This document shows, one piece after another, positions 1 through 64,000 of a DNA stretch of 64,000 nt (position 1 is the stretch's first letter; every line of letters starts with the position of its first letter). The stretch is from an uncultured archaeon. Lineage in GTDB: Archaea > Altiarchaeota > Altiarchaeia > IMC4 > SCGC-AAA252-I15. Below the pieces are notes generated by a model. That model was not told where the DNA came from and made no database searches. It saw only the letters and a program-made list of their open reading frames with translations. The stretch spans positions 1,135-65,134 of the forward strand of contig CAZPLO010000003.1 in the NCBI GenBank assembly GCA_964587725.1. The letters run 5' to 3'. Made by a program: the position numbers and the translations under genes.

Positions 1-1343
1 CCACGTCGTCTGAAACGACGAATGCGCCTGGTATCATCCCCATCCAGCAACTCCACGGTATGACGCCTTCCTCCTCAGGGGTGAACTCTATCGTCTGCAC
101 CCCCGGCGTTATGTCGAACTCCAGCCCCAGCTTCGGAACCTGTATGGCGTTGTTGCAGCCGTTAATCTCCTTCCCGTCTATTATCCACTTCACCGGCACC
201 CCCTTCTTCAGCACGAACCGGTCCGGCTCCCACCCGTAACGGTTCACCTCCATCCTGATTTCCTGGAACCCGTCTTCACCCAACGTTATGGGTTCGGCTT
301 CGCCGTCGACTTCAGCCGGCTGCGCGGAAACACTCAAGGTGTTCAAATCGTATCCCGTGCCAGTCAGCGCGAGGCCGCGGTTGACCATAATCAAACCCAA
401 CACAACAACCAGTACGCCGGAGTAGCGGACTATCTTGTGGGTGAGCCGGGAGCTCACCATCGACGTCAGCACCCCGAACCCTAGCAGCACGGGCAGCGTC
501 CCCAGTCCGAATGCTGCCAGATAGAGGGCGCCGTAGTATGCGCTGCCGGTTGCCGCAGCCAAAATATATATCGCCTGCAGCGGCCCGCATGCTATCATCA
601 GCCCGTTCAACAGTCCGATGGAGGCGGGCCCCAGGTCCTTCGAGAACAGTTTACTTACTACTCCCGGGGTTTTGAGCCGGAATCTCCTGAACCACTTCAG
701 CATGTCCAGCATGTTCAGTCCGAACAGCACCAGGAACAGTCCAGCCAGTACGGCGGCTAGGCCGCGCATCATGGGCGTGAACGTGAAAAATGACCCCAAG
801 AAACCGAATACCGCGCCGAAGAATGCATATGAAAACGTCTTGGAAACGCCGTATGTGAGGTGGCTGCCGTAGTCTACCTTCCCCTCCGACGCCTTTTTGG
901 CGCTGTAGCTGACCACGAACCCCCCGCACATGGCCACGCAGTGGAATCCCGTGAACAATCCTATGGTGAACACCAATGCAAGCGACGCGTTCTGGTCCAA
1001 AGCGGGCATGGTGAAGCCGAGGCTGTCGTGTAGTATGAAGTATCCGCCCGCAAGTATCGTGAGTGCGCCTAGGAGGAGCGATACGTTTTTCACGTCCTCT
1101 ATCCTGAATGTGAGACGGCGGCTGAAACCCTGGCTTCTCATCCGGGGCTCGTAGCCTGCGTCTTCAACCACGTCGAATATTTCATCCAAGTCTGTCTCGT
1201 CCGGGTCGTATTCGACGGCAGCCTCTCCAGAGACGTAGTCTACTGTGAAGTCTTCGACTCCGCCGAGTTTTCCCACCCTCTTCACCAGTATTTTCTCGCA
1301 GCTGGGGCAGGTCATGCCATTGACATTGAATTTACTCTTCATC
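1..1343 (-). CDS. Partial CDS (N-terminus in window, C-terminus beyond window start): heavy-metal-associated (HMA) domain fused to a multi-TM permease (DsbD_2/TauE-like) and a C-terminal cupredoxin-like domain
   Basis: Manual minus-strand translation: MKSKFNVNGMTCPSCEKILVKRVGKLGGVEDFTVDYVSGEAAVEYDPDE (GMTCxxC HMA), then hydrophobic segments with GFHCVAMCGG and MIACGPLQAIYILAAATGS, then a soluble domain ending FTPEEEGVIPWSCWMGMIPGAFVV. Not in the ORF track because the stop lies outside the window. Track ORFs 312..590, 618..872, 651..929 and 930..1154 overlap it in other frames and look spurious. Confidence 0.55.
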
Positions 1344-1562
1344 TGCCTTCACCCTGTACCCCAAGTCCTCGATGGCTTTTTTGACTTCGTTGAAGTCGAC
1401 GCCGCCTTCGTATTTGACTTCCACCACCCCCTTCTCATGGTCTGCAGTCGCTCCTTTAACGTTCCTTATCCCGCCTACTTCGTCCACTACGAGGGTTTCG
1501 CAGGCTGCGCAGTGCATCCCGTCCACCAACAGTTTCTTCTGCTTCATGTGTTCACCTCTCAC
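1332..1562 (-). CDS. copZ: Heavy-metal-associated (HMA) copper chaperone, CopZ-like
   Basis: 76 aa with GMHCAAC (MxCxxC) and a ferredoxin-like HMA pattern. The stop abuts the start of the HMA-permease gene. GTG start in the track; internal ATG (MKQKK) likely. Confidence 0.7.
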   Translation of the reverse strand: MRGEHMKQKKLLVDGMHCAACETLVVDEVGGIRNVKGATADHEKGVVEVKYEGGVDFNEVKKAIEDLGYRVKADEE

Positions 1563-1611
1563 CGTATTAAGTTGAAACAGGTTAAGAGAATATGGGTGAA
1601 ACTAGTTTCAC

Positions 1612-2058
1612 CTAGTGTTCCAGGGTCTCCCGGTCCCCGGCTATTCGTTTATGGGCGGCCTCCAGCTCGTCTGAAACCGGTTTCCCGTGTTTCTTGCGGT
1701 AGTCGTAGACGGCCTCCTTGAGGGCGTCCGCCGCCAGCAGCGAGCAGTGTATCTTCATCGGCGGCAGCCCGCCGAGGGACTCCACCACCTCGTCTTTCCC
1801 GATGTCCAACGCCTCATCCAGTGTCTTCCCCTTAGCCAGTTCGGTGACCTTGCTGCTGGTGGCTATGGCTGCCGCACAGCCGAGGGTCTTGAACTTGATG
1901 TCTTCCACGCGGTCGTCTTTGACCTTTAAATATATCCACATGAGATCTCCGCACCGCATGTTCCCCGCTTCTCCGACCCCGTCCGCATCCTCTATTTCAC
2001 CCACGTTCTTGGGGTTTGTGAAATGCTCTATAACCTCTTCAGAATACATGTCATTCAC
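1612..2058 (-). CDS. iscU: Fe-S cluster assembly scaffold IscU/NifU-like
   Basis: Three conserved Cys (NMRCGD, KTLGCAAA, PPMKIHCSLLA). Overlaps the iscS stop by 4 nt. Confidence 0.8.
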   Translation of the reverse strand: MNDMYSEEVIEHFTNPKNVGEIEDADGVGEAGNMRCGDLMWIYLKVKDDRVEDIKFKTLGCAAAIATSSKVTELAKGKTLDEALDIGKDEVVESLGGLPPMKIHCSLLAADALKEAVYDYRKKHGKPVSDELEAAHKRIAGDRETLEH

Positions 2059-3194
2059 CTCTTCACCGGACTTATGGCCCTGAGTTTGCTGATTTCCTCC
2101 TCCAGCTTCTCGACCGTGTAATCCACTTCCTCGGCCTTATTGTATCTGCTTAATGTCATCCTTACGCTGCCGTGCGCCTCCTCAGGCTCCAGGCCCATGG
2201 CCGTCAACACGTGGCTGGGTTCGAGCGTATGCGACGAGCATGCGCTGCCGGTGGAACACGCTATCCCATGGCCGTCGAGACGGAGTATTACTGCCTCTCC
2301 TTCGACTCCGTGGAATGTTATGTTGGCGTTGTTGCAGAGCCTCCTGCTGGGGTGCCCGTTCAGCCGGGTGTCCTCCACGTTCTCCTGAACGTCTTTTATG
2401 AGCCGGTCCCTGAGTCCAGCTAATTTTTCCACGTCCTCCTCGGCTTCGGCCGCCTTGGCGAACCCCACTATGCCTGCCACATTCTCCGTCCCGGCCCGTT
2501 TGCTTCCTTCGTGGCTTCCGCCGTGCAGTAGGGGCGTGACATTCACCCCCTCCCGTATGTAGAGTGCGCCCACGCCCTTGGGGCCGTGTATTTTGTGAGA
2601 GTTCACCGTGACCAGGTCCAGGTGCTGTTTCTCCACGTCCAAGTCTGTTTTGGTGAAGGACTGGCAGGCGTCGGTGTGAAAAAGCACATCGTTTTCAGAC
2701 GTTATCTTGCCTATGCCGGCGATGTCCTGTATGGTGCCGACCTCGTTGTTGGCGTGGCCCACGGAAACCAGTATCGTGTCGTCCCTAACTGCGTCTCCTA
2801 CGTCGCCGGGGTCCACCAGTCCATACTCGTCCACCCCCACGTACGTGACTTCATAGCCTTGTTTCTCCAGCCATTTGCAGGTGTTGAGTATGGAGCTGTG
2901 TTCCACGGCGGTTGTGATTATGTGTCCGCCTTTGTCTCGCAGCGCGTATGCCACACCCTTCAACGCTAGGTTGTTGGATTCCGTGCCCCCTGATGTGAGG
3001 ATTATGTTCCGGGGTTCAGCCTTCACCCGTCCCGCTACCGTTTTTCTGGCGTCTTCCACAGCCTTCCTAGCCTCCCTGCCCCGCTTGTGCAGGGATGATG
3101 GGTTGCCGTAGCTCACGCTGTAATACGGCTCCATAGCTTCAAGAACCTCTGCAGACGCCCGTGTGGTGGCTGCGTTGTCCAAATACACATCCAT
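2055..3194 (-). CDS. iscS: Cysteine desulfurase (IscS/NifS class I aminotransferase V)
   Basis: 379 aa. LTSGGTESNN, the PLP-lysine region SHKIHGPKG, and active-site CSTGSACSS. Confidence 0.85.
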   Translation of the reverse strand: MDVYLDNAATTRASAEVLEAMEPYYSVSYGNPSSLHKRGREARKAVEDARKTVAGRVKAEPRNIILTSGGTESNNLALKGVAYALRDKGGHIITTAVEHSSILNTCKWLEKQGYEVTYVGVDEYGLVDPGDVGDAVRDDTILVSVGHANNEVGTIQDIAGIGKITSENDVLFHTDACQSFTKTDLDVEKQHLDLVTVNSHKIHGPKGVGALYIREGVNVTPLLHGGSHEGSKRAGTENVAGIVGFAKAAEAEEDVEKLAGLRDRLIKDVQENVEDTRLNGHPSRRLCNNANITFHGVEGEAVILRLDGHGIACSTGSACSSHTLEPSHVLTAMGLEPEEAHGSVRMTLSRYNKAEEVDYTVEKLEEEISKLRAISPVKR

Positions 3195-3199
3195 GGTTA

Positions 3200-3215
3200 G
3201 TTAACAATTGTTAAC
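3200..3215. promoter_or_regulatory. Perfect 16-bp palindrome GTTAACAATTGTTAAC 6 nt upstream of the iscS ATG (candidate operator)
   Basis: Seen directly. Sits between a TTTAATAC TATA-like element and the start codon. The same motif recurs at 6990, 8514, 11158 and 7028. Confidence 0.5.
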
Positions 3216-3249
3216 ACAGATGTATTAAAGTATGTACGTAACCAACCAG

Positions 3250-3717
3250 TTACTTAAGAACCACCATGTTGGTGAGCCCCCGCCGTCTGCGCTCCAGGAA
3301 ACGCATGGACTCCAGCTTGTCCAACGTCCTCGTCACCTTCACCTTAGACAACCCGGTCTTCTCCCCTATCTCGCTCTGGAACAACGCCCCACCAGCGTCC
3401 GTTATGAGTTTGTACACCGTCTCCTCGTCGCCGTCCAAGGCCGCCAGCTTCTCAGACCACTGCTCCGACGACTCAGCCCTGAACGGCACGGGCTTGAATG
3501 CAAGATACACTCCAGTCAGCAGGATGAATCCCGCGCCTCCGAGTCCCACGTAGAACATCGGCGGCACCTTGAAATGAACCATGTCGCACGACTCCCCGCA
3601 ATCGCAGGACGCGGAGCTTACGTCACTCAGCATGTTCAGGAACCACACCATGGTGAAGCCCATCACCAACGCCACAGCCACCATCAAATAACCTACCCCC
3701 TGCAATCCAACGTTCAT
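3250..3717 (-). CDS. Membrane-anchored winged-helix (MarR-like) transcription regulator with Cys cluster CDCGESCD
   Basis: Two N-terminal TM segments with the Cys cluster between them. C-terminal ETVYKLITDAGGALFQSEIGEKTGLSKVKVTRTLDKLESMRFLERRRRG winged-HTH. Overlaps the cysS stop by 4 nt. Confidence 0.45.
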   Translation of the reverse strand: MNVGLQGVGYLMVAVALVMGFTMVWFLNMLSDVSSASCDCGESCDMVHFKVPPMFYVGLGGAGFILLTGVYLAFKPVPFRAESSEQWSEKLAALDGDEETVYKLITDAGGALFQSEIGEKTGLSKVKVTRTLDKLESMRFLERRRRGLTNMVVLK

Positions 3718-5087
3718 CGTATCCTCTCTGCGACCGTGCGGCCGCCCACGTCCTTCAAACGGATGCCTTTCTCCAGCAGTTCGTCGCGTATCCTGTCCGC
3801 TTCAACGTATTTTTTCTCAGCCCGCAGCCGCTTGCGCTCCTGAATCAATTTCTTCAACCCGTCACTTAACTCTTCCCCTGTGAAATCGAACCCCAATACG
3901 CAGGCGACTTCATCGAACACCTGCAGGGCATGCTCCACCGACTCGTCGGACTGCTCGGAGAGCATCCCGTTGACGTCCCGCACGGCCTCGAACAACGCCG
4001 CAACCGCCTTGGGCGTGTTGAAGTCGTCGTCCATCGCCTCGGTGAACGTTTCCTTGAACGAGTACATCTGTTCAGCCGCAGTATTGCTCCCTCCGCCTCC
4101 CGCGGACGACAGCGCAGCCCGGAAGTTCCGCAGCCGCTCCACGGCCTTACCAGCCTCCTCCACGAGGCCGCCGTTATAGTCTATCTGGCTCCTATAGTGC
4201 GTCTGCAATACGAACATACGCAGCGCCTCCGCACTGTACTGTTCCAGGAACTCCCGCACCGGCAGTATGTTGCCGAGGCTCTTGCTCATCTTCTCCCCGG
4301 ACGAATACAGGAATCCGGTGTGGAGCCAGTATTTCACGGCCGGCTTCTCCCCAGTCAAAGCCTCGCTCTGCGCTATCTCGTTCTCGTGATGCGGGAAAAT
4401 CAGGTCGAGGGCGCCGCCGTGTATGTCGAACCGGTCTCCCAAGTATTTGCGTGACATAACAGAGCATTCGATGTGCCAGCCGGGGCGGCCGCGGCCCCAT
4501 GGGCTGTCGAAGCCCAGTTCGCTGTCGCCGGACTTCTTCCACAACGCGAAGTCGAGGGGGCTGCGTTTCCGGCCGTCCTGCTCAACCCTGTGTTCAGTGA
4601 GCTCGTCCGTCTTCTGGTTGGAGAGTTTCCCGTAGTCCGGGAACGTCGACACCTCAAAGTACACGTCCCCGCCGGATTCATACGCATGGCCTTTCTCTAT
4701 CAGAGTCTTAACTGCGTCTATCATCTCTTCGATGTTTTCGCTCACCCGCGGGTATGCGTCCGCCTCCAGCAGGTTGAGCCGCCGCTGGTCCTCCAGCGCT
4801 GCTTCCGCGTACTCCGCCGACAGCTTCAGCGGCTCCACACCCTTTTCGGAAGCGCGCTTGATGATTTTGTCGTCGACGTCGGTGACATTCTGTATGTATC
4901 TGACGTCGTAGCCCCTGTAGCGGAGGTACCTGAAGATGGCGTCGAACGCCAGATACGTGCGGGCGTGGCCGATGTGCATCCTGTCATACACCGTCAGCCC
5001 GCACACGTACGCGCGGACCACACCCTCCTCAACCGGCTTGAACTCCTCCGTCTCCCTTGAAAGGGTGTTGTACACGCGCAACGTCAT
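3714..5087 (-). CDS. cysS: Cysteinyl-tRNA synthetase
   Basis: HIGH motif (HIGHARTY), KMSKS (KMSKSLGN), Zn-binding Cys. The track ORF extends to 5132; the internal ATG at 5087 (MTLRVYNTL) is the likelier start. Confidence 0.9.
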   Translation of the reverse strand: MTLRVYNTLSRETEEFKPVEEGVVRAYVCGLTVYDRMHIGHARTYLAFDAIFRYLRYRGYDVRYIQNVTDVDDKIIKRASEKGVEPLKLSAEYAEAALEDQRRLNLLEADAYPRVSENIEEMIDAVKTLIEKGHAYESGGDVYFEVSTFPDYGKLSNQKTDELTEHRVEQDGRKRSPLDFALWKKSGDSELGFDSPWGRGRPGWHIECSVMSRKYLGDRFDIHGGALDLIFPHHENEIAQSEALTGEKPAVKYWLHTGFLYSSGEKMSKSLGNILPVREFLEQYSAEALRMFVLQTHYRSQIDYNGGLVEEAGKAVERLRNFRAALSSAGGGGSNTAAEQMYSFKETFTEAMDDDFNTPKAVAALFEAVRDVNGMLSEQSDESVEHALQVFDEVACVLGFDFTGEELSDGLKKLIQERKRLRAEKKYVEADRIRDELLEKGIRLKDVGGRTVAERIR

Positions 5088-5095
5088 ATTGAATG

Positions 5096-5117
5096 TTAGC
5101 GAGGGGAGGGATTCGAA
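5096..5117. repeat. 22-nt exact copy of the tRNA-Cys 3' end (acceptor 3' strand plus T-arm) in the cysS upstream region
   Basis: TTAGCGAGGGGAGGGATTCGAA occurs at 5096-5117 and 5210-5231. Between the copies is a hairpin, GAATCCGC-TAC-GCGGATTC at 5171-5190. Confidence 0.7.
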
Positions 5118-5211
5118 ATAAGGGCAGGGCACCTACGGTTCCCCGCCCTTATCAACCCTACCCCTCCCTTGAATCCGCTACGCGGATTCGTGCCTCATCT
5201 TCTGGTTGTTT

Positions 5212-5327
5212 AGCGAGGGGAGGGATTCGAACCCTCGGATAATGGCTTGCCGCATGCTTCAGGGCGTTGGAGCCCGTCCGCTTTTTTTTTTGCAGGCCAC
5301 CCCATTAGGCCGCTCTGGCACCCTCGC
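5212..5327 (-). tRNA. tRNA-Cys (anticodon GCA) with an intron of about 42 nt in the anticodon loop (canonical 37/38); CCA not encoded
   Basis: Minus-strand sense: GCGAGGG-UG-CCAG-AGCGGCCUA-AUGG-G-GUGGC-CUGCAA[A8 GCGGACGGGCUCCAACGCCCUGAAGCAUGCGGCA]A-GCCAU-UAUCC-GAGGG-UUCGAAU-CCCUC-CCCUCGC-U. The 7-bp acceptor pairs perfectly. T-loop is UUCGAAU. Anticodon stem GUGGC/GCCAU. U73 discriminator, typical of tRNA-Cys. Folded by hand only. Confidence 0.55.
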
Positions 5328-5346
5328 AAAAAAATACAAGTAGTTT

Positions 5347-5937
5347 CTATATCACCCATTCGGGTTCCTTGGTGCAGGCGTCGCACGGGTCTTTCAGGCG
5401 CATGTAGCAGCCTTCCATCACCCGGAGCCTGCCCTTCGGGCACACCACGGTGGAGTCCTCGGGTATGTCGTCAACGATGACCGACAACGCGCCGATGCGG
5501 CTGTTTTTCTTCACCGTCACCGGCCCCAGTATCGTTGCCCCCACGCCCACTATCACGTTGTCTTCGAGGGTGGGGTGGCGCTTCTCCCCTTTTTGGTCGC
5601 GCCACCACCCGTGTCCCCCAAGGGTTACGCCGTGGTAGAGCATGACGTTGTCCCCCAGCTTCGCCGTCTCGCCGATGACCACGCCGGTGGCGTGGTCGAT
5701 GAAGAAGTTCCTCCCTATTTCGGCGGCTGGGTGTATTTCCGCGCCGGTGAGGAACCTCCCCAGATACGACAGTGCCCTGGGGATTATCGGAACTCCAAGC
5801 TTATATAATGCGTGGCCCACCCTGTAGACGAGTATCGCCTGCACCCCCGGGTAGAACACCGCCTCCAGGTGGCCGACTCCGCCCTTCAGCGCGGGGTCCT
5901 TCTCATAGGCTGTCTTGAACACGTCGAACATCATCAC
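5347..5937 (-). CDS. cysE: Serine O-acetyltransferase
   Basis: Left-handed beta-helix hexapeptide repeats ([28 protein letters not shown]). Overlaps the cysK stop by 4 nt. Confidence 0.8.
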
Positions 5938-6848
5938 CCCTCATACAACGGCGTCGACAGGTAGCGTTCGCCGGTGTCCGGCAGAATAACCACCACCCGC
6001 TTGCCCTTGCCCAGCCGTTTCGCAACCTGCAATGCAGCCCAGGTGTTCGCGCCGGCTGAAATACCCGCCAACAGCCCCTCCTCCCGCGCAAGCCGTTCGG
6101 AGGTTCTGAAGGCGTCGTCGTTGGACACCAGTATGGTCTCGTCTATGAGCGAGACGTCCAGGATGTCCGGTATGAAGCCCGCGCCGATGCCCTGTATCAT
6201 GTGGGGTCCCGGCTGTCCGCCCGAGATTACGGGCGAGCCCTCCGGCTCCACGGCGATGAACCTCGCATCCGGCAATTCCTCTTTCAGCGCGGATGCGACC
6301 CCCGTTATGGTGCCGCCTGTGCCTACTCCTGCGACGAACGCGTCAAAGGTTTCCACCTCGCGCAGCAGTTCCCGGGCGGTCGTTTCCCGGTGGGCTTTCA
6401 CGTTCGCCTTGTTTTTGAACTGCTGCGGTATGTAGACGTGCGGGTCCTCCGCATCCAGTTCCGCCGCCTTGTCTATCGCACCCTTCATGCCCTTCGCCCC
6501 GTCGGTGAGCACGAGTTCGGCGCCGTAGGCCTTCAGTATCTTCCTCCGCTCCAGGCTCATGCTGTCCGGCATCGTCAGCTTCAGCCGGTAGCCTTTCACG
6601 GCCGCGACCATCGCCAACCCTATGCCGGTGTTCCCTGAAGTAGGTTCGACGATGACGCTGCCTTCGTTCAGCAGCCCCTGCCGCTCCGCCTCCTCTATCA
6701 TGTAGAGTGCTATGCGGTCCTTGACGGAGGAGCCTGGGTTGAAGTACTCCACCTTGGCTATGACCTCCGCGTCTCCTGTTCCTGGCAGCCGGTTAAGTTT
6801 CACGTGCGGCGTGCCCCCGATTCTCCCGATTATGTTGCCGTATATCAT
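5934..6848 (-). CDS. cysK: Cysteine synthase / O-acetylserine sulfhydrylase (PLP-dependent)
   Basis: [14 protein letters not shown] (PLP lysine) and the PTSGNTG loop. 304 aa. Confidence 0.85.
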
Positions 6849-6989
6849 GATTGATCACCTCATTGTTTTTGATTTGGTTTCTGTGGTCCGTGTGTAGGAT
6901 TAGTCTGTTGGGGTCGTCAGACCCTACATTGCATGCAGTTCTTTTCCTTCCGCCTGCCCAGGAGGGCGTCGACGTCAACAACCATCTTT

Positions 6990-7005
6990 CTTAACAATTG
7001 TTAAG
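6990..7005. promoter_or_regulatory. 16-bp palindrome CTTAACAATTGTTAAG, plus a variant TTAACGATTGTTA at 7028-7042, in the divergent region between cysK and the HTH gene
   Basis: Seen directly. Same core as the sites at 3200, 8514 and 11158. Confidence 0.5.
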
Positions 7006-7075
7006 GATATGTAATACTAGTATAAAAACTTAACGATTGTTACTATTTTTAAAGGTTAACGCCGTTAATGTTATC

Positions 7076-7366
7076 ATGAAGCTCCCATGCGAAGAGGCGT
7101 TGTGGTATATGCTGCCGCGTATACGCGCGGACATTGCCAAAGAGCTGGTTAAAATGGGTTTGAGCCAGAAGGAGGCCGCCAAGAAGCTGGGCGTCACCCC
7201 ATCTGCCGTGTCACAGTACCTTCACAAAAAGCGCGGCGGAAAGGCGAAGATGCCGAAGGACTACGGCAAAATGGTTGAGGCGACGGCGGAGAAGCTCCTG
7301 GAGGCGGACGACGAAGCGGTCGTACTCGCGCTGCTGTGCAGGTGCTGCAGCGCAGCCCGGCGTTAG
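7076..7366 (+). CDS. Small HTH DNA-binding protein (sigma-70 region 4/DUF134-like helix-turn-helix, C-terminal CxCC); candidate regulator of the adjacent palindromic sites
   Basis: LSQKEAAKKLGVTPSAVSQYLHKKRG HTH signature. The track ORF starts at 7037; ATG at 7076 (MKLPCEE) is likely. Confidence 0.45.
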   Translation: MKLPCEEALWYMLPRIRADIAKELVKMGLSQKEAAKKLGVTPSAVSQYLHKKRGGKAKMPKDYGKMVEATAEKLLEADDEAVVLALLCRCCSAARR

Positions 7367-7674
7367 GAACGCACCATAACCAGCATCATCTTAAAACGCT
7401 TCACAGCGTTCAGCGCGTGCGGCTTGTCGGCGGGCATGATTATGTATTCTCCGTCGCACACGCGGTGCGGCTCACCGGCTATGATTACCTCTGCTTCGCC
7501 GTCGAACACGTGCACGAGGGCGTCGAACGGCGCGGTGTGCTCGCTCAAACCCTGTCCCTGGTCGAAGGCGAACAGCGTCACCGTGCCCGTGTCTTTTTTC
7601 ACAACCTCCCTGCTGACTATGGAGCCCTCCTGGTAGTCCACCGCAGCCTTCAGTTCATTCACGTCCGTTTTCAC
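7363..7674 (-). CDS. Cupin-domain protein (about 103 aa)
   Basis: C-terminal VTLFAFDQGQGLSEHTAPFDALVHVFDGEAEVIIAGEPHRV..GEYIIMPADKPHA is a cupin beta-barrel signature. The track ORF (7363..7905) has 78 N-terminal codons overlapping the upstream gene. A GTG at 7672-7674 overlaps that gene's stop (GTGA). Confidence 0.45.
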   Translation of the reverse strand: MKTDVNELKAAVDYQEGSIVSREVVKKDTGTVTLFAFDQGQGLSEHTAPFDALVHVFDGEAEVIIAGEPHRVCDGEYIIMPADKPHALNAVKRFKMMLVMVRS

Positions 7675-8504
7675 CCCGTGTTGACCCACTCCTCCTTCAG
7701 TATGCCGCCCTGTATGCCGACCACCACGGATTTCACAGGAATCCTCCTGCCGGCGTCGGATGCCGCGGCCTTGGCTATCTGCAGCAGGCCGCCGCAGCAC
7801 GGCACCTCCATGGTCATAACCGTAAGCGTGTTTATGCCCGCGTCGTCTATCATCGCCTTCAACTTCTCCACGTAAGCCTCCTTGTTGGTGTCGAGTTTCG
7901 GACACGCTATCGCCACCGCCTTCCCCTTAAGATGGTTTGAATGGAAGCTGCTGAGGGCGTATGCTACGCAGTCGGCGGACAATACGACGTCCGCCCCACG
8001 GTAATACGGGGCGGTGGGGGGCACCAGGTGCAGCTGCACGGGCCACTGCCGCAGCTGCGAAATCACGTCCCCTGCTTCACCGCCTTCCCGGGCGAACTCC
8101 ATCATTTTGGTGCCCGGGCACCCGCCGCCGCATGAGCCTCCGCTCTCCCATTTCACCGGCATGTCCAAGCCCTTCTCCCGCAGCACCTCCACGGCCTGTT
8201 TGAAGAAGTCGAATTCCCCGTGTTCCTTCAGGTGGCTCAGGTGCGCCTTGATTGTGTTCGGCCCCGCTCTTATTATGTTCTCCATCACCTTCTTCTCGTC
8301 GTAGGGTTCTGCCTCCCGCTCCTCAATCTCTATCGCGCCCTCCGGGCAGTGTCCTATGCAGGCGCCGAGGCCGTCGCAGAACAGGTCGCTCACCAGCCGC
8401 GCCTTACCGTCTATAATCTGCAATGCGCCTTCGGGGCAGTTGGGGACGCAGAGTCCGCAGCCCGTGCACCTGTCCTCGTCTATGCGTATTATCTCCCTTT
8501 TCAT
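7671..8504 (-). CDS. 4Fe-4S dicluster ferredoxin-domain protein with an additional Cys-rich C-terminal domain
   Basis: CTGCGLCVPNCP and CDGLGACIGHCP (2x CxxCxxCxxxCP), then CGGGCPG and VPCCGG. ATG at 8504 (MKREII) is likely. The palindrome lies 10 nt upstream. Confidence 0.55.
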   Translation of the reverse strand: MKREIIRIDEDRCTGCGLCVPNCPEGALQIIDGKARLVSDLFCDGLGACIGHCPEGAIEIEEREAEPYDEKKVMENIIRAGPNTIKAHLSHLKEHGEFDFFKQAVEVLREKGLDMPVKWESGGSCGGGCPGTKMMEFAREGGEAGDVISQLRQWPVQLHLVPPTAPYYRGADVVLSADCVAYALSSFHSNHLKGKAVAIACPKLDTNKEAYVEKLKAMIDDAGINTLTVMTMEVPCCGGLLQIAKAAASDAGRRIPVKSVVVGIQGGILKEEWVNTG

Positions 8505-8513
8505 CCCCAACAC

Positions 8514-8527
8514 TTAACAATTGTTAA
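8514..8527. promoter_or_regulatory. 14-bp palindrome TTAACAATTGTTAA immediately upstream of the 4Fe-4S protein gene
   Basis: Seen directly. Confidence 0.5.
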
Positions 8528-8578
8528 CTATTATGGTATTGGGTTATAAATACTCCCCCCATCATCGAGGATAGCCTG

Positions 8579-9703
8579 TTACCTTCCCCCGTTGTCTTCC
8601 AGGAACTCCACCAGCGTGTTGCCTAAGGTGTTGTTGTAGACGAGGAAGGCGTCGTGGCCGTACGGCAGGTCCAGCTTCCTATAAACAACGGGAACGCCGG
8701 CTTCGGCGAGGCCTGCGTACACTTCCTCCACCTGCTCCGGCGGATACAGCCGGTCGGAGGTGAAGGACACCAGCAGGAACTTCGCCTTCACGTCTTTGAA
8801 CACGTCCCTCAGCTTCCGCTCGCCTTCGGTGAGGTCGAACTGGTCTATGGCGTGTGTTATGTACAGGTAGCTGTTGGCGTCGAACCGCCGCACGAAACTC
8901 CTGCCCTGGTAGTTGAGGTAGCTCTGCACCTCGAACTCGACCCCGAACTTCCCGTTCTTCCGCTTCTTCCGCTCCCGCCCGAACTTCCGCTCCAATGTCT
9001 CCTGGCTCAGATAGGTTATGTGCGCAACCTTCCGCGCCAAAGCCAGTCCGTTGCCAGGCTGCCTGCCGTATCTTCCGTTGTTCCAGTCCGGGTCGTTCAG
9101 TATGGCCTGGCGGCCGATTTCATGGAACGCTATGCCTAGCGGATACTGTTTGGCGGCTGCGGCCACTGACATGGCGAGGTTCACAGAGTCAGGATAGCGC
9201 ACGGCCCATTCGAGAACCTGCATGCCGCCGAGGCTGCCTCCGACCACGCAGTGCAGTTTATTTATGCCAAAGCGGTCTATCAGCTTCTTCTGAGCGCGGA
9301 CCATGTCCCCCACGGTGATGAGCGGGAAGTCGAGGCCGTACGGTTCCCCCGTCTCAGGGTTTATGGATGAGGGTCCGGTGGATCCCCTGCATCCTCCGAC
9401 GATGTTGGAGCATATGACGAAGTATTTCCGGGTGTCGAATGTCTTGCCGGGGCCGACGGCGATGTCGTACCACCCGTTTTTCCTGCTGTTCCTCCGCCGC
9501 TTCCCTGCTGCGTGGGCGTCTCCGCTCAGCGCGTGGCAGACGAGCACCGCGTTGCTTTTGTCCTTGTTCAGCCGGCCGTAGGTTTCATACGCTATCCTCA
9601 GCGGGGAAATCGTTTCCCCTGAGTCGAGCCGGAGCTCGTCGAACTCCTCATACTTCGTCTTCACGACCCCCACTGAATCCTGCATTTTAACCAATTCAAT
9701 CAC
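8579..9703 (-). CDS. metX: Homoserine O-acetyltransferase (alpha/beta hydrolase)
   Basis: GGSLGGMQVLEWA nucleophile elbow and MetX-like length. An internal ATG at 9685 (MQDSVGV) is possible. Confidence 0.75.
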   Translation of the reverse strand: MIELVKMQDSVGVVKTKYEEFDELRLDSGETISPLRIAYETYGRLNKDKSNAVLVCHALSGDAHAAGKRRRNSRKNGWYDIAVGPGKTFDTRKYFVICSNIVGGCRGSTGPSSINPETGEPYGLDFPLITVGDMVRAQKKLIDRFGINKLHCVVGGSLGGMQVLEWAVRYPDSVNLAMSVAAAAKQYPLGIAFHEIGRQAILNDPDWNNGRYGRQPGNGLALARKVAHITYLSQETLERKFGRERKKRKNGKFGVEFEVQSYLNYQGRSFVRRFDANSYLYITHAIDQFDLTEGERKLRDVFKDVKAKFLLVSFTSDRLYPPEQVEEVYAGLAEAGVPVVYRKLDLPYGHDAFLVYNNTLGNTLVEFLEDNGGR

Positions 9704-9868
9704 CTAAATCCCGGCGCCCCATTCCAGGTGTTCGTCATCCCTCAGCAGTGCCTTACAGTTCCAGCATCTCCCCTGGGTCAGGGCGTAATGTCGGAGTATG
9801 CATGTCCTGCAGTTGCTGCATTCGAAACCGCACGGCAGTTTGCCCGGGTGCTTGATTTCGTCTGTCAT
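9704..9868 (-). CDS. Small zinc-ribbon protein (54 aa) between metY and metX
   Basis: Manual translation: MTDEIKHPGKLPCGFECSNCRTCILRHYALTQGRCWNCKALLRDDEHLEWGAGI (CxxxC..CxxC..CxxC). Absent from the track because it is under 60 aa. Confidence 0.4.
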   Translation of the reverse strand: MTDEIKHPGKLPCGFECSNCRTCILRHYALTQGRCWNCKALLRDDEHLEWGAGI

Positions 9869-11143
9869 CTACAGCCCCTCCAAAGCCTGGTCTATGTCGT
9901 CCAATATGTCGCCGATGTTCTCCAACCCTACGGACAGCCGTATCAGCTCCGGCGTAATCCCCGATGTTTTGAGCTGTTCGTCGGTGAGCTGGCTGTGTGT
10001 GGTGCTCGCCGGGTGTATGGCAAGGCTCTTCGCGTCGCCGACGTTGGCGAGGTGGGAGAACAACTTCAGCGACTCTATGAATCGTCTGCCAGATTTTTTC
10101 CCACCCTTCACGCCGAACACCACCATCCCCCCGTACCCGTCTTTCAGGTACTTTCGGGCGTTGTCGTGTGTTGGGTGGGTGTCCAAGCCGGGGTAGCGAA
10201 CCCACTCCACTGCATCATGCGCTTCCAGGTACTCAGCCACCTCCAACGCGTTCTCCGAATGTTTCTTGATCCTCAGCGGCAGGGTCTCCAGTCCCTGGAG
10301 GAAAATCCATGAGTTGTCCGGCGATATGCAGCCGCCCAGGTTCCTCAACGGCACCAGCCTCATCCTCAGAATGTACGCGAGGTGGTTCAGCCCTCCGAGG
10401 TCGGTCGCGTATCTTATGCCGTGATAGCTGCTGTCAGGTTCCGTGAGCAGCGGATGCTTCCCCCGCGTCCAGTCGAATCTCCCCGAATCCACGACCGCGC
10501 CTCCGATGGCTGTTCCGTGTCCGCCGATCCACTTGGTGAGGGAGTGGCAGACGATGTCTGCCCCGTGTTCTATCGGCCTCAGCAGACAAGGGGTGGTGAA
10601 GGTGCTGTCGACTATGTATGGTATGCCTTGGTCGTGCGCGACCTCCGCTATCGCATTGAAGTCCGGAACACTTAATGTCGGGTTCCCTATGGTTTCACTG
10701 TACACAGCCTTCGTCTCATCCGTTATCCTTTCGGCGAGTTCGTCCGCGCGGGGTTCCGCGAAGCGGACGTTGATGCCGAAGTCCGGTAGTATGTTGTTGA
10801 ACTGCGTGTAGGTTCCGCCGTAGAGGTGGTTGGATGACGCGATCTCGTCGCCTGACTTCGCGAGGTTGACGATGCTGTAGAATATCGCGGTCGTCCCGGA
10901 TGAAACGGCCAGCGCCCCGGCTCCGCCTTCAAGGTCGGCGAGCCGTTTCTCCAATACGTCGGTGGTGGGGTTCATCAGCCGCGTGTATATGTTCCCAAGT
11001 TCCTTCAATCCGAACAGATTCGCGGCGTGTTCCGTGTTTTTGAACACGTAGCTGGTCGTCCTGTGCACTGGAACCCCTCTGGACAGCGTCGTGGGGTCCG
11101 GTTCCTGGCCCGCGTGCAGGGCCTTGGTTTCTGTCTCACTCAT
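9869..11143 (-). CDS. metY: O-acetylhomoserine sulfhydrylase (Cys/Met-metabolism PLP enzyme)
   Basis: 424 aa. SGTTAIF, the PLP-Lys region HSLTKWIGGHG and ETIGNP. Confidence 0.8.
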   Translation of the reverse strand: MSETETKALHAGQEPDPTTLSRGVPVHRTTSYVFKNTEHAANLFGLKELGNIYTRLMNPTTDVLEKRLADLEGGAGALAVSSGTTAIFYSIVNLAKSGDEIASSNHLYGGTYTQFNNILPDFGINVRFAEPRADELAERITDETKAVYSETIGNPTLSVPDFNAIAEVAHDQGIPYIVDSTFTTPCLLRPIEHGADIVCHSLTKWIGGHGTAIGGAVVDSGRFDWTRGKHPLLTEPDSSYHGIRYATDLGGLNHLAYILRMRLVPLRNLGGCISPDNSWIFLQGLETLPLRIKKHSENALEVAEYLEAHDAVEWVRYPGLDTHPTHDNARKYLKDGYGGMVVFGVKGGKKSGRRFIESLKLFSHLANVGDAKSLAIHPASTTHSQLTDEQLKTSGITPELIRLSVGLENIGDILDDIDQALEGL

Positions 11144-11157
11144 CTGAAAACACCATT

Positions 11158-11171
11158 ACTAACAATCGTTA
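11158..11171. promoter_or_regulatory. Variant palindrome TAACAATCGTTAA about 15 nt upstream of the metY ATG
   Basis: Matches 12 of 14 positions of TTAACAATTGTTAA. It is the reverse complement of the 7028 variant. Confidence 0.4.
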
Positions 11172-11225
11172 AGTCTAATATAAATACTTGTCGCATATTT
11201 TCATGCAAATATGCATAGAATATCC

Positions 11226-11573
11226 TTAAGTGAATATCCGGGCCGAGATAACGGGGAGGAGCAGGTTGATTATAGTGTAAGTCAGCACAACGTATGTTGT
11301 TATGGTCACAATCACCGTCATCCGATGCTGTTTCACATCCTCTATGCTGCAGGTGCCGCCGCACTCCTTCCTTATCTTCAGGTAAAGCGACGTGAGCATG
11401 AACAGCGCGCCGGCGGCGATGAAAAACCACTTGTACCTGGGTATCTTGAAAGCGGCCGTGACGCTGCCGAGCCCCAGGACGCTGAACAGCAGGGCAAGTA
11501 TGAGCGGCAGGGTGCAGCAGCTCGACGCTATGATGCTCGCCTTCAACCCCGTGTAAACATCCTTCAAGTCCAT
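11226..11573 (-). CDS. MerT/MerF-like heavy-metal transport membrane protein (3 TM, vicinal Cys pair in TM1)
   Basis: 115 aa. SSCCTLPLILALL in TM1 and a second Cys pair ECGGTC in the loop, as in MerT. Confidence 0.5.
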   Translation of the reverse strand: MDLKDVYTGLKASIIASSCCTLPLILALLFSVLGLGSVTAAFKIPRYKWFFIAAGALFMLTSLYLKIRKECGGTCSIEDVKQHRMTVIVTITTYVVLTYTIINLLLPVISARIFT

Positions 11574-11575
11574 CC

Positions 11576-12082
11576 TTAAATCTCGCTGTCGTTCAGGAAC
11601 ACCGCCCCACCGCCGGCGAGCTCCACAATCCTGTCAATCCTCACCGCATCCGGGTCGTATATGGCCCAGCTGACGGTCTGCCCCCAGCTCATGCTCTTCG
11701 ACTTCACCCCAGGCTCCCTCGCCAGGTTGTCGGCCACTGCCGGAACGCAGCTGCGGCAGAAGTAGCTGATGTTCATGTAAACCCGGTGGTAGCCCATGCC
11801 CCCGTACCTCTGCAGGTAATACGGGGGAGTTGAAGTCGTTGTGGACGAGGTCGTGGTTGTAGTGGTCGACGTTGTCGTCGGCTCCACCACCGCACCAGGC
11901 AAAGTAGTGGTTGTGGCGGACGTAGTAGTTGTGGTCGTCGACGTGGTGGATGTCGTCGTAGTCGTAATAGTCGGCCGCGGAGCCGTCTTCTCGCCCACAT
12001 ACTCTGCGAAGTATATGGGGGCTGCCGCGGCCAGAATAACGGTTAATGCGCCCGCGAAGACCGTGTTCTCTCCCACGTTCAT
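11576..12082 (-). CDS. Membrane-anchored MerP-like HMA metal-binding protein with Thr-rich linker
   Basis: N-terminal TM, about 55 aa of T/S/P-rich linker, then YMNISYFCRSCVPAVADNLAREPGVKSKSMSWGQTVSWAIYDPDAVRIDRIVELAGGGAV, which aligns to an HMA fold (CxxC, YDP). Confidence 0.55.
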   Translation of the reverse strand: MNVGENTVFAGALTVILAAAAPIYFAEYVGEKTAPRPTITTTTTSTTSTTTTTTSATTTTLPGAVVEPTTTSTTTTTTSSTTTSTPPYYLQRYGGMGYHRVYMNISYFCRSCVPAVADNLAREPGVKSKSMSWGQTVSWAIYDPDAVRIDRIVELAGGGAVFLNDSEI

Positions 12083-12178
12083 TCAAAAAACCACCCAAGG
12101 TTACTTTTAAACACTAAATAGTTTATACCTACTGCCTTATTTAAGGGCCCGGTAACCCCTGGGTTATCACATATAAAA

Positions 12179-12592
12179 ATGAAGGACAAGGTTAAGGAAC
12201 TGTTTCCGGCGGAACTGTATTGTCCCCTAGTGCAGGCCATACGGCTGCTGGGGAAGCGGTGGACCATACTCCTAGTGAAGGAGCTGTACTTCACCAAGGG
12301 GAGGAGGATGGCGTTCATGGAGCTGAAGCGCTCCCTGGAGACCATAAGCACCAAGGTCCTGTCCGAGCGCCTTAAGGAGATGGCGGAAGACGGCCTCATC
12401 GACCGGCAGGTGGACTCCAAGGCCAAGCCCGTCCGCGTATACTACAAGCTCACCAAGAAGGGCGAAGACGTGTGCCACATAGTCAAGGAATTCCGCGAAT
12501 ACGGGCTGAAGTGGGGCGGCGACAAAACCTTCGACTGCGGCTACCTCGACTGCGAAGTATGCACAGCCAACAAACGGGAGTCAATGAAATAG
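12179..12592 (+). CDS. HxlR-family winged-helix transcription regulator with C-terminal Cys cluster
   Basis: CPLVQAIRLLGKRWTILLVKELY..RMAFMELKRSL..STKVLSERLKEMAEDGLI is the HxlR signature. C-terminal CGYLDCEVC. Confidence 0.7.
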   Translation: MKDKVKELFPAELYCPLVQAIRLLGKRWTILLVKELYFTKGRRMAFMELKRSLETISTKVLSERLKEMAEDGLIDRQVDSKAKPVRVYYKLTKKGEDVCHIVKEFREYGLKWGGDKTFDCGYLDCEVCTANKRESMK

Positions 12593-12997
12593 TCGCCGGT
12601 GCTCCGCCCTCATGCACCTGTCCTGCACAAACATTATGTTATTTTCCTCGGCCAGCTTCCCAGCCTCTTCGCTGACTATGCCCTGCTGAAGCCACACAGC
12701 CTTCGGCATGGGATCCATGGACAGGGCGGCATTTACTATATCGTATGCCTCCTCTGAAGGGCGGAACACGTCAACCACGTCCACCTCCCCTTCGATGTCG
12801 GACAGGGACGGATATGATTTCTCTCCGAGTATCTCGTCTGCGGAAGGGTTCACTGGAATGATTCCGTAGCCGTGTTCCTGCAGGTACCTGGGAACGCTGT
12901 GGGCGGCCTTGCCGGGGCTGCGGGAGCACCCCACCACCGCAATTACATGAGATTCCTCCAGAAGCCTCTTCAACTCTGCGTCGTCCACGCCTACCAT
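12581..12997 (-). CDS. CoA-binding domain protein (YccU-like)
   Basis: IAVVGCSRSPGKAAHSVPRYLQEHGYGIIPVNP Rossmann-like CoA-binding motif. Confidence 0.65.
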   Translation of the reverse strand: MVGVDDAELKRLLEESHVIAVVGCSRSPGKAAHSVPRYLQEHGYGIIPVNPSADEILGEKSYPSLSDIEGEVDVVDVFRPSEEAYDIVNAALSMDPMPKAVWLQQGIVSEEAGKLAEENNIMFVQDRCMRAEHRRLFH

Positions 12998-13464
12998 GTC
13001 AGCTTGCTGAACCGCTTCTTCGGCTTCTCGTCCACGTAGTATATCCTCTTCTGGCCGAATTTCTCGCTGAAGTCCATGAAGTAGATGGCCTCAGGAGTGA
13101 CCTCTATGAATGAGTGGTGCGCAGGTATGCCTCCGAGGTCGTTTATGTGGGGGAACTTTTCCAGAAACATCTGCTGCAGCCTCGGCGTCTCTCGCTCGTC
13201 GGTGAGTTCGGCGCGGCCGAACAGCTCTATACCCTTTATGTCGCGCCAGTCGCTGTAGTCCTCGTCTATGGTCAACGCCATCTGCGGGTTGGCCTGGAGG
13301 GTGTGGACCTTCTTGGAGTGGGGGTCGGACTCCATGAAGATGTGGAGGCCCTCGCTCACGTAGTACATGGTGTGGGCGTAGGGTTTGTTGCTGTCCGAGA
13401 TGGCTATGGTGCAGACGTTGTGTCCCTCTATGTACTCCTGTATCCTCTGCTTCAACTCCTCCAT
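12991..13464 (-). CDS. Pyridoxamine 5'-phosphate oxidase-like FMN-binding split-barrel protein
   Basis: 157 aa with a PNPOx-like pattern (HNVCTIAISDSNKPYAHTMYYV...). Confidence 0.55.
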   Translation of the reverse strand: MEELKQRIQEYIEGHNVCTIAISDSNKPYAHTMYYVSEGLHIFMESDPHSKKVHTLQANPQMALTIDEDYSDWRDIKGIELFGRAELTDERETPRLQQMFLEKFPHINDLGGIPAHHSFIEVTPEAIYFMDFSEKFGQKRIYYVDEKPKKRFSKLTW

Positions 13465-13475
13465 CCAAACACCAT

Positions 13476-13889
13476 CTACGCTTCAGGCGCGGTCTTGACC
13501 TGGAACGCTATGAACGCGGTTATGAGGATGCCGTAGCCGAGCAGCACGTACCGGAGGGGGATGACGTCTCTGACCACCAGTATGAGGCCGGCTATCAGCG
13601 ACAGCAGGCCGGTTGTCAGCAGGATGGTTTCGACGACGCTGCGGAGGAACGCCTTCTTCACCGCGTAACCCGTGCGCACCGCCTCCTCCCGGATTTCATC
13701 CACGGTCTCGGCGGTCTCCACCTTCAACTCCTCCACACGCTTCTCCACCTCGTAGCGTTGGGCGAGGTATTTGGCCAGCAGTCCGCCGACTCCCTCAACC
13801 ACTTCAAGCGCTCCGCCCAGGGGAATCCCAGGGAACGGGTCCGCATCCTTCTTTTTTTCCCCGACCACTTTCTTTCCTTTACGCGCCAT
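13476..13889 (-). CDS. Small protein with basic/coiled N-terminus and two C-terminal TM helices; function unknown
   Basis: ORF track; hydropathy profile only. Confidence 0.3.
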   Translation of the reverse strand: MARKGKKVVGEKKKDADPFPGIPLGGALEVVEGVGGLLAKYLAQRYEVEKRVEELKVETAETVDEIREEAVRTGYAVKKAFLRSVVETILLTTGLLSLIAGLILVVRDVIPLRYVLLGYGILITAFIAFQVKTAPEA

Positions 13890-13890
13890 C

Positions 13891-14382
13891 CTATTTTCTC
13901 TTCAGCATGGACATCAGGAACGCGCCCGCTATCGCGCCCACCGCCGTAGCCGCGACCGCGGCGCCGGCGGGGTTCTTCCTGACCTCCGCCTCTATCTGCC
14001 GCTGCGCCTTGGCAACGTCCCTTTTCACGACCTTCTCGTATTTCTTGGACTCCTTGCTCCAGTCCTTCCCCGCCAATTTCACGGCCTTCTTGTAGTTCTC
14101 CATCATCTTCTTCTCGGCCTGCTTAATGGCCTTCTGGACCTCACGCCTCTGTTTGGCGGTCAACACCGGCTTCTTCTTTTTAGCCTTGGTTTTCTTCTTC
14201 GGAGCCTTCTTTTTCGTCTTTTTCTTGGATTTGCGCTTGCTAGCCTTCTTCTTTGTCGATTTCCTGCTGGTCTTTTTCTTGGCCTTCTTTTTAGCCGTCT
14301 TCTTTTTCGCATTAGACTTCTTCTTACTCTTCTTCACCGTCTTCTTTTTTTTGCTTGAGCTTTTCTTTGCCACTTCAGTCAC
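13891..14382 (-). CDS. Extremely Lys-rich protein (about 50% K over the first 75 aa, KKK/KKT repeats) with coiled segment and C-terminal TM
   Basis: MTEVAKKSSSKKKKTVKKSKKKSNAKKKTAKKKAKKKTSRKSTKKK... then AGAAVAATAVGAIAGAFLMSML. Confidence 0.4.
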   Translation of the reverse strand: MTEVAKKSSSKKKKTVKKSKKKSNAKKKTAKKKAKKKTSRKSTKKKASKRKSKKKTKKKAPKKKTKAKKKKPVLTAKQRREVQKAIKQAEKKMMENYKKAVKLAGKDWSKESKKYEKVVKRDVAKAQRQIEAEVRKNPAGAAVAATAVGAIAGAFLMSMLKRK

Positions 14383-14416
14383 CTCGGAATAGGATGTATA
14401 TGAATTACTAGCCCCT

Positions 14417-15391
14417 TTAAATAAGCGTGTGACTCCACCGCCACCGGGTGTTGTTGAACGCGGTCTTCAGCTCCAGCCGAACCATGTCCCCCTCATAAAC
14501 AGGCGTTCGTTTCTCCACTGGCAGGAACACCTGCTTCCAGTGGGTCAGCGGCTTATGGGGGTGGGTGGACAGTGTCACGTTCTCCGACAGCTTCGCGTCG
14601 AAGTAGAGTACGAAGCCGTGCAGTTCCCCGGCGGAGTCCATATTGAACGTCCCATCCCATTTCAGCCGGCCGGGGGTCCTCCCCTTCAGGTCTATGGTGA
14701 ACGCCTTCACCGGCTCCGACAGGAACCGTGAACCGCTCATGTCGTGGTTGCGGACCTCGTGAGGGACTTGCTCGACCGCCGAGTAGTCTATGCCGTACAG
14801 CTCCCGCCAGAAGCCGAGCCCGGCGTCGGGCGACTCCACAGGCGCCACGTATATGTCCATTTTCTCCGGAATCACCGTGCCCCCGTCCTTGAGCAGCCGC
14901 AGGGCGTTCTCCACCTTGTAGGTTATGCCCTCGTCCAGTATGTGCATTCCAAGGAGTTCGCAGATGATGCAGTCCACTGGTTCTATGTCAAGGTCGCGTA
15001 TGTCCGACCTCGTGAACTCCACGTTCTTGATTTTGTTTTTCTCTGCGGTTTTCCGGGCGACGTCTATTATGCCGGCGGAGTCCGCACCTATGACGTGCGC
15101 CCCCCGGCGTGCGGCTAGGAACGCGAGTATGCCCGTTCCAGTGCCGAGGTCCAGGACGCGGTCGCCCTCCTTAACCGTTTCCTCCAGGGCCTTTCGAAAC
15201 GCCTCAACCCTCACCTCATCATCCAGCAGCGTCCGGTGGACGTCGAGCTTGGACCAGATGTACTGGTATCCCGTGTCAGCGAACAAATACGCGGCCATCC
15301 ACTCGTCCAACAGTATGGTGGCGTCGCTGACCCACATTATGGCGTCCCGCCACAGAATCCTCAGGAAGGACCTCAGCCTGCCGAAGAGCAT
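14417..15391 (-). CDS. Class I SAM methyltransferase, protein arginine N-methyltransferase (PRMT)-like
   Basis: VLDLGTGTGILAFLAARRGA motif I and the THWKQ motif characteristic of PRMTs. Confidence 0.55.
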   Translation of the reverse strand: MLFGRLRSFLRILWRDAIMWVSDATILLDEWMAAYLFADTGYQYIWSKLDVHRTLLDDEVRVEAFRKALEETVKEGDRVLDLGTGTGILAFLAARRGAHVIGADSAGIIDVARKTAEKNKIKNVEFTRSDIRDLDIEPVDCIICELLGMHILDEGITYKVENALRLLKDGGTVIPEKMDIYVAPVESPDAGLGFWRELYGIDYSAVEQVPHEVRNHDMSGSRFLSEPVKAFTIDLKGRTPGRLKWDGTFNMDSAGELHGFVLYFDAKLSENVTLSTHPHKPLTHWKQVFLPVEKRTPVYEGDMVRLELKTAFNNTRWRWSHTLI

Positions 15392-15392
15392 T

Positions 15393-15905
15393 TTAGCTTA
15401 TCACTGCCCTGTCCCTGCCGCCGTCGACTTCGCGGAGCTTCAACCGGATGTTCTCTTTCACGGAGGTCAGCACCTCCGCCCCCACGTAGTCCGCGGATAT
15501 CGGGAGCTCGCGGTGTTTCCTGTTTATGAGCACCGCAGTCTTCACGTTCCTCGGCCTGCCGTAACGCAATACGGCGTCGAGTGCGGCCCGCATGGTCCTG
15601 CCGGTGGACATGACGTCGTCTACTATTATCACGTCCTTGCCTGTGAGGTCTTCCGGAAGGTCTGTCCTGTCTTCGACTACCTCGTCCACCTTCACGTCGT
15701 CTCGGTACGGCCGGGTGTCGAGGGCTCCGATCTCCACGTTGACTCCCTGCATCTTTTTTTTCATGCGTTCCGCGAGTGTGACGCCCCGGGTTATCACGCC
15801 TACCAGCACCAGCTCTCCGGCGTCTTCGTTGTCTTCCAGGATTTCCCCGACCAGTTTGTCCAAGCCCCCGGCTATCTCCTCCTCGTTGAGCACCTGCTTC
15901 GTCAT
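15393..15905 (-). CDS. pyrR: Type I phosphoribosyltransferase, PyrR-like (pyrimidine regulator / uracil PRTase)
   Basis: VGVITRGVTLAERM and the PRPP-binding region VIIVDDVMSTGRT. 170 aa. Confidence 0.55.
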   Translation of the reverse strand: MTKQVLNEEEIAGGLDKLVGEILEDNEDAGELVLVGVITRGVTLAERMKKKMQGVNVEIGALDTRPYRDDVKVDEVVEDRTDLPEDLTGKDVIIVDDVMSTGRTMRAALDAVLRYGRPRNVKTAVLINRKHRELPISADYVGAEVLTSVKENIRLKLREVDGGRDRAVIS

Positions 15906-16534
15906 TTTCTCGACCTGTTTATCAGCGACCTAACTATGCCGACCGCGTTTAGCGAATCTTTTTTGTCGACTATGAGGAATGTTTTGTCGTAGCTTGAAGT
16001 GACCTCGACCACGTTTATGCCCCGCCCCCCCAACGCCATCATCAGATGGGCTACGACGCCCGGGGTGTCGACTATCTCGTCGGGGCTGGTGATGATGATA
16101 GCGCTTAAACCGCTTATCTTCTTTAGCATGTCGCCGCTTTTATATTCTATTTTCCCGAGGCCGCGGTCGTCGGTGAGGGCTGTGGTGGTTCCGATGCCCT
16201 GTATCTTCACGTAGAAGCAGTCCTCGTCCTTCCCAGGCTCCGTGATGTCGGGGCTGCCTTTCATGTATAGTATGCTTATGTCGTCGCGCAGCTGCAGCTG
16301 GCTTCTCCCGAATATGTCGGAGTACTTCGTGTCCCCTGCCTTAATCCTGGAGCCGAGCCGCTGCAGCGTCACCGCTATGGTGCCGACCGCCGGCTTGTTG
16401 CATGTTATCCTGCCTACGTCGGCCTGGATGTGCTGGGCGAGGCGGCGGTTGTTGGCTATGCCCATGCGGACTGCGTCGTGTATGCGTGTGTCTGATTTCA
16501 CAACCTCCTCCACCGCATCGACAACCGAAACCAT
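15902..16534 (-). CDS. Tandem ACT-like domain protein (putative small-molecule-binding regulator)
   Basis: Two segments show the ACT-like pattern. Overlaps the pyrR stop by 4 nt and is divergent from the argG-like gene. Confidence 0.35.
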   Translation of the reverse strand: MVSVVDAVEEVVKSDTRIHDAVRMGIANNRRLAQHIQADVGRITCNKPAVGTIAVTLQRLGSRIKAGDTKYSDIFGRSQLQLRDDISILYMKGSPDITEPGKDEDCFYVKIQGIGTTTALTDDRGLGKIEYKSGDMLKKISGLSAIIITSPDEIVDTPGVVAHLMMALGGRGINVVEVTSSYDKTFLIVDKKDSLNAVGIVRSLINRSRK

Positions 16535-16629
16535 ATTGTTAAATATAATACATTTTATATATAAATGTTACATATGAAACACAGGGTTATATTGATGTAA
16601 CATACTATTCTGTAGTGAGCTGATGCAAG

Positions 16630-17907
16630 ATGGCCGAACCAAAAGCGAAGGACCTGATAAAGAAGCTGGACGAAACACCGAAGCCTAAGGTGACGAAGAC
16701 CTGCCTCGCCTACTCCGGCGGACTCGACTCCGCACTGGGCGTGGAGTTCCTGAGGAGAACATACGGCGCCGAAGAAATCGTGCCTGTGATGCTCGACGTC
16801 GGGCAGGGCGACGAGGAAATGGAGGGCGCAGTCGAACGCGCAGAGAAACTAGGCATAAAGCCGATAACCATAGACGTGAAGGACGAGTTCACCGAAGTGT
16901 GGCTGCCGAAGGCGATTAAGGCCAACAGCGACTACAACGGCTACCCGGTGTCGACGTCGATGACCAGGCAGCTCGTCGCCGCCGTAGTGGCGGAGCAGGC
17001 GGTGAAGCACGGCTGCGACTCCGTACTGGAAGGCTGCACAGGAAAAGGCAACGACCAGTTCCGGATGCACAACGTCATCACATTCCTGGCGCCCGGCCTC
17101 CACATACTTCAGCCGGTCCGCGACTTCGACCTCACCCGCGGAGAAGAAGAAATACTGGTGAAGGAGTGGGGCGTCCCCACCAGCGAGAAAATCGCGGGCG
17201 GAGACGACAAGACCATGTGGTGCCGCAGCATAGCGTCCGGTGCGGTGGACCTGAACCAGGAGCTGCCCGAGGACATTTGGATGTGGCTGACGCCGCCCGA
17301 GAAGGCTCCGGACAAGCCGGAGATAATCGAGCTCGAATTCGAACAAGGCGTTCCCGTGTCCATGAACGGGAAGGAGATGAAGCTCGGCGACCTGGTGATG
17401 GGGTTGAACGTCGTCGCAGGCCGCAACGGCATCGGCAAGATAGACATGTTCGAAGACGGCATCATGGACATGAAGAGCCGTGAAATCTACGAGGCGCCAG
17501 CGGCTCACGTGATACTGAAACTGCACAAGGACCTGGAGCAGTGGTGCCAGACAAAGCACGAGATACAGTTCAAGAAGATGGTGGACGCCCGCTGGGCCTA
17601 CATGGTCTACCACGGCGAATGGTACCACCCATTGAAGGCCGATTTGGACGCGTTCATTGACAAGAGCCAGGAGCACGTCAGCGGCAAATACAAGGCGAAG
17701 CTTTACAAGGGCAACATCGACATACTGGAGCGGCACTCCGACTCCGGGCTGTTCAACAAGGAGATGCGCTCCATCAAAACGCGCGGCTACAACCAGCAGT
17801 GGGCGATAGGCGCCACCAAGATAGCCGGGCTGCCGTGGATGATTATGGCGAAGGCCGGCAGAACCTCGAAGGCTACGTCGACCGAGCCCGAACCATCCCC
17901 TGCTTAG
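16630..17907 (+). CDS. Argininosuccinate synthase-family paralog (N-type ATP pyrophosphatase), divergent from canonical ArgG
   Basis: PP-loop AYSGGLDSA, plus GCTGKGNDQFRMH and MKSREIYEAP. 425 aa. Confidence 0.6.
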   Translation: MAEPKAKDLIKKLDETPKPKVTKTCLAYSGGLDSALGVEFLRRTYGAEEIVPVMLDVGQGDEEMEGAVERAEKLGIKPITIDVKDEFTEVWLPKAIKANSDYNGYPVSTSMTRQLVAAVVAEQAVKHGCDSVLEGCTGKGNDQFRMHNVITFLAPGLHILQPVRDFDLTRGEEEILVKEWGVPTSEKIAGGDDKTMWCRSIASGAVDLNQELPEDIWMWLTPPEKAPDKPEIIELEFEQGVPVSMNGKEMKLGDLVMGLNVVAGRNGIGKIDMFEDGIMDMKSREIYEAPAAHVILKLHKDLEQWCQTKHEIQFKKMVDARWAYMVYHGEWYHPLKADLDAFIDKSQEHVSGKYKAKLYKGNIDILERHSDSGLFNKEMRSIKTRGYNQQWAIGATKIAGLPWMIMAKAGRTSKATSTEPEPSPA

Positions 17908-17975
17908 ACCCTGGAGGCGGGCCCGGCGGCCCGCCCATTCTTAATTTAAAGCTCACATATTAGAAGGTACACACG

Positions 17976-19481
17976 ATGGCGAAACTATGGGGAGGACGGT
18001 TCCAGAAGGACTGGAGCGAGAACGTGGAAGACTACCTGCAGTCCGTGGAAGTCGACCGCGAAATGGTGCTGGAGGATATCTGGGGGAGCGAAGCCCACGC
18101 CATCATGCTGGCGAAACAGGACATCATCTCCAACACCGACTTGAAGAAGATACTCACCTGGCTGGAAAAGGCCCGCCAGGATTATATCAGCGGGAAATTC
18201 GTCCTCAGCAAGGGGGACGAGGACGTCCACATGAACGTGGAAAAATACGTGATAAAAGGCGCCGGGCCGGAATACGGCGGCAAACTCCACACGGCGCGGA
18301 GCCGCAACGACCAGGTTCTGACCGACGCCCGCCTCCACATACGGTGGAAGATACTGGACGTGAAGAAGAAGGTAATCGCGTTGCAGAAGGTGTTCCTGAA
18401 GATAGCGGACGGCAACCTGGAGACGGTGATACCCGGGTACACGCACACCCAGGACGCGATGCCCGTGACACTGGCTTTCTGGGCGACCGCGTACGTGAGC
18501 CTGCTGATGCGGGACCTCCGCCGCCTCGACAACGCATACGAGATAGTGGACTTGAACCCGCTGGGCTCCTGCGCCTTGGCGGGGACGTCGTTTAACATCG
18601 ACCGCCGGATGACCGCCAAGCTGCTGGGCTTCAGCGGAGTCCACGTACACAGTCTCGACGTAATAAGCTCCCGCGACTTCATAGCGGAAACCCTCTGCGC
18701 ATTGGCGCTGCTGATGAGCAACCTGAGCAAGCTGGCGGAGGAGATGGTGTACTGGAGCACCTACGAGTTCGGAATCCTCGAACTCGACGACGCATACACT
18801 GCAGGCTCATCTATTATGCCGCAGAAGAAGAACCCCTGCGTGGCGGAGCTGGCCCGGGGTCGCACCGGCCGCGTATACGGCTCATTGATGCAGCTTTTGA
18901 CGATGATGAAGGGCATACCCATGGGCTACAACCGCGACCTCCAGGAGGACAAGCCGCCGCTGTGGAATGCGCTGAAGGTTGTTGAGTCCACGCTCTCGAC
19001 GACCACCGGCATGATTGAGACGATGAAGGTGAACGAGGAACGGCTGGCGGAGCTGTCGGGGGCGAACTTCACCACGGCCACGGAACTCGCCAACCATTTG
19101 GTCCGGGAGCACGGGCTGAGCTTCCGCGAATGCCACCACATAGTCGGCAACCTCGTCGGCGAACTCCACCGGAAGGGCAAGAACTTCATGGAATTCGACG
19201 AAGTCCATGCCATACTGAAAAACCACGGCGTGGAGGTCAGCTTCGACGAGATGCGCACGGTATTCGACCCACGCAAGAACATCCACACCTACCGGAGCCT
19301 CGGCAGCACCTCCCCCAAGGAGGTTGCTAAGATGATAAAGGGCTTCAAGAAGCAGACGGCGGCGAACGTGCGGAAGATTAAGGCTCAGGAGAACCGCATC
19401 GGGAAGGCGGAGAAGAAGACCCAGGCCATCGTCAGGGCCGTGTTGGGCGGCAAAGACATAAGCAAGGTACAGGTAAAATGA
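17976..19481 (+). CDS. argH: Argininosuccinate lyase
   Basis: Fumarate-lyase signature [11 protein letters not shown] and [11 protein letters not shown]. 501 aa with a basic C-terminal extension. Confidence 0.85.
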
Positions 19482-20692
19482 AGAAGAAGATTGTGTTAGC
19501 GTACTCTGGCGGACTGGACACCAGCGTGATACTGAAGTGGCTGATAGACAAAGACTACGACGTCGTAGCGTATATCGCAGACGTAGGTCAGAACGAAGAC
19601 TACGAGGCCGCCAAGAAGAAGGCCCTCCAGATAGGCGCATCCAAGGTGTACATAGAAGACCTCAAGGAAGAGTTCGTCAAAGACTTCATATACCGTGCGT
19701 TGAAGGCTAACGCAATCTACGAGGGCAAGTACCTGCTCGGCACCTCCATAGCGCGGCCGCTGATTGCGAAGCGGCAGATAGAGATTGCGCGGAAGGAAAA
19801 GACGAACGTGGTCGGCCACGGCGCCACCGGCAAAGGAAACGACCAGGTCCGCTTCGAATTAACCTATATGGCGTTGATGCCGGACGTGGAGATTTTCGCG
19901 CCGTGGAAGGACGAGGAGTTTCTGTCCCAGTTCCAGGGCCGCAGCGACATGATAAAGTATGCGGAGGAAAAAGGCATCCCTGTGGAGGCGACTTTGAAGA
20001 AACCATACAGTTCGGACGAGAACGTCATGCACAAGAGCTATGAGGCGGGCGTGCTGGAGGAGCCGGGGAAGCCGCCGTCTGAGGACATGTTCACCATGAC
20101 CGTGTCGCCGAAGGACGCGCCGGACAAGGAGGCCATGGTCTCCGTAACCTTTGAGAAGGGTGTGCCGGTGAAGGTGGAATGCAACGGGGAGGTGAAATCC
20201 AAGCCCCTGGACATACTCCTGTTCCTGAACAAAATCGCGGGCGAGAACGGCGTAGGCCGCATCGACCTGGTGGAGAACCGTTTCGTGGGCATGAAAAGCC
20301 GCGGCGTATATGAAACGCCGGGGTACACGGTGTTGCGTGCGGCGCACCTGGATTTGGAGGGGCTGACCATGGACCGCGAAGTCGTGCACCTCCGCGACAC
20401 GCTTACGCCGAAGATTTCAGAGCTCATGTACTACGGATTCTGGTATGCGCCGGAGATGGACTTCCTGATGGCGGCGGTTGAAAAGAGCCAGGAGCACGTG
20501 TCCGGCACAGTACACCTCAGCATCTACAAAGGCAACGTGATGGTGAAGTCCCGGGAGTCCCAGGAGAGCCTCTACGACCACGACGTCGCCAGCATGGACG
20601 TCCACGGAGGATACGACCAGAAAGACGCGAAAGGCTTCATAAAACTGAATGCGCTGCGGCTCCGCACGTGGGCGACCAAACACGGTAGATAG
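19478..20692 (+). CDS. argG: Argininosuccinate synthase (canonical)
   Basis: [22 protein letters not shown] and [17 protein letters not shown]. The ATG overlaps the argH stop (ATGA). Confidence 0.9.
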
Positions 20693-20693
20693 T

Positions 20694-21764
20694 TCAGTTC
20701 CCCAGTTCGTGGCGGAGCGGCTTGGATATCCTGTCATCCAACCCCAGCAGGAAACGCTCCACCCTCTCCGACTTCGTCATCCGCTCGAAGTGTTTCTCCT
20801 CAGGTTCAACATCCACGCCGGACCTTATGAGTTCCGCAGCCTTCACCCCTGCAGGGGTCATGGTCTTCACAGTGTCGCTGCTGGAGGCGGCATCGGCGAG
20901 CGGCTGCAGGAGATGGTAGTGGCGGAGGTCTCCTATGAATTCAACGGCGTTGGGGATCCAAACAGCCAGTTCCGTGAGAAGCCTGAACTCTTTGTCGCCA
21001 CACCAAAAATGTGGCCGGTGGTTCGCCAGCTCTGCTTCCGTAGCGTCGTCGAACCTGTGTCCCCACTTGTACTTGGGGAATAATCCCCGAACGGTAGTCT
21101 CATAGGTGAGGGTGTGAGACTTGGATGTGGAGACCCTGTGGGGGTTGTCTCTCATGTAAAGGTCGTTGGTATAGTCTAACCTAATCCTGTCGTCCAGCAT
21201 GTCCCTGACGCCGTCGTAGGGGTCCACCATTTCCCCCGTATTCAGCATTCCCACGTAGTCGAACGTATACTGTGCCGCCATGATGTGTTTCCTGAACGCC
21301 CACCTGCCGTCGTCCGTCTTGGAGAGGAAGTGGGGGGAGCTAAGGTGCATCCTGTCCGCCAGCGGCTGGCCTCTGTAGTCTCCCTCAAAAACGCTCCTGT
21401 TGTTGACTATTATGTCCATGAAGACGTCTTCGTGCATCCCCAGCTGCCTGGCCCCGTTTGGCCTGCCCACGGCAACGTCTATGTCTCCTAACTGGCTCTC
21501 AAAACCCATTATGAGGTTGCGTATGCTGCTGCCGGCTATCCCGAACATCCAACCCTCCACCGTCCTTGAACGCAGGAGGAATTCTCTGACCGCGCAGTCC
21601 GGAAGGTCCCCCTCCACGTCGACTTTAACGTCCCTGGCGGCTCTGCCTTCCCCGAAGGCCTTACGGAGCATGTCGCCGAACGGGTTTCTCTCAAACTCTC
21701 GGACGGTAAGTCCATCCTTCAGAAAACTCAGTTGCCTATGGTTTGGCTCCCGCTCTACAGGCAT
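20694..21764 (-). CDS. Pol-beta superfamily nucleotidyltransferase-domain protein of unknown function
   Basis: GSSIRNLIMGFESQLGDIDVAV (GS..x..DxD NTase motif). A downstream VDPYDGVRDMLDDRIRL resembles the DPxxGxxDL..R motif of the class II CCA/PAP neck. Confidence 0.4.
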   Translation of the reverse strand: MPVEREPNHRQLSFLKDGLTVREFERNPFGDMLRKAFGEGRAARDVKVDVEGDLPDCAVREFLLRSRTVEGWMFGIAGSSIRNLIMGFESQLGDIDVAVGRPNGARQLGMHEDVFMDIIVNNRSVFEGDYRGQPLADRMHLSSPHFLSKTDDGRWAFRKHIMAAQYTFDYVGMLNTGEMVDPYDGVRDMLDDRIRLDYTNDLYMRDNPHRVSTSKSHTLTYETTVRGLFPKYKWGHRFDDATEAELANHRPHFWCGDKEFRLLTELAVWIPNAVEFIGDLRHYHLLQPLADAASSSDTVKTMTPAGVKAAELIRSGVDVEPEEKHFERMTKSERVERFLLGLDDRISKPLRHELGN

Positions 21765-21793
21765 AGGATACTATGCGAAGGATAAAGTATTAA

Positions 21794-22378
21794 CTACTCT
21801 TCGTCGTCTGTTTCCTCGTACATGACGCAGCCTTCGTCTGAGATGCAGCGTTCGTCGTCTGTGCAGGAGCGTATCACGTTCTGGGTCTGGGTGACCTTGC
21901 AGCAGCCGTCATCGCAGAACGGCTGGATGTAGTTGCGGTACATCTTCTCGGTGCCCTGGATGCTCCGGCACCGGGTGACGTTCTCATAGTGTGCCGCGCC
22001 GCAGTCTTCGTCTGACGTGCAGGCTTCGCAGGTCGGCACATACAGTGTGGTGGTGGTCACGTTCGCGCCGCCGAACCCGCAGGATGCGAGGCACTGGACG
22101 CAGTCACATCTCCTGTATGGGTTGACTGTCACGTCGTCGCATTCGCAGGGCGGGCACACCACACGCGTGCTCCCGTTACCGCCCTCTATGACCGGGCACT
22201 CGGAAAGCCTGTCCTTGACTGTTCCGTCCGCGCAGACGTATTTCTGAACCACCTTGTCCACCACCATGGTGTCGCCGCCGGGCTTAAGAAACCATATGGT
22301 GCCTCCGCCGAATATGATACCCAAGAGTATGCCTATGGCAATCAGCACCGCAACCAGCATAATCTCCACGCGGGTCAT
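21794..22378 (-). CDS. Membrane-anchored Cys-rich extracellular protein (26 Cys in about 150 aa)
   Basis: N-terminal TM, then CPPCECDD, CDCVQCLASC, CEACTSDEDC and CDDGCC patterns. Confidence 0.4.
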   Translation of the reverse strand: MTRVEIMLVAVLIAIGILLGIIFGGGTIWFLKPGGDTMVVDKVVQKYVCADGTVKDRLSECPVIEGGNGSTRVVCPPCECDDVTVNPYRRCDCVQCLASCGFGGANVTTTTLYVPTCEACTSDEDCGAAHYENVTRCRSIQGTEKMYRNYIQPFCDDGCCKVTQTQNVIRSCTDDERCISDEGCVMYEETDDEE

Positions 22379-22431
22379 ACTTCATAGATATAAGCCTCAA
22401 CCCTTAAAAACGTTGGATACAGTATGGTAAT

Positions 22432-23136
22432 GTGGACCAAAGACTCATAGCGGCGGCGGGCGTTTTAACGGTTTTGGCCGCGCTTTTATTGGCGTCCACA
22501 CACAATCCTACTGGAGGTGGCAGAGTGGCTGAGACACCGGAAACCGATGTGGTGGAATTGTCGGAGCCCTCCACGGGGGGCATTTCCGTCGAGGCTGCGC
22601 TGGCGGAAAGGAGGTCTAGAAGAGAGTATAAGGATCAGCCGCTGACGCTGGAGCAGCTGTCGCAGCTATTGTGGGCCGCGCAGGGGGAGACCAGTCAGTG
22701 GGGCGGCCGCACCGCCCCGTCCGCGGGCGCAACCTACCCGCTGGAACTCTACGCGGTCGTCGGCGACGTGGAAGGACTTCAGCCGGGGGTGTACCGTCAC
22801 ATCCCGTCGGAACACCGGATGGTGAAGACCGTGGACGGCGACGTCCGTGAAGACCTGGCTGCGGCGGCGCTGGGGCAGGAGTTTGTGGCCGAAGCCCCGG
22901 TCGTGTTCGTCATCGCGGCGGTGTATGAACGCACAACGCAGCGTTACGGAGACCGCGGCATAATGTACGTGCACATGGAGGCCGGCCACGCAGGCCAAAA
23001 CATATACCTGCAGGCGGAGTCGCTGGGCCTCGGCACCGTGGCGGTGGGCGCATTCAACCTGGAACAGGTGAGTGGGCTGCTTCAGCTGCCCGACGGCCAG
23101 GAGCCCGTGTATTTATTCCCCGCCGGCGTAGTGTAA
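22432..23136 (+). CDS. SagB-type dehydrogenase / nitroreductase-fold protein with N-terminal membrane anchor
   Basis: RRSRREY, GGRTAPSAGATYPLELY and FVIAAVYERT, typical of the SagB/ThcOx nitroreductase family. Confidence 0.55.
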   Translation: MDQRLIAAAGVLTVLAALLLASTHNPTGGGRVAETPETDVVELSEPSTGGISVEAALAERRSRREYKDQPLTLEQLSQLLWAAQGETSQWGGRTAPSAGATYPLELYAVVGDVEGLQPGVYRHIPSEHRMVKTVDGDVREDLAAAALGQEFVAEAPVVFVIAAVYERTTQRYGDRGIMYVHMEAGHAGQNIYLQAESLGLGTVAVGAFNLEQVSGLLQLPDGQEPVYLFPAGVV

Positions 23137-23139
23137 GGG

Positions 23140-23469
23140 ATGCGTATCTGGGATTTGCCTCCGGAACGGCTGTGCAGGAGCCACCTGCTGGGCGAACACC
23201 GTGAACTCCATGCACTCTGGACGATACTAACAGAGGACAAAAAGGGTTACCGTTGTCACCCGGAGACCAGGCGGTGGGTGGGGAAGCTGAAGGCGCTGCA
23301 CAACCGCCACCGCCTGTTAGCCGAGGAGATGATGTTACGGGGGTACCGGCACAAAAGCCCATTGGATGAGTCGCTCGCTGCGGGAGAACCGGTTCAGACG
23401 GAGTACGTGGACACCGTGGAGGAGCAGGTGAAGAAACTCCGCATGAAAGGCTGCGGCTGCAGGGTCTGA
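23140..23469 (+). CDS. Pyrimidine-dimer DNA glycosylase-like (T4 EndoV/DenV family) small protein
   Basis: MRIWDLPPERLCRSHLLGEHRELHALW matches the N-terminal catalytic region pattern of the family. Confidence 0.45.
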   Translation: MRIWDLPPERLCRSHLLGEHRELHALWTILTEDKKGYRCHPETRRWVGKLKALHNRHRLLAEEMMLRGYRHKSPLDESLAAGEPVQTEYVDTVEEQVKKLRMKGCGCRV

Positions 23470-23500
23470 TTATTTATTGTCTCCATCGTAATCTGTGTCA

Positions 23501-25117
23501 ATGCTTCAGGAGCTCGTGTTCGGGGTGTTCGGGGGATTGGGCCTGTTCATCTACGGCATCCACGCGATGAGCTCCGGCATGCAGAAGGTGGCGGGCGACC
23601 GCCTCCGCTCCATCATAGCGAAGTTCACCAGCAACCGTTTCATGGGCGTACTCGTCGGCGCCGGAACAACCTCTGTCATTCAGAGCAGCAGCATCACCAC
23701 CGTCACCGTCGTAGGCTTCATAAACGCGGGGCTGATGACGCTGACCCAGGGTATAGGCGTCATAATGGGCGCCAACATAGGAACCACCATCACCGCCCAG
23801 CTGATAGCATTCAGGCTCACCGACTACGCCCTCCCAATAGTCGGATTGGGGAGCCTGCTGTTCGTTCTCGGCAGGAGCAAGAGGCAGAGGGACCTGGGGG
23901 AGGCGGTGTTCGGCTTCGGCATACTGTTCCTGGGGTTGAGCATCATGACCGGCGTCACCAAGCCCCTGGGGGGTACGCCGATGGTCCACACACTGTTCGC
24001 GTCGCTGCAGGGCAGCCCGCTGCTGGCGCTGCTCGCCGGCCTGCTGGTGACGATGATGGTTCAGAGCAGCAGCGTCACCGTCGGCCTAACCATAGCCCTG
24101 GCCGCGGCCGGCCTGCTGGATTTGAGGACGTCCATCTTCATAATATTCGGCGACAACATAGGAACCTGCATCACGGCGTTGATTGCGAGCGTTGGCACCA
24201 ACCTGTCGGCGAAGAGGGCGGCGCTCGCCCACGTCATGTTCAACGTCCTGGGCGTCTGCATGGCCTTCATACTGCTGCCGGTCTACTACTCTGTGGTAAC
24301 CTCCTTTTCCGGAGACATCGCCCGTCAGATAGCCAACACCCACACCCTGTTCAACGTCGTAAACACCATGATATTCCTGCCCTTCGTTCCCTTCTTCGCG
24401 GCCATGCTCAAGCGGGTTCTCCCCGGCGAGGACGTGGCGGACGTGATGAAGCCCAGGCACCTGGACCGGCACCTGCTGTCTACGCCCACGGTCGCAATCG
24501 AGGCGGCGAGGAAGGAGCTGGTGCACATGACGTCGATGGTGCGCTCCATGTTCGACCAGACCATGGAGTCGTTTTTCGACGGCGGAGACTCCCTGATGAA
24601 GAAGGTGGTTAAGACGGAGGTGGGGGTGGACTCCCTCCAGGATGCCGTAACCCACTACCTGGTGGACTTGACCCAGGAGGAACTGTCTGTGCAGCAGTCT
24701 GAACGCATTCCCCGTCTACTGCACAGCGTCAACGACCTGGAGCGCATAGGAGACCACGCCGTGAATCTGATGGAGCTGGTGGAGGACAAGAACACCAGCA
24801 GGTGCGTGTTCTCCGACAAGGCCAGGGAGGAGCTGCGGAGACTGCAGACGGTGCTGTCGGAGATGTTCGACGACACCGTGTTGACTCTGGGGGAAGACGA
24901 CATCCAGGCCGCCCGCCGCGTGCTGGTGAACGAGGAGGAAGTGAACGCACTCACTTTAAAGTTCAGGGACAACCACGTGAAACGCCTGGAGTGCAGGGAA
25001 TGCAACATCAACGCCGGCGTAATCTACACCGACATACTCATGAACCTGGAGAAAATCGGAGACCACCTGTCCAACATCGCCCAGGCCACCCTCGGGTCCC
25101 TGGGCATAAGAACCTAA
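23501..25117 (+). CDS. Na+/phosphate symporter (NptA family) with C-terminal PhoU-like domains
   Basis: Duplicated Na/Pi transporter repeats (GANIGTTITAQL / GDNIGTCITALI) and a C-terminal PhoU-like helical domain. The track start at 23495 is GTG; ATG at 23501. Confidence 0.8.
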   Translation: MLQELVFGVFGGLGLFIYGIHAMSSGMQKVAGDRLRSIIAKFTSNRFMGVLVGAGTTSVIQSSSITTVTVVGFINAGLMTLTQGIGVIMGANIGTTITAQLIAFRLTDYALPIVGLGSLLFVLGRSKRQRDLGEAVFGFGILFLGLSIMTGVTKPLGGTPMVHTLFASLQGSPLLALLAGLLVTMMVQSSSVTVGLTIALAAAGLLDLRTSIFIIFGDNIGTCITALIASVGTNLSAKRAALAHVMFNVLGVCMAFILLPVYYSVVTSFSGDIARQIANTHTLFNVVNTMIFLPFVPFFAAMLKRVLPGEDVADVMKPRHLDRHLLSTPTVAIEAARKELVHMTSMVRSMFDQTMESFFDGGDSLMKKVVKTEVGVDSLQDAVTHYLVDLTQEELSVQQSERIPRLLHSVNDLERIGDHAVNLMELVEDKNTSRCVFSDKAREELRRLQTVLSEMFDDTVLTLGEDDIQAARRVLVNEEEVNALTLKFRDNHVKRLECRECNINAGVIYTDILMNLEKIGDHLSNIAQATLGSLGIRT

Positions 25118-25138
25118 ACCAGCCGTATGCTGTCCAGG
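25106..25138. repeat. 33-bp direct repeat copy 1 (ATAAGAACCTAAACCAGCCGTATGCTGTCCAGG), covering the nptA stop
   Basis: Identical to 25788-25820. Confidence 0.8.
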
Positions 25139-25209
25139 GGCTACCGACATAGCATGGACGAGTCCCTAGCCATACCATGTCACATCCAACATCGTTTCTC
25201 TGTGGTTGG

Positions 25210-25479
25210 TTATTTGTATGATTTGTACCATCGTTCGTATTCTTTGTGGTTTTGGAAGCAGCGTATTATGTGTGTAGTTTCGCCTTCGTGGTGGTAGATT
25301 ATTCTAGCCTGTCTGGTGACTTTTTCGACGTGGTGGGGTATTCCGTGTCTCATGTGTCGTCTCGGAGGCATGGACTGGATTTTTTCGAAGTGTTTAAGGA
25401 AAATCTGTTTCAGGTCCGGGGGCATTGCCTTAAGCTGTTTCTTGGCTGTTTCAGAGAACAGTAACGCCATCCTATCCAT
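25210..25479 (-). CDS. parE: Type II toxin, RelE/ParE family
   Basis: TAKKQLKAMPPDLKQIFLKHFEKIQSMP...ARIIYHHEGETTHIIRCFQNHKEY matches the ParE/RelE fold signature. Overlaps the antitoxin stop. Confidence 0.65.
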   Translation of the reverse strand: MDRMALLFSETAKKQLKAMPPDLKQIFLKHFEKIQSMPPRRHMRHGIPHHVEKVTRQARIIYHHEGETTHIIRCFQNHKEYERWYKSYK

Positions 25480-25717
25480 TGAGTTCGTCCCTTACTTCGT
25501 CGAGGGTGTATGTCTTAACCCTGCCGGCTCTTATCTCGTCCATCTCCACTTCAACGGCTTTGTGGACCAGCCTTAACTCCTCCTCCTCGAGCATTCTGTC
25601 GTAGGCGGTTATCGCCTGCCTAATAACCTCTGTCTGGTTGCCGGCGTATCCCTTCTCGATAATCCTCTGGATGGCCGACTCATACGGTGCACCCAAATTG
25701 ACGTTCAATGCAATCAC
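25472..25717 (-). CDS. parD: Type II antitoxin, ParD/ribbon-helix-helix-like
   Basis: 81 aa, MIALNVNLGAPYESAIQRIIEKGYAGNQTEVIRQAITAYDRMLEEEE. Lies upstream of the toxin with an 8-nt overlap. Confidence 0.55.
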   Translation of the reverse strand: MIALNVNLGAPYESAIQRIIEKGYAGNQTEVIRQAITAYDRMLEEEELRLVHKAVEVEMDEIRAGRVKTYTLDEVRDELNG

Positions 25718-25787
25718 CTATGTATACTCAATGTGCATTCAACTATATAAATAATGTGTATCTGTTCACTTGCACCTGATTCATAGG

Positions 25788-25820
25788 ATAAGAACCTAAA
25801 CCAGCCGTATGCTGTCCAGG
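25788..25820. repeat. 33-bp direct repeat copy 2, covering the aCPSF1 stop
   Basis: Identical to 25106-25138. Confidence 0.8.
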
Positions 25821-27682
25821 TTTCTCGGCGCGGTTGCTTCGTAGCCGAACATGTCGTATAACGTCATGGCGAGGTTGTTTGTTTTGCTGGCTTCACCGTG
25901 CATGATGATCGCCCTCTTGGGTCGTGGATTAATCTTTTTCGCGTACCCCAGCAGCTGCCGGCGGTCGGCGTGTCCGCTGAACCCGTCCACCGTCTTGACG
26001 CCGATGTTCACCTTCAGGCCCTTGGTGCGGCCGTTTTCTTCAATAGCGATTTCGTTCAGCCCGTTCTGTATCCTCCGCCCTAAGCTGCCTTCGGCCTGAT
26101 ATCCTACGAAGGTTATCATGTTCTTGGGGTCATCCGCCCACGCCTTGAAGTATTCTACGCTGGGGCCGCCCGTCATCATGCCTGACGTCGCCAAAACCAC
26201 GCAGGGGTCGTCGCTCTCTATTATCGCCGGCCGCTCCTTGTGCTCCACCTTCTCGAACGCGTCCACGAGGAACGGGTTGTGGCCGTTGAATATCCTGTGT
26301 TTGATGTGCTTCTTCAGATACTCCGGGTAGGAGGTGTGTATTGCCGTCGCCTCCCATATCATCCCGTCCAAATACACGGGAACGTCGAGTTCGCCGTAGC
26401 GGTACGCGTTCTCCAAAACCATCATCACCTCCTGGCTGCGGCCGACGCTGAACACCGGCACCAACACCTTCCCCCCTCTCTTAACCGTCTTCTTTATGGT
26501 GTTTATGAGGAGGCTTTCCGCGTCCCTTCTCTTAGGCTGCGCGTCGTATCTTCCGCCGTACGTCGACTCCATAATCACTGTCTCAACCCGGGGGAAGTCG
26601 TAGTTTGCCGCCTCCAATAATCGCGTGTCCCCGAACTTGAAGTCTCCAGTGTACACGAGGTTGTGTAGTCCCTCTCCCACGTGGAAGTGGCATACGCTGC
26701 TCCCCAGGATGTGGCCCGCATTGTATAACGTCAAGTGTATGTCCGGTGTGATGTCCGCCACCTCCCCGTACTCCAAGGGGATGGTGTGCTTTATCATCTC
26801 CCGCACCTCCTTACTAGTGAAGGGGAGCTCGTTCTGTCCTTTAACTCCTATTTCAACGGCGTCCAAAACCAGCAGAGCCATAAGGTCTCTGGTAGGCTCC
26901 GTGCAGTATATGGGTCCGTCGTACCCGTACTTGTACAGGTACGGTACGAAGCCGCAGTGGTCCAGGTGGGCGTGCGATATCACAACCGCATCCAACTCGC
27001 TTATCGCCAATTTCACGGCGCGGAAGTCCGGGAACCGGTTCGTGTCCTGCGCCGCAACGTTTATGCCGCAGTCTATCAGCACGTTGCTGGCGGGCGTCTG
27101 CAGCAGGACCGAAGAACGGCCGACCTGCTGTGCGCCTCCCAATGGGGTGACGCGTATCCAGTCGCATTCAGCGTCCGGTTTACGGTAAATCTTCTTCCCC
27201 ACGTTTTTGAGTATCTTCTGCCGCTCCTTCGCGTTCTCGAACAAAGTCTTCCGTATGGTTCGGACGGTGTCGGACTGCAGCGGCGGCTTCCTCAGCAGTT
27301 TTGGGTTCCAGTGGGTCGCCTTGGTTATCTCGTCGAGGGTGCTGCCGTGTTTGCCGATGACCAGGCCGAGCTTCTCCGCCTCTATCCTGACTTCCCCGAA
27401 GTATTCGTCGAATTCGATGTCTACGATGTTGGCTTCCTCTGGTATTATCTCCTCAATCATCCGCTTGGCTTCGGCAGGCTCGATGAGTGATTTGGATGTG
27501 CTTCTGACGATGACCCGCTTCTTCAGGGAGGTGGCGAGATTCCGCACTTCGTTGCTGTTCTCCACGAAATACGGCATGTCGTCTGTGTACAGTATGACCT
27601 TCGGTCCTTCCACGTCGACCTTGGCTATTTTGCCGTCGGGCGCCGTCTCCTCTACGATGCTCTGTATCTCCTTAAATTCCAT
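25796..27682 (-). CDS. Archaeal CPSF1-type beta-CASP ribonuclease (KH domains plus MBL/beta-CASP; FttA termination factor)
   Basis: 628 aa. N-terminal KH domains, HAHLDHCG metallo-beta-lactamase motif and a beta-CASP region. Confidence 0.85.
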   Translation of the reverse strand: MEFKEIQSIVEETAPDGKIAKVDVEGPKVILYTDDMPYFVENSNEVRNLATSLKKRVIVRSTSKSLIEPAEAKRMIEEIIPEEANIVDIEFDEYFGEVRIEAEKLGLVIGKHGSTLDEITKATHWNPKLLRKPPLQSDTVRTIRKTLFENAKERQKILKNVGKKIYRKPDAECDWIRVTPLGGAQQVGRSSVLLQTPASNVLIDCGINVAAQDTNRFPDFRAVKLAISELDAVVISHAHLDHCGFVPYLYKYGYDGPIYCTEPTRDLMALLVLDAVEIGVKGQNELPFTSKEVREMIKHTIPLEYGEVADITPDIHLTLYNAGHILGSSVCHFHVGEGLHNLVYTGDFKFGDTRLLEAANYDFPRVETVIMESTYGGRYDAQPKRRDAESLLINTIKKTVKRGGKVLVPVFSVGRSQEVMMVLENAYRYGELDVPVYLDGMIWEATAIHTSYPEYLKKHIKHRIFNGHNPFLVDAFEKVEHKERPAIIESDDPCVVLATSGMMTGGPSVEYFKAWADDPKNMITFVGYQAEGSLGRRIQNGLNEIAIEENGRTKGLKVNIGVKTVDGFSGHADRRQLLGYAKKINPRPKRAIIMHGEASKTNNLAMTLYDMFGYEATAPRNLDSIRLV

Positions 27683-27724
27683 TTTTCAGCTAGCAACCGT
27701 TCGTTCAGTTAGAAGTTGCTGTCT

Positions 27725-28405
27725 TTATTTTGCCACGGCCTTTTGCGTCAGGCTTTCGACTTCCTCGTCGCTGTATCTCCTGAAGCCGTCTTTGGTGATT
27801 GTGACCAGTTCCATGCCGTCTCCGGTGTACGCGTCCCTTGAAAGGGCGCTCTTCAACGCCTTCAACGCCACGGGAATGTTCTCTTCGACCGTTTTGTCTT
27901 CGCTGTACTCCATCTCCAACACGCCGTAGGCCATGGGGCTTCCGCTTCCGGTCGCGGCCATCTTCTCCTCGATGAGTCCGCCTATGGGGTCGAGCGTGTA
28001 CAGCCTGGACTCGCCCTTCAGGTGGCCGCCTATGAGCAGCTGCACCAGGTAGGGGAATATCTTGTTGCCCTGCAGTATGTTCGAGAGCAGGACGCTCACG
28101 GCCTTGGGGTTCATTTTTTCGCCGTTGTTCATCTCGTACAGCTTGGCTTCGGCCTGAATCAGTCTCATCAGGCTTTCAGCGTCTCCCACGCTGCCCGCCA
28201 CCGTTGCCCCCACGTAGTCGTTTACGTTGAAGCTCTTCTGCGCCCTCTTGCTGGCTATGAAGCCTCCCATGCTCGCCCGCCTGTCGGTGGCGAACACTAT
28301 CCCGTCACTGCACGTTAACCCGATGGTCGTAGTGCCCTTCAAAGTCTTAGATTCCAAAGAAACCGCCTCCAGTAGAAAAAAGGCTTTTCTAAAATTCTTG
28401 TACAT
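27725..28405 (-). CDS. psmB: Proteasome beta subunit
   Basis: TTTIGLTCSDGIVFATDRRASMG (propeptide followed by the catalytic Thr). Confidence 0.85.
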   Translation of the reverse strand: MYKNFRKAFFLLEAVSLESKTLKGTTTIGLTCSDGIVFATDRRASMGGFIASKRAQKSFNVNDYVGATVAGSVGDAESLMRLIQAEAKLYEMNNGEKMNPKAVSVLLSNILQGNKIFPYLVQLLIGGHLKGESRLYTLDPIGGLIEEKMAATGSGSPMAYGVLEMEYSEDKTVEENIPVALKALKSALSRDAYTGDGMELVTITKDGFRRYSDEEVESLTQKAVAK

Positions 28406-28529
28406 CTATATGTCAGCCATCCTTTAAAAGCTTGCGGTAGTGTAACGGAAAGCTAAGGCGGCTCAAATAGACAAAATTGTATCTTTCATGTAAAAAATCA
28501 AGGAAAGATAAACATTTGTCTATCTTTCC

Positions 28530-28829
28530 TCATATCTTGCATTCCTTGGGTTTCCTGCTGAACACGTTCCTGGTCATGCACACGAGCCAGTTCCAGTGCA
28601 GTATGAAGTGAACCAGCATCAAAGCAACCATCAGTATGCCGGTCCAGTTGTGTACGCTGGTCCACACCGTCTTCTGCACACCCACGAACTCCTGCAGCCC
28701 GCCCTGACGCACACCCTCGGGCATGAACAGGAAAACCGCCAATCCGGTCACGGCCACGACTACCAGGCACACGGCCAGCAGCACGTCCACCACGTAGTTC
28801 ACGTTCGTCATCTTCACTTCCACAGCCAC
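28530..28829 (-). CDS. Small two-TM membrane protein (DUF4405-like, His-rich HxW..LHWNW)
   Basis: ORF track; hydropathy. Confidence 0.35.
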   Translation of the reverse strand: MAVEVKMTNVNYVVDVLLAVCLVVVAVTGLAVFLFMPEGVRQGGLQEFVGVQKTVWTSVHNWTGILMVALMLVHFILHWNWLVCMTRNVFSRKPKECKI

Positions 28830-29662
28830 CCCAGCAGCCCCTTGCTGTTCTTCTCCTCTTGGGCCAGCTGCCGCAGCCGGTTCTGTTCCTGCTGGAGGTT
28901 CTGCATCTGTTCCTGCAGCGCCTCCTTCACTCCCTCGCTGCAGTCGCAGGAGTCCTTAAGCTGGTTGAGTTCCAGCAGCCGCTCCTGATTCTGCTCAACC
29001 TCCTCTTCTATATCGTCGGCGGCTTCGTCGTCGCCTCCGAAGAAAAACCGTGTGAGGCCGCCCCTCTTCTCAATCTTCTTCTCCGCATGTATGGTCTTCT
29101 GCACGGAGTTGTTGAACTTCCTCGCTATTTCTGAGATGTTTCGGCCTATGCCGCCTGTGAGGTTGTCCACCGCCAGCATGGCGTGAACCGCCTCCCTCAC
29201 CCTGTTCTGGTTGCGGTAGACCTTCCGGTCGTCTTCGCTCATGTTCTCGAGCTCCTGTTCCATAACCTGCTTTCTCTCCCGTATCATCTGCTTCAGATGG
29301 GTGAGGTTCGCGGCGTTCAACCCCGGACCCACGCCTTGTCCCTCGCCGGTGCCGATTCCCAGACCCCTGCCGGTCTGGTTTCCGCTGAGGCCGGGCGCGG
29401 TCTCCCATCCAGGGGACTCGTTGCCTGTCCTGTTCCCTGCAAGTCCGGGAGCGTTCTCTCGGCCGCTACTGTTCTGCAGCCCCGGCGCGCCTTCACGGCC
29501 GAGCCCATTCAGGCCGCCGTCCACGGCACCCCGGCCGTTCCCCTGCCCTGTCTGCACGCTGCCGTCGCCGGGGTTCTGAAGGTTCCCCAGGCCGGCCGCG
29601 TACGCGGTTGAAGCGGTTAAAGCCAACACCACGAAAACCGCCGAAGCCTTCGAATAATCCAT
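28814..29662 (-). CDS. Secreted protein with Gly/Pro/Asn-rich 13-aa repeats bearing N-glycosylation sequons, plus C-terminal coiled coil
   Basis: Signal peptide, then repeats GREGAPGLQNSSGRENAPGLAGNRTGNESPGWETAPGLSGNQTG. There are at least 9 NxS/T sequons. Q/E-rich coiled C-terminus. Confidence 0.4.
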   Translation of the reverse strand: MDYSKASAVFVVLALTASTAYAAGLGNLQNPGDGSVQTGQGNGRGAVDGGLNGLGREGAPGLQNSSGRENAPGLAGNRTGNESPGWETAPGLSGNQTGRGLGIGTGEGQGVGPGLNAANLTHLKQMIRERKQVMEQELENMSEDDRKVYRNQNRVREAVHAMLAVDNLTGGIGRNISEIARKFNNSVQKTIHAEKKIEKRGGLTRFFFGGDDEAADDIEEEVEQNQERLLELNQLKDSCDCSEGVKEALQEQMQNLQQEQNRLRQLAQEEKNSKGLLGWLWK

Positions 29663-29680
29663 GTTACATCCTACTATCTA

Positions 29681-30238
29681 CTAGATTAAAAGCGTCAGGA
29701 CGCCGGTGAGGATGAACAATATCCCCCCGGCATTGGATACCGTGTTCCGGTCGACTTTCTCGGAAACCCAGCCGCCTAGGTAAACCGCCGCCGCCGACAG
29801 CACGCCTAAACCCAGCAGCGAGCCTGCTAGGACCGCCGTCGGCTCGTATCTGGTGGCCAGCAATGCGGCCGTCAGCTGGGTTTTGTCACCCCATTCGGTC
29901 AGAGATATCAACGCGAACCCGGACAGGAACGTGTTCCGCCGCAGACTGGCTCCCGTTCCCTCCTCTCCTCTGCCGCGCAGAATCAGCAGTCCGAATAATA
30001 TGAACAGGAGAGAAGCAGCGGCCTTCAATATGTTCTCAGGAAGCACGGTGGTCATCCAGGCGCCGAACAGCACGGCGGCTCCGTCCACGAGAAGGAAGCC
30101 GGCCATCACACCCAGCAACAGCCGCAGCCGGCTTTTGGTATTGGACGCCAGCAGTATCACGGCCAGCTGGGTTTTGTCGCCGAGCTCCGCCAACCCCACC
30201 AGAGTCAGCGAGGCCAGCACACCCTCTAAGGCCGCCAT
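29681..30238 (-). CDS. GDT1/TMEM165 (UPF0016) family cation (Ca2+/Mn2+):H+ antiporter
   Basis: Duplicated E-x-G-D-K-T motifs (ELGDKTQ, EWGDKTQ). Confidence 0.75.
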   Translation of the reverse strand: MAALEGVLASLTLVGLAELGDKTQLAVILLASNTKSRLRLLLGVMAGFLLVDGAAVLFGAWMTTVLPENILKAAASLLFILFGLLILRGRGEEGTGASLRRNTFLSGFALISLTEWGDKTQLTAALLATRYEPTAVLAGSLLGLGVLSAAAVYLGGWVSEKVDRNTVSNAGGILFILTGVLTLLI

Positions 30239-30291
30239 GGTATTACTCCGTCAGACGTCTTTAATAACGTCGGTTCACACTCAATAACAGC

Positions 30292-31356
30292 ATGTCTCGC
30301 CCCCCCAAGAAGCGGTCTAAGAAGGCGGGGTTGCCGCCAGGCTCTCCCGTGCACATCGGAGAGAAGCGTTCTGAAAGGGTTAAGATAACCGTCATAGACT
30401 ACGACGACAAAAAACACACGGAGAAGGTCGTGGGGAAGGTCGAGGACTGCTTCCCCTTCAAGGACAAGCCCACCGTCACCTGGATTAACGTCGACGGCAT
30501 ACACGACATAAACGTGATAGAGGGGGTTGGTGCGCACTTTGGGCTTCACCCGCTGCTGATAGAGGACCTGGTGAACACCGACCAGCGGCCGAAGATGGAG
30601 GACTTCGACGAATACCTGTTCATCGTGTTGAAGATGCTGACGTGCTGCGACAAAGGCAACCTCATAAGCGCGGAGCAGGTCAGCCTCGTGCTGGGTCCGA
30701 ACTTCGTCATCAGCTTTCAGGAGAAGGAGGGTGACGTATTCGACCCCGTCCGCAGCAGGATACGGGAGGGTAAGGGGAAGAGCAGGAAGGGGGGCGCCGA
30801 CTACATCGCCTACTCGCTCATAGACGCGGTAGTCGACAACTACTTCGGCATAATAGAGGATTTGGGGGAGAAGATTGAGTCATTGGAGGAGAAGATTGTC
30901 GCAGACCCGTCGCCGAACACACTCCGTAAAATACACGCTCTGAAGGGGGAGATGATTTTCCTCCGGAGGAGCGTTTACCCCCTCCGTGAAGTCGTCAGTT
31001 CCCTGGAGAGAACGGAGAGCCAGCTGGTGAGGAAGTCCACTAAAATCTACCTCCGCGACGTATACGACCACACCATACAGGTCATCGACATGATTGAGAC
31101 GTTCCGGGACATGATGTCGAGCATGATAGACATCTACATGTCCAGCATCAGCAACCGGATGAACGAGGTCATGAAGGTGCTGACGGTCATCGCAACCGTA
31201 TTTATCCCGTTGACGTACATCACCGGCTGGTACGGGATGAACTTCCGCTACATGCCCGAACTCGAACATCCGTGGGGGTACCCTGCCGTCATACTGATAA
31301 TGGTGGCTTTGGCGGCGGTGATGTTCCTGTACTTTAAGAGGAAGAAGTGGATTTAG
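30292..31356 (+). CDS. corA: Magnesium/cobalt transporter CorA
   Basis: YGMNF signature and two C-terminal TM helices. 354 aa. Confidence 0.85.
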   Translation: MSRPPKKRSKKAGLPPGSPVHIGEKRSERVKITVIDYDDKKHTEKVVGKVEDCFPFKDKPTVTWINVDGIHDINVIEGVGAHFGLHPLLIEDLVNTDQRPKMEDFDEYLFIVLKMLTCCDKGNLISAEQVSLVLGPNFVISFQEKEGDVFDPVRSRIREGKGKSRKGGADYIAYSLIDAVVDNYFGIIEDLGEKIESLEEKIVADPSPNTLRKIHALKGEMIFLRRSVYPLREVVSSLERTESQLVRKSTKIYLRDVYDHTIQVIDMIETFRDMMSSMIDIYMSSISNRMNEVMKVLTVIATVFIPLTYITGWYGMNFRYMPELEHPWGYPAVILIMVALAAVMFLYFKRKKWI

Positions 31357-31694
31357 CCGCAGACGCAGCCGGGGGTTATCCCGCAGCACTGGGTGTTCGA
31401 TACCGTGAATTTGCAAGTCAGCCCGCCGTCGCACGCCGCCTCCGCGCACGCCTTCGGGCTGGGGTTCTTCACCGAGTAACACGACACCCTCTCCACGGTC
31501 GTCGTCGTGGAAGTTGACGACGTCGTTGTGCTGGTGGAGGTTGTTGGCGTCGTCGTTGTCGTAGTGGATGTTGACGCGGCCGCCGTCGTGCTAGTGGTTG
31601 ACGTCGTCAGCGTAGTCGTCGTTTCCTCAACGGTTTCATGCACGCACACGCAACCGCATAGTGCCGCCGCCACCAGCACCAGAACTCTTTTCAT
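31353..31694 (-). CDS. Secreted lipoprotein-like protein with Thr-rich linker and small Cys-knot C-terminal domain
   Basis: LVAAALCGC lipobox-like leader, about 50 aa of poly-T/S, then an 11-Cys 45-aa domain. Confidence 0.4.
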   Translation of the reverse strand: MKRVLVLVAAALCGCVCVHETVEETTTTLTTSTTSTTAAASTSTTTTTTPTTSTSTTTSSTSTTTTVERVSCYSVKNPSPKACAEAACDGGLTCKFTVSNTQCCGITPGCVCG

Positions 31695-32758
31695 CCCCCG
31701 CTCCTCTGCCTCTTCAGTTCGTCGTAGAATTCGTCCGGCTTGTCCTCAGCCAACGGTATTAGTTCGTCCGCCGTAAGGGAGAGCTTGTACCTGCTCCCCT
31801 GTTTGGTGCCCCGGGCCTTCAGCTCCTTCTCCACCCGCGGCGTCACAATGTTGCGGTAGGTGTTCCATTCGGGAGCCAGCTTTATTTCGAGGCCGCAGTC
31901 TTTGGACATCCGCTGTATCAACACGTAGGGGCTGAGGTGCTCGAGGAAGTCCGCAACTAGTTTGACGTACTGTCTGAAGCCGAGGCTCTTGTACTGTCCG
32001 GTCCTCCACATCTCCGCCAGCCGGGTGTCCTTCATCACCACCAGCGGGTAAATCTTCACCGCGTCGACTCCGATGGCGGAGATCATCCGGGCGGTCTCCA
32101 TCATCTCGTCATGGGTCTCCCACGGCATACCCAGTATTATGAAAGCGAGCAACGGGATGTCCCTCGCATGGCATTCATCCACCGCACGTATCAGCTCCGC
32201 CACCCCGTGCTGCCGGTTGGTTTCGCGGAGGGTGTGCTGGTGCATGGTCTGCTGCCCCGCCTCCACCCACACCTCATACCCTGATTCACGGTATTCTCCG
32301 AGGAGGTCCAGCACCTCGTCCGGCAGGCAGTCCGGCCGCGTCCCCACGGTGAACCCTATGACGTCTTCGTGGGCGTTCACTGTTTCGTCGAATATCTGCC
32401 GCAGCCGGTCCAACGGCGCGTACGTGTTGGTGCCGAAGGCTATGTAGACGAGGCCCTTCTCGCCGGCGCCTTTTTCCTGGTAGTGCTGCACCTGCGTTTT
32501 TATCTGTTCAGTGAACCCCTTGTCTATGACCTCCCGGAAGCTCTGGTACGTGAACTGCTTCGCGTGGCTGGGGCAGAACACGCACCCGTCTTCGCTGAGG
32601 CGACCGTCCCAGTTGGGGCACACGAACCGCGCGTTCAACGGCACCTTGAAAATCTTGTATCCGTGTATCCTCCTCTCGTACATGCCGTAAGCCGAATACA
32701 GGCGGCTTTCGTCGTAGAGTGCGTCAACAGCCTTCCGGTCCACTATCTGCTTTATCAT
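31691..32758 (-). CDS. Radical SAM protein, TIGR01212-like (CPNWDG...CVFC cluster motif)
   Basis: FVCPNWDGRLSEDGCVFC. Confidence 0.6.
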   Translation of the reverse strand: MIKQIVDRKAVDALYDESRLYSAYGMYERRIHGYKIFKVPLNARFVCPNWDGRLSEDGCVFCPSHAKQFTYQSFREVIDKGFTEQIKTQVQHYQEKGAGEKGLVYIAFGTNTYAPLDRLRQIFDETVNAHEDVIGFTVGTRPDCLPDEVLDLLGEYRESGYEVWVEAGQQTMHQHTLRETNRQHGVAELIRAVDECHARDIPLLAFIILGMPWETHDEMMETARMISAIGVDAVKIYPLVVMKDTRLAEMWRTGQYKSLGFRQYVKLVADFLEHLSPYVLIQRMSKDCGLEIKLAPEWNTYRNIVTPRVEKELKARGTKQGSRYKLSLTADELIPLAEDKPDEFYDELKRQRSGG

Positions 32759-32786
32759 ACTGCATACCCTACTACAGAATCAGGCC

Positions 32787-33452
32787 TTATAATTCCTTGG
32801 TCCAGCCGACGCCCCCTTCCTCGGTCGCGTTCGGGTGTTTCTCCCGTATTTCAAGCCGGTGCTGGGTGCAGTGCGTCGGCACAATCAGTTTCAGGCCGTC
32901 GAGTGCGCGGTAGTCGTCGAAGCCGTGCAGGCCGCCCACGAGGCCGTACAGTCTGCCTCGTTCGCGGGCCGCTTCGAGTATCTGTCCGACCCCCGAATGC
33001 GAGCACCCGGTCAACGCAACCACTCCCTCCTTGGTTTCCAATGCGAGGCTCTGTTCCATGATAACTCCCTTGTATTCTCCCGCCAGTTCGCCGGTCGAGT
33101 ATGCGTTGTCGGATACTTTCACCGGCCCGCCGACTTCCACCAGTTCCGCGTGCCTGCCTATCTCACCCTTCAAGTGGTCGCTGAAGGATTTCGGCGCATA
33201 CACCCTCACATCTGCGTTGTTGAGCACGCAGGTGAGTCCGCCGGTGTGGTCCCAGTGGTCGTGGCTGAGGACGACGGCGTCTACTTCACTGATGTCTTTG
33301 CCGAGCGCCCGCATGTTGTGGAGTAGGTCGCTGCCCTTCCACCCCGTGTCGAAGAGAATATTTTCCCCGGCCTCTATGAGGCAGCTGAAGCCCCAGCCCT
33401 CTCGCAACCCATCCTTCAATACGGTGTTGTCGTAGACGATGGTCAGCTTCAT
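32787..33452 (-). CDS. Metallo-beta-lactamase-fold hydrolase
   Basis: LSHDHWDHTGG (HxHxDH). Confidence 0.65.
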   Translation of the reverse strand: MKLTIVYDNTVLKDGLREGWGFSCLIEAGENILFDTGWKGSDLLHNMRALGKDISEVDAVVLSHDHWDHTGGLTCVLNNADVRVYAPKSFSDHLKGEIGRHAELVEVGGPVKVSDNAYSTGELAGEYKGVIMEQSLALETKEGVVALTGCSHSGVGQILEAARERGRLYGLVGGLHGFDDYRALDGLKLIVPTHCTQHRLEIREKHPNATEEGGVGWTKEL

Positions 33453-33503
33453 GTTCTTCTATTGTGTTTTGGTTTTTAAACCCTGGCTTCTGTTACGTAT
33501 CTG

Positions 33504-34034
33504 ATGAAGACGCTGGAGTCTGTCGAGGGAAAGGATGTCGTGGACGGCGCCGGCGAGAAAATGGGTGTCGCGGGCGGCATAGACGTGGATTTGGGCGACT
33601 ACGATTTGTTCCTCCGCGTGACCGGCGACAAAATCAAGTCGGTGCGGGGCCGGGAGACGGAGTTCTTGGAGTTGAAGGAGATAGACTACATAGACGACGT
33701 CATACACCTGTACAAGGACCTCGCATCATTGGAGCCGGAGATTGTGAAAACCCACATGGCGGAGGAGAAAACCTATCGTTCATCGGAGTTCATAGGCAAG
33801 GACATCACGTCATCCGACTCCATGGTGTTCGGCAAGATAACGGACGTGGTGTTCAGCGAAGACTTCAACGAGGCCTTCCTGGTGGTGGAAGGCCCCAAGG
33901 TGAAGGAGATACGCGGCAACGACCGCGAAGTACTGTCTCTGCTGATGTTCATCGACGTGGACAAGACCGTCCACCTCATACACGACTACGAAACCATATC
34001 TGGAAGACTACAGGAAAAGGCCGATAAAAGATAA
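33504..34034 (+). CDS. Tandem PRC-barrel domain protein
   Basis: Two repeats matching the PRC-barrel pattern. Confidence 0.45.
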   Translation: MKTLESVEGKDVVDGAGEKMGVAGGIDVDLGDYDLFLRVTGDKIKSVRGRETEFLELKEIDYIDDVIHLYKDLASLEPEIVKTHMAEEKTYRSSEFIGKDITSSDSMVFGKITDVVFSEDFNEAFLVVEGPKVKEIRGNDREVLSLLMFIDVDKTVHLIHDYETISGRLQEKADKR

Positions 34035-34089
34035 ACTACTCTTTATTGAGTAAATCATCATTTTTAAGTATGCCCGTTTAATATCTTCG

Positions 34090-35165
<1,076 letters not shown>

Positions 35166-35177
35166 GTGAATGTGAAA

Positions 35178-35626
35178 TGGCTAGGATAAGAATTGGGTTC
35201 GTGGTGGGGGAGTTCAACGCCGACATCACGCAGCTCATGATGGAGCGCGCGAAAGCGCACGCGGAGTTCCTCGAATGCGACGTCACCCACATAGTGAGGG
35301 TGCCGGGCGCATTCGACACCCCCTTGGCGGTTAAGAAGATGCTTGAACGAAGCGACGTGGACGCGGCCGTGGCCCTCGGGGCCGTGATAGAGGGGGACAC
35401 AGAACACGACCAGGTGGTGGCCCAGCACGCGGCGAGGAAGGTCATGGACTTGGCGCTGGAGTACGGGAAGCCGGTGGGCCTAGGCATATCCGGGCCGGGC
35501 ATGAGCCGGGCGCAGGGTCAGGCACGCATAGACGACTACGCCCGCAGGAGCGTCGAAGCCGCAGTTAAGCTGGTGAAGCGTATGCGGGTTCTCTCTAAGA
35601 AGGATGCGCCGGTGATGATAGGGTGA
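35178..35626 (+). CDS. ribH: 6,7-dimethyl-8-ribityllumazine synthase
   Basis: IRIGFVVGEFNADIT...VPGAFDTP. The track ORF (34886..35626) over-extends the start; ATG at 35178. Confidence 0.8.
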
Positions 35627-36192
35627 ACGTCTCCGAAGAGGCGTCCCTCCCGTCGGAATACGGGACGTTCAATGTGAGGGCGTTCCGGGACGGCGAAGGC
35701 AGGGAGCACCTCGCAGTCTACAAGAATCTCGGCGGCGAGAAGGTGCCTGTGCGCATACACAGCCAGTGCCTCACCGGAGACACGCTCGGGTCGCTGAAGT
35801 GCGACTGCCGTGAACAACTGGTGGGCGCCCTCCGCCGCATCGAAGGGGAGGGGAGGGGAGTCGTAGTCTACCTGGAGCAGGAGGGCCGCGGCATAGGTTT
35901 GTTCAACAAAATCAACGCCTACTGCCTCCAAGACAACGGCTGCGACACCGTCGAAGCCAACAACCGGCTGGGTTTCCCCACCGACGCCCGCGACTACCGC
36001 GTGGCGGCGGAGATACTGGATTACTTCAATGTGAAGTCGGTTGCGCTGCTCACCAACAACCCCGACAAAATCAGGGGCCTGGAGGAGTCCGGCATCAACG
36101 TGGTGGAGCGCATTCCGTTGACGGTGGAGCCGGGCGAATTCAACCGCAAGTATTTGGAGACGAAGCGGGAGAAGATGAACCACCTCCTATAG
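35623..36192 (+). CDS. ribA: GTP cyclohydrolase II
   Basis: Zn-binding CxxC..C and the RxxxxxE/GRGIGL region (RIHSQCLTGD...CDCREQ). Confidence 0.8.
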   Translation: MNVSEEASLPSEYGTFNVRAFRDGEGREHLAVYKNLGGEKVPVRIHSQCLTGDTLGSLKCDCREQLVGALRRIEGEGRGVVVYLEQEGRGIGLFNKINAYCLQDNGCDTVEANNRLGFPTDARDYRVAAEILDYFNVKSVALLTNNPDKIRGLEESGINVVERIPLTVEPGEFNRKYLETKREKMNHLL

Positions 36193-36223
36193 ACGGCAGC
36201 ATGCTGCTGCCGTATATGTCGAA

Positions 36224-37327
36224 TTGCGCCAAAACAAAGAGATGAAGACGAAAAAACCGGGTGAAAACGCAATCCGCCACATGAAAGACGAGGATTATAT
36301 GCGGAGGGCGCTGCAGATGTCGCTGAAGGGCAGTCCGTCCCCCAACCCGTACGTCGGCGCCGTAGTGGTCAAGGACGGCAGGATTGTGGGTGAAGGCTAT
36401 CACAGGCGTGTCGGTGAACCGCATGCGGAGGTTGAGGCATTGAAGGACGTCAACGGGTTAGGCACTACACTGTATGTGACTCTTGAACCCTGCAGCCACC
36501 ACGGCAGAACCCCCCCGTGCACGCAGGCGATAATAGACGCGGGCGTGTCCGAGGTCGTGTATGCGGTCGAAGACCCCACGGACAAGGTGAAGGGCCGTGA
36601 GGTGTTGGGGGCAGAGGGCGTGGAGGTAAGGTCAGGTGTATTGAAGGAGGAGTGTGAGAAAGCGAATGAAGTGTTTATGAAATACTCGAAGACGGGGAGG
36701 CCGTTTGTCGTGCTGAAGGCTGCTGTGTCGTTGGACGGGCAGATTGCCTCGAAGACAGGAGACAGCAGGTGGATTACGTCCGGGGAGTCCAGGGAAATAG
36801 TGCATGAACTCCGCGGCAGATACGATGCAGTCCTCGTTGGAGTAGGCACCGTGTTGAAAGACAATCCGCAGCTCACGTGCAGGACCGGCGGAAGGGATCC
36901 ACTCCGCATAGTATTGGACAGCGGACTCAGAACTCCACTGGACGCGAACGTCCTGGCGGACGACAACGTCTTGATGGTGACAACCAAAAAGGCTGGTGAA
37001 AAGGTGGAGGAATATGGGGGAAAAGCCGAGGTCGTTGTGGCGGGGGAGGATACGGTAGATCTGAAGGCATTGCTATCAGTCCTAGCCGAACGCAATATCA
37101 CCTCCGTCCTCGTCGAGGGCGGTTCGCAGGTGAACTACAGTTTCGCTAAGGCGGGGCTGGTGGACAAGTACGTGTTCTTCACCGCCCCGAAGCTTCTGTT
37201 GGGTTGCAACACGCCGGTGTTCGGGGGCGAGGGCGTAAACGCCCTCGCAGACGCGTTGAACCTTCGTTTTGACTCTGTGAAGCGGGTCGGCTCGGACGTC
37301 ATGTTGGAAGCATACCCTCTTAAATAA
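36224..37327 (+). CDS. ribD: Bifunctional riboflavin deaminase/reductase
   Basis: CMP/dCMP-type deaminase motifs HAEVEAL and PCSHHGRTPPC, followed by a RibG-like reductase domain. Confidence 0.8.
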   Translation: MRQNKEMKTKKPGENAIRHMKDEDYMRRALQMSLKGSPSPNPYVGAVVVKDGRIVGEGYHRRVGEPHAEVEALKDVNGLGTTLYVTLEPCSHHGRTPPCTQAIIDAGVSEVVYAVEDPTDKVKGREVLGAEGVEVRSGVLKEECEKANEVFMKYSKTGRPFVVLKAAVSLDGQIASKTGDSRWITSGESREIVHELRGRYDAVLVGVGTVLKDNPQLTCRTGGRDPLRIVLDSGLRTPLDANVLADDNVLMVTTKKAGEKVEEYGGKAEVVVAGEDTVDLKALLSVLAERNITSVLVEGGSQVNYSFAKAGLVDKYVFFTAPKLLLGCNTPVFGGEGVNALADALNLRFDSVKRVGSDVMLEAYPLK

Positions 37328-37343
37328 CCCTGTAGCGTAATCT

Positions 37344-38129
37344 TTGAGGATGACATTAAACATTCCAATTGAAAAGAACAAGAAGTTGAAGAAGCTCCTG
37401 GACAGGGTTAACTCCGACACGGAGCTGCAGACCCTGTGGAGGAGCAGCAACATCACCGCAATCGACAGAAGCCATTTGAGCGACCACGGGCCAACCCACG
37501 TCGCCATCATAGTGAATGCGGGGTTGAAGATGCTCCGCAACCTGGTGAAGGCGGGTGTGGAGCCGTCGGTGGTGAAAGACCATAAGATGGCGGCGGAGGA
37601 CGCGGAAGTGGTTGTGTTTCTCGCGGGCTGCCTGCACGACGTAGGCCACGTGGTCCACCGCACAGACCACGCCCACTACAGCATACCCGTGGCGTCGCCT
37701 ATTCTGAAGCGGCTGCTGAAGGGAGTTTATGATGAACACCTGGCGGCCGTATTGTACGGCGAAGTCTTGCACGCCATCATCTGCCACAACACCGACTACC
37801 GCCCCCTCACCGTGGAGGCGGGCGTCGTCCGGATAGCGGACGCCCTGGACATGGCCGAAGGAAGAACGCGCATACCATTCCGCATCGGCGAAAAAAACAT
37901 CCACTCCGTGTCCGCGATGGCAATCAAGAACGTGAAAATCGAGTACGCGGAAGACCGGCCCATAACACTGCGCATCGAGATGACGAATTCCGCCGGCATA
38001 TTCCAGATAGACAACCTGTTGAAGGAGAAGGTCCGCGGCAGCGGCTTGGAGGAGTACGTGAAGATAGCGGCGGAAGTCAAGGACCAGCGGGAGAAGAGCA
38101 TCATAGACTCGTTCGAGATAAACCTGTGA
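37344..38129 (+). CDS. HD-domain phosphohydrolase
   Basis: H...HD motif (LAGCLHDVGH). Confidence 0.55.
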   Translation: MRMTLNIPIEKNKKLKKLLDRVNSDTELQTLWRSSNITAIDRSHLSDHGPTHVAIIVNAGLKMLRNLVKAGVEPSVVKDHKMAAEDAEVVVFLAGCLHDVGHVVHRTDHAHYSIPVASPILKRLLKGVYDEHLAAVLYGEVLHAIICHNTDYRPLTVEAGVVRIADALDMAEGRTRIPFRIGEKNIHSVSAMAIKNVKIEYAEDRPITLRIEMTNSAGIFQIDNLLKEKVRGSGLEEYVKIAAEVKDQREKSIIDSFEINL

Positions 38130-38132
38130 ACC

Positions 38133-38900
38133 ATGGCCTCCGTAGTTTCATTGGAGGATGTGAGCAAGTGGCTGGGCGACAAACTCGTGCTCGGCGGCGT
38201 GAACTGGAGTGTGTCTGAGGGAGAGCACTGGGTGGTGTTGGGAGCCAACGGCTCGGGAAAGACGACCATGCTCCGCATAGCCTCCGGCTACCTGTGGCCG
38301 ACCTCCGGCACGGTTTCGGTTCTGGGGCGTCGGTTCGGGTCCGTCGACCTCCGCGAGCTGCGGAAGAAGATTGGGTGGGTTACGTCGGCGCTGACGTCCA
38401 GGATTCCGCCCGGCGAACAGGCGTTGAATGTTGTTTTGTCTGGCAGGTACGCGAGCATGGGGCTGTATGACGAGCCGTCGGAAGCCGACAGAGGGAAGGC
38501 TGCGGGTATTCTCGAGTTCATGGATTGCGGAGAACTCGCGTGCAGGTGCTTTGGTGTTTTGTCGCAGGGGGAGCAGCAGCGCGTGCTGATCGCCCGTGCG
38601 CTGATGTCCGACCCGCGGCTGCTGATACTGGATGAGCCGTCCGCCGGCCTGGATTTGAAGGCGCGCGAGGGGTTTCTCGAATCAGTGGCCAAACTGACGG
38701 AGGAGCATACGGTGGCGTACGTCACACACCACATCGAAGAGATTATCCCTGAGTTCACGCATGTGATACTGCTGAAGGACGGCCGTGTGTTGCGCAGCGG
38801 CGTGAAAGAGGATGTATTATCCACCGGAAACCTGCGGGAGGCCTTTGGCGTCGGCCTGGAGGTTGATTTCAAGGGCGGCAGGTACTCGGTCAGGCTCTAG
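38133..38900 (+). CDS. ABC transporter ATP-binding protein (no adjacent permease)
   Basis: Walker A GANGSGKTT, signature LSQGEQQR, Walker B LILDEPSAGLD. Confidence 0.8.
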   Translation: MASVVSLEDVSKWLGDKLVLGGVNWSVSEGEHWVVLGANGSGKTTMLRIASGYLWPTSGTVSVLGRRFGSVDLRELRKKIGWVTSALTSRIPPGEQALNVVLSGRYASMGLYDEPSEADRGKAAGILEFMDCGELACRCFGVLSQGEQQRVLIARALMSDPRLLILDEPSAGLDLKAREGFLESVAKLTEEHTVAYVTHHIEEIIPEFTHVILLKDGRVLRSGVKEDVLSTGNLREAFGVGLEVDFKGGRYSVRL

Positions 38901-40083
38901 AACGCCTCCAAGCATAGTACAGGTATGCTGTGCCCATCAGCGCCAGCAGCAGGAACGCCCACAGCCACCCGCTGGAGTATATTATTTCGGTGGTGTTGTT
39001 GACTATGTTGAACAGTTTCTCCTGCACGTCCTTGAACCTGCGTCCCAGTTCCCTTACCGTCGGCAGCTTGATTCTGGCCACGGGTGTTTCAATAACAAAG
39101 GGTTCCTCAACGGTCACGTTGCTGCTGTTGGAGGCCACATGAAGTCTCCTGTTGTCTCTGACGTCCACCCTCACCTTGTATTCGCCTTCGTCCACGTCGT
39201 CGGTCGCGTCCACGTCCAGGTCGAATTCTGCGCCCCCGCTGTCGTCCACCGTCACCTCCCTGACCGTCCGGTCCCTGCCTTCGAAGCCTTCCGGGAGGCG
39301 GATGTCGACGCCGTAGGAGCCGGGCCAGCTGGCGTTCAGACGCACCCTAACATTGAACAGGTCCCCTCTGTCGACGCGGCCGGGGTTCTCCACGACAACT
39401 GAAACGTCGGGTAGGGTGCAGGGCCTGCACGGTCCGCCGCAGTCAATCCACTCCTCGCCCTGGTTCTGCCGGCCGTCGAAGCAGCCGGGTTCCGGAATGG
39501 TTGTTGTCGTGGTAGTGGACGTGGTCGTTGAGGTGGTTGACGTTGAGGTTGTGGAAGTCGTGGATGTGGTGGTGTAGAGTTCTCCCGCATGAGGGTACTG
39601 GAACAGCGTGGTGGTGGATGTGGTCGTCGTTCTGAGAGGCCTAGTGGTGGTGGTTGCGAACGTGGTGGTCGTATCCGGCATGCACTCGCACATGAAATCC
39701 CCTGTTTCAACGCACGAGCTCCCCGGCGGGCAGTCTCCGACGCATCCGCCTGCGAGGGTGTCGTGGAAGCAATAGTACTGTTGGGTGGTGGTGGTCTCGC
39801 ACGGCGGAGGATAGCATTTAAGTGTGATGTCGTCGACGCAGCACCCGCAGGAGATGCATTCGCCGGGGCTCTCGCAGGTGCAGTCGACGCAGCAGTCGTA
39901 TACTTCGTAGTTGTCGCTGGGGGTGCAGCCTGCGGCGGTCCACTCGCAGACTCCGCAGCTCAGGCACTGCGCCTCGTAGAGGCAGCTGCAGCGTATGCAG
40001 CATTCGTCTCCTGTTTTGAGGGACTGGGCTGTGGCTGCGGGGAGAAACGCCAGCAATGTGAGCAGGATTAGTGCACGCCTCAT
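38890..40083 (-). CDS. Cell-surface protein: Cys-rich N-domain (about 40 Cys), long poly-Thr linker, Ig-like/beta-sandwich region, C-terminal TM anchor
   Basis: Signal peptide, ECCIRCSCLYEAQCLSCGVCEW.., TTTSTTSTTSTS linker, C-terminal WLWAFLLLALMGTAYLYYAWRRSRA. Confidence 0.45.
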   Translation of the reverse strand: MRRALILLTLLAFLPAATAQSLKTGDECCIRCSCLYEAQCLSCGVCEWTAAGCTPSDNYEVYDCCVDCTCESPGECISCGCCVDDITLKCYPPPCETTTTQQYYCFHDTLAGGCVGDCPPGSSCVETGDFMCECMPDTTTTFATTTTRPLRTTTTSTTTLFQYPHAGELYTTTSTTSTTSTSTTSTTTSTTTTTTIPEPGCFDGRQNQGEEWIDCGGPCRPCTLPDVSVVVENPGRVDRGDLFNVRVRLNASWPGSYGVDIRLPEGFEGRDRTVREVTVDDSGGAEFDLDVDATDDVDEGEYKVRVDVRDNRRLHVASNSSNVTVEEPFVIETPVARIKLPTVRELGRRFKDVQEKLFNIVNNTTEIIYSSGWLWAFLLLALMGTAYLYYAWRRSRA

Positions 40084-40697
40084 TTGCCTTCAAGCTCCTT
40101 TATCTGGGACTCCAATTCTATGAGTTTCTGCTGGTGTTCACGGGTTATCTCCCGGAAGCTTTCCTCGTCCAGCTCGCGTCGGTGGTATTTGCTCTTGGTC
40201 AGCTCCAGCATCTTCTGAAGCCGGTCCCGTTCTCCCTTCAAATCCTTGACCCCTGGTTTTCTGCTCCTGCGCAGGAACAGTTGGTCAACGAGGATAATGA
40301 ACAGTATCAGCAGCGCCACGGCGACGACTACTCCGAAGCCGTATTTCTCCACCACCTCGCCGCCGTACGCGGACTCGGATGCGATGTTGAAGTTGAGGGT
40401 GTAGACTGCACCGGCCGACACCGCCTCACTGGTCCTCTGGTTGGGGTTGCTGCCCCCCATCCGGAGGTATACGTCGTAGTATGAGCCCGGCTGCACCGCC
40501 ACCGAGTAATAGCCCCTGCTGTCCGTCTCGGTCAGTGCGACGGTGGTGCCGTAGTCGCCGCTACGGTACACTGCCACATTGACGCCCGTTATGCTGGTCC
40601 CGGATTTGGCGTCGCGGACGTATCCTTCCACGGTCGCGTGCTGGGCTGCCGCGGAACCCATCAGAAGCATCAACACTAGGGCGGACACATGCCTCAT
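40080..40697 (-). CDS. Secreted carboxypeptidase-regulatory-like (CarD/transthyretin-like) beta-sandwich domain protein with TM and cytoplasmic coiled coil
   Basis: Signal peptide, GYVRDAKSGTSITGVNVAVYR...TDSRGYYSV (CarboxypepD_reg pattern), TM, K/E-rich coiled coil. Overlaps the downstream gene by 4 nt. Confidence 0.45.
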   Translation of the reverse strand: MRHVSALVLMLLMGSAAAQHATVEGYVRDAKSGTSITGVNVAVYRSGDYGTTVALTETDSRGYYSVAVQPGSYYDVYLRMGGSNPNQRTSEAVSAGAVYTLNFNIASESAYGGEVVEKYGFGVVVAVALLILFIILVDQLFLRRSRKPGVKDLKGERDRLQKMLELTKSKYHRRELDEESFREITREHQQKLIELESQIKELEGK

Positions 40698-40730
40698 TTC
40701 AGGAAAACTATTAGCTGGTGTCGAATAAAA

Positions 40731-41954
40731 CTAGTAGTCCGACAGCGTCTTCTGCCCGCCTTTATAGTATCTGTCTTTTTCACCTTCCAACGTGGGTCTG
40801 CCGTACATGCCTCCGCCGCCTGCGACGTACTTCATCCGCCCCTGGCGGAACAAATTCACTATGGTGCCGACTTCCCGGTCCGCGGCTATCACCTCCCCTA
40901 TGTCTGCGTCCACGAGCACGTTTATTTCGGAGCCGAAGCGTTCCACCAGCATGTCCCACCGGTCCTTAACCTTCTTGCTGGTTATGGTCTTCGTCTTCGT
41001 AGCCAGCGCGATGACTTCCGCCAACGGTATTATGTGTATGTACGGGGGCCGGTGGCTGGGGTGCCTGGGTTCGTCCCATGTCGCGAGATCGCTTATCCTG
41101 TCCGCCACACCCTTCTTTATGATGCCCCTGCACTCCGGACACCGTCTTTTGAGATTCAGAGCGTCCTCCCACCTGAACTTGAGGTAGCATCTGCTGCACG
41201 CCGTGATATGGTATTTCCCCTCCAGCGGGTTCAACCCCACGTTCAACGAGAACCCGCGTCCGCCGTCCCGCATTATGGCCTTCCGCATTTCATTGAAAGA
41301 CGGCTCCTTGACGCGTATGCGGTTGAATTCTCGGCCCAGCCGGTGGGGCCAGGGGCTGTGGCAGTCGCTGTTGCTCATGAACGTAAGGTCCTGCAGTTCT
41401 TCCACCCTGTCGGCGCGGCCGGTGTCTGCGCTCAAACCCAGCTCAAGGAAGCTGACGTGCTTCAGGTTGTCGCCGTAGCAGTCACGGAGCGAATCGTATT
41501 CCTTGTAGACGGCGGTCCACGGCGTGAACGCGTGCGACGGCCCAACCAGGCCGCCTGCGTCGACGACGTAGCCTACTATCTCCTCCCCGGTCAATGACAG
41601 GTTGGGTCTGCCGTCGGACTTCATGTTCGGCGAGAAACGGGATAACGCGTCGGCGAGGTTGTCCGCGGCCGTGAGAGACGGCAGCAGTATCACGTGGTGA
41701 ACCCGCTTCTTGTCCTCCACTTCAACCTGGACGATGAACCTGGTCTTAGAGTTTTCCGCACTGTAGAGTCCATTTTCCTCCACCAGGTTCTCACGCAGGT
41801 GCTTCCTCCACCTCGGATGCAGGGCGTCGGCGGTGGCGACGACATCCAACCCCTTCAGCGGCGCCTGCTCGGCCAGCAGCGGCACCGTCATGTTCTTGCT
41901 GGTTCCGCCGCTGTACCGTCCGTGGACGTGGAAGTCCGCGTCTAACTCAATCAT
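40731..41954 (-). CDS. Endonuclease Q-like (PHP domain plus C-terminal zinc finger)
   Basis: HVHGRYSGGTS..TADALHP (PHP metal site) and a C-terminal CSRC...CPEC. Length (407 aa) matches archaeal EndoQ. Confidence 0.55.
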   Translation of the reverse strand: MIELDADFHVHGRYSGGTSKNMTVPLLAEQAPLKGLDVVATADALHPRWRKHLRENLVEENGLYSAENSKTRFIVQVEVEDKKRVHHVILLPSLTAADNLADALSRFSPNMKSDGRPNLSLTGEEIVGYVVDAGGLVGPSHAFTPWTAVYKEYDSLRDCYGDNLKHVSFLELGLSADTGRADRVEELQDLTFMSNSDCHSPWPHRLGREFNRIRVKEPSFNEMRKAIMRDGGRGFSLNVGLNPLEGKYHITACSRCYLKFRWEDALNLKRRCPECRGIIKKGVADRISDLATWDEPRHPSHRPPYIHIIPLAEVIALATKTKTITSKKVKDRWDMLVERFGSEINVLVDADIGEVIAADREVGTIVNLFRQGRMKYVAGGGGMYGRPTLEGEKDRYYKGGQKTLSDY

Positions 41955-43645
41955 CGTTCCTTGAGGCGGTATAGTGTGGCCTGGTATACGCCGGAGTCCA
42001 GGTCTTTGTGGTGCCAGTCCTCGTTCTCCATGGTGAACTCCTTGGTGGTCTTGAATTCGTTGAAGAGTTCGAGGGCGTAGAGTCCGCTCAGCGGCAGGGC
42101 TTCGTGGCTGTCCCGGTCGACCACGATTCTCCTGTCCGGGTTCAGCACGAGGTTCTCGTACGCCTTGCCGGTGGCTCGGTTGAACAACACCTGCTGTTCC
42201 TGGTCGTAGGCGAGGATGTTCTGCGGGAGGAAGTCGTAGCTCAGTCCGGCGGTGGTGACGTAAACGTTCGTTCCGTTGCGGAGGTACTCGTGGATTAGTC
42301 TGAAGTGCTCCTGCATGGCCTGCTGGTCCATGGGGTTGGGGTGGCCCATGGGCTTCCGGATTCCGCCGTAGTATTCATAGTGCTGCGTCTCGTCCATGCC
42401 TATCACAGCCGAGTTCTCAGGCACTTCCTCGCCTATTTTTTCGGCGAACTCGCAGGGGCCGCAGCGGCGGCTCCTGTATTCGAAGACGCTGTGGGTGTTC
42501 AATAGCATCAGTATCACCAGCGCGGCAACGGCGGAGTGTGTGATGTGGCCCCACCGTTTGAACGCGTACTCGAGCCCCCACCCCATCATTATCACCGCGG
42601 GGGGGAACGCGTGGAAGAAGAAGTACGGGGACACGCCCTGGAAGTTCCCGAACACCATGAAATACGAGACCATCCAGAACACCAGCGCAAACCACACCCC
42701 CTTTCTGCGGCGGTAGTTCACCAGCAAGCCTCCGGCGAGTATAAGCCACCCCAGCAGGCTGATGGTCTTCGTCACCCAGGGGATGGAATAGTTCAGCAGG
42801 TTGTCGGAGAACAGGCTGAACCCGCTCTGCTCTCCGCCGGCGAACAGAAACGCGTCTATGAGGCTCCAACCCGGCTGGTGTATCATCCTCGGCACGTAGA
42901 AGAGTGCGAACACGATGAACACCGGCACCACCAATGCAATAACGTCCTCGACGATACTCCACGGGCTGTCGCTGAACTTTATCCTCACTGCATCCTTTTT
43001 CTTCTTAACCGCCACGGGCAGCCGGTCTGAGTAGTAGAACAGTAGGAGTGCGGGTATGAACAGGAACTCCTGCTGCCTCACGGCTGCTGCGTAGCCGAGC
43101 ATCGCCCCCGCCCCTATCTTCCATTTCAGCTCCTGGTTTTCACGCGCCTTCAAGGCCAGCCACACCGCCAGCATTATCGCCGCCGACCCGAGGGTAAGGT
43201 CCTTGGGGAACGTGGAGAGTGAAATGTGTTCCGGGAGGAATGCTAGTATGGCTCCTGCATAGGCCCCGGCTTCCCCGCTGCCGGTGAGCTCCTTCGTGAG
43301 ATAGTATATCATGACCGCCCCCAAAGCGCCTACCACTGCGTTGGAGTACAGCAGTATGTTCTCCGCGGACTGGCTGCCGGTGAGCAGGTGCCATCCGCCG
43401 TACACGAGGACGTTGAATGCTGCGTAGCCGGGGTAGCCGAGGACGCCCTGCAGGTAATACAGTCTGCCGTCGCGTATCGACCCTTCGGCACGGCGGGCTG
43501 CTATCACCGAGTCGGTGTGCCAGAGGCCAGGGTGGAGGTAGTAGAGTCTAACCGTCAGCGCCAGCAGCAATAACGCCGCCACCACATACTTCTCCTTGCC
43601 TTTGTCTACCACGCCGAACAGTTTCTTCCCAGCCATCTCCTTCAT
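41951..43645 (-). CDS. GT-C fold membrane glycosyltransferase (PMT/ArnT-like, many TMs)
   Basis: Polytopic N-terminal half with a conserved Asp/His-containing first loop (YLHPGLWHTDS). 564 aa. Confidence 0.5.
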   Translation of the reverse strand: MKEMAGKKLFGVVDKGKEKYVVAALLLLALTVRLYYLHPGLWHTDSVIAARRAEGSIRDGRLYYLQGVLGYPGYAAFNVLVYGGWHLLTGSQSAENILLYSNAVVGALGAVMIYYLTKELTGSGEAGAYAGAILAFLPEHISLSTFPKDLTLGSAAIMLAVWLALKARENQELKWKIGAGAMLGYAAAVRQQEFLFIPALLLFYYSDRLPVAVKKKKDAVRIKFSDSPWSIVEDVIALVVPVFIVFALFYVPRMIHQPGWSLIDAFLFAGGEQSGFSLFSDNLLNYSIPWVTKTISLLGWLILAGGLLVNYRRRKGVWFALVFWMVSYFMVFGNFQGVSPYFFFHAFPPAVIMMGWGLEYAFKRWGHITHSAVAALVILMLLNTHSVFEYRSRRCGPCEFAEKIGEEVPENSAVIGMDETQHYEYYGGIRKPMGHPNPMDQQAMQEHFRLIHEYLRNGTNVYVTTAGLSYDFLPQNILAYDQEQQVLFNRATGKAYENLVLNPDRRIVVDRDSHEALPLSGLYALELFNEFKTTKEFTMENEDWHHKDLDSGVYQATLYRLKER

Positions 43646-43678
43646 CTTTAATTAACGTACAGGTTTAATATACCTGGG

Positions 43679-44869
43679 ATGAAGGTACTGTTCCTGTCGA
43701 ATGAGCGGCTTCTTCCGCTGTCCGGCGGCGGCAGCGTCGGCAACCTGAAGATTGTGGGCAAGATGGTGGAGCGCGGCCACGACGTCACCGTAGCCACCCC
43801 CATGTATCTGGGGGTGGAGGAGCTCCGCCGCATAGAAGTCGAACACAACATCCGTCTGAAGCCGTTTTCACCCTACTACATACACCGGAACATATCACTC
43901 CGCGGCCCCAAATACATTCTGTACTCTGTCTTGTTCACCTTCCACATCCTCCGTCTCCTGCTGGCTGAAAGGTATGATGTCCTGTTCGTCCGGAACTGCC
44001 TGATCGGGGCTCCTGCTCTGCTGTTCAAGCCGTTCGTGAAAAGCCTGTACGCAATCAGTTTGACCGACTTCCTCACAGGGTTCCTCCACGAGCACGGCCT
44101 CTACCCTAGCCCGGTTGTGGACCTGCTGTTTTGGCTGGAGCGAAAGGTCCCTTGCGGCTTCGACCAGGTGTTCGTGATTACGCCGGAGATGAAGCGGATT
44201 CTGTCGGAGGCGGGGTGCCACCCCAGCAAAATCGTCGTCTCCTACGACGGCGTTGAAACCAGCGTCTTCAACCCCGACGCGGTCTCGGACGAAGAGGTTG
44301 GTTCCATAAGGGAGTCGTTCGGCGTGGAGCAGAAGCTTGTGTTGTTCCACGGAGCCATACTGTTCACGGACGAGAAGGCCATGCAGGGCCTGCGGGAGGC
44401 GATTAAGCGGACGGTTGAGCGGAGCGACGACATAACCTTCGTGCTGATAGGGCACGGGAAGAAATACGACGTCATCAAGGCGGAGATGGGGTCCGACCGC
44501 GTGCGGTTCCCAGGGTACATAGAACACGACCTCCTGCCCAAGTACATTAGGGCTGCGGATGTCGGCATAATACCGTATAAGCGGAACTTCAACAACGACA
44601 TCATCATCACGTTGAAGCTGCTGGAGTACCTGTCTATGGGGCTGCCGGTGGTGTCGACTAGGCTGAAGAGCATCGCGGAACTCTTCGGCGGGTACGATTT
44701 CGTCCGCATCACCGACACGCCGGAGGAGTTCGCCGCCGCAGTCGTGGAGGTGAGCGAGCACGGTAAGTCCGGGGACGCGGTGAACCTGATAAGGGACCGT
44801 TTCAGTTGGGACCACGTAACCGAACACATCGTCTCGTCTGTGGAAGACAGTCTGGGCTCCGGAGGTTGA
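43679..44869 (+). CDS. Glycosyltransferase family 4 (GT-B)
   Basis: GGxxxxxxKIVGKMVERGHDV N-terminus and the EYLSMGLPVVST E-x7-E region. Confidence 0.7.
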   Translation: MKVLFLSNERLLPLSGGGSVGNLKIVGKMVERGHDVTVATPMYLGVEELRRIEVEHNIRLKPFSPYYIHRNISLRGPKYILYSVLFTFHILRLLLAERYDVLFVRNCLIGAPALLFKPFVKSLYAISLTDFLTGFLHEHGLYPSPVVDLLFWLERKVPCGFDQVFVITPEMKRILSEAGCHPSKIVVSYDGVETSVFNPDAVSDEEVGSIRESFGVEQKLVLFHGAILFTDEKAMQGLREAIKRTVERSDDITFVLIGHGKKYDVIKAEMGSDRVRFPGYIEHDLLPKYIRAADVGIIPYKRNFNNDIIITLKLLEYLSMGLPVVSTRLKSIAELFGGYDFVRITDTPEEFAAAVVEVSEHGKSGDAVNLIRDRFSWDHVTEHIVSSVEDSLGSGG

Positions 44870-44914
44870 AGAACGAGTAAACTGTATGCAGCCGCTGCCG
44901 CGGTCACGGCGTTT

Positions 44915-45520
44915 ATGTTCGCGGCCACCCTGTTCTTTTACGGGCAGCTGCCCGACAGAGTGGCTTCGCACTGGAGTATTAGGGGTGAAGTGGACGGCTA
45001 CATGGGCAGGTTCTGGGGTGCGTTCCTCATCCCGTTGATGACCGCCGCCCTGATGGTGGTGTTCAAGGTAATCCCCCGGATAGACCCGCTGCGGAAGAAC
45101 ATAGAATCATTCAAAGAATACTACTACGGGTTCGTGCTGGTGCTCGCATTGTTCCTGGCTGGCTTGCAGCTTCAGATTCTGCTGTGGAACGTCGGCGTCA
45201 AGGTGAGCCCGTCGGCTACGATGCCATTCGGCATCGGCATGTTGTTCCTCTATCTGGGGTATCTGCTCAACCATACCAAACGAAACTGGTTCGTGGGCAT
45301 CCGGACTCCGTGGACGCTGAGCAGCGACCGGGTGTGGGATAAAACACATGAAAAGGGCTCGGTGTTGTTCAAGGCGTCCGGCGCGATAGCGTTGGTGGGC
45401 GCGTTGTTCCCCGACCAAAGCATCTGGTTCATATTGGTGCCGGTGCTCGCCTCAACGGCGTACCTGTTCATATACAGTTACCTGGAGTATCAGAAGGAGC
45501 GGAAGCCTACTTCCCCTTGA
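44915..45520 (+). CDS. SdpI/YhfL-family (DUF1648) membrane protein
   Basis: HWSIRGEVDGY and NWFVGIRTPWTLSSDRVWDKTH motifs. Confidence 0.5.
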   Translation: MFAATLFFYGQLPDRVASHWSIRGEVDGYMGRFWGAFLIPLMTAALMVVFKVIPRIDPLRKNIESFKEYYYGFVLVLALFLAGLQLQILLWNVGVKVSPSATMPFGIGMLFLYLGYLLNHTKRNWFVGIRTPWTLSSDRVWDKTHEKGSVLFKASGAIALVGALFPDQSIWFILVPVLASTAYLFIYSYLEYQKERKPTSP

Positions 45521-46955
45521 GCAGGTACGTCGTCTTGCCGAGGACGTTGTCCAGTAGCGCTTTTGCGCCGCCGTAGTCGTGTATCATCTTCAGGTACTGG
45601 AGGCTCTGCCGGGGGTTCAGCGCGACCTTCATCATTATCTTGCGGCGGCACCGGTGCATCATCCCGCTGATTTCGACGCCGCTCAACCCAGGGTACTCCA
45701 CGACCGCGTCTTTTGTCGTGTAGTCCCGCCAGTCTTCAACGTTCAGCCACCCGTTTTCTTCTGCGAGGCGGTAGAATTCCGTGCCCGGGTAGGGTATGGC
45801 GACGCTGAACTGCGCCGTGTCGGTGCCAAGTTCGAACGCGAACTTCATGGTCTCCTCCATGGTCTCCCGCGTCTCCCCCGGGAGGCCGAACATGTATGTG
45901 GCGTGGGATTCGATGCCTATCCTCTTCAGCAGCTTCACCACCCGCTTCACCTCGTCGAGGTTCACGTGTTTTTTGATGTTCTTCAGGATTTCGGGGTTGG
46001 CGCTTTCCACGCCGAATTTTATGGCGACGCACCCCGCATCCTTCATCGCAACTAATGTATCCTCTTCGAGTTTGGCGTCGGCCATGCACGACCAGCTCAC
46101 CTTCAACCCCCTCTGCATTATTTCCTCGCATATCTTCAGCACCCTGTCCTGGTCTACGCTGAAGCTGCTGTCGTCGAAGTATATCTCTTTGGCGCCGTAG
46201 TTTTCCATCAGATACTGCATCTCGTCGACGACTTCTTTCGGCTTGCGGGCGCGGTAGCTCCTCATCCCGTAGAAGAGGTGGGGTTCGACGCAGTATATGC
46301 ACTGGTAGGGGCAGCCGCGGCTACTCCACATCTGCGCGTTCGGCGCGTGCTTGCAGAACGGGTCAATGTATTTTTCCATCGGCAGCTGCTCCCGCAGCGG
46401 ATACGGCATGCTGTCGACGTCCGCCAGCGGAGCCTTCTCGTTTACTATGGGCTTTTCGTCTCTCCTGCACCCGAGGCTCTTTATATCCGAGATGTCCCCT
46501 CCTTTCTCCAGCGCGTCGGCGAGCTGCAGCAGCGGCTGCTCATACTCATACGTTATTACGTAGTCCACGTATTCCTCTTTGAGGAGTTCTTCGGGGCGGG
46601 CGGTGGCGTGCGGCCCCGTCAACACCGTTGTAGCCAACTCTTTCGCCTTTCGCGTCCACATCAAATCGTTCCCTATCGACGGCGTAGACGTCTCGAACAC
46701 CACCAAGTCGGGATTCACGTCATCAATCAGCCGGAGAAATTCCGCATCCGACATCTCCTCGGCGATGCAGTCCTTCAAAACGACCTCGTGGCCGCCCTCC
46801 TTCAAAACGGCGGCGGCGTAGGCGAGGAAGAACGGGAACGGGTAATAAGGGAGCTGCTCCCGCTTCAATTTCAGGTGCGGCCACCTGCTGCCCGCGCGCA
46901 AACCCATTTTTTCGCCGTCGCTTATCCAGGGCAGGTTAGCCAGCAAAACCCTCAT
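45507..46955 (-). CDS. B12-binding radical SAM enzyme (class B RS, probable methyltransferase/modifying enzyme)
   Basis: N-terminal cobalamin-binding domain and SSRGCPYQCIYCVEP (CxxxCxxC). Confidence 0.7.
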   Translation of the reverse strand: MRVLLANLPWISDGEKMGLRAGSRWPHLKLKREQLPYYPFPFFLAYAAAVLKEGGHEVVLKDCIAEEMSDAEFLRLIDDVNPDLVVFETSTPSIGNDLMWTRKAKELATTVLTGPHATARPEELLKEEYVDYVITYEYEQPLLQLADALEKGGDISDIKSLGCRRDEKPIVNEKAPLADVDSMPYPLREQLPMEKYIDPFCKHAPNAQMWSSRGCPYQCIYCVEPHLFYGMRSYRARKPKEVVDEMQYLMENYGAKEIYFDDSSFSVDQDRVLKICEEIMQRGLKVSWSCMADAKLEEDTLVAMKDAGCVAIKFGVESANPEILKNIKKHVNLDEVKRVVKLLKRIGIESHATYMFGLPGETRETMEETMKFAFELGTDTAQFSVAIPYPGTEFYRLAEENGWLNVEDWRDYTTKDAVVEYPGLSGVEISGMMHRCRRKIMMKVALNPRQSLQYLKMIHDYGGAKALLDNVLGKTTYLLKGK

Positions 46956-47901
46956 CGTCTCCTATCTTTTGGTTCCACGCGATTAAATAGCCTGCCAGCG
47001 CCACCGGCGCCAGCGACAGCAGCAACAGCATCGCAGACAACGCTATCATGTGTTCGCGGCCGACGCCCATCAGCCCGAACAGAAACAGTATGGTGGCGTC
47101 CCGCGTCCCCAGTCCCATCACCGACAGCGGCAGCACCTCCGCCACCGATATGATGGGCACGAACATGATGAACATCCACCACTCCACCTCCAACCCTATG
47201 GCCTGTCCGAAGAAGTACGGCCGCGTGAAGATTATAACCCACCCCGTCAGGGTCAACGCCATGACCGTCCACTTCCTGTTACTGTCCCTGAACTCACCTA
47301 CCGTTTCATGGAATGTGCTGAACAGCTCACGGGTGTTCCTCCTGAACCGTTCGGGTATGAGGAAGGCATGCAGCGGCCTCAGGATTGTCATCGACAGCCG
47401 CTGGTTCAACGCCACCGCCAGCGCGCACACGACCGCGGCCGCAGGAACTGCAAGGGCAAGTATGCTGCCTGCTCCGCCAGCCAATGTGAACGCTAAGGCT
47501 GCAGACGCGGCTGCTGCTCCGATGAACAGGAACATGAAGTTTATTATCCTGTCCAGCAGTCCGACGGTGAACGCCTTGGTCAGCGACAATCCGGTGTCGT
47601 CCCTGATTCTCGTGACTTTGACGAAGTCCCCCGCCTTCCCCGGCGTAACAGCCCCGAAGGCGACGCCTATCATGTACGCCCTGAAAGCGTTCCAGTAGCC
47701 GATGGGGGAGTACGTTCCAACCAGGACCATCCAGCTGAGGCTCCTTACTAGGACCTCCAGTGTGACGAACGACAGCCCCATCACCAGATACGCGGGGTCT
47801 GCGTTCAAAATTATTTCCGCCGTCTTGCCCACGTCGACGGTCGACAGTATGCCGATGAACAGCAGCAGCCCGACAGCCGACAGATACCTCATCCACCTCA
47901 T
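46936..47901 (-). CDS. UPF0104 / flippase-like (LPG-synthase TM-domain family) membrane protein
   Basis: 8 TM, 321 aa. Confidence 0.5.
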   Translation of the reverse strand: MRWMRYLSAVGLLLFIGILSTVDVGKTAEIILNADPAYLVMGLSFVTLEVLVRSLSWMVLVGTYSPIGYWNAFRAYMIGVAFGAVTPGKAGDFVKVTRIRDDTGLSLTKAFTVGLLDRIINFMFLFIGAAAASAALAFTLAGGAGSILALAVPAAAVVCALAVALNQRLSMTILRPLHAFLIPERFRRNTRELFSTFHETVGEFRDSNRKWTVMALTLTGWVIIFTRPYFFGQAIGLEVEWWMFIMFVPIISVAEVLPLSVMGLGTRDATILFLFGLMGVGREHMIALSAMLLLLSLAPVALAGYLIAWNQKIGDDEGFAG

Positions 47902-47958
47902 TTGAAATTGTTTATAATTTTTTTATATTATTTTGAATTTTGTTTAAACTGTTTAAAC

Positions 47959-48882
47959 TCATCTCCGCCAGTGTTCGAGGGTGTCCTCCAACGTCTTTTC
48001 AATCCCTATCTCCTGCTTCCACCCCGTATCATTCACGAACTTTCTGTTGTCGCCCATGATTATCGGCTCGTCCGTCGGCCGGAGTAGGTTAGGGTCTTCG
48101 AATGTTTCCACCTTCCCGTCGGCCATGCCGACGAGTCCGTCGAGGAGGTCGCCTATCCTGTACGCCTTCATGCCACAGAGGTTGTATGCTTCACCGTAGT
48201 CTGCGTCGCGGCACATGTACAGCGCCCGTGCCATGTCGCGGACGTCCGTGATATCTCTCTTAGCCTCCAGGTTCCCGTGCCTAACCTTGTCCCTTTTACC
48301 TGCTTCGCATTCCGCCACCCGCTTGGCGAAGTCGGACACCACGTCCTTCACCTTGCCCGGGCCGGTGGTGTTGAATATCCTCGCCCGCACAGTCTTCACT
48401 TCGTTGTTCCTGTAATACTGGTATGCAAGCAGGTCCTGCGCGACCTTGCTGACGCCGTAGGGGTGAAGCGGCTTCAGCAGATGGTCTTCCCTCACCGGCA
48501 CCTCGTCTTCCGACACGAACCCGTATTCCGCCGAAGAACACGCCACCACGATTACAGGGTCCATCCCATGCTTCAATACGCTCTCGAACAAATTAGCAGT
48601 CCCAACAACGTTGGTCTCCAGCGTCAGCTGCGGCTTCTCCCACGACACGGTGGGGTAGCTCTGCGCCGCCAGATGGAATATCAGCTCCGGCATGGATTTG
48701 CCGACGGCGTCGTTGACTTCCTCCATGGAGCGGACGTCGCATTTCACATACCTGTCAGCGTCCAGTCCTTTCGCGTATTTCCCCTCCTGCACGGACGCCC
48801 ACACCTCATGCCCCTCAGCCTTCAGCAGTGTGAGGAGGTGCCGCCCTATGAACCCTTCCGCCCCCGTGACCAATGCATTCAT
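47959..48882 (-). CDS. NAD-dependent sugar-nucleotide epimerase/dehydratase (extended SDR)
   Basis: TGAEGFIGRHL Rossmann motif and catalytic YxxxK. Confidence 0.75.
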   Translation of the reverse strand: MNALVTGAEGFIGRHLLTLLKAEGHEVWASVQEGKYAKGLDADRYVKCDVRSMEEVNDAVGKSMPELIFHLAAQSYPTVSWEKPQLTLETNVVGTANLFESVLKHGMDPVIVVACSSAEYGFVSEDEVPVREDHLLKPLHPYGVSKVAQDLLAYQYYRNNEVKTVRARIFNTTGPGKVKDVVSDFAKRVAECEAGKRDKVRHGNLEAKRDITDVRDMARALYMCRDADYGEAYNLCGMKAYRIGDLLDGLVGMADGKVETFEDPNLLRPTDEPIIMGDNRKFVNDTGWKQEIGIEKTLEDTLEHWRR

Positions 48883-49895
48883 TTGAACAGTTCACCGTGT
48901 TCCACGGTCCACTCCACAATCTCCTTCACGCCCTCTTTCACGCCGACCTTCGGCTTCCACCCCGTCTCCTTTTTGAGGCGGGTGGTGTCGCTTATGTAGA
49001 CTCTCTGGTCCCCCATCCGCCAGTCGTCGTACGACACCTCCGACCGCTTCCCTGTCAAGTCCTCTATGACGTCCAAGAGTTCGGTGAGGGAGATGGTGTT
49101 TTCGGGGCCGCCGCCGAGGTTGTATGCGCGGCCGTCAGTCTTCCTGATTTTCTCGGCCAGGGTCTCGAACGCGGCGTTCTGGTCTGTTACGTAGAGTATG
49201 TCCCGCACCTGCTTCCCGTCGCCGTATATGGTGATGGGTTTCCCTGTTACGGCGGCGATGGTGAACCATGCCACCCACCCCTGGTCTTCGTTCCCGAACT
49301 GGCGTGTCCCGTAGATGCAGCTCATCCGCGCCTTAGCGGTCTTCAGTCCGAAGCTGCTGTTGTATGTGTCGAGTATGAACTCGGATATTATCTTGCTGCC
49401 TCCGTAGGGGCAGTTGCTCTCCAGCGGATACGACTCGTCTATCCCCATTATCTCACTGTAACTGTATCTGCTGTCGCCTTCGTCCACGGGCAGCTCTAGG
49501 TCGCCGTATACCTTGTTTGTCGAGCACAGTACGATGGCTGGGTCGCAGCTTCCCTGCCGCACGGCCTCGCAGAGGTTGAAGGTTCCGTCCGCGTTCGTTT
49601 CGTAGTCTAGGCGCGGATTTTCCAGGGATGTGGTGACAGCCACCTGCGCCGCACAGTGGTACACCGTCTCCACACAGTCCATGATTCCGTCGAAGGTCTT
49701 CGGCTCCGATATGTCCCCTTTCACGAACTTCAGCCCCGGATAGTTGTCGCGGAGGTATCCTATGTTGTATCCGGTCCTCGACAGGTTGTCCACTACCGTC
49801 ACATCGTCTCCATTTTTCACATGGTGTTCCGCCAGGTGCGAGCCTATGAACCCCGCGCCGCCAGTCACAAGAACCTTCACTTCAAACGCCTCCAA
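48879..49895 (-). CDS. NAD-dependent sugar-nucleotide epimerase/dehydratase (extended SDR)
   Basis: VTGGAGFIGSHL. Confidence 0.75.
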   Translation of the reverse strand: MEAFEVKVLVTGGAGFIGSHLAEHHVKNGDDVTVVDNLSRTGYNIGYLRDNYPGLKFVKGDISEPKTFDGIMDCVETVYHCAAQVAVTTSLENPRLDYETNADGTFNLCEAVRQGSCDPAIVLCSTNKVYGDLELPVDEGDSRYSYSEIMGIDESYPLESNCPYGGSKIISEFILDTYNSSFGLKTAKARMSCIYGTRQFGNEDQGWVAWFTIAAVTGKPITIYGDGKQVRDILYVTDQNAAFETLAEKIRKTDGRAYNLGGGPENTISLTELLDVIEDLTGKRSEVSYDDWRMGDQRVYISDTTRLKKETGWKPKVGVKEGVKEIVEWTVEHGELFK

Positions 49896-50589
49896 TCTTC
49901 GCTCTCAACATGATATTGTTTATTATGTTTCTCAGTATCTTATTTAACGTTATCTTCGACGCACCCGCCTTCCGCTGCCGGAACAGTATCGGCACCTCCT
50001 TCACCCTGAACCCTTTCCTCGCAACCCGTAGCAGTGTCTCAGGTCCGTCGTATATGCGCCGGTCTGTTACGTAACCGTCGAGGTCGAGCTGTCTCAGCAC
50101 CTCTGTCTTGAATGCCTTGTAGCCTCCGGTGCAGTCCCTGTACGGCAGACCAAGTACGAGACGGGCGTAGGCGTTGGCGGCGCGGCTTATCAGCTTCCTC
50201 ATCGGACTCCAGCCGGGCGTCCCCCCGCCCTCAACGTACCGTGAACCGACGACCACGTCGCATCCGTGGAGTTCACTGAGAAGCCTTTTTATGTCTGCCG
50301 GGTCGTGGCTGAAGTCCGCGTCCATTTCAACGAGGGCGTCGTATCCTCTTTCGACGGCCCACTTGAACCCTGCGCGGCCTGCCTTTCCCCTCCCTCTCTC
50401 CTTTCTGTGAAGAATATGTACTCTCCCGTCTTTGGCCGCCAGCTCATCAACCACCTTCCCCGTCCCGTCGGGGCTATCATCGTCCACTACGAGGACGTCG
50501 AGGCCAGGGTCCTGCTCCACCAATGCCCCTATAATATCCACTATGTTCTCGCGTTCGTTGTATGTGGGCAGCATCGCGACGGCCTTCAT
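49882..50589 (-). CDS. GT2 glycosyltransferase, dolichyl-phosphate mannose/glucose synthase-like
   Basis: PTYNERENI, DDDSPDGT and EMDADFSHDP (DxD). Confidence 0.75.
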   Translation of the reverse strand: MKAVAMLPTYNERENIVDIIGALVEQDPGLDVLVVDDDSPDGTGKVVDELAAKDGRVHILHRKERGRGKAGRAGFKWAVERGYDALVEMDADFSHDPADIKRLLSELHGCDVVVGSRYVEGGGTPGWSPMRKLISRAANAYARLVLGLPYRDCTGGYKAFKTEVLRQLDLDGYVTDRRIYDGPETLLRVARKGFRVKEVPILFRQRKAGASKITLNKILRNIINNIMLRAKIGGV

Positions 50590-50786
50590 GACATAGGGAT
50601 TTGGTTTCAGAACTTAAATTAAGGAGGAGCATGAGGAGGGGGGTGTGGGCTATGTCCCCCTCCGTTGTGGGTGGTCTAAATTCGGTGTATTTCACCTAGG
50701 ATAGCTTTCTTAAAGCAACTATCCATATGATAATCTCTTTGCTTGCATTTAAGTATTTAGGTTTCCTATGAGAAACTAAAAATAAG

Positions 50787-51101
50787 ATGACTAAGAGAGA
50801 GAAGGAGCTGGACATCATGGGGTTCCTGGCGTCGAAGAAGTGGATACTCCTGGTGCTGACCGAACTCTACTTCCACGGCACCCAGCGGTTCAACGAACTC
50901 CTGGAGAACATGCGTGTGGTGAGCCCGAAGATATTGTCGCGGCGGCTGAAGGAACTGGAGGAGCGCGGCCTCGTGGTCCGCCGGAAGTTCAACGAGATCC
51001 CCCCGCGGGTCGAGTACACCCTGACTTCCAAGGGCATGGAGTTGGTGAAGTCGTTCGAGGGCATCGGGAAGTGGGCTATCAAGTGGGAGCGCGACCTCTA
51101 G
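50787..51101 (+). CDS. HxlR-family winged-helix transcription regulator
   Basis: KKWILLVLTELYFHGTQRFNELLENMRVVSPKILSRRLKELEERGLV. Confidence 0.7.
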   Translation: MTKREKELDIMGFLASKKWILLVLTELYFHGTQRFNELLENMRVVSPKILSRRLKELEERGLVVRRKFNEIPPRVEYTLTSKGMELVKSFEGIGKWAIKWERDL

Positions 51102-51624
51102 ACTCCAGGACCTCCGTGAACTCAGGCGTCCAATCCCTTTCCAGAATGTGTTTTCCGCCGGTCTGGAGCCAATCGACTATCGCTTCCACATCAACCCCTT
51201 CCGTGTTGTCCAACTCCAACACGTTCCCGCACCTTTTAAGGCTCTCATATAATATGACTCCTTCATATTCTGCTTCCAGGTTTTCCATAATCTTCCCGTC
51301 CGCGTAGCCGCGTTCCTTCATCCGTTTCTCCAGCAGGCGGGGGTCACACCGCAGCACCAGGACGTGGGTGGGGTCGAGTAGGTGGCTTAGCAACCCGTCC
51401 AATATGGTATTCGATTCCACTAGCCTCCAAACCTTCTCCTTCAGTCTGCCGGCGTCCACCACTTTGGTGTTCCTCTCTTCGTCGAACCTGTCGCACAGGC
51501 CTTCGCGTTCGACCAACAATGTCAATTCCATGACCTTCCACCCGAGGCGTTCCCCCAGTTTCCGGGCCAGCGTGGTCTTCCCCGTGCAGGGGGTGCCGGT
51601 GACCGCCAATACATTGTACGCCAT
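51079..51624 (-). CDS. P-loop kinase, Fap7/adenylate kinase isoenzyme 6-like
   Basis: VTGTPCTGKTT Walker A. 181 aa. Confidence 0.55.
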   Translation of the reverse strand: MAYNVLAVTGTPCTGKTTLARKLGERLGWKVMELTLLVEREGLCDRFDEERNTKVVDAGRLKEKVWRLVESNTILDGLLSHLLDPTHVLVLRCDPRLLEKRMKERGYADGKIMENLEAEYEGVILYESLKRCGNVLELDNTEGVDVEAIVDWLQTGGKHILERDWTPEFTEVLESRGRAPT

Positions 51625-51677
51625 TTTTTAACCGCTGAAGCGAATACTTTAACAGTATTTGGGGAGGCGACTATATT

Positions 51678-52019
51678 ATGTCCAACTGGAAGCTGCAGGT
51701 GCTGTTTTTGGCTCTGCTGGTGGTGTCGGATGCGGCAGCCGCCGCCACTGAGATGAAAGACATAGCCTGCAATGTCATCAAACCCATCTACGAAACCCTG
51801 AAGACCATCGCCCCCGCCCTGGTCCTGTTGATGTTCACCTACGGCGCCGTCAAGTACGCCCTCGCATCCGACGACCCCGGCGGCCGGAAGCAGGCTAAAA
51901 ACATCATGATACACGCCATCATCGCAGGCCTCATCATCGGCATCATATTATGGTTGATGGATGATGTTCTAGGACTCCTTAGCCAAGACTTGAAGAACTG
52001 TCTAGGCATAACGGCTTGA
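51678..52019 (+). CDS. Paralog 1 of the secreted two-helix hairpin family (SADDPGGRKQ loop)
   Basis: Sec-type signal peptide; mature IACNVIKP..helix1 APALVLLMFTYGAVKYALASDDPGGRKQAKNIMIHAIIAGLIIGIILWLM helix2..KNCLGITA. SD-like GGGAGG lies upstream. Confidence 0.6.
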   Translation: MSNWKLQVLFLALLVVSDAAAAATEMKDIACNVIKPIYETLKTIAPALVLLMFTYGAVKYALASDDPGGRKQAKNIMIHAIIAGLIIGIILWLMDDVLGLLSQDLKNCLGITA

Positions 52020-52083
52020 TGTTGAATCTGTTTGTTGTTTTTTTAACCTGTGAAGTGAATACTGTAACGGAGGCGTTGTTGTT

Positions 52084-52464
52084 ATGGTTAGGCGGTTGCT
52101 GGTTTTGCTGGCTGTTTTCACGCTGCTGGCTGTAGCAGCGTTTCCCGCATCCGCGGCGACAAACAAGTTGAAGGAAAACTTCTGTGAGATAGTGGTGTTG
52201 CTGCATAAGGTCCTGACGTATGTTGGGCCCACGATAGTGCTGCTGATGTTCCTCTACGGCGGCATCAAATACGTTTATTCCGCCGAGGACCCCGGCGGCC
52301 GGAAGCAGGCTAAAAACATCATGATACACGCGCTCATAGCGGGCATACTGCTGGGGCTCGCTGTGGTCATCATCGAGTTCGTGATCCCCACCATAAAAAA
52401 CGACATTGATGCCTGCTACAGGCTAGCTGGTGCGGGGGCCAGGGTCGACATTCAACCCACCTGA
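52084..52464 (+). CDS. Paralog 2 of the hairpin family
   Basis: Signal MVRRLLVLLAVFTLLAVAAFPASA; LLMFLYGGIKYVYSAEDPGGRKQAKNIMIHALIAG. Its 5' region including the signal peptide is identical to paralog 3. Confidence 0.6.
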   Translation: MVRRLLVLLAVFTLLAVAAFPASAATNKLKENFCEIVVLLHKVLTYVGPTIVLLMFLYGGIKYVYSAEDPGGRKQAKNIMIHALIAGILLGLAVVIIEFVIPTIKNDIDACYRLAGAGARVDIQPT

Positions 52465-52529
52465 TTAGACTCCTGGTTGGTTGTTTTTTTAACCTGTGAA
52501 GTGAATACTGTAACGGAGGCGTTGTTGTT

Positions 52530-52862
52530 ATGGTTAGGCGGTTGCTGGTTTTGCTGGCTGTTTTCACGCTGCTGGCTGTAGCAGTGTTTCCAGCATCCGC
52601 TAATATGGAAAAGAGCCTTGACGACACGCTCTGCGACATCCTGAAGGCCATAGGGTATGCGTTGGGAACCGTCGGCCCCATGCTTGTCGCATTGATGTTC
52701 CTCTACGGCGGAGTCAAGTACGTTTCTTCCGCAGACGACCCCGGCGGTCGCAAGCAGGGCAAGACCATATGCATACATGCGGTGATAGGCGGCATAATCA
52801 TAGCATTGGCTCACACGCTGGTGACTATGGTGGTTAATGTTCCATGCGACTTCTACTCCTGA
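52530..52862 (+). CDS. Paralog 3 of the hairpin family
   Basis: Same leader as paralog 2; LMFLYGGVKYVSSADDPGGRKQGKTICIHAVIGG. Confidence 0.6.
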   Translation: MVRRLLVLLAVFTLLAVAVFPASANMEKSLDDTLCDILKAIGYALGTVGPMLVALMFLYGGVKYVSSADDPGGRKQGKTICIHAVIGGIIIALAHTLVTMVVNVPCDFYS

Positions 52863-52918
52863 CCGCGCAAACGGTTTTTTAACGCATAAGCGGAATATAT
52901 AACAGCGAGGGGCTTCAA

Positions 52919-53284
52919 ATGCGTATCAGCGGTTTCAGGGTCTTCCAGCTAACAATAATCGCATTATACCTGCTGTCTTGTTTTTCAACGGCGGTTGACG
53001 AGTTCGCTTTAAGGGATTCCTTCTGTGGCGTAATCAACGAAATAGGCGACGTATTGGAGAAAGTCGCCCCGGTCCTGGTGCTGCTGATGTTCACCTACGG
53101 CGGCGTCAAATACGTGTTCTCCGCGGACGACCCCGGCGGCCGGAAGCAGGGGAAGATGATATGCATATACTCCATTATCGGCGGAATCCTGATAATCCTC
53201 ACATGGGAGATGATAAAGCTAATATTCGGTTCCCTACCCCAAAATTTCCGATGCCCTACAACACCTTGGATGTCGAACCTATAG
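52919..53284 (+). CDS. Paralog 4 of the hairpin family
   Basis: LLMFTYGGVKYVFSADDPGGRKQGKMICIYSIIGG. Confidence 0.6.
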   Translation: MRISGFRVFQLTIIALYLLSCFSTAVDEFALRDSFCGVINEIGDVLEKVAPVLVLLMFTYGGVKYVFSADDPGGRKQGKMICIYSIIGGILIILTWEMIKLIFGSLPQNFRCPTTPWMSNL

Positions 53285-53425
53285 GACTAATATTCTGTTC
53301 CATCCCATATGATCTCTGGTGCCCTAAGGGTTTTTACTGGCCATGATTTCTAGGCAGCCCCAAAGTCCGTCAAAATCTTTTTTTAACCTGTGAAGCGAAT
53401 ATTTAATCACCTCAACGGTGAACCC

Positions 53426-53758
53426 ATGAACAGAGACAACCTACTCCATATTCTCATGCTGGTGGCGGTTCTCGCGGCATCCGTCGACGGAGCATCCGCT
53501 AACCTGCACTCCAAGGTCTGCCCTATTCTGGAGGCGTTCATCGACGTGTTGGAGACCATAGCTCCGGCGTTGGTTCTGCTGGTGTTCACCTACGGCGGCG
53601 TCAAATACATTTCGTCGGCGGACGACCCCGGCGGCCGGAAGCAGGGTAAATCCATACTGATACACGCCATAATCGGCGGCATAATAATAATTATAGCCCG
53701 GTTCGTCGTGGGGATTGTGTTCTCAGGATGGGGCGACCAATGCCCGGGGGTTCTCTAA
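53426..53758 (+). CDS. Paralog 5 of the hairpin family (first gene of a five-gene operon)
   Basis: LLVFTYGGVKYISSADDPGGRKQGKSILIHAIIGG. The track start is 53390; ATG at 53426. Confidence 0.6.
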   Translation: MNRDNLLHILMLVAVLAASVDGASANLHSKVCPILEAFIDVLETIAPALVLLVFTYGGVKYISSADDPGGRKQGKSILIHAIIGGIIIIIARFVVGIVFSGWGDQCPGVL

Positions 53759-53760
53759 CC

Positions 53761-54135
53761 ATGCGGGGTTTATATTCAAACACCAGGGTGGGGTTGAAGG
53801 CGGCGGCGGCCGTCCTTCTTTTACAGTCGGTGTCAGCCACCACGGACATTGCCTTGGCTTTCAAGAATGCGCCGTGCATGATAATCGGCCAGGCATACGG
53901 TGTCGTCAACACGGTCGGCCCCGCCCTGATACTGGTCATGATGTTCTATGCGGTGGCAAAGTACGCGTACAGCGCGGACGACCCCGGCGGCCGGAAGCAG
54001 GCCAAAACCATATTCATCCACGCCATCATCGCGGGTATGTTCTTCGCACTGGTGGCCATAGTCTTCAGGATACTGGAAACCAACATTAGCTGGCTGTTCA
54101 AGGCCGGGAATCTCTGCTCGGGGGTTACTCTATGA
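53761..54135 (+). CDS. Paralog 6 of the hairpin family
   Basis: LVMMFYAVAKYAYSADDPGGRKQAKTIFIHAIIAG. The ATG is 3 nt after the paralog 5 stop. Confidence 0.6.
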   Translation: MRGLYSNTRVGLKAAAAVLLLQSVSATTDIALAFKNAPCMIIGQAYGVVNTVGPALILVMMFYAVAKYAYSADDPGGRKQAKTIFIHAIIAGMFFALVAIVFRILETNISWLFKAGNLCSGVTL

Positions 54136-54482
54136 GGACAAGAAACCTCATGCATGCTCTGACCCTGGTTTCACTGCTTACGTCCGGATCCAGTGTGTCG
54201 GGCGCATCGAACGCCATACACACGGTGCCGTGCAAACTATTGGGTGGCCTGTTCTCGGCGCTCACCACCATCGGCCCGTCCCTGGTGTTGTTGATGATGG
54301 TCTATGGAGCCGCCAAGTACGCGTTCAGCGCGGACGACCCCGGCGGCCGGAAGCAGGGGAAGACCATATTCATCCACGCAATCATCGGGGCCGTCATTAT
54401 GGGGCTCATATACATAATAGTTAAGGCTGTATTGGGTGCCTCATACGGTGACTATTTATGTTCGGGGGTGAAGTTCACGTAA
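54132..54482 (+). CDS. Paralog 7 of the hairpin family
   Basis: LLMMVYGAAKYAFSADDPGGRKQGKTIFIHAIIGA. Start overlaps the previous stop (ATGA). Confidence 0.6.
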   Translation: MRTRNLMHALTLVSLLTSGSSVSGASNAIHTVPCKLLGGLFSALTTIGPSLVLLMMVYGAAKYAFSADDPGGRKQGKTIFIHAIIGAVIMGLIYIIVKAVLGASYGDYLCSGVKFT

Positions 54483-54483
54483 A

Positions 54484-54831
54484 ATGTCGCTCGCACACAA
54501 GATTAAGTGGGTGGCGCCAACCGTCCTAATGTTCCTGTTGGTGTTAAGCCTGTTGGCGCCCACGGTGTCTGCATCCTACCTGGGCCCAATAACAACATTC
54601 TTAAAATCTTTAATCAACTCTATTCGCATAATAGGGAACTCAATCGCAGTCGTAATGTTCATCTACGGGGCGGCCAGGTACGTCTACGCATCCGATGACC
54701 CCGGCGGCCGGAAGCAGGCCATAAGCATATGCATAGCCTCGGTTGTGGCGTTGATAATCATCTTTATAGCGGAGTCTGTTATCGGCGCTATCTGTGCGTC
54801 GATGGGGCCTGACTGTAATCCTGTTAGCTAA
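54484..54831 (+). CDS. Paralog 8 of the hairpin family
   Basis: VVMFIYGAARYVYASDDPGGRKQAISICIASVVA. Confidence 0.6.
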   Translation: MSLAHKIKWVAPTVLMFLLVLSLLAPTVSASYLGPITTFLKSLINSIRIIGNSIAVVMFIYGAARYVYASDDPGGRKQAISICIASVVALIIIFIAESVIGAICASMGPDCNPVS

Positions 54832-54832
54832 A

Positions 54833-55150
54833 ATGAGGTATAAAATAGCGTATGCGGCGGCTTTGCTGGCTTTAATCTCAGCCGGCGTTCAGGCCACAAC
54901 CGTCGACGCAGCCGGCATAATAGCGAATGTCATATGCGACCTGGTGCCTGAGGTCATAAACCTGGCTTACGTTCTAGCGTTGCTGATGTTCATCTACGCG
55001 GGCGCCAAGTACGCGTTCAGCGCGGACGACCCCGGCGGCCGGAAGAAGGCGAAGTCGATTGCGGTCCAGGCGATTGTGGGTTTCCTGATAGTCGGCGTGT
55101 CGAAGGCCCTGGTGGAGGCCATAGCCGGTGCAGGCAACGTCTGCCCCTAA
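54833..55150 (+). CDS. Paralog 9 of the hairpin family
   Basis: LLMFIYAGAKYAFSADDPGGRKKAKSIAVQAIVGF. ATG at 54833 (track 54794). The stop overlaps the aglB stop convergently. Confidence 0.6.
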   Translation: MRYKIAYAAALLALISAGVQATTVDAAGIIANVICDLVPEVINLAYVLALLMFIYAGAKYAFSADDPGGRKKAKSIAVQAIVGFLIVGVSKALVEAIAGAGNVCP

Positions 55151-58020
55151 CCTGTTAAAATCGTCTCTGAAGCACTGGTGGTGGATGCGAAGCCGTCGTA
55201 GCTTATCTCATAGGACCTTACGAACCCCCAGCTGAAGTCTCCGTCGGGGCTGCCGTCGCCGTCGTAGTCTGGAACCAGGCGGAAGTGCTCCAGCGGCTCG
55301 ACCTCCCTGTTGTACAGCCCCAAGGCCCTGTACTCATCCAGGTACCTGCCGAGGTACAGGCGGGTAATCATGAAGTCGTTAAACTCTTGTGGAACGTAAA
55401 CAAGGGTTCTGAACTGCGGCATCCTGCAGATGCTCCCCTCCGGCAGCTGCTTCCAGTTCAACGCGCAAGCCATTATACTGGGTATTCTCTGCTCGTCGTA
55501 TCCCACCAAGGGGACTACGCCAAGGAGTGATGCGTCGTTGGCGTCCCTCCAACTGTTCCACGGTATCCTGTTCCCGTACGGGCCGATGACGGTTATGTCC
55601 GCTATGCTGTCCTCCACTATCTCGAACACTACTCCCGCGATGTAGCCCTGGCACCCGAATACCACCTGTTTGACTCGCCTGAAGTTGCCTTCGTCGTCGA
55701 CCACCAGCTGCTCCTCCACCTGGCTCTGGTCCGGGAGGAAACTGCACTGGACGTAGTTTTTGAAGGACCCTGGAGTTACGTTCTCTATGACGCCGGTGGC
55801 TATGAAGTGCAGTGCGCTGCCCTTCGGCACCATAGTCCAGTCTATGGTCACGTAGTTCAACCCCATCCCCCGTTTCTCGTAAACCTCGTTATACTCTTCA
55901 ACTATCTTGAAAGCCTCTTCCTCGCTGGTCTTGTTGACGAAGAAGCGGGCGACGTCCTGTATCTCATAGTAGTCGGCCTGCAGGTTGTCTATGAGCACCG
56001 GCCGCTGGCTCACGCTGGTGAACCAGTGGCCGTAGTCCCACCACGTCAGTATCGCGTCCCCCGGGTCGGTGTTCTGCTCGTGCCATTGGAGTGCGGGCTC
56101 CCAGTAGTATCTGTCGCTGGTGGCGCCCATGTGCATGACCTGGTAGCCCACGAACTTGTTATACTGCGTAGCCCCAAGAAGGGGGACGTAGAACACGGGT
56201 ATGAACAGCACCATGATGGCGCCCACCACCCGCAGGCTCTCCAAATCCTCCCTTTTAACCACCGCGAACAATCCTATGGTGGCTCCCAATGCTGTCACGG
56301 CTGTGCTGGACGCGAAAATCCATGCGCTCTTATGGTATGCCCCCCACAGCATCGGCAGGCTCCACGTAAGCAGGAACAGCGCCCCCACGCTACCCTTCCT
56401 GTACACCAGGTACGCGAGCACCGGAATCATCATCAGCCCGTACAGTAATGCTATGCCGTAGCGGTTGTAGCCCTGCGCCAGGAACTCCTGGAACGACCCG
56501 GCAAGCGGGTTCTGCTCCGAAACGGTCATGTGCACGACGCTCCTGGTTCTGGCGGACATCAACCCGTTGATGACGAAATCTATCATACTGGAGGGGGTGA
56601 TGAAGAATGTGAACGCCACTGTCCCAGCCACCAAGGCGACCACACCCAAAACCATTATGTTCTTACCCATCAGGTTCACCGTCCTGCTCTCCACCGAATC
56701 CCCTGATACCGTGTCCTCCCCGTACATGCGCACCCTCAATAACTCCAGTACGATGGACGCGCCCACAGCCGCTATTATCGGGTATACGGCGTTGGGCGTC
56801 ATGTCCGGGAGCGCCGGCAGCCCGCCCCTCTCATGGAGTATGAGGCCGCCGCCCAACTGCGCAATAAAAACGGGAATCAGTATGTACGGTAGCGCCTCCA
56901 CGGCGTTGCGTTTGTGCAGGAAGTTGACGAACGCGTACGCGGTCCCGAAGGCGCCCAGGGTGAGGAACGCGTACTGGGCTCCCCCCCACGCCACATTGAG
57001 CATGAGGAACGCCACGCCCGAGTAGGCAGCGTATTTGAAGCTGCGGCGGTGGTATCCCGCGAAGAACAGGTAGAGGGTGCTGACGAGCAGGAACATTCCC
57101 AGGGCGTCGTCTTCGCTGTTCGTCGCCACAGCCTTCATCGCGAAGGCTGGGCTGAGTATCAGCATGAACGCGGCCATGAACGCCGCCACCTTGTTGTACG
57201 GCCGCATGTCCGTGAACATCTCCTTCACCAGCAGGTACATAATCACCACCGTGAACGCCGATATGGCGCCGGGCAGCAGCATCGCCACGTCGTGCAGGCT
57301 GATTCCGAACGGCTCCAGCGCCAGGGCCAGCGACGAGTAAAGGACGGGCGTCATCATCCTCGTCGACGACTGGTCTAAGCCGTACATGCCCGCACGCCCG
57401 CCCATTGCAGACGGGTCGTTGCTGTGGGCCAGCCCTCCTAGCAGGGGATAAACCAGCGGGTCGAATTCAGGCGGGTATCCGCCGTCGTATATGCCCCGCA
57501 TCCACTTGTAATGCCAGTAGGGGTCGAGCGCGGCCAAATAATCTGTTTTCGCAGGCGCCATGTGGGTTATCATCCCCGACAGGAACAGCGCCGCCACGCC
57601 GGCCACCTCAGCCTTCACTACCCCATGGTAGGAGAGCGAGTACCCTAAAGCGAACACCGCCGCCACCGCGCTGAAGTACGTGTAGTCCTCGTTCAACGGG
57701 AACCCTATGGTGTTGCTGTAGTGTGAAAACAGCGCCGTTAAAAAAAGCAGGACGGGTATGCCGATGCTCCAGTAGTCCTTCTTCAGCCTCTTGTCTCTCA
57801 GAATAGTGGCGGCGGTCCACAGGAACAGCGCCGCCATCATCAATGGTGTGCTGTCTCGCAGGAACCCCCCACTCAACGGTTTAACGGACGCCAGAACCAG
57901 TGCGGCCAGCGGCGCAAGGAACAGGGGCCTGTCAAGGTGTTCGCCGACTTTCCCGAGGCCGTCGACGGGGAGGCTGACGGAAACCTCCTTCTTCTTTTTC
58001 CTCCTCTTAGAAGCCATCAC
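55147..58020 (-). CDS. aglB: Archaeal oligosaccharyltransferase AglB (STT3 homolog)
   Basis: 957 aa, 13 TM N-terminal domain, WWDYGHW (WWDYG) catalytic motif. Confidence 0.85.
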   Translation of the reverse strand: MMASKRRKKKKEVSVSLPVDGLGKVGEHLDRPLFLAPLAALVLASVKPLSGGFLRDSTPLMMAALFLWTAATILRDKRLKKDYWSIGIPVLLFLTALFSHYSNTIGFPLNEDYTYFSAVAAVFALGYSLSYHGVVKAEVAGVAALFLSGMITHMAPAKTDYLAALDPYWHYKWMRGIYDGGYPPEFDPLVYPLLGGLAHSNDPSAMGGRAGMYGLDQSSTRMMTPVLYSSLALALEPFGISLHDVAMLLPGAISAFTVVIMYLLVKEMFTDMRPYNKVAAFMAAFMLILSPAFAMKAVATNSEDDALGMFLLVSTLYLFFAGYHRRSFKYAAYSGVAFLMLNVAWGGAQYAFLTLGAFGTAYAFVNFLHKRNAVEALPYILIPVFIAQLGGGLILHERGGLPALPDMTPNAVYPIIAAVGASIVLELLRVRMYGEDTVSGDSVESRTVNLMGKNIMVLGVVALVAGTVAFTFFITPSSMIDFVINGLMSARTRSVVHMTVSEQNPLAGSFQEFLAQGYNRYGIALLYGLMMIPVLAYLVYRKGSVGALFLLTWSLPMLWGAYHKSAWIFASSTAVTALGATIGLFAVVKREDLESLRVVGAIMVLFIPVFYVPLLGATQYNKFVGYQVMHMGATSDRYYWEPALQWHEQNTDPGDAILTWWDYGHWFTSVSQRPVLIDNLQADYYEIQDVARFFVNKTSEEEAFKIVEEYNEVYEKRGMGLNYVTIDWTMVPKGSALHFIATGVIENVTPGSFKNYVQCSFLPDQSQVEEQLVVDDEGNFRRVKQVVFGCQGYIAGVVFEIVEDSIADITVIGPYGNRIPWNSWRDANDASLLGVVPLVGYDEQRIPSIMACALNWKQLPEGSICRMPQFRTLVYVPQEFNDFMITRLYLGRYLDEYRALGLYNREVEPLEHFRLVPDYDGDGSPDGDFSWGFVRSYEISYDGFASTTSASETILTG

Positions 58021-58713
58021 TCACCTGCCGTATCTCCGCTCCGTGCCGCTGAAGTCGTCCAGTATCCTGGCCAGGTCCTCCTTCTCGAACTCAGGCCACA
58101 GCTTGTGTACGAAGTATATTTCGCTGTAGGCCGACTGCCACAGGAGGAAGTTGCTGAGCCGTTCCTCGGAAGTTCGTATGATGATGTCGGGGTCGCTTTT
58201 CACCCACAGGTTGGCCCGGAGGTTGTCTTCCGTAACCTCCACTCCATGCTCAACCATGTTTTTTATGGCGTTCAAGACCTCCTGTCGGCCGCCGTATCCG
58301 ATGGCCAGGTTCAACGTGAAGTTCTTGTAGTCTCTGGTGGCCTCCTCCAGCTTGGACAGGTTCGACACCATATCAGACGCCAGCTTCTGGTTGGGGCTCT
58401 GCCTTATCAGTGAGTCAATGTCTCCGCAGACGTTGACCCGCACCTGTTTTTCCCGGAGGTTCTTGTCCTTCAACCCCTTCTTCGCGTTTTTGTTGAAGGC
58501 CTTGAAGAGGGTGTTTATCTCCCTGCTGTCGCGGTTGCCGAGGTTCTCCAGAGACAGTGCATACAGTGTTACCTCGTCGACTCCGAGGTCGTAGCTCCAC
58601 TGCAGGAAGTCGTAGAACTTGTTTATGCCCATGTTGTACGAGCTCAGCAGGTTCCTTATGTGTTTCTTCAGCATGAACCTGCGGTTCCCGTCCGGAATCA
58701 CGCCCACGTGCAT
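58021..58713 (-). CDS. uppS: cis-prenyltransferase (UPP/dehydrodolichyl-diphosphate synthase family), complete with C-terminal RxG
   Basis: HVGVIPDGNRRF catalytic N-terminus. C-terminal FSGTERRYGR. Confidence 0.8.
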   Translation of the reverse strand: MHVGVIPDGNRRFMLKKHIRNLLSSYNMGINKFYDFLQWSYDLGVDEVTLYALSLENLGNRDSREINTLFKAFNKNAKKGLKDKNLREKQVRVNVCGDIDSLIRQSPNQKLASDMVSNLSKLEEATRDYKNFTLNLAIGYGGRQEVLNAIKNMVEHGVEVTEDNLRANLWVKSDPDIIIRTSEERLSNFLLWQSAYSEIYFVHKLWPEFEKEDLARILDDFSGTERRYGR

Positions 58714-58774
58714 TTTAAATAACTTAACCTCTGATGTCTAAAATATGTGCAAACATATAAATTAATAATATACT

Positions 58775-59248
58775 ATGGAAGTGCAGGTCTTGGACGCGTC
58801 CGCGATACTCCGCAGCACCATGGATTTTTCCCGCGGAAACTACCTGATTCCGCAGGCGGCGTATGCGGAAGTCTTGGACGGAACCGCCCGGGCCGCATTG
58901 GAGGATGGAATACGGAACGGCGACATAAAAGTGGCTGAACCGGCTCCCGAGGCGCTGGAGAAGGCGCGGGAGGCGGCTTCCGCCACAGGAGACGTCGAAT
59001 CATTGAGCGACGCGGACCTGCAGTTGCTGGCGTTGGCCCTGGAACACGCCGCCGCCGTCGTATCCGACGACTACGCCATACAGAACACTGCCGCCGAACT
59101 CGGCCTGGAGGTGGTCGCAACATCGGCAGACGGCATAAAAAAACACATCAGGTGGCGGTGGGTGTGCGGCGGCTGCGGGAAATCCATGGACGGGTCTGGC
59201 GTATGCGGCGTATGCGGCCACAAAGCTAGGAGGAAGCCTAGCCCTTAG
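58775..59248 (+). CDS. Nob1-like PIN-domain endonuclease with C-terminal zinc ribbon
   Basis: PIN acidic residues (VLDASAIL...SDDYAIQNTA) and CGGCGKSMDGSGVCGVCGH. Confidence 0.55.
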   Translation: MEVQVLDASAILRSTMDFSRGNYLIPQAAYAEVLDGTARAALEDGIRNGDIKVAEPAPEALEKAREAASATGDVESLSDADLQLLALALEHAAAVVSDDYAIQNTAAELGLEVVATSADGIKKHIRWRWVCGGCGKSMDGSGVCGVCGHKARRKPSP

Positions 59249-59882
59249 CCTGTTCCACATACCATCTGAAGGAGTCGTCCAAGTCCTCTTTCACGGCGTC
59301 CGGCCACAGCCGCTCAAAGACGTGCAAGTAGGCGTAGGCGCTCTGGTACGGCAGGAACCCGCTCAACCTGCTCCGGCCGCCCCACCGCACAATCAGGTCT
59401 ATCTCAGGTATCCTGTAGGAGTGCATCCTGTGCCTCAGCCCCACCCTGCCGAGGTCCCACTTGTAGTCGTAGTTCACCAGCAGGTTCAGCCGCATTGACG
59501 CGTTTTTGCTGTGCCTTCTGTTCACGTATTTCCTCAGTTTCTTGGGGAAAATCTCGGAGTCTCGTTTACCCACAATGTTGAGGGAAAGCCCGTCTATGTC
59601 GTTCAGCCGGTCCACCAGGTTGACTATCGACTTCGAATAGGATTCAACCTCATGCGGTTCTCGCTCCCTGCTGTAGGGGAGGAATCCGTAGGCGGTGACT
59701 TCATTGACGCCGCATTCCATGCTGTACGTCAGTATCTCAACCGCCCTCTCAACCGCCTTCCCGTAGGCTTTTCCGACGTCGACTCCGTTTTTCCTGGCCC
59801 ACCTGCGGTTGCCGTCCGGTATCACGCCCAGGTGCCCCGGCACCCTCTTTTCTTTGCTCATGTAGTCTTCAAATCGCACCAC
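59238..59882 (-). CDS. Second cis-prenyltransferase paralog, lacking the C-terminal RxG motif
   Basis: HLGVIPDGNRRWARKNG catalytic N-terminus. Ends ...SFRWYVEQAKG. Confidence 0.7.
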   Translation of the reverse strand: MVRFEDYMSKEKRVPGHLGVIPDGNRRWARKNGVDVGKAYGKAVERAVEILTYSMECGVNEVTAYGFLPYSREREPHEVESYSKSIVNLVDRLNDIDGLSLNIVGKRDSEIFPKKLRKYVNRRHSKNASMRLNLLVNYDYKWDLGRVGLRHRMHSYRIPEIDLIVRWGGRSRLSGFLPYQSAYAYLHVFERLWPDAVKEDLDDSFRWYVEQAKG

Positions 59883-59894
59883 ATCTATAAAAGT

Positions 59895-61283
59895 TCACCC
59901 GAACCACTCCTGTTCCGTCGCAACCCGCATGTAGTCCGTTGAATCGTCCGTAAGGCTTTTCGCGGCCGTCAACCCCATGCTGATGCTGTGGTCCATGTTG
60001 TTGTAGCGGAACAGTCCGTTGCGTCCGAACACCCGCAGGTTCACCATGGAGTTCAGGTAGTCCAATATTGTCTTCAGGTTTTCCCTGTACCCTATGTCGT
60101 ATACGGGGTACGCGTACTCCATCCCGTGCGCCTCGCACCCCATGTACTCCCCCTCATCCACCAGCCCCATGGACGCCATCTCCTCCACGACACTGCCGCC
60201 GAGCTCCCCCCCGGCGTTCCATACTTCATCGCCGCGTCGGCAGGTCAGTTCCGCGGCCACAATGGTCTTGCCCTCCGGCGCATTGGCTTCGCTGAAGTTC
60301 TTGGACTCGCTCAGCCGGTTCGCGATGAACCTGGGTTCAGGCAGGTATATCCAGTTGTCCAGGCTCACCCGGTCCCTGTCGAACCGCATGTTAATCAGGT
60401 TTATGGACCTGAACCTGAGTTTCTCGGCAGCCTCCACGACACCTTCAGGCGGCTTCGGCTTCACCGCCCTGACGAAGTCCGTCAACGGGATGGTGGAGAA
60501 CACGACATCCTCTTCGCCGACCTCCACCCGCCCCCCATTCAACCCGACGTAAGTAACCCGTCCGTCTTCCACGCCGACATCATCCACCTTGGTGTTCAAC
60601 CGTATCTCACCACCCCCCTCCACTATCCTTTCAGCATATGCCTCTCCAATGGCCCCGATGCCGCCGGTGCGCGGATAATAGAATCTGCTCACGTAAGTTC
60701 GGGGTACGTTCTCCCGCCGGAACACGGTCTTCACCAGCGTGTCCCACAGGCTCAGCAGCGTAATCCTCTGCGCGGCCCAGTCGGCGCTCAACTCCGTGCA
60801 CGGCAGGCCCCACATCTTCTCCGTGTAGACTTTAAAGTATATCTCGTACATTTTCCGGCCGAAGCGGCTCACCACCCACTCCTCGAAGTTCCGGTCCCTG
60901 CTCGGATGTATTATGCCGCCTGCCTTCGCAGTCAGGTAGTCCACCACTATTTTTGCGGTGGTCAGAGGCGGCATCTTCAGGAAGGCGTTTTTCACCCGCA
61001 GCGGGTAGTCGAAGAACCTGCCCTCCAACTGTATCCGCGACCTCCTCGTCCTCTCCTCGAGCCTGCCCCCCAGCAGTTCTCTCACGTGCTCCAGAAGCTC
61101 CGGGTCCTGGGTGTGGAAGCGGTGCGGCCCCAGGTCGTGGGTGAATCCGCCGGACTCGTAGCTTCTGGCCAGACCCCCCACCCGCGCCTCTTTCTCTAAC
61201 ACGGTCACGGGGACGCCGTCCCCGGTCAGCTGGTGGGCGGCGCTCAAACCCGCCAGGCCCCCGCCCAACACCCATACTTTCAT
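59895..61283 (-). CDS. FAD/NAD(P)-binding oxidoreductase (amine oxidase / UDP-galactopyranose mutase-like fold)
   Basis: MKVWVLGGGLAGLSAAHQL (GxGxxG) and LEKEARVGG. The track ORF extends to 61562 and overlaps the next gene. ATG at 61283 or 61307. Confidence 0.55.
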   Translation of the reverse strand: MKVWVLGGGLAGLSAAHQLTGDGVPVTVLEKEARVGGLARSYESGGFTHDLGPHRFHTQDPELLEHVRELLGGRLEERTRRSRIQLEGRFFDYPLRVKNAFLKMPPLTTAKIVVDYLTAKAGGIIHPSRDRNFEEWVVSRFGRKMYEIYFKVYTEKMWGLPCTELSADWAAQRITLLSLWDTLVKTVFRRENVPRTYVSRFYYPRTGGIGAIGEAYAERIVEGGGEIRLNTKVDDVGVEDGRVTYVGLNGGRVEVGEEDVVFSTIPLTDFVRAVKPKPPEGVVEAAEKLRFRSINLINMRFDRDRVSLDNWIYLPEPRFIANRLSESKNFSEANAPEGKTIVAAELTCRRGDEVWNAGGELGGSVVEEMASMGLVDEGEYMGCEAHGMEYAYPVYDIGYRENLKTILDYLNSMVNLRVFGRNGLFRYNNMDHSISMGLTAAKSLTDDSTDYMRVATEQEWFG

Positions 61284-61337
61284 GTGTGAAGTTATTTGAC
61301 CCTTCATATTTAATCTGTTAATTCCATTGTCAACGAA

Positions 61338-62450
61338 ATGAAGGTTCTTGTAACGGGCGGAGCGGGGTTCATAGGCTCCCACATCGTCGACGCCCTGGTG
61401 GAAGAAGGGCATGAGGTCGTCATACTCGACAACCTGGAGGAGCAGGTCCACAAGGGGGAAGTCCCCGACTACCTGAACGGGGAGGCTGAGTTCATTCGCG
61501 GGGACGTCCGCAGCAGAGAAGATTTGCGGAAGGCGCTGGACGGCGTTGAAGTGTTGTTCCACGAGGCGGCCGCGGTGGGCGTCGGCCAGAGCATGTACCT
61601 GATAGAGGACTACGTGGACAAGAACACCAAAGCCACCGCCACATTGATGGATTTATTGGTGAACGAAGAGCACTCTCTGAAGAAATTAATTGTTGCGTCG
61701 TCGATGAGCATCTACGGCGAAGGAACCTATGAATGCGACTCACACGGCCTAATGCATCCGCCGCTGCGGCCCATGGAGCAGCTGAAATCCCATGGGTGGA
61801 GGATGAAGTGTCCCATATGCGGGGAGCCGATGAAACCGGTTCCCACCAACGAGGACAAGCCGCTGCGGCCGACCTCAATATATGCGCTGTCGAAGCGGGA
61901 CCAGGAGGAGCTGTGCATTATCACGGGCTCCAGCTACGGCATACCCGCCGTGGCACTGCGTTACTTCAACGTCTACGGCCCCCGGCAGTCACTGAGCAAT
62001 CCCTACACGGGGGTGGCTGCGATATTCAGCAGTAACATAAAAAACGACAACCCGCCGATAATATACGAGGACGGATTGCAGAGCAGGGACTTCCTCTCAA
62101 TCAAAGACATCGTTCAGGCGAACCTGCTGGTTATGAAGTCGTCGAAGGCGGACTACGGCGTATTCAACGTCGGGTCGGGTAAACCAACCACCGTCCTGCA
62201 GATTGCGGAATTGTTGGCTGAACTCTACGGCAAAGACATTGAGCCGGAGATACAGAACAAGTACCGCGTCGGCGACATAAGACACTGCTACGCCGACATC
62301 TCCAGGATAAGGAAGCTCGGCTACGAGCCGAAGGTGGACATACGCGAAGGCTTCAGGGAGCTGGTGGACTGGGGCAAGACTGCGGAGGCGGTGGATGAGA
62401 GTAGGAAGGCCGCCAAGGAACTTGTCGACCGGAACCTGGTTGAGAAGTAG
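61338..62450 (+). CDS. NAD-dependent sugar-nucleotide epimerase (extended SDR) with an inserted Cys/His zinc-ribbon-like loop
   Basis: VTGGAGFIGSHIV, YALSK catalytic YxxxK, and the insertion ECDSHG...CPICGEPMKP. Confidence 0.7.
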   Translation: MKVLVTGGAGFIGSHIVDALVEEGHEVVILDNLEEQVHKGEVPDYLNGEAEFIRGDVRSREDLRKALDGVEVLFHEAAAVGVGQSMYLIEDYVDKNTKATATLMDLLVNEEHSLKKLIVASSMSIYGEGTYECDSHGLMHPPLRPMEQLKSHGWRMKCPICGEPMKPVPTNEDKPLRPTSIYALSKRDQEELCIITGSSYGIPAVALRYFNVYGPRQSLSNPYTGVAAIFSSNIKNDNPPIIYEDGLQSRDFLSIKDIVQANLLVMKSSKADYGVFNVGSGKPTTVLQIAELLAELYGKDIEPEIQNKYRVGDIRHCYADISRIRKLGYEPKVDIREGFRELVDWGKTAEAVDESRKAAKELVDRNLVEK

Positions 62451-62451
62451 C

Positions 62452-63591
62452 TCAAACCTCTGCCCTGCCCTTGAGCATCACATACACTGCAGCGTACTCC
62501 GGCAGCTTCACCACGTCACCCGCATTATACGGGCCGTAGTCGTTCTCCATAAGCTGGAACACTCCAACATCCTCTGCAACATTCACCTTAACTTCCTCGT
62601 CTCCGAAGGCCACCGCGTCGACGAGGGGGTCGAACGACTCCAACTTATTGGTTTTTTTCGCCAGCAGTCCGCTGCCGCCGTGTATCGTATCCGGCAGCCG
62701 AATGAGCCGTGACGTGTCCAATGTGACTTGTTTGTCCGCATCCTTTATCGCGGCAGCCTTCGAGTATATCTGCCGCTGGATGTTGCCGCGGAACAGATCC
62801 CACAGCGCATCCCATTTCCCGTCCCTCAGGAGCCTCAGGTTCCTGTTGCGGTTGGACACAATCTTCTCCGCCGTCTTCTTCCCCACCCCATCCATTTTCA
62901 CCAGCTCCTCCGCAGGCGACTTAATCAAGCCCTCGGTGACGTCGTATATGCGTTTAGCCCATCCCCTGCTGTCCGCTGTCGGCCCCACCCTGCCACCCGC
63001 CCGGGCCCTGGCCTTTCCGCGTTCGAAGGTTATGCCCTCCATGCCGTCGGATTCGCTGATGAAGTATTCGATGTCCAACCCCGTCCCCGTAATGTAATCC
63101 ACTATCTCCCGCCGGGCTTCGCCGTTGAGGCTGCGGACTTCGTCGCCGGTGACGTGGATGTGGTAGCCTTTGCTGCCCGAGAAGTTCACCCGCATCTCTT
63201 TTTCGGTGAAGCCGAAGTCGTTTTCGAGGAAGTCGAGTATGCCGAACGCCTCCTCCTTCACCTCCTCCAGTCTCACGCGGTTCAAATACTCCATGGGTTT
63301 GTCCAGGTCGAATACCAGGTCTGCTCCGAGCCAGTTCTTCCTCTGCATGGGCTGGTTCTCCGGGAACTCATAGTACGCTGAAGAGTAGGAGATGAAGTAC
63401 GGCGCCTCCGTCCGCAGGTACTGGTGCAGCCGCTTCCCGGTCTGGAAGCTCTTGTGCCGGAACTTGATTTTGTCGTCCAAGGTGCCTACGCCGAACTCCC
63501 GCAGGTGTATTTCAGACGGCGGCTCAGGCCGATGCCTCCAATAATACTGTTTGAACGTCTTCTTCAGCCAAACCTTCGTCTCCGTGTTCAT
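62452..63591 (-). CDS. priS: DNA primase small (catalytic) subunit PriS
   Basis: LREFGVG and DLVFDLD catalytic motifs. 379 aa. Confidence 0.8.
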   Translation of the reverse strand: MNTETKVWLKKTFKQYYWRHRPEPPSEIHLREFGVGTLDDKIKFRHKSFQTGKRLHQYLRTEAPYFISYSSAYYEFPENQPMQRKNWLGADLVFDLDKPMEYLNRVRLEEVKEEAFGILDFLENDFGFTEKEMRVNFSGSKGYHIHVTGDEVRSLNGEARREIVDYITGTGLDIEYFISESDGMEGITFERGKARARAGGRVGPTADSRGWAKRIYDVTEGLIKSPAEELVKMDGVGKKTAEKIVSNRNRNLRLLRDGKWDALWDLFRGNIQRQIYSKAAAIKDADKQVTLDTSRLIRLPDTIHGGSGLLAKKTNKLESFDPLVDAVAFGDEEVKVNVAEDVGVFQLMENDYGPYNAGDVVKLPEYAAVYVMLKGRAEV

Positions 63592-63824
63592 ATCAGCCCC
63601 ATGGACTTCATCCGGTCGATTCCTACGCCCGCCGCCAGCACCTTCATGAACGCCGGCTCCAATCCCTCCTCGCCAACCCTTCTCTTAAGCTGCTTGAGGT
63701 TGTAGGACACCGCCCCCTGCGTTATGTCAAGTTCCGCTGCTATGTCGGACTGCGTGTATCCGAGGCCGCGCATCATAACAATCCTCGCTACTTCACGGTC
63801 AGACAACATAACCAACCACCTCAA
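63588..63824 (-). CDS. Small sigma-70 region-4/LuxR-like HTH DNA-binding protein
   Basis: LSDREVARIVMMRGLGYTQSDIAAELDITQGAVSYNLKQLKRRV. Overlaps the priS start region by 4 nt. Confidence 0.5.
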   Translation of the reverse strand: MRWLVMLSDREVARIVMMRGLGYTQSDIAAELDITQGAVSYNLKQLKRRVGEEGLEPAFMKVLAAGVGIDRMKSMGLI

Positions 63825-63851
63825 TAAAAAAATAGAATAGTTGATAATATA

Positions 63852-64000
63852 TTAGAATTCTTCGCGTATCATGTCTTCGCTGCCCTCCAACGCGTCGGGC
63901 ACCCTGTACACACTCCCGGATACGATGTCGTACAGGAGCGGCAGCACCTTCACCCCGCCCTCTCTAACCCGCTTATACTGTCTCGGATAATCCAGTTTCA
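63852..64000 (-). CDS. Partial CDS (C-terminal 48 codons; N-terminus beyond the window end), unknown function
   Basis: Manual translation: ...KLDYPRQYKRVREGGVKVLPLLYDIVSGSVYRVPDALEGSEDMIREEF*. Confidence 0.25.
   Translation of the reverse strand, partial: KLDYPRQYKRVREGGVKVLPLLYDIVSGSVYRVPDALEGSEDMIREEF

Follow-up and report, generated by a model that had tools for sequence, protein, structure and literature searches.

Known arrays of VirB2-like pilin genes belong to CPR bacteria and to a few pathogens; in Crenarchaeota, single pilins of this kind occur in the systems Ced and Ted. The arrays of Bartonella and Anaplasma are bacterial, form part of a complete T4SS locus and belong to host-associated pathogens. 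In Neisseria, the pilE/pilS system combines one expressed locus with silent, promoterless partial copies, and it is the variable part of the gene that moves. Patescibacteria/CPR carry tandem arrays of 2-11 highly diverged small VirB2-like genes (PF04956/PF18895) with Sec signals (PMC12102498). These arrays lie near virB4 in 1,135 of 1,948 assemblies, a large fraction being located away from it, and have been likened to the amplified pilin genes of Bartonella and Anaplasma and read as surface variation (PMC12102498). Amplified virB2/trwL pilin paralogs are found in Bartonella (Trw) and in Anaplasma phagocytophilum (cited in PMC12102498). In Archaea, CedA1 and TedC are small helical-hairpin pilins homologous to VirB2, TedC having a cleaved Sec signal peptide with an AxA-type site, and the pilin genes of the Ced/Ted DNA-import systems adjoin VirB4-like and VirB6-like genes (PMC9905601). 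The searchable literature contained no report linking Altiarchaeota with VirB2-type pilins or describing an array linked to AglB; NCBI automatic annotation calls one ortholog of the genes described here 'pilin'.

In this study, we describe an array of nine pilin genes (p1-p9) in a 64-kb window, i.e. the whole stretch of DNA that was analysed. Judged by its gene content, the window is archaeal chromosome of Altiarchaeota-like character. It encodes FttA/aCPSF1, PriS, AglB, CysRS, ArgG, ArgH and riboflavin synthesis, all named homologs come from Candidatus Altiarchaeota or Altiarchaeales, and its AglB is 58% and 54% identical over the full length to AglB of two labelled Altiarchaeota MAGs. Upstream of the array lie an HxlR-family regulator gene (50787-51101, plus strand) and an AAA_18 nucleotide-kinase-like gene (51079-51624, minus strand), the latter divergent from p1; both are conserved neighbours. 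Downstream, the gene for the AglB/STT3 oligosaccharyltransferase (55147-58020, minus strand) is convergent with the array, an arrangement kept in every related locus that reaches that far. The syntenic order reads HxlR regulator, AAA_18 kinase, pilin array, convergent AglB, cis-prenyltransferase, PIN, amine oxidase and PriS. The number of pilin genes at the related loci is three in L009, at least four in L001, where the array is cut by the contig end, five in L002, L003, L004 and L013, and six in L011, L023 and a 39-kb JGI contig, compared with nine in the window.

A scan of the main ORFs of the window, five of them without a family match, found no gene for VirB4, VirB6 or a coupling protein. 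The flanks obtained for L001, L002, L009, L015, L023 and the 39-kb JGI contig (about 3-10 kb per side) yielded no VirB4-type or VirB6-type gene either. As a control, a distant bacterial locus (L022) carries a TraG/AAA_10 ATPase gene adjoining a pilin-like gene. Gene linkage gives no support for assigning the array to a T4SS. Neither viral contigs nor PLSDB plasmids yielded relatives, so that an origin on a mobile element is unsupported.

All nine genes lie on the plus strand and encode products of 105-126 aa with Sec-type signals. The first, p1 (113 aa; 51678-52019), has its own promoter module at 51624-51646. The mature regions of p2 and p3, including the stop codons, extend from 52156 to 52464 (ATNKLKENFCEIV...) and from 52602 to 52862 (NMEKSLDDTLCDIL...), and both sequences had been quoted correctly in the preliminary description of this DNA. 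A degenerate copy of the promoter module (52874-52903) precedes p4 (121 aa; 52919-53284), and a further promoter module (53379-53401) precedes p5 (110 aa; 53426-53758), the first gene of a tightly packed operon. Within this operon p6 (124 aa, type B; 53761-54135), a mosaic gene, starts 2 nt past the p5 stop, p7 (116 aa, type C; 54132-54482) overlaps the end of p6, p8 (115 aa, type D) occupies 54484-54831, and p9 (105 aa, type E; 54833-55150) overlaps with its end the end of the convergent AglB gene. Gaps between p5 and p9 are thus at most 2 nt or replaced by overlaps. The five genes correspond to five ortholog types, A-E, whose order is conserved across related loci, and p5-p9 look like the ancestral five-gene operon. 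Genes p1-p4 are additional A-type units, each consisting of one gene behind a promoter module of its own; L011, L012 and L023 likewise have the first gene amplified.

Family membership was judged at the Pfam gathering threshold. Eight of the nine genes score above the 26.6 bits set for PF18895 (T4SS_pilin; range 31.1-49.1), p6 staying just under it with 26.4 bits, and p3 (30.1) and p9 (28.5) also pass the 27.9 bits set for PF04956 (TrbC/VirB2). Matches to NCBIfam were weak and sub-threshold only, to a Mycoplasma ICE pilin-like family. The family has an invariant loop, (S/A)(D/E)DPGGRK, linking two hydrophobic helices, and two cysteines, one near the mature N-terminus and one near the C-terminus, the C-terminal one being present in at least 90% of the members. 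An AlphaFold2 model of mature p3, based on a 35-sequence alignment, shows a two-helix hairpin (H4-42 and H47-84) with DDPGGRK at the turn (pLDDT 88.5). Because both cysteines come to lie at the open end of the modelled hairpin, a disulfide staple between them is plausible. A sequence search detected no relative among solved structures, solved pilins included. A Foldseek search returned generic hairpins, with the Aeropyrum CedA1 pilus (8dfu) in 26th place at a TM of 0.65 and an E of 3.7, which is not significant.

By inspection, an AxA-type site lies 3' of the hydrophobic core in the pilin N-termini, a predicted feature that the window pilins have in common with TedC, together with the Sec signal. 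G/A is missing from position -1 of the N-termini (MVRRLLVLL, MSNWKLQVL, MNRDNLLHIL and others), and inspection revealed no class III signal of archaeal type IV pilins, in which [KR][GA] precedes the hydrophobic stretch. The products of p1-p9 are discussed here as exported and probably surface-exposed subunits, as had been suggested earlier, in keeping with their matches to PF18895 and, for several, to TrbC/VirB2. They may form a pilus, and cleavage of their signals is predicted. As for the linkage to AglB, inspection of the nine mature pilins found a single N-X-S/T sequon, in p6, and N-glycosylated pilins were accordingly rejected as its reason.

The array resembles those of CPR bacteria in that tandem genes for small pilins with Sec signals belong to the same Pfam family. 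In L021, a CPR-like locus among those compared, five genes lie in tandem, with no ATPase inside a distance of 10 kb. The array of the window differs from CPR arrays in its archaeal host and in its fixed chromosomal position beside AglB. Its genes, moreover, fall into five recognisable ortholog types, A-E, the first type having been amplified along with its promoter, and its paralogs reach 54% protein identity and have a strictly conserved DDPGGRK loop. In Bartonella and Anaplasma, as here, T4SS pilin genes are amplified in tandem and vary, but no T4SS machinery is linked to the locus in the window. Compared with Ced/Ted, the Altiarchaeota loci have 3-9 pilin genes without VirB4-like or VirB6-like neighbours, and no such array has been reported for Ced/Ted. 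A near-identical 5' module in two members of an array, as found here in p2 and p3, is unreported for CPR arrays.

This module was recognised in the preliminary description as an identity between 52033-52145 and 52479-52591, with a possible transcription error named as what might undo it. When the sequence is compared with itself base by base, shifted by 446 nt, the identity proves real: 52034-52138 equals 52480-52584, i.e. 105 nt without mismatch. Length and position were correct, and only the word identical was slightly overstated, the range holding two mismatches. Repeat finder and BLAST extend the repeat to 52030-52154 (plus strand, before and into p2) and 52476-52600 (plus strand, before and into p3), with 122 of 125 nt matching (97.6%). 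The three mismatches are T/G at 52033, at the edge of the repeat, C/T at 52139, which changes Ala19 to Val, and C/A at 52146, which is synonymous. The perfect identity covers 50 nt 5' of the ATG and the first 55 coding nt, and the peptide quoted earlier, MVRRLLVLLAVFTLLAVA, is the same in the translations of p2 and p3. No two genes of the array have a longer exact string in common, the runner-up among real matches measuring 44 nt. At the same offset, the p2 and p3 units are without any similarity 5' of 52030, and past the 3' edge of the module their DNA identity drops to 56%. At 56% identity outside the patch, a perfect run of 105 nt has a probability of about 0.56^105, far beyond chance. Within the 64-kb window the 125-nt module has two copies, and the 23 related loci have none, so it is not a dispersed mobile repeat.

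Could the repeat have been produced by metagenome assembly, for example by stitching of strain variants or mis-joining of a repeat? The source is a MAG contig (116,263 nt), which encodes proteins 100% identical to those of p2, p3 and p5, and in a cluster look-up these three are singletons, each coming from one contig only, as would fit an artefact. On the other hand, a single contig holds both copies, 446 nt apart and with their reading frames intact. A typical read is longer than the repeat and should span it, and the array structure recurs in independent assemblies. We regard an artefact as very unlikely.

The module has a promoter-like part (52038-52068 in copy 1, the same bases at 52484-52514 in copy 2; plus strand). 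In copy 1 it is composed of T7AACC (52038-52048), the TGAAGTGAATA box (52051-52061) and, overlapping with this box, the A/T-rich ATACTGTAAC (52059-52068). A Shine-Dalgarno-like GGAGG follows at 52069-52073 (52515-52519 in copy 2), 10 nt 5' of the p2 ATG at 52084. The conserved box in the module reads GAAGYGAATA. The string TTTTTTAACCNNTGAAGYGAATA occurs four times in 64 kb (chance expectation 0), each time 5' of p1, p2, p3 or p5. Beyond the window, TTTT(T)AACC followed by an A/T-rich box lies about 30-60 nt 5' of first-type pilin genes in L002, L011, L012 and L023. This placement suggests promoter function for the T-run/A/T-rich element; the T-run may in addition terminate transcription of the preceding gene. 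If the T-run is the TATA box, the mRNA would have a short leader containing GGAGG, and if the downstream A/T box takes this role instead, it would be nearly leaderless. A structured RNA element in the module was rejected, because an Rfam search of 50000-56000 (E <= 1) gave no match and RNA from the shared leader and signal region is no more stably folded than shuffled controls (z = -0.5).

The coding part of the module specifies the predicted Sec-type signal peptides of p2 (52084-52155, 24 codons, MVRRLLVLLAVFTLLAVAAFPASA) and p3 (52530-52601, 24 codons, MVRRLLVLLAVFTLLAVAVFPASA), both on the plus strand. That of p2 has a charged start, MVRR, then a hydrophobic core and PASA with an A-S-A cleavage motif; the cleavage site was placed by inspection according to the -3/-1 rule. 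The similarity between p2 and p3 stops at the last codon of this predicted site. The repeat would thus comprise a complete module for expression and export and no mature protein.

Conservation of the module by purifying selection on promoter, leader and signal peptide could be considered, in which case the identity would be old. Promoter elements are indeed conserved among p1-p5 and in other genomes. Selection would not, however, hold every synonymous and spacer base, the other paralogs have only a promoter box of about 23 nt in common, with signal DNA at 28-49% identity, and the leader is devoid of significant RNA structure and of an Rfam match. As non-coding and synonymous sites alike are identical, selection on protein or promoter cannot explain the patch, and great age of the identity is barely conceivable.

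Codon alignment of the nine genes separates the patch clearly from the rest of the two genes. In the signal region p2 and p3 share 92% of their DNA, compared with 28-49% in all other pairs, and in the mature region 56%, within a family range of 45-60%. The method of Nei and Gojobori gives a dS between p2 and p3 of 0.12 for the signal region; for the mature region the value is 1.24, i.e. saturated. Uniform divergence along the gene, which had been named as an observation that would speak against a special 5' end, is therefore not what we find. At the protein level p3 is 54% identical to p5, 52% to p4 and 47% to p2; the nearest relative of p2 is, marginally, p3 (47%). A rough neighbour-joining tree with long branches, in which the mature regions are weakly resolved, places p3 with p4 and p5 and p2 with p1. 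The conflict between this mature-region tree and the 5' module is suggestive but weak. Since the mature dS is saturated and p3 is closer to p5 and p4 than to p2, p2 and p3 are, by these sequence comparisons, old paralogs, and a recent duplication, as had been suggested at first, finds no support in the data.

The same values bear on the proposal of recent duplication with strong diversifying selection on the mature part, the 5' part remaining unchanged. It has some appeal in that the products are probably surface subunits. In pathogens, diversification of tandem VirB2 paralogs is interpreted as serving immune evasion or host range (PMC12102498). A dN/dS comparison of leader and mature regions across the paralogs had been recommended earlier, and the ratios could be computed (about 0.43 for p2/p3 over the whole region), but dS is saturated in all pairs except the p2/p3 signal region, so that dN/dS cannot serve as a test of positive selection here. 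With a mature dS of 1.24 and a ratio of this size, the suggested diversifying selection finds no backing; selection on the protein cannot yield such divergence beside 105 unchanged nt, and p3 is nearer to p4 and p5 than to p2. We consider this course of events highly improbable.

A further possibility is that the whole 446-bp unit was duplicated recently and that one mature region was then replaced from the 3' side, by an allele of another strain or by a paralog since lost. Divergent alleles do enter pilin genes, as seen in L007 and L013, whose flanks are about 99.7% identical and which are 17.6% apart in gene E, and the identical modules border the p2 mature region like the edges of a cassette. 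However, the array contains no donor (best match 59% DNA), and an import diverged by 44% needs strong homology anchors on the 3' side, of which none are seen. Moreover, the mature divergence is family-typical and saturated. Replacement of a mature region is accordingly judged unlikely, though it merits more weight than the other alternatives.

Cassette-like exchange had also been put forward earlier. An expression site fed by silent promoterless cassettes finds no support, as there are nine complete ORFs with start codon and signal peptide, every copy being a complete gene. Against it stand as well the promoter-like modules that p1-p5 have of their own and the p5-p9 operon. There is a likeness to pilE/pilS of Neisseria in non-reciprocal short tracts between pilin copies with conserved segments. 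The difference is that in the window all copies are complete, p1-p5 have their own promoters, and it is the constant 5' part that appears to be copied.

We propose that the 5' repeat is a short tract of recent gene conversion between the old paralogs p2 and p3, and on the sequence evidence we hold this to be probably correct. The 5' module of one paralog would have been copied non-reciprocally onto its neighbour, in a tract whose length lies between 105 nt and about 125 nt. It would have replaced the oligo-T/TATA-like element, the GAAGYGAATA box, GGAGG, the start codon and the 24-residue signal peptide. Homogenisation of the 5' end by gene conversion, already favoured in the preliminary description, agrees with the sharp edges of the patch, with the identity at synonymous and non-coding sites and with the family-typical mature regions. 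Both edges are sharp and lie within the repeat unit, and since there is also no similarity 5' of 52030, the pattern is unlike that of a simple duplication or an unequal crossover. The ends of the tract meet short islands conserved beforehand among first-type genes, the T-run/TTTTTTAACC on one side and the GCATCCGC codons of the A-S-A site on the other, and these islands could have anchored the exchange. At the end by the cleavage site, p3 and p5 both carry AGCATCCGCTAA. The last 16 nt of the 125-nt repeat, which hold two mismatches, may reflect older shared ancestry, and the 3' end of the tract is for this reason uncertain between 105 and 125 nt. What speaks against conversion is the scant homology past the 3' edge, which is unusual for classical conversion and for which microhomology has to be invoked. 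Exact-protein look-ups of p2 and p3 gave no encoding contig, and no sister strain of this genome was found in the collections.

Several observations in this and related arrays point to recombination at other sites. An exact 44-nt patch in the loop region, common to p1 (51873-51916, plus strand) and p2 (52288-52331), may be a second, smaller homogenised tract. The mosaic p6 is 50% identical to its type-B ortholog and 29% to p7 in the N-terminal part, as opposed to 43% and 56%, respectively, in the core. Patches of 65-112 nt with 93-97% identity were found within L006, L008, L012 and L016; those of L006, L008 and L016 link paralogs. The patch in L012 (112 nt, 93%) is non-pilin flanking DNA duplicated into the array. 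For L007 and L013, the flanks and genes B and D show about 0.3 differences per 100 nt, compared with 4.6 per 100 nt in gene C, all within one 70-nt stretch, and 17.6 per 100 nt in gene E, mostly synonymous. Patchy recombination thus appears, from these comparisons, to recur generally in the pilin arrays. The comparison with related genomes that had been advised for detecting copy-number and mosaic variation did detect both: copy number ranges from 3 to 9, and patches are confined to particular pilin genes in near-identical strains, so the locus varies in copy number and mosaically. In the syntenic L023, which has six pilin genes, no 5' module is shared among the paralogs, and the p2/p3 event would therefore be specific to the lineage of the window.

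As a consequence of the proposed conversion, the different mature pilins p2 and p3 would now share the same control of transcription, translation and export. With the p2 mature region placed between direct repeats of 125 nt, the 446-bp unit would be prone to loss or amplification. The patch thus predicts co-regulation of p2 and p3 and instability in copy number of the 446-bp unit between the repeats. The patch itself is an ordinary event in tandem gene families, a clean case of concerted evolution limited to the module for expression and export. More interesting than the patch is the conserved array of 3-9 genes linked to AglB, a candidate surface structure of an uncultivated phylum.

As a tentative and at present rather speculative view of the family, Altiarchaeota may possess a vertically inherited operon of five distinct VirB2-like pilins (A-E) in a fixed position, convergent with AglB and beside an HxlR regulator, and with no linked T4SS ATPase. 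Its first gene, which probably encodes the major subunit, would have been amplified together with its promoter to up to five copies, and these copies would have been shuffled and partly homogenised by short tracts. The phylum is reportedly double-membraned. If the pilins form a filament or an envelope structure, Altiarchaeota would have a conjugation-type pilus that has been domesticated and possibly works without VirB4, and the shared 5' module would then be a means of co-expressing variant major subunits. The locus offers a test case for the question whether VirB2-type pilins work away from a linked T4SS.

The nine tandem VirB2-like (PF18895) pilin genes of the window, p1-p9, fall into two architectures. 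The last five, p5-p9 (53379-55150), show operon-like packing, adjoining genes either overlapping or leaving a 2-nt gap, and are the counterparts of A-E, the five ortholog types seen in other genomes. The first four, p1-p4 (51624-53284), are additional units of the first type, A; every unit holds a single gene behind a T-run and promoter module of its own. Within the 64 kb the motif TTTTTTAACCNNTGAAGYGAATA is found solely in front of pilin genes (51624-51646, 52039-52061, 52485-52507 and 53379-53401), the chance expectation being 0; a degenerate copy lies at 52874-52903. Related TTTT(T)AACC elements are present upstream of the first-type pilin genes of four related loci from other genomes (L002, L011, L012 and L023). 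The T-run comes immediately after the preceding gene's stop codon and may have a double role as terminator and TATA element.

Probable recombination patches are visible between the pilin genes of the window. p6, which together with p7 occupies 53761-54482, is a mosaic gene: the L002 type-B ortholog comes nearest to it in the N-terminal part, the neighbouring p7 in the core and C-terminal part. Over their 129-nt cores p6 and p7 reach 83% identity, the top core value in the array. An exact patch of 44 nt, encoding DPGGRKQAKNIMIHA, is common to p1 (51873-51916) and p2 (52288-52331) and may represent a second small conversion tract. Between two strains, L007 (1-4305) and L013 (1261-5566), flanks and pilin genes B and D are about 99.7% identical, yet gene C carries 4.6 differences per 100 nt, all inside 486-556, and gene E 17.6 per 100 nt, mostly synonymous. 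Divergence of C and E within such near-identical surroundings points to an import of divergent alleles. In L012, a 112-nt piece covering the 3' ends of the HxlR regulator and kinase genes is duplicated (92-203 and 1181-1292, 93% identity); the second copy lies between the two first-type pilin genes, which suggests that amplification in this genome took flanking DNA along.

The locus has a gene order common to Altiarchaeota-like genomes (window 50787-58713; L001, L002, L009, L012, L023): HxlR regulator, AAA_18 kinase, an array of three to nine VirB2-like pilin genes, convergent AglB, cis-prenyltransferase and PIN. No T4SS ATPase was found within the retrieved flanks of the pilin locus in the window or these five relatives. 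One relative, L002, has an insertion between kinase gene and array (7298-9855) that carries a HEPN/nucleotidyltransferase pair and an AAA_14/DUF4143 ATPase gene. The window holds two cis-prenyltransferase paralogs downstream of AglB (58021-58713, 59238-59882) and two argininosuccinate-synthase paralogs (16630-17907, 19478-20692) on either side of an argininosuccinate lyase gene. Three sizeable window ORFs have no Pfam/NCBIfam match: 38890-40083 (397 aa), 20694-21764 (356 aa) and 28814-29662 (282 aa).

At least 90% of pilin family members have a cysteine near the mature N-terminus, and at least 90% have one near the C-terminus; in mature p3 these two cysteines are residues 11 and 82 (52632-52634 and 52845-52847). 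In the predicted helical hairpin the pair would lie at the open end, where a disulfide could staple the hairpin. Head-to-tail cyclisation has been proposed as hairpin-stapling in some bacterial pilins, and the putative disulfide staple of p1-p9 may be likened to it.
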